From: a virus
Lineage: Duplodnaviria; Caudoviricetes
Direction: 5' to 3' (one strand)
Length of the DNA: 26,750 nt
Virus record (IMG/VR): IMGVR_UViG_3300020188_000043
Coordinates: 1-26,750 of that record
The position numbers and the translations under genes are program-made. This document shows, in pieces, positions 1-26,750 of this stretch. The notes below the pieces were generated by a model. The model saw only the letters and a list, made by a program, of their open reading frames with translations. It made no database searches and was not told where the DNA came from. Each line of letters opens with the position of its first letter. The stretch's first letter is position 1.

Positions 1-693
1 AACTTGTTAGGTATTGATTTAAACACAACAGTAGCATCAGGTGTTGGTATTGATTTAACTTACTACATTACAGGTTCAAACTCTGTAGCAAGTATTGATG
101 TTAATGGTGACGGACTAGGAGTTGCAGCCAATAACACTGCTGACATACAAATGACTGGTGATAACAACGATCTAGTGTTTGATCTACTAGGTACTGGCAA
201 CAGTCTAATTGCAACAGCAACAGGTGGTAGTTACAATGACTTTAACTTTACCATCAACGCTGACACAACCACAGTAGGTGTAGCTATAAGTGGCGGTGGT
301 GCTAACCTTGCAACACTTAACTTGTCTAGCGACAATGCTATCCTTGATATTGATGTAATTGGTTCAGCTAATAATGTTGGTGTTACACAAAGTGGTATAG
401 GTGGTGTAGGTGGTATGTTCTTCGATCTAGATATAAATGGATCAAGCAACGTTGTAACAACATCACAAACTGATGTTGGTGATCACATTATGAATATTGG
501 TATTATTGGTTCGAGTAACCTGGTTACAGCCACACAAAATGGTAGTACTGGTACAGCTGGACACAACATTGAGTTAGATATTACAGGCGGAAGTAACACT
601 GTATCTTCATCTCAAACAGGTGCTCAAGATAATGATGCTAATATTAATATAACAGGCTCAAGTAATACTTGGAGTTTGATACAGTCAGACTAA
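1..693 (+). CDS. curlin-like (CsgA/CsgB-type) beta-solenoid repeat protein, 5'-truncated by window edge
   Basis: G/N/S/T/D-rich imperfect repeats such as LDINGSSNVVTTSQ, IGIIGSSNLVTATQ, LDITGGSNTVSSSQ, INITGSSNTWSLIQ resemble the curlin G-x2-N-x5-Q pattern; frame is open from base 1. Confidence 0.7.
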   Translation, partial: NLLGIDLNTTVASGVGIDLTYYITGSNSVASIDVNGDGLGVAANNTADIQMTGDNNDLVFDLLGTGNSLIATATGGSYNDFNFTINADTTTVGVAISGGGANLATLNLSSDNAILDIDVIGSANNVGVTQSGIGGVGGMFFDLDINGSSNVVTTSQTDVGDHIMNIGIIGSSNLVTATQNGSTGTAGHNIELDITGGSNTVSSSQTGAQDNDANINITGSSNTWSLIQSD

Positions 694-842
694 TGGAAAC
701 TATCTTGAAAAAAAATGAACTATGGAATAAATATGTTAATGCATTCAATGCTCAAACACTTTATGAAATAGAGTTACATAGGAAAGAATATGAAAAAGTT
801 ACTAATAGCACTACTGACAATTGTACCAATAATATCTCATAG
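693..842 (+). CDS. small hypothetical protein (49 aa), not in ORF track
   Basis: ATG overlaps the upstream stop (TAATG at 691-695); METILKKNELWNKYVNAF...NNIS*; fills the gap but overlaps the next gene by 53 nt. Confidence 0.4.
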   Translation: METILKKNELWNKYVNAFNAQTLYEIELHRKEYEKVTNSTTDNCTNNIS

Positions 843-1893
843 TGCTATAGGAACTATTAGTGATCAAAAACATGATCCTGCAAGTATTAAAAGAAAAAAT
901 TTAACATTAGAAGGTATTATGGGTACCAATGTAGAGATGTTAGATACTCTACGTACTGGTCAAGGTACTTTAGAAATTACATTTGAAGATTTTACTCAGG
1001 TTCAAATGACAGAATCAGCAAAGTTAATCATTGATGACTTTGTTTACGATCCAAAAAATGCAGATGCAAGTAAACTATCAATCAAAATAGCATCTGGTAC
1101 AGCTCGTTACGCATCAGGTCAAATCGCAAAAAACAATCCACAATCAGTTAAAATTAGAACACCAAGTGCCACAGTATCCGTTCGTGGTACTGATTTTACC
1201 GCCACAGTAGATGAGATAGGTAGTACCACAGTTATTCTATTGCCAAGTTGTCCTCCTGGTTGGTTAGACATTGAACGTGATTGCGTTACAGGTTCTATTG
1301 AAGTTGCTAGTCTAGGCGGTAGTGTCTTAATGAATAAACCATTTGAAGCTACTCGCGTACCTAACCTAGAAGCAAAGCCTACTTCACCAGTCATTGTTGA
1401 TCTAACAGAAGAAATGATTAGACAAATCATTATCGTAGGACCGCCAAAAGAATTTAAAGATGAAGAAATGGATAATACTACAATTAGTCTATTAGATGAC
1501 AATGCCTTAGATCAAAACCTATTAGAAAATGAATTAGACAAAGACCTATCTGAGATATATACAGATAGACTTAGTGAAAACTTGTTAGATAGAGACTTCT
1601 TAAAGAATGTATTAGACATACTAGATCTACAACTAGCTATGTCACAATCAAGAACACTATCCACTTCAGATAAGAATGAATTGCTTCCAGATTTTATTCC
1701 TGACCAAGGTGTAACATATACTACTGATAGCATATCTATTGAACTGTGTATGAATACAACAGGTAGTGATATATCTTGTGTTAACGTACCTACAACGCAA
1801 GAAACAACTATACGTCAAATACAAGGTGCGGTTGATATAACTAACAGAGTTAATAGTGAAGGTACTACCAATATCACTACGAGACAGAACTAA
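790..1893 (+). CDS. secreted FecR-domain protein
   Basis: Signal peptide MKKLLIALLTIVPIISHSA; FecR-family motifs DTLRTG..LEITFED..Q, GTARYASG, VKIRTPSATVSVRGTDF. Confidence 0.8.
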   Translation: MKKLLIALLTIVPIISHSAIGTISDQKHDPASIKRKNLTLEGIMGTNVEMLDTLRTGQGTLEITFEDFTQVQMTESAKLIIDDFVYDPKNADASKLSIKIASGTARYASGQIAKNNPQSVKIRTPSATVSVRGTDFTATVDEIGSTTVILLPSCPPGWLDIERDCVTGSIEVASLGGSVLMNKPFEATRVPNLEAKPTSPVIVDLTEEMIRQIIIVGPPKEFKDEEMDNTTISLLDDNALDQNLLENELDKDLSEIYTDRLSENLLDRDFLKNVLDILDLQLAMSQSRTLSTSDKNELLPDFIPDQGVTYTTDSISIELCMNTTGSDISCVNVPTTQETTIRQIQGAVDITNRVNSEGTTNITTRQN

Positions 1894-3245
1894 TGTATAA
1901 ATCAATATTCATAGCATTCTTAGTGTTAATCGTGTCGCATTTTTTCGCAACAAAAGCCGAAGCTGATTTATACTACGATACCTATCAGGGCACAGGCGCC
2001 TATCCCACATTTCCAGGCAATGGTGGAAGTTTAACTTATCCCACTGCGTTAAGTTCAGGTACTGTCACAGGCATAGATTTCAATTGGAGCAGTGGTGCTG
2101 TGTTAGATTCCGGTCAGACTGATCGAGTTATCGTACACTTCTATGGTTACATTACTATACCAGATACAGGCAGTCAGGACATACAATTCTATCTCTATGC
2201 TGATGATGGCGTTTACATGAAATTGGACAGCACAGTTGTAATTAATGATTGGCAAGAACAAGGCGCTGGAACTTGGAATTACGTTTCAACAGATCAAACA
2301 TTAACAGGTGGGTCTACATATTACCTAGATATGTGGATGTATGAAAACGGTGGAGGTGCCGCAGTTAAGTTATATTGGGACCAAACAGGTTCAGTTGCTA
2401 TTGTTCCAACTTCAGTTTATGCTACAACATACACACCGCCCTCAACATCAACTGTAACTGGATCCAGTCCAGGTATTAGTGGTAGTCAATCAACAGAAAT
2501 TACTTCAGCAAGAACACGAGCCAGCACATACAATTCAAATAGTGACAACTCAGTTTATATAGATCAAGCAGGTGATAATAATACTGTTACTATAACACAA
2601 CAAGGCACAGCAGGCAATCATATAAGAGGTATTGACGGAGCCAGTGCTGGTGTTATCACAGGCGATTCAAATACCATTGAGATTATGCAAGGGTCTCCAA
2701 ATACCACTGATCCCAATTTAATAGAACTATCAGTTGTTGGTAGTACAAATGATATATTATTATATCAGGATAGAGTTAATGGTACAGGTGCAATAGATAC
2801 TGTCGCTACGGGAGGACATACCATAAGTTTAGATTTGTTTGGTGACTTAAATGACATTGATGTTGTACAAAGTAATAATACCGTCAATCAGGGACATTAT
2901 GTAGGCATTGACCTAATAGGTGATAGTAATGTTATAGATGTATTCCAGGCAAACGACTATAGCAAAAAACTATTCTCAACAGTAACAGGTAATTCAAATT
3001 TAATTAATGTAATACAAAAAGGTGATAGCAGTAAGTATGCTGAGATTGAATTAATAGGTAACGGACATTTAGTTGACTTAACACAACAAGGTTTAGGAAA
3101 TCATGATGCTTCAATCTCGTTAACATACGGATCAGCATCCAGTTCAGTAACACTAGATCAAAACAGTTCACTAGACCAATCATACAGTCTGGAACAAACT
3201 TGCTATACTATTGGTGGTTGCTCAGCCACGGTTACTCAGAACTAA
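1893..3245 (+). CDS. secreted PA14-domain plus curlin-like repeat protein
   Basis: Signal peptide ending AEA; PA14 signature (IDFNW, FYGYITIP, FYLYADDGVYM, WMYENGGGA.VKLYW); S/T/P linker; C-terminal repeats such as IDQAGDNNTVTITQ, VTGNSNLINVIQKG. Confidence 0.8.
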   Translation: MYKSIFIAFLVLIVSHFFATKAEADLYYDTYQGTGAYPTFPGNGGSLTYPTALSSGTVTGIDFNWSSGAVLDSGQTDRVIVHFYGYITIPDTGSQDIQFYLYADDGVYMKLDSTVVINDWQEQGAGTWNYVSTDQTLTGGSTYYLDMWMYENGGGAAVKLYWDQTGSVAIVPTSVYATTYTPPSTSTVTGSSPGISGSQSTEITSARTRASTYNSNSDNSVYIDQAGDNNTVTITQQGTAGNHIRGIDGASAGVITGDSNTIEIMQGSPNTTDPNLIELSVVGSTNDILLYQDRVNGTGAIDTVATGGHTISLDLFGDLNDIDVVQSNNTVNQGHYVGIDLIGDSNVIDVFQANDYSKKLFSTVTGNSNLINVIQKGDSSKYAEIELIGNGHLVDLTQQGLGNHDASISLTYGSASSSVTLDQNSSLDQSYSLEQTCYTIGGCSATVTQN

Positions 3246-3255
3246 TAAATAATAA

Positions 3256-5265
3256 ATGAAAAAAATAAATCTATTTACTCCATGGTCAGCACTTATTACT
3301 TTATGTATATTAGTGTTCATTAAAATACAATCTCCAATGTTTGTTGAAAGTATGCAATTGCGGTACTTTGATACACTCATTACATCTGCACCTGAACAAC
3401 AAACCACTATCGCTACTGTTAATATAGACGAAGCTTCGTTAGAAAAATATGGTCAATGGCCATTTAGTCGAGATATCTATGCTGATATCATTAAAGAGTT
3501 ATATGCAAAAGGTGCTGGATTAGTTGTATTCAATGTGCTTATGCCTGAAGCAGATAGATTAGGAAAAGATTCTATACTAGCTAAAACTATGGAAGAATAT
3601 CCAGTGGTACTTCCAAACTTTGGTAGTGATAAAACAAAAAACCATCCACGTAATCCAGGTGCTGTAATGATTGGTGATCCTACTGGTAAGGTCGTAGAAT
3701 ACCCAGGTATCGTTGCATCAATTGAAGCATTAGAAAGTCGTGCATATGGTACAGGTATTGCTACAACATTCCCTGAAGTAGATGGTGTTACTCGAAGAAT
3801 GCCAATGGTTATACGAAGTGGTGATACATTATATCCTAGTATGGGATTAGAAGTGCTAAGAATATTAGCAGGTGATCCTAGTTTTCAAATAAAGTTTAGT
3901 GATATAGGTATTGATAAACTCAGAGTGCCTCAGTTTGGAATACTATCTACTGATCCTATTGGTAGAGTGTGGATTGATTACCAACAAAGACCAGTATCTT
4001 ATAGTTTAACTGAATTACCCGAAACATTTAATAGTAGTATAGTTATTGTAGGAACCACAGCTGCAGGTATTGCCAATCCTATAGCAACTAGTAGAGGTGA
4101 AACTTGGCCACACGAAGTACAAGCATCTGTTATAGCTACATTATCAAGTGGTATCAATATACAACGACCAGATTGGGCTGCTGGAGCCGAACTAATAACA
4201 TTGATACTATTGACTGTTATCTTATTAGTCTTATCTCGATGGGTATATGTAGGATTAGGTACTGGTATATTATTATTAGCTTCAGTGGTACCTATTACAA
4301 GTTATGTATATAGTCAACACTTATTCTTATTTGATGCAACATTGATATTAGGCGGTGGTATACTTATTATGCTTCATGCATATGGAGTTAAGTTCATATC
4401 AGAATTTAAACAGAAACAACAGATTAAAAAACAATTTGGTACCTATCTATCTCCAGCTTTAGTTGAAAAACTACAAAAGAATCCTGAATTATTACGATTG
4501 GGTGGCGAAACAAGAGAACTATCTATTATGTTTACTGATGTTCGTGGCTTTACTACAATATCAGAACATTATGGTGAAGATGTACAAGGTTTAACTAAGA
4601 TCATGAATAGATATATGACAGCCATGACTAAAAAGATACTAGAGAATAATGGTACTATAGATAAATATATCGGTGATGCTCAGATGGCTTTTTGGAATGC
4701 ACCCATTGATGATACTGAACATGCAATAAATGCAGTAAAAACTGGTTTAGAAATGCTTAAGGATTTAGATAAATTTAATGCTGAAATTACTCAAGAAGGT
4801 ATTCCTGCATTTGGAATGGGATTGGGAATCAATACAGGAAATGTTGTGGTAGGCAATATGGGTTCTGATCAGCGGTTTGATTATACATGCCTTGGTGATC
4901 ACGTTAATCTCGCTGCTAGACTTGAAGGCCAATCTAAAAACTATGGTGTTCGAATCATTATAGGTGAGAATACTGCAAATCTAGTAAAATATAAATATAA
5001 TGTAGTTGAGTTAGATACCATTGCAGTAAAAGGTAAATCGATTGGTGTTAAAATATTTACCATTGCAGATATAGATGATCTTGCTTCTCATAAAAAGTTT
5101 CTTCGTGCTTACTATGCAGGAGAATGGAGAGCAGCTTCTTTATTAACAACTAAACTAAAAGAATCTAATCCATTTCTTATTACATACTATGAGAATATGG
5201 CAGAGAGAATGTATTCTGTACCACCTATTAATTGGGATGGTGTTTATAAAGCAACTAGTAAGTAA
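3256..5265 (+). CDS. CHASE2-domain membrane class III adenylate cyclase
   Basis: N-terminal TM; CHASE2 motifs (VNIDEASL..YGQWPFSR, DGVTRRMP); three TMs; cyclase motifs FTDVRGFT, DKYIGDA, GINTG..VVGNMGS, YTCLGDHVNLAARLE. Confidence 0.93.
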   Translation: MKKINLFTPWSALITLCILVFIKIQSPMFVESMQLRYFDTLITSAPEQQTTIATVNIDEASLEKYGQWPFSRDIYADIIKELYAKGAGLVVFNVLMPEADRLGKDSILAKTMEEYPVVLPNFGSDKTKNHPRNPGAVMIGDPTGKVVEYPGIVASIEALESRAYGTGIATTFPEVDGVTRRMPMVIRSGDTLYPSMGLEVLRILAGDPSFQIKFSDIGIDKLRVPQFGILSTDPIGRVWIDYQQRPVSYSLTELPETFNSSIVIVGTTAAGIANPIATSRGETWPHEVQASVIATLSSGINIQRPDWAAGAELITLILLTVILLVLSRWVYVGLGTGILLLASVVPITSYVYSQHLFLFDATLILGGGILIMLHAYGVKFISEFKQKQQIKKQFGTYLSPALVEKLQKNPELLRLGGETRELSIMFTDVRGFTTISEHYGEDVQGLTKIMNRYMTAMTKKILENNGTIDKYIGDAQMAFWNAPIDDTEHAINAVKTGLEMLKDLDKFNAEITQEGIPAFGMGLGINTGNVVVGNMGSDQRFDYTCLGDHVNLAARLEGQSKNYGVRIIIGENTANLVKYKYNVVELDTIAVKGKSIGVKIFTIADIDDLASHKKFLRAYYAGEWRAASLLTTKLKESNPFLITYYENMAERMYSVPPINWDGVYKATSK

Positions 5266-5333
5266 ACCCAATACAGTTATATTATAATAAGTTGGAATTA
5301 AAGTAAAATTATTTTTTATTGGAGAGAGTAAAA

Positions 5334-5663
5334 ATGTCAGAAGAGAAAGAATTTCACCCAGCAGATACCAACGGGGATGGTAAAGTTTCAACTGAAGAGC
5401 ATAAAATGTATATGGAATTTAAGCGTAAAAAGCTTGAAGACGAAGATGCAATGAGAGATGCTCAAAGACAAATGACATGGTTCGCATTATTTGGCATGTT
5501 ATTATACCCAGTTGCTGTTATACTAGCAATATTATCTGGATTAGATTCTGCAAGTAAAATATTAGGAGATATGGCAGCAACATATTTTGTTTCTGTAGCT
5601 GCAATTGTTATGGCATTCTTTGGTAAGACTGCATACGAAAGCAAAAATACCCCTAATAAATAA
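5334..5663 (+). CDS. small membrane protein with N-terminal EF-hand loop and two TM helices
   Basis: Canonical 12-residue loop DTNGDGKVSTEE; two hydrophobic segments; ATG 5334 follows GGAGAG and is preferred over TTG 5319. Confidence 0.7.
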   Translation: MSEEKEFHPADTNGDGKVSTEEHKMYMEFKRKKLEDEDAMRDAQRQMTWFALFGMLLYPVAVILAILSGLDSASKILGDMAATYFVSVAAIVMAFFGKTAYESKNTPNK

Positions 5664-5696
5664 TAAACGATAAACTGATTTGAAAAGGAAAACATT

Positions 5697-5840
5697 ATGG
5701 CTAAATCAAAATCACTAGAAAAAACGGCACACTTTACTACTCATAAGAGAACATCACAAGGTGGCAAAAAACCTAAGATGCAAACAATGAATAAGAGTAA
5801 GAAAGCCTCTTACAAAAAATATAGAGGACAAGGTCGCTAA
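5697..5840 (+). CDS. small very basic protein (47 aa) ending KKYRGQGR, not in ORF track
   Basis: AAGGA upstream of ATG 5697; MAKSKSLEKTAHFTTHKRTSQGGKKPKMQTMNKSKKASYKKYRGQGR*. Confidence 0.75.
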   Translation: MAKSKSLEKTAHFTTHKRTSQGGKKPKMQTMNKSKKASYKKYRGQGR

Positions 5841-5880
5841 GAAACCTTGTCGTAATAGATCTAATATCCGAATATAAACT

Positions 5881-5911
5881 GCCTCTGAGAGCTTCCCAGA
5901 GGTGTGTTTTT
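5881..5911 (+). terminator. probable intrinsic terminator
   Basis: GCCTCTG...CAGAGGT stem followed by GTGTTTTT, just before the next promoter. Confidence 0.55.
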
Positions 5912-5944
5912 ACATAAAAAACATCAAAAAATAGCATAAAAGAG

Positions 5945-5973
5945 TGTACTTTAATTCATATTTAGTGTATAAT
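5945..5973 (+). promoter_or_regulatory. early-type sigma70-like phage promoter
   Basis: TGTACT-N17-TATAAT; one of 8 similar copies. Confidence 0.8.
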
Positions 5974-6003
5974 TAATTATAGATTGATTAAATGGAGAGA
6001 GAA

Positions 6004-6282
6004 ATGACACAATTTATAAAACAAAATTTTGATTATAGTGACGGTTGGTTAACATATAGAACCGACATTAAAACCCGTCCTGAATTTGTTGCTAGATTTA
6101 AATACAACAAATCAGACAAACCTAGCTTCCTTAAATTTCTAATTAAAAACTTCACAGTTGAAGAATATAGAGATTTTACAAACAAACTTAATTTGGCACC
6201 ATTACAAGCCTTGGCTACAAAAGGCTATGTGCCACCAAGCATTAAAAACTTTGATGTTAAATTATTTTTAAGGAGAGCATAA
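6004..6282 (+). CDS. hypothetical phage early protein
   Basis: ORF directly after promoter; ATG 6004 follows GGAGAG (alternative ATG 5992). Confidence 0.7.
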   Translation: MTQFIKQNFDYSDGWLTYRTDIKTRPEFVARFKYNKSDKPSFLKFLIKNFTVEEYRDFTNKLNLAPLQALATKGYVPPSIKNFDVKLFLRRA

Positions 6283-6521
6283 TAGATATTTCAAAATTAA
6301 AACAAGTAGTAATAAGTGGTCCAGAAGATGGTGAAACTATTGCTATGATAGTAGATAACACAGCATACTTAATTCAAACTCACGGTATGAGTGAAGCAAT
6401 ATTTAGAATGAAACGTGAGCATGGTATTCAAACACATGAATGGATGTTGTCATGTGACAAGGCTGTTTTAATTCCAGGCATTTGGGAATATCAAATGGCA
6501 GTTTATAATGGTTTACTTTAA
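6279..6521 (+). CDS. hypothetical protein (about 80 aa), possible ATA start
   Basis: Open frame (I)IDISKLKQVVISGPEDGE...IPGIWEYQMAVYNGLL* behind AAGGAG; fills the gap between the previous stop and the next promoter. Confidence 0.55.
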   Translation: MIDISKLKQVVISGPEDGETIAMIVDNTAYLIQTHGMSEAIFRMKREHGIQTHEWMLSCDKAVLIPGIWEYQMAVYNGLL

Positions 6522-6540
6522 ATATTAATTGTGATATAAT
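6512..6540 (+). promoter_or_regulatory. early-type promoter
   Basis: (G)TTTACT-N17-TATAAT, matching the T4 early -35 GTTTAC. Confidence 0.8.
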
Positions 6541-6546
6541 ACTATT

Positions 6547-6731
6547 ATAGTACAGCTAATTATAGGTAGCTTAAGTCCTATAACCAGAGAGGTCTGGAAC
6601 CGATTCAAGCGGAACGTAACGAGCCTTATACGAACTGGCGGTTTAGGTAGGTAACCTCAAAACGAGCTCAGGAGGAATAGCTAATCTTTCCGACCTGTAG
6701 CAATTACAGGAATACGATTAGCACTTTTTTT
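6547..6731 (+). ncRNA. candidate structured non-coding RNA of unknown family
   Basis: No ORF in the track, GC-richer than flanks, starts right after a promoter, several stems (6560-66/6577-83, 6584-88/6593-97, 6621-24/6666-69, 6680-86/6716-22, 6694-99/6705-10), ends in a T run. Confidence 0.6.
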
Positions 6732-6750
6732 ATTAACTGAAGGATATATT

Positions 6751-7038
6751 ATGGAGATCTATGAAAAAATTGACTTTACCGATAGCGATTTTAAAACCTT
6801 ACTTAGGGAAAAATTACACGAAAATGAAGTCAGCGTTACTTTCACCAAAAGGGATGGTTCTGAGCGAGCAATGCAATGCACGTTATCAGCTGCCAGAATT
6901 CCCGGAGAACAGTTACCTAAAGAATCAGGTACCGGCACTGTTAAAACCTTTTCCGAAGAAGCCATCAGAGTCTTCGACACCGAAAAATCCGAGTGGAGAT
7001 CTTTCAGATACGACTCAATCAACGTAGTTAAATTTTAA
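6751..7038 (+). CDS. WYL_2/DUF2693-like Sm-like SH3-fold protein
   Basis: V.FTKRDGSER.M.CTL and VFD.EK.EWRSFR.D motifs; AAGGA RBS. Confidence 0.75.
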   Translation: MEIYEKIDFTDSDFKTLLREKLHENEVSVTFTKRDGSERAMQCTLSAARIPGEQLPKESGTGTVKTFSEEAIRVFDTEKSEWRSFRYDSINVVKF

Positions 7039-7047
7039 GGATATATT

Positions 7048-7293
7048 ATGCAATTAATTGATCAAGACAAAAAGAAAATCAGAGACGCAATGCAAGAAGC
7101 TTCTAATTCATTAATTAGAATGGAAGCTGAAAGAGACTTAATAAAAACTATTGTTGAGGACTTATTCGAACAATTTAAAATTCCTAAAAAGACTTTGAAT
7201 AGAATGATCAAGGTCTATCACAAACAAAACTTCAATGAAGAGATAGCGAATAATGATGAATTCCAAACTCTTTACGAATCTGTTACAAAATAA
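7048..7293 (+). CDS. dsbA: T4 DsbA-like double-stranded DNA-binding protein
   Basis: EAS.S..R.EAERD.IK, K.LNRM.KVYHKQNF.EE, F..LYE; size and position near rnh. Confidence 0.8.
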   Translation: MQLIDQDKKKIRDAMQEASNSLIRMEAERDLIKTIVEDLFEQFKIPKKTLNRMIKVYHKQNFNEEIANNDEFQTLYESVTK

Positions 7294-7296
7294 TAT

Positions 7297-7325
7297 TGTA
7301 CTTTAATTCATATTCAATGTATAAT
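7297..7325 (+). promoter_or_regulatory. early-type promoter
   Basis: TGTACT-N17-TATAAT, nearly identical to the copy at 5945. Confidence 0.8.
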
Positions 7326-7355
7326 GGTATTAATAATTAAATTAAAAGGTTACCA

Positions 7356-8471
7356 ATGGCAAAATCATCAGCAAAACACTTAGCTTTTGTAGAAAAAGTT
7401 AATGCAAGATATAAAGGAGGTTCTGCTCCTTTAGTAACTGAAGAAAATTATCGGTTAGAGTTTCCAAGAGCCTTGGCATATCATGCATTAAATAAAGAAA
7501 AGAAACAACTTGCTAAAGCTGTTTATGCATATCTCAAAAAGAATAATACCGAATATGTTTCTGTTATTAAGAAAGTTCCTGATTGGGAACTATTAACTAT
7601 AGGTAAAGTTATATGTGTGATTAATGACGGAAGTTGGATCCAACAAAAAGATTATGTATATTTAGAGACTAAGTTAAATGAACTTTATATCAAATATAAA
7701 AATATCCAGTCAATGAAAGTAGAAGATGAAAATACTGAGCAAAAGCCTAAGGCTCCCGCTGTATCAATCGAACAAAGAATTATCGATTCGGCTAGAGCTC
7801 AGAGTGAAGAAATTGATTATGCGATCGATGAGTATATTAATGAAAAGTCTTCTACTTTCTCCACTAAAGCAATGCTGCTGAAAAATAGTATATCAGGAGC
7901 TGTTGCAAAACGTATAGGTGAATATTATCAAAATCCACTTAACGAAATTAATGAAGCAATTGCAGGTACATGTGATCAGTTATCAGAAGGTTATTCATTC
8001 TTTACTAAAGCAGAATTAAAAAAATTCAGAGACTTCTTACAAAGTATTGTTAATGATTGTAAACAACATGCAGTGATAGTTAAGAAACCTAGAATAGTTA
8101 AACCTAAACCCGCAGGTGTGCTTGTTAAAAAAATGAAGTATATGATAGAGTTTAAAGAATTAAATATGAGATCAATCAATCCTGCTGAGATTGTTAATGC
8201 GGATGTTGCTTATATATATAATACTAAGACAAGAAAGTTATCTCGGTATGAAGCTGATGATCGTGAAACCTTATCAGTAAAAGGTACCACTATCATTAAT
8301 TACTCAGTTAGTAATTCAGACTCTAAAACGATACGTAAACCAGAAGACTTCTTTAAGAAACTTGATTTAGGTAAACGGGCTATGAATAAACTCTTTACTG
8401 ATTTAAAAACTAAACCATCTGAACCAAGTGGTAGAGTAAATACTGATTGTATTATTATAGGAGCATTTTAA
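7356..8471 (+). CDS. conserved hypothetical protein of T4-like phages
   Basis: Long ORF; C-terminal YNTKTRKL..Y, VKGTTI, KTIRKP, GRVN motifs familiar from aquatic T4-like phages. Confidence 0.7.
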   Translation: MAKSSAKHLAFVEKVNARYKGGSAPLVTEENYRLEFPRALAYHALNKEKKQLAKAVYAYLKKNNTEYVSVIKKVPDWELLTIGKVICVINDGSWIQQKDYVYLETKLNELYIKYKNIQSMKVEDENTEQKPKAPAVSIEQRIIDSARAQSEEIDYAIDEYINEKSSTFSTKAMLLKNSISGAVAKRIGEYYQNPLNEINEAIAGTCDQLSEGYSFFTKAELKKFRDFLQSIVNDCKQHAVIVKKPRIVKPKPAGVLVKKMKYMIEFKELNMRSINPAEIVNADVAYIYNTKTRKLSRYEADDRETLSVKGTTIINYSVSNSDSKTIRKPEDFFKKLDLGKRAMNKLFTDLKTKPSEPSGRVNTDCIIIGAF

Positions 8472-8472
8472 A

Positions 8473-9369
8473 ATTATTATTCTAGATTACAGTCAGATTG
8501 CACTAAGTAATATATTACCATTTCAATCTGATCTTAAACGCAATACAGAAGAGCAAACGGTAGACTTAATACGACATGCTACACTTGCTTGTATTAAATC
8601 ATACAAGAAAAAGTATGGTAAAGAGTATGGCGATATAGTTATTGCGTGTGATGGTAAATCTTATTGGCGTAAAGAAGCTTTCCCACATTATAAAGCTTCT
8701 CGTAAAGCTAATAGAGAAAAATCTGATTTAGATTGGAATTTAATATTTACTACTCTAGGTAATTTAAGAGAAGATTTAAAATCGTATTTTCCGTATAAGG
8801 TTATACATGTAGATAGAGCTGAAGCAGATGATGTTATTGCAGCACTAGCTAAGTGGAGTCAAGAGAATGAATTAATACAAGAAGGATTATTTAGTGAACC
8901 TCAAAAAGTATTGATTGTATCTTCTGATAAAGACTTTATACAACTACAAAAATATAAGAATGTTAGACAGTGGAGTCCTATGCAAAAGAAATATGTAGAG
9001 GGTTCACAAAAAGATATTCATGAATATACTATTACCCATACGGTAAAAGGTGATACTGGAGACGGTATACCTAACATATTAAGTAAAGACGATGTGTTTG
9101 TTAGTGGTGATAGACAGAAACCATTCTCAAGTAAACGTCTAACTGAATTTTATGAACACGGAATATTAGCATGTAAAACTGAAGAAGAAAAACGTAATTA
9201 TCAACGCAATCTTATGTTAGTTAATTTTGATTTTATTCCAAAAGATGTTCGATCAGAAATACTTACATCGTTTGAAGAGAATAAACCTAAAGGCGATAAG
9301 ATGATGATCATGAACTATTTAATTAAAAACAAATGTCGATTATTACTCGATGATTTAGAGGAATTTTAA
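8473..9369 (+). CDS. rnh: T4-type RNase H / 5'-3' flap exonuclease; apparent ATT start
   Basis: Frame extends 146 codons upstream of the tracked ORF: (I)IILDYSQI, IACDGKSYWRK..FPHYKASRK, AEADDVIA, SSDKDFIQL, KGDTGDGIPNI. Confidence 0.9.
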   Translation: MIILDYSQIALSNILPFQSDLKRNTEEQTVDLIRHATLACIKSYKKKYGKEYGDIVIACDGKSYWRKEAFPHYKASRKANREKSDLDWNLIFTTLGNLREDLKSYFPYKVIHVDRAEADDVIAALAKWSQENELIQEGLFSEPQKVLIVSSDKDFIQLQKYKNVRQWSPMQKKYVEGSQKDIHEYTITHTVKGDTGDGIPNILSKDDVFVSGDRQKPFSSKRLTEFYEHGILACKTEEEKRNYQRNLMLVNFDFIPKDVRSEILTSFEENKPKGDKMMIMNYLIKNKCRLLLDDLEEF

Positions 9370-9777
9370 ATGCAAACATATTTACCAGAACTATTAGAAG
9401 AAATTAATAGTGATCCTAAACTGATTGAAAAATATAAAGGCGATTCAGCTTTAACTATATTATTTAAACATGCGTTTATACCAGAGCAAAAATTTTTATT
9501 ACCGGAAGGCGAACCTCCATATAATAAAGATGCTGCTCCAATTGGTATGTCACCTGCCATTCTTAGACAAGAGTTAAGAAGGTTTTATGTTTTTACTCGA
9601 ACAGATTTACAACCATTAAAGCGTGAACAATTGTTTATTAGTTTATTAGAAAGCTTGCATCCATCTGAGGCATCTCTTATGCTTGCAGTTAAAGAACAAT
9701 CTATCCCTAAACTATATAAAAAGATCACTCGTAAATTAGTGGAAGGTGCAGGGTTTATTCCACCATTAGAAAAATAA
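9370..9777 (+). CDS. conserved hypothetical T4-like protein (DUF6433-like)
   Basis: FLLPEGEPPY and KREQLFISLLESLHPSEA motifs; follows rnh. Confidence 0.7.
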   Translation: MQTYLPELLEEINSDPKLIEKYKGDSALTILFKHAFIPEQKFLLPEGEPPYNKDAAPIGMSPAILRQELRRFYVFTRTDLQPLKREQLFISLLESLHPSEASLMLAVKEQSIPKLYKKITRKLVEGAGFIPPLEK

Positions 9778-9778
9778 A

Positions 9779-9807
9779 GGTACCTTAATTATGAAATATT
9801 GTATAAT
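9779..9807 (+). promoter_or_regulatory. early-type promoter (variant)
   Basis: GGTACC-N17-TATAAT with TTAA after the -35 as in other copies. Confidence 0.6.
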
Positions 9808-9864
9808 GATAGTAATACTAGCAATATCACTGCTATATATCCATTCATACGGACTACTTATTTA

Positions 9865-10437
9865 ATGAATATATTTTACTTACATGAAAACCCAAAACTA
9901 TGTGCTGAATATCACGTAGATAAACATTGTGTTAAAATGATAGTTGAATCATGCCAATTATTATCAACTGCTCATCGTCTATTAGATGGTGAAGAATATG
10001 AAGGTCGTAGTAAAACTGGCCGTAAAGCACGTCGGTGGAAACTATCAGATGAAAGAGAAACCTTATTATATAGTGCTACTCATATTAATCATCCTTCTGC
10101 TGTATGGTGTAGAGCGTCTAAATCTAATTATATATGGTTACACAATCTTCTTATTGAATTATTAGCAGAATACACATATCGGTATGAAAAAACTCATAAG
10201 TGTACAGAATTAGCTAACGCTTTACGAGCAGTTCCAACCAATATATTAGATACAGTATTTACTGCACCAACTCCTGCCATGCCAGATGAGTATAAAGTAC
10301 CAGGCAACGTATTACAATCTTATCATAATTATTACAATGGAGAAAAACAAAGAATGTTTGCTTGGAAGAAAAGACAGGCTCCTTCCTTTATAAATAACTA
10401 TATGAAAACGACTGAGGTGCATTATGCCGCTGTATGA
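9865..10437 (+). CDS. denV: pyrimidine-dimer DNA glycosylase / endonuclease V family
   Basis: MNIFYL..P..CA.YH.DKH.VKM..E..QLLS and THINHPSAVW motifs; start moved to ATG 9865. Confidence 0.8.
   Translation: MNIFYLHENPKLCAEYHVDKHCVKMIVESCQLLSTAHRLLDGEEYEGRSKTGRKARRWKLSDERETLLYSATHINHPSAVWCRASKSNYIWLHNLLIELLAEYTYRYEKTHKCTELANALRAVPTNILDTVFTAPTPAMPDEYKVPGNVLQSYHNYYNGEKQRMFAWKKRQAPSFINNYMKTTEVHYAAV
10389..10396 (+). promoter_or_regulatory. T4-type late promoter
   Basis: TATAAATA about 28 nt upstream of ATG 10424. Confidence 0.6.
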
Positions 10438-10669
10438 TTTTAAAGATACAAATACTGGAGATGTATTTGAGAAAATGATGTCTATCTCCTCCAAAGAACA
10501 ATATCTAAAAGAAAACCCACACATACAGTCTCATATTAGTGGCATGCCGCCATTAATAGATCCCGTAGCACTTGGTATTCGTAAACCTGATAATGGATTC
10601 AAAGAAGTATTACAAAAAATACATTCCAGAGCTCCTGGCTCTGAGCTCGATAAAACTTCTAATATTTAA
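10424..10669 (+). CDS. FmdB-like small protein (zinc-ribbon-like, cysteines absent)
   Basis: MPLYDF....G..FE and GFKEVLQKI motifs; GAGG RBS; precedes phoH. Confidence 0.65.
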   Translation: MPLYDFKDTNTGDVFEKMMSISSKEQYLKENPHIQSHISGMPPLIDPVALGIRKPDNGFKEVLQKIHSRAPGSELDKTSNI

Positions 10670-10677
10670 AGGCACCT

Positions 10678-11430
10678 ATGGCCAGAAAATCAACTTATGC
10701 TACTGAACCGCCAGTAGCAGCTAAACCAAAAAAAAATAATTCATTAATAATCAAGGCTGATATGCTTAAAGAATTTGAACCACTAACTGATAATCAAAAG
10801 AAGTTTTTTGATGCATATAAAGTTGGTAGTTATTTTATAGCTTTACATGGTGTTGCAGGAACAGGTAAAACATTCTGTGCATTGTACAAAGCAATCGAAG
10901 AAGTATTAAGTAAAGAAAACTTCTTTAAAAAAATCATTGTTGTGAGATCAGCAGTACAATCTCGTGACATGGGACATCTTCCTGGTGATGTAGCAGAAAA
11001 GATGGAAATTTATGAACAACCTTACCGACAAATCTGTGAGACGCTCTTTGGTAGAAGGGATGCTTGGTCAAGGCTTGAGGAACAAGGTTACATCAGTTTT
11101 ATCTCTACTAGTTTTATACGAGGTATGTCATTTGACGATGCAATTATTATTGTAGATGAAATGCAAAATATGAATTATGAAGAAATAGATACAGTAATGA
11201 CTCGCGTTGGATACCGCTCTAAAATTATTTGGTGTGGAGACTATAGACAAACTGATTTAAGAAAGTCGAATGATAAAACAGGGATTCTAAAGTTTTTTGA
11301 TATAGCTCAACATATGAAATCTTTTGAAAAAATTGAATTTACCGCTGATGATATTGTCAGATCTAGTTTGGTGAAAGATTATATTATGGCTAAAATTCGT
11401 TTTGAAGATCTAGTAGAACCAAATTTATAA
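10678..11430 (+). CDS. phoH: PhoH-family ATPase
   Basis: GVAGTGKT Walker A, GHLPGD..EK, FIRGMSFD, IIVDEMQN, GDYRQTDL, DIVRS. Confidence 0.95.
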   Translation: MARKSTYATEPPVAAKPKKNNSLIIKADMLKEFEPLTDNQKKFFDAYKVGSYFIALHGVAGTGKTFCALYKAIEEVLSKENFFKKIIVVRSAVQSRDMGHLPGDVAEKMEIYEQPYRQICETLFGRRDAWSRLEEQGYISFISTSFIRGMSFDDAIIIVDEMQNMNYEEIDTVMTRVGYRSKIIWCGDYRQTDLRKSNDKTGILKFFDIAQHMKSFEKIEFTADDIVRSSLVKDYIMAKIRFEDLVEPNL

Positions 11431-11445
11431 ACAAGGAGAAATACT

Positions 11446-11631
11446 ATGTTAGATATGTTAAATATGGCAGTAGATTGGGTTAAAGCTCAATGGGCTCAAA
11501 GAACATCTTGGGACGGTACTGTATTAATCGTAGTAGGTCTAATGGGTCTTTTGGCACACCCATTAATGCATATGGCATCATGGGCAGCAGTTGCTTGGGG
11601 TGCTTGGACATTATGGAAACAAGAAAAATAA
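11446..11631 (+). CDS. small Trp-rich membrane protein, possible holin
   Basis: Two hydrophobic segments; AAGGAG RBS; directly upstream of endolysin. Confidence 0.6.
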   Translation: MLDMLNMAVDWVKAQWAQRTSWDGTVLIVVGLMGLLAHPLMHMASWAAVAWGAWTLWKQEK

Positions 11632-11642
11632 TTGACCTGATT

Positions 11643-11668
11643 GGGGAGACAAACTCCCCTTTCTTTTT
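11643..11668 (+). terminator. intrinsic terminator
   Basis: GGGGAG-ACAAA-CTCCCC then TTTCTTTTT. Confidence 0.75.
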
Positions 11669-11680
11669 AAGGAAAATCTA

Positions 11681-12145
11681 ATGAATTTATCTAAAAACTT
11701 TACACTAGCCGAATATACTAAGAGTCAAACAGCACTTAGACTAGATATAGACAATACTCCAAATGATACTCATTTAGAAGCATGTACAGCTTTATTTGAG
11801 AATGTAGTACAACCTATTAGAGATCGATTTGGTCCAACAGTCATTAACTCAGGATACAGAGGACCAGCACTAAATGAAGCAGTTGGTGGTTCAAGTAATA
11901 GTCAACATTGTAGAGGTGAAGCAGTAGACATTGAAGTACCAGGTGTTCCTAATGCTGAAGTAGCACAATGGATTGTAGACCATACAGAATTTGATCAAGT
12001 GATATTAGAATTTTATACTCCAGGTATTCCTGATTCTGGTTGGGTGCATGTATCATACAAAGCAAATGGTGATAACCGTAAACAAGTATTAACGGCAATG
12101 AAAGAAAATGGTAGAACTGTGTATAAAACTGGATTGATTGCGTAA
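11681..12145 (+). CDS. peptidase M15A-family endolysin
   Basis: LSKNFTL.E, INSGYR, SQHCRGEAVD (S.H..G.A.D), WVHVS. Confidence 0.88.
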   Translation: MNLSKNFTLAEYTKSQTALRLDIDNTPNDTHLEACTALFENVVQPIRDRFGPTVINSGYRGPALNEAVGGSSNSQHCRGEAVDIEVPGVPNAEVAQWIVDHTEFDQVILEFYTPGIPDSGWVHVSYKANGDNRKQVLTAMKENGRTVYKTGLIA

Positions 12146-12150
12146 TTAAG

Positions 12151-12179
12151 TGTACTTTAATATCATATTATGGTATAAT
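12151..12179 (+). promoter_or_regulatory. early-type promoter, probably leaderless transcript
   Basis: TGTACT-N17-TATAAT; ATG begins 7 nt after the -10. Confidence 0.8.
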
Positions 12180-12185
12180 TAAATT

Positions 12186-12686
12186 ATGAAGGCAGCAGTA
12201 TTAGGTAATGGACCGTCTAGAGTATCATATACAAATCCATGGCAATATGATTATGTCCTTGGTTGTAATATTCCATGGACTAAAGTTGACGCTACTATTG
12301 TTGTAGATATCGAAGTTATCATGCATTTAAGTAAACATCCAGAAAAGATTACTAAAATGTATGCTTCAGCAAATGCATGGAGATATACTGATGAAATTAA
12401 TAAACGCCATTTATTTGATGGGTGTTTACTCAAGATTATTGAAAAAAATCATCTTGGTGAATCAAGTGCACATATAGCAGCAAAAGTATTAATTGGATTA
12501 GGATATACTGAAATTGATATATATGGTTGTGATACTAAATTTGGTACATCAACTACTGAAAGTTATACCCATCAGTATGTTAATACATCTAATGATGATC
12601 AAGAAACTGCTGCGGCAAAATGGAGAAAGCGATGGGTTGTTATGCAAGGAGCCCATCCTGAAGTAAAATTTAAATTTATTAAGTGA
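12186..12686 (+). CDS. GT29/MptE(DUF115)-like putative transferase
   Basis: AAVLGNGPS, GCN, SS..IA...LIGLG..EI.IYG.D motifs. Confidence 0.6.
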   Translation: MKAAVLGNGPSRVSYTNPWQYDYVLGCNIPWTKVDATIVVDIEVIMHLSKHPEKITKMYASANAWRYTDEINKRHLFDGCLLKIIEKNHLGESSAHIAAKVLIGLGYTEIDIYGCDTKFGTSTTESYTHQYVNTSNDDQETAAAKWRKRWVVMQGAHPEVKFKFIK

Positions 12687-12692
12687 TAATAT

Positions 12693-13256
12693 ATGAAAAA
12701 AATAATAGCAATTGCAATACTAACACTTTCAACATCCGTATCAGCTGAGAAACAAGGTTACTTTTACGGTATACGTTTTGAAAGCCAAGATGCTAAAGGC
12801 GGAACTGATGCTATGACATATGGCATGAAGTTTGGTAAAAATGTATATGATTGGTTAGATGTATCAGTATCAACTCGGCTAAAAGATCAGAATGAAAAAA
12901 GTAATAACAATGATACACGTCTAGAAGCTGGAATCAAATTAAAGCACAAACTCAACTCAGATTGGTCAACCAGTCTTTATCTAGGTTCAGGTGAGAAATA
13001 CGTTAATAATAATAACTTCGGCTATTGGGTTACAACTCCAGGTATTAAATACAAAATTAATTCGGATTGGTCAATCGGGACTAGCGTACGTTTTCGTGAC
13101 AGCTATAATACTAGCTATCAACAGAATGATACTACATATGCAGTTAAACTAGGATATAAAATTGCAGATGATATTACACTAGATACTCGATACCGAATAA
13201 AGCGAGGTGATGGACCATATGATGCAGTAGGAATGGGGTTAACATTTAACTTTTAG
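12693..13256 (+). CDS. outer-membrane beta-barrel (porin-like) protein
   Basis: Signal peptide ending VSA; alternating amphipathic strands with aromatic residues; C-terminal GMGLTFNF resembling a BAM beta-signal. Confidence 0.8.
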   Translation: MKKIIAIAILTLSTSVSAEKQGYFYGIRFESQDAKGGTDAMTYGMKFGKNVYDWLDVSVSTRLKDQNEKSNNNDTRLEAGIKLKHKLNSDWSTSLYLGSGEKYVNNNNFGYWVTTPGIKYKINSDWSIGTSVRFRDSYNTSYQQNDTTYAVKLGYKIADDITLDTRYRIKRGDGPYDAVGMGLTFNF

Positions 13257-13266
13257 GAGATATACT

Positions 13267-13437
13267 ATGTCAAAAGAAAAATGGCAAGATTTAGAAATAC
13301 TTAAAATGAAACACATAGAACTAGATCATAAAATTAAAGCAGGACACAGCAACTTTATAGATGATGTTGAATTATCTAAAATGAAAAAACAAAAATTAAT
13401 TATTAAAGAAATGATTGAAAAATTACAAGGAAAATAA
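13267..13437 (+). CDS. YdcH/DUF465-like small coiled-coil protein (56 aa), not in ORF track
   Basis: AGGAG RBS; MSKEKWQDLEILKMKHIELDHKIK...LSKMKKQKLIIKEMI fits the H..LD..I / LKK.KL..KD.I pattern. Confidence 0.7.
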   Translation: MSKEKWQDLEILKMKHIELDHKIKAGHSNFIDDVELSKMKKQKLIIKEMIEKLQGK

Positions 13438-13438
13438 T

Positions 13439-13702
13439 ATGGAAGTAATACCAATGAAAGATAAGTTATTAGTAGCAGAAAATGAAAGAAAGAAAGAAAC
13501 TGCTAGTGGTATTATTATTGAAACAACAACTACACTACTAGATACTTCATCTGGTACAATACTTGCTGTAGGGCCTGATGTTAAAAATGTAGCGGTTGGT
13601 GACAATGTATTTTTAAACTGGTCTAAAACTGCATTAGTAAAAATTGATGGTGCACAACGTGTTCTTGTTTCTGAAGAAGATATTTTAGCTATTATCAAAT
13701 AA
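13439..13702 (+). CDS. groES: co-chaperonin GroES
   Basis: PMKDKLLV, ETASGIII mobile loop, GTILAVGP, V.VGD.V, EEDILAI; AAGGA RBS before ATG 13439. Confidence 0.9.
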   Translation: MEVIPMKDKLLVAENERKKETASGIIIETTTTLLDTSSGTILAVGPDVKNVAVGDNVFLNWSKTALVKIDGAQRVLVSEEDILAIIK

Positions 13703-13703
13703 T

Positions 13704-13946
13704 ATGAGAAAGCACTATTATAAATTTAAAACTGCAAAAAATTATGATATGTATAAGTGTGTCGTGATATTTATTATAGGGCTTATAGTATTGTTTACAG
13801 TAACATCATGTGAAGACAAAGAACCAATGATTCAAAAGGGGTTGGAGGCTATGATAGAACCAACTCCTTCATATGATTATGAACTACCTGTTATTATTGT
13901 TACACCTGATGATAATTTTGTATCGACAATAGAAGCAATTAATTAA
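13704..13946 (+). CDS. hypothetical membrane protein or lipoprotein
   Basis: Hydrophobic stretch ending VTSC (lipobox-like); start uncertain. Confidence 0.5.
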   Translation: MRKHYYKFKTAKNYDMYKCVVIFIIGLIVLFTVTSCEDKEPMIQKGLEAMIEPTPSYDYELPVIIVTPDDNFVSTIEAIN

Positions 13947-13954
13947 CATAACAG

Positions 13955-13983
13955 TGTACTTTAAACAGTAATCAGTGTATAAT
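13955..13983 (+). promoter_or_regulatory. early-type promoter, probably leaderless transcript
   Basis: TGTACT-N17-TATAAT; ATG begins 7 nt after the -10. Confidence 0.8.
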
Positions 13984-13989
13984 AATATT

Positions 13990-14619
13990 ATGAAAACATT
14001 TATAGATCATGAATTCCCATCATTAACCCGTATTGATTCTGATTCAGGTAGATTATATGAAACACCTAATGGAGATAGATATCCATCAGTGACTTCTATT
14101 ACCGGTAAGATGAGTCAAAAATCTATCGAAGCTTGGAAGAAACGTGTAGGTGAAGCAGAAGCAAATAGAGTATCTTCTAGAGCTTCTCAACGTGGAACTC
14201 AAATCCATAGTTATTGTGAATCATTTTTACTTAATGAAGATTATCATATTGACATATTTGATTTAGAGATGTGGAACAGTATGCGGCCTTTTGTTGATAA
14301 GATTGATAACATACATGCACTTGAAAAGATGATGTATTCAGATAAGCTTAAATTGGCTGGTACAGTAGACTGTATTGGTGAATATGAAGGTGAATTATCT
14401 GTCATTGACTTTAAAACATCTGCAAGATTGAAAGATGAAAATAAGATTGAAAACTATTTTATTCAGGCTACAGCATATTCAATTATGTTTGAAGAATTGT
14501 TTAATATTAAAATACCTAATATAGTTATATTAATTGGTGTAGATAGTGAACAGCCACAAATCTTTAAAAGAAAACGTAAAGACTTTATAGAAAAGTTAGT
14601 TAAGTTGCGTTTTGACTAA
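13990..14619 (+). CDS. PD-(D/E)XK exonuclease
   Basis: R.Y.TP.G..YPSVT, RGT.IH, AGTVDC, VIDFKTS, YFIQATAY. Confidence 0.85.
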   Translation: MKTFIDHEFPSLTRIDSDSGRLYETPNGDRYPSVTSITGKMSQKSIEAWKKRVGEAEANRVSSRASQRGTQIHSYCESFLLNEDYHIDIFDLEMWNSMRPFVDKIDNIHALEKMMYSDKLKLAGTVDCIGEYEGELSVIDFKTSARLKDENKIENYFIQATAYSIMFEELFNIKIPNIVILIGVDSEQPQIFKRKRKDFIEKLVKLRFD

Positions 14620-14627
14620 AATACATG

Positions 14628-14656
14628 TGTACTTTAAAAGAGTATTAGTATATAAT
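14628..14656 (+). promoter_or_regulatory. early-type promoter
   Basis: TGTACT-N17-TATAAT. Confidence 0.8.
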
Positions 14657-14692
14657 AGTAGTATAAACAAGTAATCAAAGGAGTACCAACGA

Positions 14693-15241
14693 ATGAGATT
14701 AATACTTGGAACATTATTGGTAATTATTTGTAGTTTAACAACAGTAGTTAATGTTAAATCAAATTATGTACCAGAATATAAGAAACTTAAAATAATGTCT
14801 TATGCTTCTATAACAGAAGAACAAAGAGCTGAAATTGAGTGTTTAGCACAAAATATATTTTTTGAAGCTAAAGGTGAGTCAGATACAGGTAAGTTAGCTG
14901 TTGCATTAGTTACATTAAACAGATCTAAAAGTGAATTATATCCAACAAATCTATGTAAAATTGTTAGAGAAAGAAACAGAAAGACCTGTCAGTTTACTTG
15001 GTGGTGTAGTGCTAAGTTAAGAAACAAAGCAACATTGTATTCGTATAGCAAGAAAGAAAAAAAGATGTTTGATAATATAAGAAAGATTGCACTATATGCT
15101 TTTATGCACTATGATGAAATAGAAGATATAACACATGGTGCAATGTATTATCATGCAAATTACGTTAACCCTAAATGGAAGTTTGCATCAAAAACTGTAC
15201 AGATAGGAAAACATATATTTTATAAATTGGAGACAATGTGA
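14693..15241 (+). CDS. SleB-like cell wall hydrolase (Hydrolase_2)
   Basis: CLAQNIFFEAKGE..GKLAVALVTLNR, CQFTW, GAMYYHANYVNP.W, IGKHIFY; N-terminal signal or anchor. Confidence 0.9.
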   Translation: MRLILGTLLVIICSLTTVVNVKSNYVPEYKKLKIMSYASITEEQRAEIECLAQNIFFEAKGESDTGKLAVALVTLNRSKSELYPTNLCKIVRERNRKTCQFTWWCSAKLRNKATLYSYSKKEKKMFDNIRKIALYAFMHYDEIEDITHGAMYYHANYVNPKWKFASKTVQIGKHIFYKLETM

Positions 15242-15900
15242 ATAATAAAACTAGAGTAGACGAAGAAATGGATCAAGCAACAAATTTGATAGGTAATTTA
15301 ACAAATAATGTGCATATTAATCCAGTTCAGTCTTCATTAATAACCCACGAAGTATTTTTAGATATGGATATTGATGAACCTCATCGTTATCGTAATGTTA
15401 TTTCTTTACTTATTAACGTACCAGCACATGATAGAATTCATTTCTATATTAATTGTAATGGTGGTAATTTAGATTCAGCCACAGCTATTATTAATGCTAT
15501 GCAAATATGTAAAGCAGAAATTACTGGTCATATCATGGGTGCTTGTCATAGTGCTGCCTCTATCATTGCAATGTATTGTCATTCAGTGCATGTATTTGAT
15601 ACAGCTTATATGATGATTCATACAGCATCATTTGGTAGTATAGGTAGTACACAAACAGTAAAAGCACAAACCGACTTTACGGTAACTCAAGTTGAAAAAT
15701 TACTTGATGATTGTTACGACGGATTCTTATCTAAAGAAGAATTGAAACAAGTTAAACAAGGTATTGAAATGTGGTATGATGCAGAAGAAATTCAAAAGCG
15801 TCTTAAGAAAAGGTTTGCAGTAATGGATGCAAAAAGCAACAAGATATTATTAGATTTTAAGCCTGAAAAGGAAAAGAAAGCAAAAGCAACAAAAAAATAG
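15238..15900 (+). CDS. ClpP-like serine protease
   Basis: YINCNGG, CHSAAS (Ser), MMIH (His), WYDAEE. Confidence 0.8.
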   Translation: MNNKTRVDEEMDQATNLIGNLTNNVHINPVQSSLITHEVFLDMDIDEPHRYRNVISLLINVPAHDRIHFYINCNGGNLDSATAIINAMQICKAEITGHIMGACHSAASIIAMYCHSVHVFDTAYMMIHTASFGSIGSTQTVKAQTDFTVTQVEKLLDDCYDGFLSKEELKQVKQGIEMWYDAEEIQKRLKKRFAVMDAKSNKILLDFKPEKEKKAKATKK

Positions 15901-15912
15901 GAGTATTATATT

Positions 15913-16050
15913 ATGAATGAATTTTTAATTAAACGTGTTAAGAATGGTTTTATTATTACTGATGTAGATCTAAATGAAGATTTTATTTTTACTAGACAAC
16001 ATCAAGTAATGAAGTTTTTAAAAGAAAGATTTGCTCAGGAGGTACAATGA
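15913..16050 (+). CDS. small hypothetical protein (45 aa), not in ORF track
   Basis: AGGAG RBS; MNEFLIKRVKNGFII...; ATGA overlap with next gene. Confidence 0.7.
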   Translation: MNEFLIKRVKNGFIITDVDLNEDFIFTRQHQVMKFLKERFAQEVQ

Positions 16051-16310
16051 GTATAATTGACAGTATATCTACTTCGTATATAAGAAGAGATAAAGAATCA
16101 CTTGAAAAAATTATTTCTGAATTAATTAAAAGTAAAAATGAATTAGATGTATTCTTTGAAGAATATCTAGAAGTGTTTGATGAAAAGTTAAATGCTTCTA
16201 TTAATAATCAAAACACTCCAGTATGGAAATGTTACAAAGACAAATATAAGGTTTGGCAAAAGATTAATGCTGATCTTAAAGTAGCCAAATATTATTTAGG
16301 AATGATATAG
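16047..16310 (+). CDS. hypothetical protein
   Basis: AGGAGG RBS; coupled to neighbours. Confidence 0.7.
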   Translation: MSIIDSISTSYIRRDKESLEKIISELIKSKNELDVFFEEYLEVFDEKLNASINNQNTPVWKCYKDKYKVWQKINADLKVAKYYLGMI

Positions 16311-16880
16311 TTGCAAAGATACTTAAAGGTTTATGATAATGTTTTAGATAAAGATACATGTGAAAGAATGATATCGTTATTTGACAGTAAAGAAGATCAA
16401 CATGAAATATATAATGATGATCTAATGAACTTCAATCAAATTAATCTAATACAACACAAAGATGATTGGTCTGAATTTAATTCAATACTTAGTATTAAAT
16501 TTCAAGAGTTATTAGAACAGTATAAATCTGATTGTCATATTCATGTACCCCTACAGTGGCCAGAAAAATATAGTTTTGAAGAATTTAGAATAAAAAGGTA
16601 TGAACCAAATGAAGGTAAGTTTGATTATCATACTGATGTAAATGATTATAATTCTGCCATTAGATTTTTAGCGTTTTTTATTTACTTAAATGATTCAGAT
16701 GATTACGCAGATGGCGGAACAGAATTTCCCCAATTAGGATTAACCAGTCCTAGAAAACAAGGAGCATGTTTAGTATTCCCACCACTATGGATGTATCCGC
16801 ATGCTGGTTTAGTATCAACAAATAGAAAATACATAGTCGGTAGTTATTTACATTACTTAAAGGATAATAATGCAAGGTAA
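16311..16880 (+). CDS. 2OG-Fe(II) oxygenase (prolyl-4-hydroxylase-like)
   Basis: HTD (HxD), YLND, GGTEF, VFPP.W.YPHAG, KYI. Confidence 0.88.
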   Translation: MQRYLKVYDNVLDKDTCERMISLFDSKEDQHEIYNDDLMNFNQINLIQHKDDWSEFNSILSIKFQELLEQYKSDCHIHVPLQWPEKYSFEEFRIKRYEPNEGKFDYHTDVNDYNSAIRFLAFFIYLNDSDDYADGGTEFPQLGLTSPRKQGACLVFPPLWMYPHAGLVSTNRKYIVGSYLHYLKDNNAR

Positions 16881-17097
16881 AATGTTTAAAAATACTCAAG
16901 AGTTTGCCATTTATATTGATGAAATAGTATCATCTCGTAAGATAACACATATGGAAGCAGTACTAGAATACTGTAAAGAAAATTTTATTGACCCAGAAGA
17001 TATTAGTTCTATGGTTAATAAGAATCTTAAACAAAAGATAGCTGTTAATATGAGGGATGAAAACTACTTACCTAAAGTTGCTAAGTTGGATATATGA
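16870..17097 (+). CDS. gp33: late transcription co-activator gp33
   Basis: F...I..IV, HMEAVLEYC.EN.IDPE, LKQKI; upstream of gp59. Confidence 0.85.
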   Translation: MQGKMFKNTQEFAIYIDEIVSSRKITHMEAVLEYCKENFIDPEDISSMVNKNLKQKIAVNMRDENYLPKVAKLDI

Positions 17098-17696
17098 CAG
17101 GATTCAAAGCTTTTAGATATTATGTGGCATTAAAGCTACATTTCACTAAAGACAAGTTTAATGTATTTGAGAATAGAGGTAACGTTAAAGGTTCGTATCA
17201 GGCATTTGATGCTCGGAATGATAAATTTTTATTTGAAAAGTTAGCTCGTAAATATAGAACTGATCAAGAAATAATTCAGTTTCTTGTTGCTAATATAGCA
17301 TACGGCAATGATAATATTGTTTATGGAATGGAAGAAGCTGAAGAGTATTATATTCAGTGGACTAAACGTAAACAAAGTCTTACAAAAACATTTAAAGATG
17401 ATCTTAACTTATTACAATTAGAATCAGAAAAGAATAATTTATCATTAGATCAAATAATTAATTTTACTTTAAATACATATCCGTATATAATTAAACTATA
17501 TCTTGGTAAATTAATAAGCATGGAATCAATATGTATATTAAATGATTTCATACCAATGATTACTAAATGGGAAGCAGAACCAACAGCTTTAATATTAGAA
17601 GAAGATATAAGAAGGATTAAAAAGCTTAAAGGTTTTGTTAAGTATGATAGAGAAAAACTTGAGAAAACTATTAATGAATTTATTACAGAATTATAA
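17094..17696 (+). CDS. gp59: helicase loader gp59
   Basis: F.AF.YY.ALKLHFT, F..RNDK..FEKLA; 33-59-32 synteny. Confidence 0.88.
   Translation: MTGFKAFRYYVALKLHFTKDKFNVFENRGNVKGSYQAFDARNDKFLFEKLARKYRTDQEIIQFLVANIAYGNDNIVYGMEEAEEYYIQWTKRKQSLTKTFKDDLNLLQLESEKNNLSLDQIINFTLNTYPYIIKLYLGKLISMESICILNDFIPMITKWEAEPTALILEEDIRRIKKLKGFVKYDREKLEKTINEFITEL
17463..17491 (+). promoter_or_regulatory. early-type promoter internal to gp59, facing gp32
   Basis: TTTACT(TTAA)-N17-TATAAT. Confidence 0.6.
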
Positions 17697-17715
17697 TAAC
17701 GCTAATGTATCGTTA

Positions 17716-17723
17716 TATAAATA
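17716..17723 (+). promoter_or_regulatory. T4-type late promoter of gp32
   Basis: Intergenic TATAAATA. Confidence 0.7.
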
Positions 17724-17774
17724 AAGTGCAGTACATACATTAAACATACTACGTAAATATTAAGGAAAAATACG

Positions 17775-18701
17775 ATGGATATTAATACACTAAGAAGTAC
17801 CCGCAATAACGATTTCGGTAAGATCTCTTCCGCATTCGATACAATCGCAAACCCCCAAGCAACTACAAAATCATATGTTGATGAACGCATCTGGAAACCA
17901 GAAGCTGATAAAGCTGGTAATGCATCAGCAACAATTAGATTCTTACCTAAGCATCCTGATGATGAACTACCATGGGTAAAAGTATTCTCTCATGGATTTC
18001 AAGGTCCTACAGGTCGTTGGTATATTGAGAACTCTTTAACTACACTTGGAGAAAATGACCCAGTTGGTGAATTAAACTCTAAGTTATGGAATTCAGGTTC
18101 TGAAGCAAACAAAGAAATTGCACGTAAACAAAAACGTCGCTTACACTTCTATTCAAACATATTAGTTGTGTCGGATCCTAAACATCCAGAAAATGAAGGC
18201 AAAGTTATGCTATTCAGATATGGTAAAAAGATCTTTGATAAGATTATGGATAAGGCAAGACCTACATTTGAAGATGAGAAACCAGTGAATGTATTTGATC
18301 TATGGGAAGGCACTGACTTTAAATTAAGAATGAGAAGAGTTGAAGGTTATCCTAACTATGATCAGTCTGTATTTGTTGAACCATCACCAGTAGCTGAATC
18401 AGATGAAAAGATTCTTGAAGTTGTTAATAAACAATATAAACTATCAGAATTTTTAGATCGTTCTAACTTCAAAACTTATGAAGAACTTAAAACTAAACTT
18501 GAAGTAACTTTAAGTGGTGAAGGTATGGATACTTCTGCTAATGATTTAGTAGATGCAATGCCTACTGCTGAACCTAAACAGTTTGCTGAAGTGGCTGAAC
18601 CTCAAGCTAAAGCAGCTCCTGTGGTAAGTGAACCAAGTATAGCAAGTACTGATGACGATGATGTTATGAGTTACTTCCAAAAGATTGCTGACGAAGATTA
18701 A
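17775..18701 (+). CDS. gp32: single-stranded DNA-binding protein gp32
   Basis: DERIWK, IRFLP, HGFQGP.G.WYIEN, GKKIFDKI, FDLWEG.DFKL, acidic tail. Confidence 0.95.
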   Translation: MDINTLRSTRNNDFGKISSAFDTIANPQATTKSYVDERIWKPEADKAGNASATIRFLPKHPDDELPWVKVFSHGFQGPTGRWYIENSLTTLGENDPVGELNSKLWNSGSEANKEIARKQKRRLHFYSNILVVSDPKHPENEGKVMLFRYGKKIFDKIMDKARPTFEDEKPVNVFDLWEGTDFKLRMRRVEGYPNYDQSVFVEPSPVAESDEKILEVVNKQYKLSEFLDRSNFKTYEELKTKLEVTLSGEGMDTSANDLVDAMPTAEPKQFAEVAEPQAKAAPVVSEPSIASTDDDDVMSYFQKIADED

Positions 18702-18731
18702 TATCAGCTTGTAATACCTATTGTAAAAAGG

Positions 18732-18757
18732 AAAGGGAGCTTCGGCTCCCTTTTTTT
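18732..18757. terminator. bidirectional intrinsic terminator
   Basis: AAAGGGAGC-TTCG-GCTCCCTTTTTTT between convergent genes. Confidence 0.9.
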
Positions 18758-20426
18758 ATCCAAACAAATATCTACTTTCGTTATATTTTCCTAGAGAATG
18801 ATCTCTATTTCTTATATCTTGCTGGTAGTTATTATTAGTATTATTAGCAATATTTGTAGGAGCATTATTAACTATATTGTTATCAACTTTTGGTGGAGAG
18901 GGAGATCCTTTAATCATTTCTACCTCAGATGATGCCTCATCAACATTATTTCCTTTATTAATATTTTTATTGATATCTTGTCTTTTTATGGCATCTCTTA
19001 TCCGATCTGATTCTTCAGCAGTAGCATTATTTAACTGCGGAGATACGGTTTCTGAATATATAGGTTTTTCAGTTGTGCCACCATCACTCGTTTCAGATGG
19101 GCTTTCTATTGCTAAACCTGAAAATGGTTTATATGGCCCAAATTGTTTGCCAAGTATCTTAAATGGCCCAATTTCTATTTTAGCTAATGCATTCATTACA
19201 CTAGTAAATATATTTTTAAGAGTCTCTATAGGATGGAATATTGCTTCAAAAAATTTAGATATTATATCAGAAAAGCTAAAACTATCAAGCATATCAGAAG
19301 CAGATTCCAATCCAAACTTATCTAATACCCAGGATATCATGTCTTTAAGTAAATCTAATGGAGCTCCAACTAATGTTGTAAAAAATGTAGAAATACCTGC
19401 TTCTAATGCTCCTAAAATACCTCCGTCAGCATATCCTTGAATAGCAGCTTTAATAGACTCAAATGCTGTAATAACAATTGTTAATGGAAGAAACAATTTA
19501 CTAACTAATGGCAATATTTTACTAGCCAAACCACCAAATTTACTCATATACCCAAACATAGATTTAAAGAAATTGGCTATTTTTTCAACTACGCGAACAA
19601 TTGGGGCAATAGATATTTTACCGAGGCTTGCTGCCAAATTAGTTATAGGTTGTAAGAATGTAAGAACTGCTTTAACTGCTGCTGATACTACTTTAACTGC
19701 TGCTGATACTTTACTACCTACCGTTTTCATAAAGTCCAAAATTGGTTTTGGTAATTCAATTTTTACTTTACTTCCTAATTTTTTAAAATATGTTTTTATT
19801 GAATCAACAACTAAATCAAATTGCATTGACAAACCTGCTAAACGACTTGCTATACCTTTAGCAAAATTTTGCATAGATTTCTTAATAAGAGCTGCCCATG
19901 TAGGAGCTAAACCTGTAAATACTTTAGCAAATAATGTTCCAATTGACTTTATACTTTTAATAGCTATTTTTAAACTTAGTACAACCGCTTTAGTATAACC
20001 TTGGACTGCACCAACTAATGCGCCAAATGCCATAGCCAATACTGCGCCAATTGTACCTAAATTAAAATCTTTTGCTTTTTTAGGTTTAGATGCTAACGTA
20101 TTATTGAAAATGCCTTCCATAAACTTAAGCATTTTTTCATTAATTTTCAGTTGCTCAAGTTCTTGTTCCTTCTTAGACTTTTTAGGCTTATCATTTTCTT
20201 TAGATTTTTTTGAAAATGAAAATAGTTCCATCACTCCTTTCTGATTTTTCTTTGTTTTTATAGAATTAAGTTTATTACTTTTATTTAAAGCCATAGTTAA
20301 AAGAGTAATACTTTTACTCAACTTGTCATCTATTGATGAAAGTACTTGTAGTTTAACTTCAATTTCGCCTGATTTAGACGAATTGACTTTAGTTTTTTTA
20401 ACTTTTATAAGGTCTTTAAGTGCCAT
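18756..20426 (-). CDS. tape measure / baseplate hub protein (gp29-like)
   Basis: Long amphipathic-helical K/A/G/F-rich protein with N-rich C-terminus, downstream of gp26/gp51. Confidence 0.65.
   Translation of the reverse strand: MALKDLIKVKKTKVNSSKSGEIEVKLQVLSSIDDKLSKSITLLTMALNKSNKLNSIKTKKNQKGVMELFSFSKKSKENDKPKKSKKEQELEQLKINEKMLKFMEGIFNNTLASKPKKAKDFNLGTIGAVLAMAFGALVGAVQGYTKAVVLSLKIAIKSIKSIGTLFAKVFTGLAPTWAALIKKSMQNFAKGIASRLAGLSMQFDLVVDSIKTYFKKLGSKVKIELPKPILDFMKTVGSKVSAAVKVVSAAVKAVLTFLQPITNLAASLGKISIAPIVRVVEKIANFFKSMFGYMSKFGGLASKILPLVSKLFLPLTIVITAFESIKAAIQGYADGGILGALEAGISTFFTTLVGAPLDLLKDMISWVLDKFGLESASDMLDSFSFSDIISKFFEAIFHPIETLKNIFTSVMNALAKIEIGPFKILGKQFGPYKPFSGLAIESPSETSDGGTTEKPIYSETVSPQLNNATAEESDRIRDAIKRQDINKNINKGNNVDEASSEVEMIKGSPSPPKVDNNIVNNAPTNIANNTNNNYQQDIRNRDHSLGKYNESRYLFG
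19670..19710. repeat. 21-bp-period tandem duplication
   Basis: CTTTAACTGCTGCTGATACT at 19670-19689 and 19691-19710. Confidence 0.85.
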
Positions 20427-20614
20427 TAGTTTTTGCTCTCGTATTTTTTCTTTTCTTCTTCTAAATGATTAATTAACATTGTAACATAAATCTCTCTCTC
20501 AAATGGTATCATATTTTCTAAATCTTCTAAACTATACTTATGATATTGCATCATTGCAAAATTCATTTTATAAAAATTTTGTAATGATTCATGTGAGAGA
20601 TTAATTAAAAAAAA
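20426..20614 (-). CDS. gp51: gp51-like baseplate hub assembly segment (first ATG at 20566; may be reached by -1 frameshift from gp26)
   Basis: SHESLQNFYKMNFAMMQYHKYSLEDLENMIPFEREIYVTML; TAATG coupling to tape measure. Confidence 0.8.
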   Translation of the reverse strand, partial: FFLINLSHESLQNFYKMNFAMMQYHKYSLEDLENMIPFEREIYVTMLINHLEEEKKKYESKN

Positions 20615-21318
20615 CTTTGTAATCCCTCCAATACTTTATGGTGTTCTTTATTACAAACAGGACATTTATAATCAATTTCTTGTTTCATAACTGGTAAAGT
20701 TTCAAAAAATTCTTGTATTTTCTTAAACTGATCTGATGTTAGATTATTTAAGAAATCAGTTAATTCTTCTTTTGTTTGCTCTTTAACATGAAACACTTCA
20801 GTTGAATTATAAATTGTATCAATACACTCTATAATAATGTTAAATAAATCATCAACACCTTTAGCTTCAACTCCACCTAATTTATTAACAATTGAAAATG
20901 ATGGGTATTTTAATGTAATACCAACATCATCGTATAATATTATATCGCTTTTATGTTTTTCATTTTTAGTTACAGGTATCTTAGATATATCTAAGTTTAT
21001 TTTAGTAACTGCCTTTTCATCTTCACATGTATCACACTTGAGAAATAATTCCACTATTTCACCTACAGATTTAGCTCTAATTTGAGTAAAAATATACTCA
21101 ATATCAAATGTGGCCAAATCGTTTACATTAATATCATCTTTAACGCATGATGTAATAACATTCTTTAGTGAATCAATCATTACTTTAACGTCTTCTGACT
21201 GATGTGCTAACAATAAAGTCTTTTCATCTTTCACTAAAAACGGTCTGTATTTTATTTCCTGGCCTGTTGACGGCACTGTTAACGTATAGGTCAACGTATT
21301 ATTAATTGGCAAAGCCAT
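20605..21318 (-). CDS. gp26: baseplate hub assembly protein gp26
   Basis: MALP...Y.L.VPSTG..IKYRPFLVK.EK, FDIEYIF.QIRAKSVGE, CxxC pairs, LEGLQSFF. Confidence 0.88.
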   Translation of the reverse strand: MALPINNTLTYTLTVPSTGQEIKYRPFLVKDEKTLLLAHQSEDVKVMIDSLKNVITSCVKDDINVNDLATFDIEYIFTQIRAKSVGEIVELFLKCDTCEDEKAVTKINLDISKIPVTKNEKHKSDIILYDDVGITLKYPSFSIVNKLGGVEAKGVDDLFNIIIECIDTIYNSTEVFHVKEQTKEELTDFLNNLTSDQFKKIQEFFETLPVMKQEIDYKCPVCNKEHHKVLEGLQSFF

Positions 21319-21320
21319 AA

Positions 21321-21752
21321 TCAATCTCCTTTATTAATATCACTAATGAGTTTATTCAACTCGCTAGTACTGCCCACAAATATAGCATTATTAGTTACTT
21401 GCTTAGATTCATTTTTATCTGAACCTTTAGGTGTATCTAATTTTTGCTTCTTATCATGCAACTCAAGCAGTTGGGCATTCACTTCAGAAAGCTGCTTGAT
21501 TAAATTCCCTACAACTTCAAATGCTCTAGGATGCTCTGATTGTTTGGCAATCTCTAGTGCATTATAAAGTGCATCTTGTCCTTGATTCAATAGACCATGT
21601 AAATTGTCACGAGTCTTATCGTAATCATAGTTAATATTTTCTTCTATCTTTTTAGACTTAGGTGGCAATACTTCACCATTGGCCTTAATTACTTCATTTT
21701 TATCCATTGGATCTATGTCAAAGATCTTAGATAGATTATCATCAGCACTCAT
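21321..21752 (-). CDS. gp16: terminase small subunit gp16
   Basis: DYD.TR.NL, A..SEHPRAFEV, NNAIFVGSTSEL. Confidence 0.85.
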   Translation of the reverse strand: MSADDNLSKIFDIDPMDKNEVIKANGEVLPPKSKKIEENINYDYDKTRDNLHGLLNQGQDALYNALEIAKQSEHPRAFEVVGNLIKQLSEVNAQLLELHDKKQKLDTPKGSDKNESKQVTNNAIFVGSTSELNKLISDINKGD

Positions 21753-21761
21753 AATATACCT

Positions 21762-22466
21762 TTAAAAATTAAATGTAGCTCCCGCTAAATTCAAACCACC
21801 AAGCTGTGGCACGTAATTGTTATATTCTTTTTGAAACCCATCAAAATCATTATAATATTGTGAAGGTACAGGAATAGCATCCCCTATAAATTCGCCAATT
21901 CTATCAAAGAATCCTTTATTATCAGGAGTACTAACAGAACTTTGTTGTTCTGAAGACTTCCAATATTTGTACCCCATAGTGACATTTAATTTCATAACAT
22001 CTCTATTTGAATAATCTAATTGTATTGTTGATATATCTTTTACAAAAGACTCATATGCTGTAACCGAATATTTTGCGTTATTATTAATATCAAACATAGT
22101 AATAGTTATATCAGTCCTATAATCGTCATAATATCCTATATTTCTGCTATCAGGATCTTGTATAATACCTTGCCATGAATCAAAAAGCTTTTTGACTTGC
22201 ATAGAACTATCAACATAAAATGACATGGTTATCGGAGAAAATAATTTTTCATACGGCATTTCACGTATTTCACCATAAGTTCTAGCTGGAGTTGTAGATA
22301 TATTAATCCCTGGTATAGATACACTATCACAAAATAGTAATACTTTTCTTAAATCTATCCCTGGGTTTGCTAAACCAGTAGGCAATGAAAAATCTACGGC
22401 ATATCTATTATTCCGCATCAACCCTTCGGTTTTTATCTGTGATATAAAGTCGTTTAATTGTGCCAT
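21762..22466 (-). CDS. tail-tube-fold baseplate protein (gp54/gp19-like)
   Basis: GL.R.NRY.V, CDSVSIPG, MPY, F..WQ, Y.DDY, V...YKYW; next to gp2. Confidence 0.7.
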   Translation of the reverse strand: MAQLNDFISQIKTEGLMRNNRYAVDFSLPTGLANPGIDLRKVLLFCDSVSIPGINISTTPARTYGEIREMPYEKLFSPITMSFYVDSSMQVKKLFDSWQGIIQDPDSRNIGYYDDYRTDITITMFDINNNAKYSVTAYESFVKDISTIQLDYSNRDVMKLNVTMGYKYWKSSEQQSSVSTPDNKGFFDRIGEFIGDAIPVPSQYYNDFDGFQKEYNNYVPQLGGLNLAGATFNF

Positions 22467-22467
22467 A

Positions 22468-23049
22468 TTATCCTCTTAGTGAATTTGCCCAAACTGATTG
22501 TTTTGCAGCACCAGTAAATTGTTCTACTGGTAATAACATCGCTGTTGCCCAATCTGAGGAATTCACTTGTCTAAGTGATGATCGTACATGATCTGCTAAA
22601 TATTGTTTAACACATGGCTGTGCCAATCTAAATTTAGAAACTCCATTTATTAGTCTCCACGAATAATTAAGACGAGTTGTTTCATCCATACGTTTATTAT
22701 TTGCAAAATCCATTAATCTATCTAATAATTGTATTCTTCCTTGATATGGAAGGTAGTGCATATTTAATCCAATAAAGCCATTTGCAGTTTTTTTAAATGG
22801 AAATACTAATGGGAATCTATCCCAAAATGGTAATGTATCTTTAGTTTTAGCATCATATAAGAACATATATAAATTACCAGGTCTAATACTAGCTCGCATA
22901 GCAGATGGATCGCTTTTAAGCATAGCATTAGGAGTAGCTCTTTGCTGTCCTAATAACCTTGCTTGTCGCTGAAACCATGTCTTAGATTGTTTAGCGGCAG
23001 TACCTAAGTCATATTGGTTTTTAGTAAAAATGTCTTTTAAATTTGCCAT
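22468..23049 (-). CDS. gp2: DNA end protector protein gp2
   Basis: G.LYMF.YDAK.K..LP.WD.FPL, GLN.HYLP, K.YL..HV.S, LP.EQF. Confidence 0.9.
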   Translation of the reverse strand: MANLKDIFTKNQYDLGTAAKQSKTWFQRQARLLGQQRATPNAMLKSDPSAMRASIRPGNLYMFLYDAKTKDTLPFWDRFPLVFPFKKTANGFIGLNMHYLPYQGRIQLLDRLMDFANNKRMDETTRLNYSWRLINGVSKFRLAQPCVKQYLADHVRSSLRQVNSSDWATAMLLPVEQFTGAAKQSVWANSLRG

Positions 23050-23054
23050 ACTAT

Positions 23055-23062
23055 TATTTATA
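23055..23062 (-). promoter_or_regulatory. late promoter of gp2
   Basis: TATAAATA on minus strand; ATG begins 6 nt after it. Confidence 0.7.
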
Positions 23063-23065
23063 TAC

Positions 23066-23500
23066 TTATAACCCTAATTCCTTTTCGGTAATGATTTTAA
23101 ATTCATATCCTCTGTCTGCACACCATTCGGTTGCTGCTTTCCATTTTGATTGATTTTTAATAAATGTAAAGCTTTCATTTAAGAATCGTTTTGTTTTTCT
23201 ACCAGGATATTGTGGAGGAAGAGTCTGGCCATGCGGTTTTACTTCTATTAAATAGGTTTTAGTAGAACCATCAGTTTGTTTAACTCTAATTTTAAAGTCA
23301 ATATAATACCTATGAATCTTGCCATCTGTATGACATTTGTATGGTATAATAGTTTCTTCTGATGCCCATTTAATAACAGCAGGATTAGTATCACACCATA
23401 TTGCAAAACGAGTCTCCCAGCTGGATCTCATAACAATATTGGTTGGATCTCCTGTATATTTTTCAGGATGTTTAGGTTTATATAGTCTTTTATGGTACAT
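23066..23500 (-). CDS. gp4: head completion nuclease gp4
   Basis: P.KY.GDP.NIV.RSSWE, W.SEE..IPY, HRYY.DF, IEVKP, N..KW.AA, ITEKEL. Confidence 0.92.
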   Translation of the reverse strand: MYHKRLYKPKHPEKYTGDPTNIVMRSSWETRFAIWCDTNPAVIKWASEETIIPYKCHTDGKIHRYYIDFKIRVKQTDGSTKTYLIEVKPHGQTLPPQYPGRKTKRFLNESFTFIKNQSKWKAATEWCADRGYEFKIITEKELGL

Positions 23501-23523
23501 AAATACTCAATAGAATTCAATTC

Positions 23524-23537
23524 TATTTATATAAATA
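23524..23537. promoter_or_regulatory. overlapping divergent late promoters
   Basis: Perfect palindrome TATTTATATAAATA gives TATAAATA on both strands between gp4 and gp48. Confidence 0.8.
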
Positions 23538-23565
23538 ATATACAAGACTAATACAGGAATGTGAA

Positions 23566-24618
23566 ATGGAAATAGGACCAAATTGGAATGCAGGAGGGTG
23601 GGCTGATAACGGATCAGGCACTGGTGGATATGATCCTAATGAATCCTCTAATGCATATGATATTACTCAACTACAATATCCTAGTGATCTTACTGCAGAT
23701 CGCGAAGATTATGGTAATAACTATGTTATGTTTTACATTAACGTTACAACTGATGCTACATTAAATAAAGATAGTAGCGGAAATCAATATCAATTTGTTA
23801 AAGATGTACCTCCCAGAGAGCAAAGTGCTTTAGCTGGAACAGCATCAAGAGGTGCTACCTCTATATCAAACTTATTTTCAGGCTCTGCAGTATCGGAAAA
23901 TACAGTAGTTAACACCATTGCTGAAGGTACTAAAGATCTTACGTTTACTAATGCAACAAAACGTATTAAAACTGCTATAGCTTTACATATGCCTAATTTA
24001 TTATCATCTAGATATTCTGTTGGATATGATGAAGAGAATACAGCACTTCTTGGAGGTGCTATAGCTGGTGGATCTGCACTAGGAGAAGCTATTAAAGGCG
24101 GTGATGTAGGCAAAGGATTAGCAGACGTTGGAAAAGCTGGTTCTGCTGCTGGTACTGCATTTGCTTTAGGTACTGCAAATATTGCAGGAGTTGGTGGTGG
24201 AATTTCTAGACTAACTAGAATTGCAACAAACCCACGTAAAGAAGTTATATTTAAAAATGTAGATTTTAGAACTTTTCAATTTGATTATCAGTTTTATCCA
24301 AGAAATGCACAAGAAGCTCAGTATGTACAAAATATTATTAAAGAATTTAAATATCACATGCACCCAGAATTTAAAGATGAAAACGCTTTCTTATATACAT
24401 ATCCATCAGAATTTGATATAGCATATTATCATGGGTCAGATGAAAATAAAAGTATTAATAAACACACATCATGTGTATTAACTGAATTAACTGTCAATTA
24501 CTCTCCGCAAGGTCAGTTTACTGCATTTAAAGACGGAACACCAACTCAAATTAATTTAGTATTAACGTTTAAAGAACTTGCTCTTCTTACGAAAGATCAA
24601 ATTCGCAAAGGATTTTAA
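23566..24618 (+). CDS. gp48: baseplate tail-tube cap gp48
   Basis: LQYP.DL, IALHMP, NPRKE..F..V.FRTF.F...F.PRN..EA, C.L....VNY.P.G, L.FKEL. Confidence 0.85.
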   Translation: MEIGPNWNAGGWADNGSGTGGYDPNESSNAYDITQLQYPSDLTADREDYGNNYVMFYINVTTDATLNKDSSGNQYQFVKDVPPREQSALAGTASRGATSISNLFSGSAVSENTVVNTIAEGTKDLTFTNATKRIKTAIALHMPNLLSSRYSVGYDEENTALLGGAIAGGSALGEAIKGGDVGKGLADVGKAGSAAGTAFALGTANIAGVGGGISRLTRIATNPRKEVIFKNVDFRTFQFDYQFYPRNAQEAQYVQNIIKEFKYHMHPEFKDENAFLYTYPSEFDIAYYHGSDENKSINKHTSCVLTELTVNYSPQGQFTAFKDGTPTQINLVLTFKELALLTKDQIRKGF

Positions 24619-24621
24619 TTT

Positions 24622-25116
24622 ATGTATTTTAATAACTTTCCTACATTTACTTATGATTTTAACGTTGGAGATCATACTCAATATCTATTAGTTAAAGATA
24701 TATCACAAAATGTTAGAGTGCGAAAAGAAATATTAGCTAATATTTCTTTATATGATGAATATGATATACGTGATGGAGAAACTCCTGAAATTATTGCAGA
24801 AAAAGTATATGGAAGTCCATTATACCATTGGGTTATTATGTTATGTAATGAAAAATATAATTATATCGATGACTTTCCTTTACCTATCTTTGAATTAGAA
24901 GCTCATGTTACTGAGAAATATGGTACTGGTAATGAGTATGCAATTCATCACTATATAGATACAAATGGAAATATTGTTGATGCTTCTCAAGCAAATATAA
25001 CATCAGTTTCTAATTATGATTATGAAATAGCGTTAAATGAAACTAAACGTCGTATTAAACTAATATCTCCTGGATTATTACAAATAATTATTAAAAACTT
25101 TAAAGATAGTATATAA
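24622..25116 (+). CDS. gp53: baseplate wedge protein gp53
   Basis: MYF..FP, Y.IRDGETPE.IA..VYG....HWVIM..N, NE.KR.IKL. Confidence 0.9.
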   Translation: MYFNNFPTFTYDFNVGDHTQYLLVKDISQNVRVRKEILANISLYDEYDIRDGETPEIIAEKVYGSPLYHWVIMLCNEKYNYIDDFPLPIFELEAHVTEKYGTGNEYAIHHYIDTNGNIVDASQANITSVSNYDYEIALNETKRRIKLISPGLLQIIIKNFKDSI

Positions 25117-26402
25117 TGGAACAAGCTGAAGTAATACGATTTGCTGGTGATATTGCTATTGATACAGCAGAAGTTATCTCAGCAAATGGATTTTCACAAA
25201 ATGTTACTGCACAAGTAGCTGGTATAGAAATATACGAAGATATGTTTTCTCCGTTTATTACTGGTGTTATTGGTATACGAGACTCTCAAGATCTTACTAA
25301 TTTGTTTCCATTTGTCGGTGAAGAATACATTAACCTTAGTATTCACACGCCTACTTTTGAAGGTAGAGATAAAGTTATTAAGGATCAATTCTATATATAT
25401 AAGGTAACAAATAGAATACAAACTAATACTCGTTCTACTGTCTACGAATTACATTTCTTTTCCAGAGAAGCTTTAGTTGATGTTAATAAAAAAATAAGTA
25501 AATCATACCAAGGTAAAATATCAGATATAGCAAATACATTATTAACTGATAAGTACGCTGGATTAGAAACCATTAAACCTGTTCTTATTGAAGAAACAAT
25601 TAATTCAACAAAATTTATTTCAAACTATTGGTCACCAGTTACTTCATTAAATTATATTCTTGATAGAGCTAAGAACGCAAAGGGTAATCCTAGTTATCTA
25701 TTCTTTGAAAATAGACGCGGATTTAATTTTATATCAACTAAAACATTATACAATCAAGATATTGTTCAAACGTTTATTCAAGATGAAAACTTAAGAGATT
25801 TTAGAAGTGATGGCTCTTCAATGAGAAACATTGAAAAAGAATATAAACGTATTATTGATATCAATGTACCAACAGTATTTGATTATTTAGATAATATCAT
25901 ATCAGGTAAGTTTGGATCTAAACAAATATCATATGATTTAGTCACTAAAAAATATAAAGTTAATACCTATAATATGTTTGAATCGTTTGAAAATGACGAC
26001 CATTTAAATAAATTTGCAAGTGCTTCTCAGAATGTAGTTTCACGTTCTAGTGCATTGGTGCTTAGAGCTACTGATCATTGGGGTTCATATAATGGTATTA
26101 TTGATGCTACAAATAGTGCAAGTAGTCAACATAGAATATCAATTATGAAACAACTCGAATCAACCATAGTTGAGATAACTGTTCCTGGTAGAACGGATTA
26201 TACTGTAGGTGATAAAATATATATGGATATAACTAAGCTTGAACAAATAACAAAAAAAGATATTGATATAACTGATAAAATACTATCGGGTAACTATATT
26301 ATTAGTGCAATACATCATAATATAACTCGTGATAGCCATGAATGTAAATTAGAGTTAATTAAAGACACATTCTTAATGGATTTAGATAAGGATGGAACAT
26401 AA
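25116..26402 (+). CDS. baseplate hub protein (gp27-like)
   Basis: IYED.FSP..TG, YLFFEN..GFNF, I.VPG....VGD, SGNYII.AI.H; between gp53 and gp5. Confidence 0.65.
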   Translation: MEQAEVIRFAGDIAIDTAEVISANGFSQNVTAQVAGIEIYEDMFSPFITGVIGIRDSQDLTNLFPFVGEEYINLSIHTPTFEGRDKVIKDQFYIYKVTNRIQTNTRSTVYELHFFSREALVDVNKKISKSYQGKISDIANTLLTDKYAGLETIKPVLIEETINSTKFISNYWSPVTSLNYILDRAKNAKGNPSYLFFENRRGFNFISTKTLYNQDIVQTFIQDENLRDFRSDGSSMRNIEKEYKRIIDINVPTVFDYLDNIISGKFGSKQISYDLVTKKYKVNTYNMFESFENDDHLNKFASASQNVVSRSSALVLRATDHWGSYNGIIDATNSASSQHRISIMKQLESTIVEITVPGRTDYTVGDKIYMDITKLEQITKKDIDITDKILSGNYIISAIHHNITRDSHECKLELIKDTFLMDLDKDGT

Positions 26403-26750
26403 TGCAATTATATAGTGGTGTAGTAGAAAACCGTCAAGATCCTCTTAAACTAGGACGTTGTCAAGTACGTGTTGTTGGTTTACATACACATGATAAAAAT
26501 CTTATTAAAACAGAAGATCTTCCTTGGGCTTATCCGCTACAACCAATTACTTCTGCTGGTATTTCTGGTATAGGTCATTCACCTATAGGTTTTGTTGAAG
26601 GATCTTGGGTTATTGTTATGTTCAGAGATGACGACAAACAACAACCCGTTTTATTAGGTTCTATTGGGGGTATACCTCAAGCAGATGGTGCTATTGACAG
26701 TGATGATAATGAAATGATATTAAAAGAAGATGGATATCTTCCTGCTTCTA
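26402..26750 (+). CDS. gp5: baseplate hub/spike protein gp5, N-terminal OB-fold, 3'-truncated
   Basis: MQLYSGVVENRQDPLKLGRCQVRVVGLH...LPWA...VEGSWVIVMFRD...QQPVLLGS. Confidence 0.92.
   Translation, partial: MQLYSGVVENRQDPLKLGRCQVRVVGLHTHDKNLIKTEDLPWAYPLQPITSAGISGIGHSPIGFVEGSWVIVMFRDDDKQQPVLLGSIGGIPQADGAIDSDDNEMILKEDGYLPAS

Follow-up and report, generated by a model that had tools for sequence, protein, structure and literature searches.

A phage curli module encoding a FecR-domain protein and a CHASE2 adenylate cyclase, and its possible role in contact sensing

The window, a 26,750-nucleotide stretch from a coastal tailed phage (record IMGVR_UViG_3300020188_000043), begins within a phage curli (type VIII secretion) module. 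Its first four genes are real and constitute the 3' half of the published module. In our reading, to which a probability of roughly 0.45 is assigned, the module would act as a late-infection trans-envelope contact sensor that turns a surface event into cAMP. Wittmers et al. published the full cluster in 2022, with FecR-domain protein, second curlin and cyclase, and put forward aggregation, superinfection and cAMP hypotheses (PMC9599517). The view that no phage system of this kind had been characterised thus stands only with respect to function, as the cited papers on the module contain no functional test, while the cluster and the ideas were already in print. The window adds one more copy of a known module. 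Details added to the published description are the conserved cyclase residues, the predicted signal peptide, PupR fold and Gly-Thr motif of the FecR-domain protein, a head swap in the second curlin and a re-reading of the two small membrane proteins TM1 and TM2; the useful additions are the predicted cleavage site, the swappable head, the probable late timing and the corrected 'HK' reading. The words 'promoter', 'PA14', 'lectin' and 'signal peptide' are all absent from the main text of Wittmers 2022.

Gene block and its spread among phages

The four ORFs lie on the plus strand, the first being open at its 5' end (Table 1). They had been described as tightly packed and co-oriented: the common orientation, the TAATG overlap of fecR and curlin 2 (1891-1895) and the 10-nt gap preceding the cyclase were found, but curlin 1 and fecR are 96 nt apart. 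Directly upstream, csgG, csgF, TM1 and TM2 are found in contigs that match the window at 99.9% identity, and the original prediction was right to look there for csgG and csgF. All upstream genes were taken from these near-identical contigs, with window base 1 corresponding to L084 8580. Neither CsgE nor CsgD was found among the operon ORFs. Scans for sigma-70 promoters and terminators showed no excess, with 30 sites where 40.7 would arise by chance. RNA-library contigs from four of four runs overlap parts of the module; these contigs give neither strand nor level, and DNA was possibly present, so they do not count as evidence of expression.

Table 1. Features of the module in the window and, as L084 positions, upstream of it
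Feature	Position	Strand	Evidence
Curlin 1, 3' part; core CsgA/B-like subunit, full gene about 303 aa	1..693	+	ORF, near-identical contigs, profile matches
49-codon ORF, TAATG-coupled to curlin 1 stop, overlaps fecR start; may not be a gene	693..842	+	Sequence
FecR-domain protein, 367 aa: predicted signal peptide, FecR/PupR-type beta domain, acidic low-confidence linker, C-terminal beta domain	790..1893	+	Pfam, model, hydropathy
V-R-G133-T134 motif, predicted counterpart of E. coli FecR Gly-Thr self-cleavage site G181/T182	1180..1191	+	Motif count in homologues
C-terminal beta domain of FecR-domain protein, ending in a curlin C-terminus-like hydrophobic-x-hydrophobic-x-Gln strand	1711..1890	+	Model strands, motif counts
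Curlin 2, 450 aa: predicted signal peptide, PA14 head, curlin beta-solenoid stalk, conserved C-terminal Cys pair	1893..3245	+	Pfam, alignment, model
Exchangeable head segment of curlin 2, residues 24-194, PA14 fold in window	1962..2474	+	Strain contig, alignment, fold match
Curlin-type beta-solenoid of curlin 2, residues about 214-450	2532..3242	+	Structure comparison of model
Membrane adenylate cyclase, 669 aa: N-terminal TM, CHASE2, more TMs, class III catalytic domain	3256..5265	+	Pfam, hydropathy
TM1 (outside window)	L084 6084-6362		Near-identical contigs
Nuclease gene between TM1 and TM2 (outside window)	L084 6366-6785		Near-identical contigs, Pfam SNase
TM2 (outside window)	L084 6871-7140		Near-identical contigs
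csgF (outside window)	L084 7112-7564		Near-identical contigs, Pfam CsgF
csgG (outside window)	L084 7564-8349		Near-identical contigs, Pfam CsgG

That the first 5.3 kb are misassembled host DNA might be suspected from their slightly higher G+C content (34-39% as compared to 26-35% downstream). This reading is refuted: three other viral contigs follow the window unbroken at 99.9% identity (1-11298, 1-12019 and 1-15262), contigs of runs X12, X13 and X14 extend from curlin 2 across the cyclase as far as 5639 or 5994, and the cultured phages HTVC008M and Melnitz carry the same block. For Melnitz, the presence of csgG/csgF-like genes had been stated beforehand and was borne out by the phage's record. 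The surroundings are T4-like as predicted, with late coactivator, gp59, gp32, baseplate, tail tube, gp53 and gp5 families recovered by family searches.

The gene linkage is conserved far beyond chance. Among 76 loci examined, csgF, csgG, a curlin gene and fecR occur together at 38 of the 40 other viral loci with at least 9 kb upstream of the cyclase, four copies of the window's own virus having been left out. Independent loci anchored on TM1 with full 9-kb flanks contain TM2 in 31 of 31 cases, the cyclase in 30, and fecR, csgG and curlin in 28 each. The FecR-domain protein and the cyclase belong to the core of the module. The second curlin is optional within it, being present at 32 of the 54 loci with full fecR and cyclase genes. 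The module is common: by estimate, the cyclase patterns occur in about 780 viral stretches and the TM1 patterns in about 2,300, and it was reported from all 65 ocean stations examined (PMC9599517). Since pelagiphage Mosig gave no match to CsgG, FecR or cyclase, the module is dispensable for some relatives, which counts against the sensor reading.

Curlin subunits and the exchangeable head

Both repeat proteins are curlin homologues, as predicted, and may polymerise into amyloid after CsgG export. For curlin 1, the part in the window has no Pfam match at E<=0.1, and the full gene reaches 19.7 bits on Curlin_rpt, below the cut-off of 20.7, so that the curlin-like character proposed for it failed at the level of Pfam but was upheld by its family profile. 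It was identified as a curlin because this 51-sequence profile matches CsgA of Pontibacter (8C50, E 1.8e-18) and of E. coli (8ENQ, E 7.7e-6), the sole PDB matches at E<=1. Curlin 2 scores 28.7 bits on Curlin_rpt (cut-off 20.7) and has a PA14 domain at residues 55-163 (E 1.7e-9). In addition, 8C50 was the best of 48,161 chains for its modelled solenoid (Z 18.8, rmsd 8.8, 201 aligned residues, 26% identity), with other beta-helices ranking behind it at Z 17 and below.

It is very unlikely that the repeat proteins are virion fibres rather than host-envelope proteins. Structural genes share the late motif discussed below, and the structure comparison also returned tailspike beta-helices, ranked low at Z about 11, but CsgA is the best match by structure and sequence, the proteins begin with hydrophobic segments, a CsgG lipobox is found in 81 of 98 cases, and the same operon occurs in a bacterial chromosomal context.

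The head of curlin 2 appears to be exchangeable. A 4,806-nt contig of run X14, representing a near-identical strain, has 489 other bases in place of the head segment and otherwise matches the window at 1164-1961 and 2475-5994. The head is unalignable among homologues. Its predicted fold matches PA14 lectins, e.g., 6X95 with Z 15.2. PA14 carbohydrate-binding domains bind sugars in a calcium-dependent manner via adjacent Asp-Asp residues. The window head contains A-D-D-G, and an x-D-D-G motif is found in 18 of 50 curlin 2 proteins. Since the PA14-type head is variable, selection on binding targets is suggested.

This variability would also suit an adhesive curli fibre as the main product, serving 'sibling capture' or as a shield against other phages, with FecR and cyclase providing assembly feedback or an independent input. 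Such a role was put forward before (PMC7029224, PMC9599517), and all four parts stated to suffice for curli (PMC7029224) are present. However, Melnitz infections showed no clumping in cytograms or TEM (PMC9004378), although its record annotates two curlin genes, and the headed curlin is missing at 22 of 54 loci that keep the cyclase. A mainly adhesive function is possible, but on the unlikely side.

FecR-domain protein, cyclase and small membrane proteins

Pfam recovered all domains that had been named: FecR, PA14, Curlin_rpt (in curlin 2), CHASE2 and Guanylate_cyc. The FecR domain lies at residues 52-148 (E 1.7e-10). In the model (mean pLDDT 77), the beta domain superimposes on PupR 6OVM with Z 15.1 (rmsd 2.5, 135 aligned residues), and the linker following it carries 20 D/E versus 7 K/R. 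By hydropathy and model, residues 5-23 form the only hydrophobic segment of the protein and lead directly into the beta domain; the cytoplasmic anti-sigma domain and its membrane anchor are lacking. All 100 distinct homologues share VRGTxF. In E. coli, FecR cleaves itself and signals by releasing its C-terminal fragment (PMC12036975). By analogy, self-cleavage at Gly133-Thr134 is likely.

No solved relative was found by sequence with the FecR protein profile, and the C-terminal domain had no usable Atlas match. The pattern at its end, which was picked after the sequences had been seen, occurs in 100 of 100 FecR proteins, 46 of 50 curlin 2, 57 of 105 curlin 1 and 30 of 722 other ORFs. Against the contact-sensor reading, the short turns in the C-terminal model do not suggest a curlin solenoid; the match to the curlin 1 profile is weak (probability 5.6%). 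The N-terminal half resembles the 'cell surface anchoring domain' 5IX9, which we take to be an adhesin retention module, below the tool's own bar (Foldseek E 0.14, TM 0.70 on the target, Z 5.9).

The FecR domain and its fold are compatible with a pore importing iron carriers or cofactors under an iron-responsive FecR regulator, as was suggested (PMC9599517). This is very unlikely, given the architecture described above, in which a lone hydrophobic segment occupies the N-terminus and a cytoplasmic anti-sigma part is missing, and the lack of a TonB-dependent receptor or ECF sigma factor among the operon genes and scanned recurring neighbours.

The cyclase contains CHASE2 (residues 19-323, E 1.6e-37) and Guanylate_cyc (420-595, E 1.3e-20) domains, and its best PDB matches are bacterial adenylate cyclases. 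Class III adenylate cyclases use two metal-binding Asp residues, a substrate-binding Lys with Asp or Thr, and a transition-state Asn and Arg. Across 68 aligned homologues, D428, K470, D474, R555 and K592 are invariant, while T544 is found in 65 and N551 in 66. The catalytic residues are retained, and cAMP production is predicted. Searches for a cAMP reader spoke against the sensor: five of five large phage records with the module, three of them at least 90% complete, contain no cNMP-binding gene, and no such family was found among 33 scanned recurring neighbour families. Among the matches listed in a literature search on cAMP in Pelagibacter, nothing was relevant.

TM1 and TM2 (89 and 92 aa; the best 150 TM2 relatives have 62-209 aa) are homologous to the ORFs ahead of csgF in HTVC008M and Melnitz, and were equated by position with the 'HK' ORFs of Wittmers 2022. 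The label 'histidine kinase' was rejected for these membrane peptides of about 90 residues without a kinase domain; no kinase family occurred among Pfam matches at E<=0.1 for 50 TM1 and 49 TM2 members. Histidine kinases also have a conserved phospho-acceptor His in a helical hairpin; N-H-D is found in 110 of 115 TM1 proteins, and the TM2 consensus has D-N-D at the equivalent place. A literature search on YvrJ in phages found nothing with apparent bearing. The T4 late-promoter motif TATAAATA lies close to where TM1 begins in 13 of 49 cases versus 24 of 829 other ORFs, and ATAAATA in 30 of 49 versus 67 of 829, counts that come from related phages and hence are not independent. Over L084 as a whole, the late motif is not enriched (4 found, 5.07 expected), which counts against the sensor reading.

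TM1 and TM2 are weakly holin-like. The PHROG labelled holin (phrog_4898) is matched by 36 of 49 TM2 members (best E 3.8e-5) and 8 of 50 TM1 members (best E 5.5e-5), and the analysis gave a YvrJ-like feature score of 0.89. A lysis device, with TM1/TM2 as holins, CsgG as outer-membrane pore and cAMP as timer, would agree with these matches, with the late motif near TM1, with the pinholin or secretin role suggested for Melnitz (PMC9004378), and with TM1 not being found in the two incomplete bacterial genomes that have the operon. It is nevertheless unlikely: the holin match of the query TM2 spans only the first 20 residues, Pfam YvrJ matches (4 of 50 TM1 and 1 of 49 TM2 members) are below significance, nearly all loci keep intact curlins and CsgF, which a bare pore would not need, and Mosig, in which no module was detected, still lyses its host.

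Proposed mechanism and comparison with known systems

The genes, their order, their folds and the conserved catalytic residues are established; the mechanism built on them is a proposal. In the contact-sensor reading, a T4-type promoter ahead of TM1 probably drives late transcription of the unit. In the host outer membrane, CsgG/CsgF would act as the pore through which curlin 1 is exported and, in modules that have it, curlin 2 as well, the latter presenting a swappable, probably sugar-binding head. The exported FecR-fold protein would be periplasmic and likely self-cleaved, with its C-terminal domain at the pore or fibre. A change in the fibre, e.g., when it touches a neighbouring cell or particle, would release or shift the FecR domain and thereby switch the CHASE2 cyclase; this relay is inferred from gene linkage and analogy. 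At the weakest step, cAMP would act via a host reader or the phage-specific TM1/TM2, most plausibly on the timing or place of progeny release. A fully specified version is decidedly unlikely: a curli stalk with an exchangeable lectin head, a self-cleaving FecR-fold tether at the CsgG pore, the CHASE2 cyclase and a holin-like TM1/TM2 heterodimer as output would time lysis by touching a new host cell. If true, lytic phages in dilute water would possess a contact-triggered lysis decision, a mechanism that, to our knowledge, would be unlike lysis-inhibition and peptide-signalling systems. More generally, a module that senses contact or drives adhesion would affect host finding by lytic phages in dilute water and aggregation of infected cells. 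Cultured phages with the module (HTVC008M, Melnitz) and without a detectable one (Mosig) offer the natural comparison.

In bacteria, FecR domains are found repeatedly next to CHASE2 sensors and as parts of secreted adhesins. In Campylobacterota, CHASE2 cyclases are clustered with proteins containing a FecR domain (PMC9239204). Of 27 distant Caulobacterales FecR matches, 8 have a CHASE2 or cyclase match no more than 1.5 kb away. Large secreted proteins that carry RTX repeats or have type I secretion neighbours begin with related FecR domains, and one such protein (L240) directly precedes a CHASE2 cyclase and a type I exporter. On the other side, among the proteins scanned, only 2 of 11 alphaproteobacterial FecR sites have a CHASE2 neighbour. 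A published FecR-CHASE2-adhesin or retention-module link was not found in a search that excluded most subscription journals. In Sinorhizobium meliloti, NsrA and the CHASE2 cyclases CyaK, CyaD1 and CyaD2 signal from the outer membrane to the inner-membrane cyclase (PMC7529298, PMC13001267). The phage module would likewise join an outer-membrane component to an inner-membrane CHASE2 cyclase; the parallel is a working analogy, not a membership. The outer-membrane part is CsgG/CsgF plus curlins instead of a beta-barrel receptor, and the phage records searched contain no reader like Clr. Against the sensor reading, the FecR-domain gene smc02177 near cyaD1 is not needed for signal perception (PMC5498481).

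With FecR, FoxR and PupR anti-sigma factors, the phage protein shares the periplasmic domain fold and the Gly-Thr motif. It differs by starting with a predicted signal peptide where those factors have the cytoplasmic anti-sigma domain and anchor, by its C-terminal domain, and by a cyclase rather than a sigma factor as partner. Enterobacterial and Bacteroidota curli (8ENQ, 8C50) have a homologous pore, CsgF and beta-solenoid subunits, whereas the phage repeats are longer and irregular, a head domain is fused, and the operon lacks CsgE/CsgD and co-encodes the FecR protein and cyclase.

Two Caulobacteraceae MAGs (54-57% G+C) contain a csgF-csgG-curlin-curlin-fecR-cyclase operon surrounded by chromosomal genes. 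It has the same gene order and a full-length FecR protein homologue (39-40% identity), and the MAGs contain 6-7 cNMP-binding matches. Such copies are rare: in searches of 301 and 401 genomes, the centre genome alone had a near full-length, high-scoring FecR match. MAGs from several phyla yielded ten further close FecR matches, which were rejected as bacterial copies and are likely misbinned phage contigs; they have 32-41% G+C, most carry the TM pair and one has a T4 clamp-loader neighbour.

The closest known systems are the modules of pelagiphages and methylophages, i.e., HTVC008M, Melnitz and HTVC023P-type podophages (PMC9599517, PMC7029224, PMC9004378). The features defining the module in Wittmers 2022 are present, namely csgF, csgG and curlin followed by fecR, as are the frequent extras after fecR (second curlin and adenylate cyclase) and, by position, the one or two preceding ORFs, here TM1/TM2. 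As in HTVC008M and Melnitz, the order is two small ORFs, csgF, csgG, curlin, fecR, curlin and cyclase, with identities to known phage modules of 38-39% for the cyclase, 43-48% for FecR and 45-47% for CsgG. In contrast to these modules, that of the window belongs to a distant phage (gp32 about 50%), lies in another genomic neighbourhood, and has a nuclease gene between TM1 and TM2 and a PA14 head on curlin 2.

Integrity and conservation of the gene block

Inspection of the sequence reproduced what the original prediction had described: four open reading frames (ORFs), one TAATG overlap and a gap of 10 nt. Pfam searches returned the same domains (FecR, PA14 with a curlin repeat, and CHASE2 with a class III cyclase). 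The tight packing that had been claimed held for the overlap and the 10-nt gap, but not for the first ORF (curlin 1), which lies 96 nt from fecR. This ORF is truncated by the window edge, and a Pfam search with its in-window portion gave no match. The remaining window genes confirmed a T4-like genome, gp32 being about 50% identical to that of HTVC008M, Melnitz, Mosig and cyanomyophages. Sequencing runs that contain the stretch carry the labels salt marsh and marine metagenome, and eight of these runs are flagged as possible sources of the DNA.

An identical FecR protein is encoded by four viral contigs that match the window at 99.9%. The csgG and csgF genes expected upstream were present in these contigs, where csgG, csgF, TM2 (a small membrane ORF), a nuclease gene and TM1 (a second small membrane ORF) follow each other moving away from the window. 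Since three viral contigs run unbroken from window base 1 to 11–15 kb, and contigs from the sequencing runs bridge the cyclase and the genes downstream, an assembly chimera was excluded.

Conservation of the linkage was determined in a cyclase-anchored set of 76 other viral loci. Among the 40 with at least 9 kb upstream, 38 carried csgF, csgG, curlin and fecR together, and TM1 and TM2 were found in 31/31 loci with sufficient DNA on both sides. Five records had no fecR inside the locus flank; four of them carry it farther off, whereas only a short fragment is available for the remaining one. A second curlin was found in 32/54 loci. In a TM1-anchored set of 79 loci, those with full flanks (n = 31) contained TM2 (31), cyclase (30), and fecR, csgG and curlin (28 each); the two sets overlap partly, and both are made of related phages. 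The TM1/TM2 pair remains linked even in inverted or split blocks. The gene block is real, well conserved and intact.

FecR protein, curlins and cyclase

Signalling across the envelope is proposed as the main function, with a probability of about 0.45. By gene linkage and analogy, the FecR domain would be a periplasmic relay attached to whatever spans the outer membrane (in this phage, the curli apparatus), with CHASE2 as its inner-membrane receptor. The FecR protein has a single N-terminal hydrophobic segment. In the structural model, its beta domain folds like the periplasmic domain of PupR (Z 15.1) and is followed by a linker, acidic and modelled at low confidence, and then by a small beta domain at the C-terminus. 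The motif VRGTxF is kept in 100/100 FecR homologues. E. coli FecR cleaves itself at Gly181-Thr182, and the signal is carried by the released C-terminal fragment (PMC12036975). By analogy, the phage protein is predicted to cleave itself at Gly133-Thr134, the presumed counterpart of that site. The last FecR strand resembles a curlin C-terminus, with a post hoc pattern found in 100/100 FecR proteins versus 30/722 other ORFs; a profile comparison of the FecR C-terminus with curlin gave a weak match. Because the FecR protein has no anti-sigma part, its reading as an iron regulator was not supported.

A search of the PDB with the curlin 1 profile matched two sequences, both CsgA, and no others. CsgA (8C50) was also the best structural match of the modelled curlin 2 solenoid (Z 18.8, rmsd 8.8, 201 aligned; mean pLDDT of the curlin 2 model 76). 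Iron import or virion fibres seem an improbable main function. The curlin 2 head resembles PA14 lectins in the model, and across 30 aligned homologues the stalk was conserved and the head unalignable. In one contig from sequencing run X14, both flanks of the head segment match the window, but 489 other bases stand in place of window bases 1962-2474 and keep the frame; therefore, a near-identical strain has a different head placed between the signal peptide and the stalk, as observed in this one contig. Adhesion alone is a possible but less probable main function of the module.

From its sequence, the cyclase is predicted to be an active, ATP-specific enzyme. Of 68 homologues in the alignment, 65 to 68 keep the metal, substrate and transition-state residues; when counted with looser motifs in a set of 111, they are present in 94 to 106. 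A cNMP-binding gene was found neither in the five large phage records searched nor among the recurring module neighbours (33 of 55 families scanned).

The membrane pair, its promoter and neighbouring genes

TM1 and TM2 are paralogues (probability 98.5%), each combining a membrane segment with a probable coiled coil. Both are too short for a kinase, and none of the best 150 TM2 relatives exceeds 209 aa. Since a histidine of TM1 is retained in 110/115, TM1 may be a phospho-acceptor. Weak matches tie the pair to a holin-labelled PHROG and to YvrJ. Using the T4 late-promoter consensus from the methods of PMC9004378, a motif was found 6 nt ahead of TM1 in L084, a viral contig 99.9% identical to the window. 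It occurs near TM1 in 13/49 loci versus 24/829 other ORFs, and in 29/78 of the TM1-anchored set. A lysis-timing pore was proposed for Melnitz, which showed no clumping, in Buchholz 2022 (PMC9004378). A lysis device is unlikely as the main function, and so is the boldest reading, lysis timed by contact.

Further features in and beside the window are collected in the table. A roughly 2-kb insertion lies between csgF and csgG in the loci L060, L063, L078, L079, L155 and L160; the L078 insertion encodes a 681-aa ORF that begins like a signal peptide and matches no Pfam family. Genes for phoH, groES and a clpP-like protein lie close to the Peptidase M15 and cell-wall hydrolase genes. The metallophosphoesterase and GT4 glycosyltransferase beside the module may resemble a lipid-remodelling pair; the former is possibly a cAMP phosphodiesterase. 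A metallophosphoesterase also stands immediately ahead of csgF in L093, a Caulobacteraceae locus.

Positions of features within and near the module
Sequence	Position	Feature	Recurrence
Window	1962-2474	Residues 24-194 of curlin 2, replaced in the X14 contig	
Window	5334-5663	ORF directly 3' of cyclase; EF-hand-like N-terminus, two membrane segments	<2 kb from module in 7 loci (homologues)
Window	5995-6825	Variable stretch; summed contig depth higher	
Window	6112-6514 and 6583-6726	Skipped in run X14	
Window	11681-12145 and 14693-15241	Peptidase M15 gene and cell-wall hydrolase gene; possible lysis enzymes	
Window	12693-13256	187-aa ORF; weak outer-membrane beta-barrel matches below cut-off; candidate host-envelope protein	
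L084	4981-6063	~350-aa membrane and coiled-coil protein ahead of TM1	Near module in 23 loci
L166	3435-3635	~67-aa ORF between TM1 and TM2; no Pfam match	Close to module in 31 loci
L036; L041	9130-9873; 7023-8012	Metallophosphoesterase; GT4 glycosyltransferase	Beside module in 20 loci; in 10
L240	954-14729	FecR-headed 2,119-aa Ig/cadherin adhesin, CHASE2 cyclase, ABC and HlyD exporter	

Published module and bacterial counterparts

The original prediction knew of no characterised phage system of this kind, yet the module is already in print as a gene set. For podoviruses and myoviruses among the pelagiphages, Wittmers et al. 2022 describe csgF, csgG, curlin, FecR, another curlin, adenylate cyclase and, in addition, one or two genes labelled 'HK', and propose superinfection defence, aggregation or cofactor import (PMC9599517); 'sibling capture' was put forward in Zaragoza-Solas 2020 (PMC7029224). 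Melnitz and HTVC008M have the same gene order in their GenBank entries. Mosig, also in the searched collection, gave no match to CsgG, FecR or cyclase, the three proteins searched.

Two Caulobacteraceae MAGs carry csgF-csgG-curlin-curlin-fecR-cyclase amid chromosomal genes, which qualifies the published statement that bacterial curli operons are without FecR and cyclase. TM1 was not found in these two MAGs, and several cNMP-binding genes lie elsewhere in their genomes. The copies are rare and may be of phage origin. Low-G+C module contigs inside MAGs of unrelated phyla (L087-L092, L095-L097) are likely phage contigs binned with bacteria.

For distant Caulobacterales FecR domains, a CHASE2 or cyclase gene is adjacent in 8/27 loci. 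In other Alphaproteobacteria, the domain lies close to the N-terminus in proteins that range from 870 to >4,000 residues; several of these contain RTX repeats and have type I secretion genes as neighbours. A CHASE2 gene is near 2/11 such sites. The alphaproteobacterial locus L240, with a cNMP-binding EAL protein as a neighbour, is a candidate surface-sensing circuit; a literature search found no description of a circuit of this type.

Outer-membrane-to-CHASE2 signalling is described for S. meliloti NsrA-CyaK (PMC7529298, PMC13001267), and CHASE2 cyclases cluster with FecR-domain proteins in Campylobacterota (PMC9239204). As a counter-example, however, the S. meliloti FecR-domain gene smc02177 is reported as dispensable for signal perception (PMC5498481). 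In the phage, such signalling would gain three elements: late timing, an exchangeable head and the TM pair.

Follow-up and report, generated by a model that had tools for sequence, protein, structure and literature searches.

To our knowledge, no function has been assigned to the orphan structured RNAs of phage tRNA clusters, a group that dates back to T4 RNA C and RNA D. These two RNAs, as well as GOLLD and ROOL, are structured and non-coding, have no assigned function, and lie in or beside phage tRNA slots: rnaC and rnaD are annotated beside the T4 tRNAs, and GOLLD and ROOL occur near tRNAs and in prophages according to the available part of PMC5737381. The T2/T4 gene 32 autoregulatory pseudoknot has the CPK1 shape, with a first loop of 1-2 bases, a second stem of 6-7 pairs and no base between the stems (PMC11262651, partial text). 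Theta ribozymes, the minimal HDV-like ribozymes, are small pseudoknotted RNAs found directly 3' of other small RNAs in phage arrays; they have been proposed to process tRNA 3' trailers in phages, and the catalytic C of theta/HDV-like ribozymes stands at the start of J4/2 (PMC10879173, in the portion available). Type III antitoxin RNAs are defined by tandem repeats upstream of a terminator (PMC5086642, partial text), and a phage pseudoknot RNA mimics such an RNA antitoxin and neutralises the defence toxin (PMC3475682, partial text). Here, we analysed an element of phage DNA that is a real and rare structured RNA of this known broad kind, and one that has apparently not been described.

The window examined in this study, a stretch of 26,750 nucleotides (IMG/VR record IMGVR_UViG_3300020188_000043), is a piece of a T4-like phage containing gp32, gp59, baseplate, tail-tube, RNase H, PhoH and dsbA genes. 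Its gp32, the gene for which lies at 17775, is 49-51% identical to the gp32 of Pelagibacter, Methylophilales and Synechococcus phages, and the stretch occurs in 20 of the 22 listed sequencing runs (19 salt marsh and one marine, by label). The element (6554-6722) is located between a 58-aa ORF ending at 6521 and a WYL_2 gene (PF10902, formerly DUF2693; 6751-7038, plus strand; E 2e-13), which is preceded by a Shine-Dalgarno-like GAAGGA at 6739-6744 and followed by dsbA (PF11126; 7048-7293, plus strand). A promoter-like site of the early phage type (TTTACTTT...TG-TATAAT) lies on the plus strand at 6512-6540, one of eight copies of this motif in the window (seven on the plus and one on the minus strand), from which transcription would start near 6547. 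A reading based on the sequence only had described the region as promoter-driven, which holds for the window, but in the homologous locus L213 the matching promoter motif is about 400 bases upstream, with one gene and another RNA motif between it and the element.

Several features of the remaining phage DNA were also recorded. A perfect 6-1-6 inverted repeat, possibly an operator, spans the predicted start site (6540-6552). The early genes between two promoter copies at 5945-6540 are replaced in a marine strain, the match to which resumes at 6514, and judged from this comparison the segment is a promoter-bounded exchangeable cassette. Genes for FecR, PA14 plus curlin repeat and a CHASE2-adenylate/guanylate cyclase stand in a row at 790-5265 of this lytic-type phage. 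A 371-aa gene had no match in the protein atlas. In the RNase H region (8471-9369) only a C-terminal ORF, from 8911, was found; the 5' part has no long ORF, so the gene may be broken or misassembled.

All stems named by the sequence-only reading were found in the sequence, as were both copies of AGCTAAT (6554 and 6679) and the ATTAGC at 6717-6722. The region had also been called free of evident ORFs, and indeed no plus-strand ORF of at least 20 aa overlaps 6540-6745, with one 27-aa ORF on the minus strand. Its GC content (0.42) is higher than that of the upstream flank (0.32), as claimed, but the downstream gene reaches 0.40. By itself, the window element folds no better than shuffled sequences (z = -0.85; 37 of 200 shuffles were as good); since the single-sequence fold is not beyond chance, the case for structure rests on homologs.

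Among the 68 WYL_2 loci fetched first, the element was present only in four identical copies. A closer WYL_2 clade yielded the carriers L214 and L213/L212; with a pattern scan we obtained two near copies of L214 (L373 and L375), and a scan for a neighboring motif yielded L507, L510 and L516, which gives four lineages in total (the window, L213, L214 and L507 types). The first 74 bases of the element are 80-84% identical to the window, compared with 74-75% for WYL_2 DNA and 67-76% for dsbA DNA; at the sequence level, the element is thus more conserved than the neighboring genes. In the marine strain, the only substitutions in the element, at 6650 and 6715, are both at unpaired sites, and the T run is shorter by one. 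A model (R1), which was built from the four lineages and covers only the first 83 bases of the element, scored 83-102 bits on its own source lineages, and in 99 viral records only three known carriers exceeded 18 bits; five complete relatives among these records had no element by the same 83-base model. Two weak hits of 16-18 bits to T4, obtained with R1 on five cultured phages, were judged to be chance. R1 detected no look-alike in 151 genomes of the order of Pelagibacter, which may not be the host group, and cultured phages gave no real blastn match to either the element or the L507 cassette. Further pattern scans of viral contigs returned only identical copies, known relatives and chance hits, and the 43 loci obtained from a genome scan all lacked the full motif; the highest-scoring one (L578, 19.9 bits) is antisense inside a long gene and was rejected. 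A structure descriptor of the first three helices matched only the four lineages in the fetched loci (4.0 million bases, both strands counted), and all four matches had the kissing partner (see below) at the expected distance. L373, near 2027 on the minus strand, lacks motif A (see below) and the terminal part of the upstream ORF, which consequently reads into the element and stops within its 5' pseudoknot; this arrangement is due to either a deletion or an assembly artefact.

The conserved core (6554-6663, plus strand) was built by hand, and is predicted from the sequence comparison to fold into a compact triple pseudoknot of seven helices. One sequence per lineage (n = 4) was cut into strands by script, and the helices were chosen by hand. 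Of the 132 cells formed by 33 pairs, 124 are paired, and 12 pairs are changed on both sides, with at least one such pair in each of the seven helices; none of 20000 column shuffles reached either figure, a test that ignores kinship and overstates the evidence because the helices were picked from the same four sequences. Eight of the 12 both-sided changes involve L507 alone. The 5' part is a predicted H-type pseudoknot (6554-6583, plus strand) with P1 (6554-6558/6567-6571), P2 (6560-6566/6577-6583), a one-base A loop (6559), no junction base and three pairs changed on both sides. It is followed by the P3 hairpin (6584-6597, plus strand; 6584-6587/6594-6597), the loop of which (6589-6593) would form the second pseudoknot by a loop-to-strand kiss with 6654-6658; three both-sided changes were found here including the kiss, whose four inner pairs have stayed Watson-Crick throughout the four lineages by two independent swaps. 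The P4 hairpin (6599-6613, plus strand; 6600-6602/6610-6612) has an A-rich loop and two both-sided changes; it is the weakest helix, with 13 of 16 cells paired, and is followed by an invariant ACG (6614-6616). The third predicted pseudoknot (6623-6663, plus strand) combines 6623-6626/6645-6648 with 6641-6644/6660-6663, is paired in 32/32 cells, contains 6654-6658 in its loop and has three both-sided changes, all from L507.

Other pairings were considered for the same bases. The 6589-6593/6654-6658 kiss replaced our first choice for the second pseudoknot, 6589-6592/6624-6627, with which seven of 25 pairs were both-sided. This pairing together with 6645-6648/6654-6657, a hairpin of the sequence-only reading, makes an alternative set that can pair in 29 of 32 cells of the four lineages but has mismatches, in L213 and L507, at points of compensation in the main set; on this evidence the core may have two states. 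A pairing 6610-6614/6688-6692 and a likeness to group II domain 5 were both dropped because the homologs break them. The element noticed earlier is real, and that reading is partly confirmed; the predicted fold is a different one. The stem TTATAGG/CCTATAA keeps its pairing, yet it is not a simple stem but half of a pseudoknot with AGCTA/TAGCT. A GAGC/GCTC stem was thought to enclose GCC/GGC, which fails since GAGC (6621-6624) and GCC (6623-6625) overlap and neither can enclose the other; GAGC/GCTC is also broken in L214. AGGT/ACCT is compatible with the sequence, but is outcompeted in the homologs by two long-range pairings.

The 3' part of the element is variable. In the window it forms a hairpin (6680-6722, plus strand) in which 6680-6686/6716-6722 enclose 6694-6699/6705-6710, with two both-sided changes in L214/L373; L213 and L507 have other hairpins in its place. 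A run of seven T (6725-6731, plus strand) follows, in agreement with the sequence-only reading, but a terminator scan does not list the hairpin with this run, and a U run directly 3' of the last hairpin is restricted to the lineage of the window, not being conserved there in the other three. Alternative pairing of the 5' AGCTAAT copy with the 3' strand, which had been proposed as a switch, comes close to the main fold of the window in nested energy (-43.4 vs -43.7 kcal/mol), but it is not conserved: in L214, changes in the 3' strand follow the internal AGCTAAT copy and not the 5' copy, and in L213 and L507 the 5' strand has no 3' partner. Because neither this pairing nor the T run is conserved, an attenuator is unlikely. 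The suggestion that it controls 6751-7293 is further contradicted by sister phages that keep the genes without the element, and by the L507 lineage, in which the element precedes dsbA and there is no WYL_2. No conserved terminator or ribosome-site sequestration coupled to a conserved alternative fold was found in the four lineages, and nothing in our analysis ties the element to cAMP.

The fetched loci contain 79 distinct dsbA proteins, 38 of which entered the tree. In one dsbA clade of 24 members (support 100/98), all 24 have small-RNA modules upstream, namely motif A, hairpin D, tRNA(CAU) or the element, and dsbA is the constant anchor downstream of this cassette; by the patterns used, 48 other dsbA variants have no modules, and seven have too little flank. 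Six of the 24 members, falling into two separate subclades, carry the element. L507 and L510 group within near-identical sisters whose corresponding slot contains tRNA(CAU) (confirmed in 5/5 checked sisters) or nothing. On both sides of the element, L507 has a direct repeat of five bases, of which the empty sites of L490 and L522 contain a single copy. In L507, dsbA is directly downstream of the element; in L213 and L214, the element belongs to a longer unit and begins 1-2 bases past motif A's closing stem. The start codon is 19-45 bases 3' of the element in all lineages, and WYL_2 and the element are each found without the other. Hence, as far as comparison of these loci shows, the element is an exchangeable and dispensable module of a small-RNA cassette upstream of dsbA.

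Motif A is an RNA of about 100 bases, variable in its closing stem and conserved in its core, present in L207-L216 and L480-L570 (e.g. L214:686-772 and L480:1465-1575). It comprises 41 distinct cores in 89 loci (duplicates included), was not found in the window or G051, and has no Rfam match of its own. A self-complementary stretch of at least six bases occurs in one of its hairpins in 33 of 41 cores (8.5 expected from shuffles), and such palindromic loops suggest kissing-loop oligomers. Motif A also fills the intervening segment of two-piece (permuted) tmRNA genes at L480:1381-1792 (by ARAGORN and Rfam) and L512:1249-1657 (by ARAGORN), and ten of the 41 cores were flagged by pattern as such. 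Hairpin D, a conserved stem-loop of about 55 bases, has motif A on one side and tRNA(CAU) or the next gene on the other (L507:1120-1175; also L490, L496, L517, L545 and L548). Motif A is more widespread than the element, and possibly more interesting.

With regard to known families, the earlier expectation of no assignable family was borne out: Rfam gave no hit in the window at the gathering score (best local E 6.6), Rfam 15 had no match on the element in L213, L214 or L507, and no Rfam ribozyme model matched at E up to 10. RF02956 (DUF2693 RNA motif), which is named after the same protein family as the gene downstream of the element, reached only 12 bits (cut-off 81) at 6756-6819, inside the WYL_2 gene, and was absent from the element. 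Tests for tRNA, tmRNA and T4 RNA C/D detected no cloverleaf, tag frame or sequence match in it; the profile gave no match to rnaC or rnaD, and the element differs from T4 RNA C/D, GOLLD and ROOL in size, fold and the lack of a tRNA-like 3' arm. Its predicted 5' pseudoknot shares the CPK1 geometry of the gene 32 pseudoknot in all four lineages (1 base, 6-7 pairs, 0 bases); unlike the latter, it belongs to a larger fold, lies at a distance of 170 bases from a start codon and does not precede gene 32, and CPK1 is a shape, not a function. HDV-like ribozymes form a nested double pseudoknot, whereas in the strand order of the element no hairpin lies between the 5' strand of P2 and the 3' strand of P1; the element also differs from theta ribozymes in habitat and in that J4/2 with its leading C cannot be placed. 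Type III antitoxin RNAs and the phage pseudo-ToxI decoy resemble the window in the order of promoter, pseudoknot RNA, U run and gene, but the terminator is unconserved, and this class was rejected since no tandem repeat array was found in 6300-6900 and the downstream genes are WYL_2 and dsbA instead of a toxin ribonuclease. WYL domains may be linked to self-cleaving ribozymes, a link on which our literature search found no paper. The element is not named in the published motif surveys, including 10.64898/2026.10.21.760802, as far as their available text extends, or found in the accessible part of the PMC10690425 supplementary material, and it may be listed unnamed in the catalogues of PMC10690425, PMC5737381 or 10.64898/2026.10.21.760802.

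Contigs from six RNA-library runs include the element and extend into its flanks. They may derive from DNA; in one run, coverage reaches 29 of 30 bins of the region, the pattern expected of DNA. Such contigs carry no strand, end or level information. Only some of these runs show a higher contig depth at the element than on a neighboring contig, and such depth cannot rank expression; a contig ending near the T run (X20, 6511-6737, depth 3) was set aside as evidence.

Sequence comparison demonstrates the conservation, the both-sided pair changes, the modular gain and loss, and the slot common with a tRNA gene. We tentatively prefer, at somewhat less than even confidence, that the element is a stand-alone early phage RNA which ties up a host protein through its fold, as a decoy, by analogy with the phage RNA mimicking an RNA antitoxin (PMC3475682). 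The stand-alone phage sRNA of the sequence-only reading fits the covarying structure, the cassette slot common with tRNA and the absence of an Rfam match, and no antisense match of more than 10 bases to the element was found elsewhere in the 38 kb of phage DNA examined; an exchangeable, dispensable module with a slot shared with tRNA, a compact fold and no antisense target points to an RNA acting by shape. Such an RNA would be transcribed early from the phage promoter, alone or within a longer precursor, and its 5' pseudoknot and variable 3' hairpin might shield both ends and thereby let it survive trimming. Purines that are invariant and unpaired (6559, 6574-6576, 6588, 6598, 6607-6608, 6614-6616, 6649 and 6651) could pack the core and form a binding surface. 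As a guess, the host partner may be an RNA-binding nuclease or a defence protein; this would account for the patchy occurrence of the element in sister phages. On the other hand, a start codon always follows the element closely and a terminator is lacking at this place in three lineages, which may leave the element within the mRNA.

Two other explanations are live rivals, of which a ribozyme is the main one. A self-cleaving ribozyme of new fold could cut the cassette precursor and free the 3' end of the upstream RNA, as theta ribozymes have been proposed to do for phage tRNA 3' trailers (PMC10879173, partial text). This seems rather unlikely: the 110 bases, three predicted pseudoknots, invariant unpaired bases and sharp 5' edge just past motif A in L213 and L214 would suit it, but no Rfam ribozyme model matches, the strand order is not HDV-like, and in the window the element follows a promoter with nothing upstream to release. 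In its broader form, a new triple-pseudoknot ribozyme class cutting a cassette of tRNAs, tmRNA-associated motif A and other orphan RNAs, as an RNA-only module moving between freshwater and coastal T4-like phages, is equally doubtful. The other rival, a cis-acting 5' cap whose pseudoknots block exonucleases or load ribosomes and so raise the output of the early WYL_2-dsbA operon, ranks behind it as improbable. The element is always the last module before the start codon, with a free ribosome site and no conserved terminator between, and in the window it begins about 7 bases after the predicted start site; but sister phages without it keep the same genes, a tRNA occupies the same slot in sisters, and, as the four loci are one orthologous site, the gene adjacency counts as a single observation.

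A switch for the next gene, i.e. a riboswitch, an attenuator or an operator bound by WYL_2 or DsbA, is quite improbable. Its best two states would be the kiss plus 6623-6626/6645-6648 and the alternative set above; that this set is mostly pairable in the four lineages, that two nested window folds lie within 0.3 kcal/mol and that WYL_2 is described as an Sm-like fold speak for it, against which stand the mismatches of this set in L213 and L507, the lack of a conserved terminator or anti-Shine-Dalgarno, and the occurrence of WYL_2 and the element apart from each other. The patchy spread and the direct repeat in L507 could also indicate a selfish or nearly neutral RNA module that recombines among cassettes with no benefit to the phage, but the fold is under selection, its sequence is more conserved than coding DNA and no mobility gene is nearby, which makes this very improbable. 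That the stems arose by chance in a spacer, as the folding z-score would allow, is largely refuted by the both-sided changes in all seven helices and in the 3' hairpin, by conservation above that of genes and by a descriptor specific to the four lineages, and is scarcely credible.

The element is small (a 110-base core), and its four natural variants are built-in compensatory controls, so its self-cleavage, fold and protein binding are testable within days. If real, a three-pseudoknot fold at such a size would be a new target for structure work. Besides the element, the analysis exposed an exchangeable small-RNA cassette upstream of dsbA, along with motif A and its self-complementary loops.
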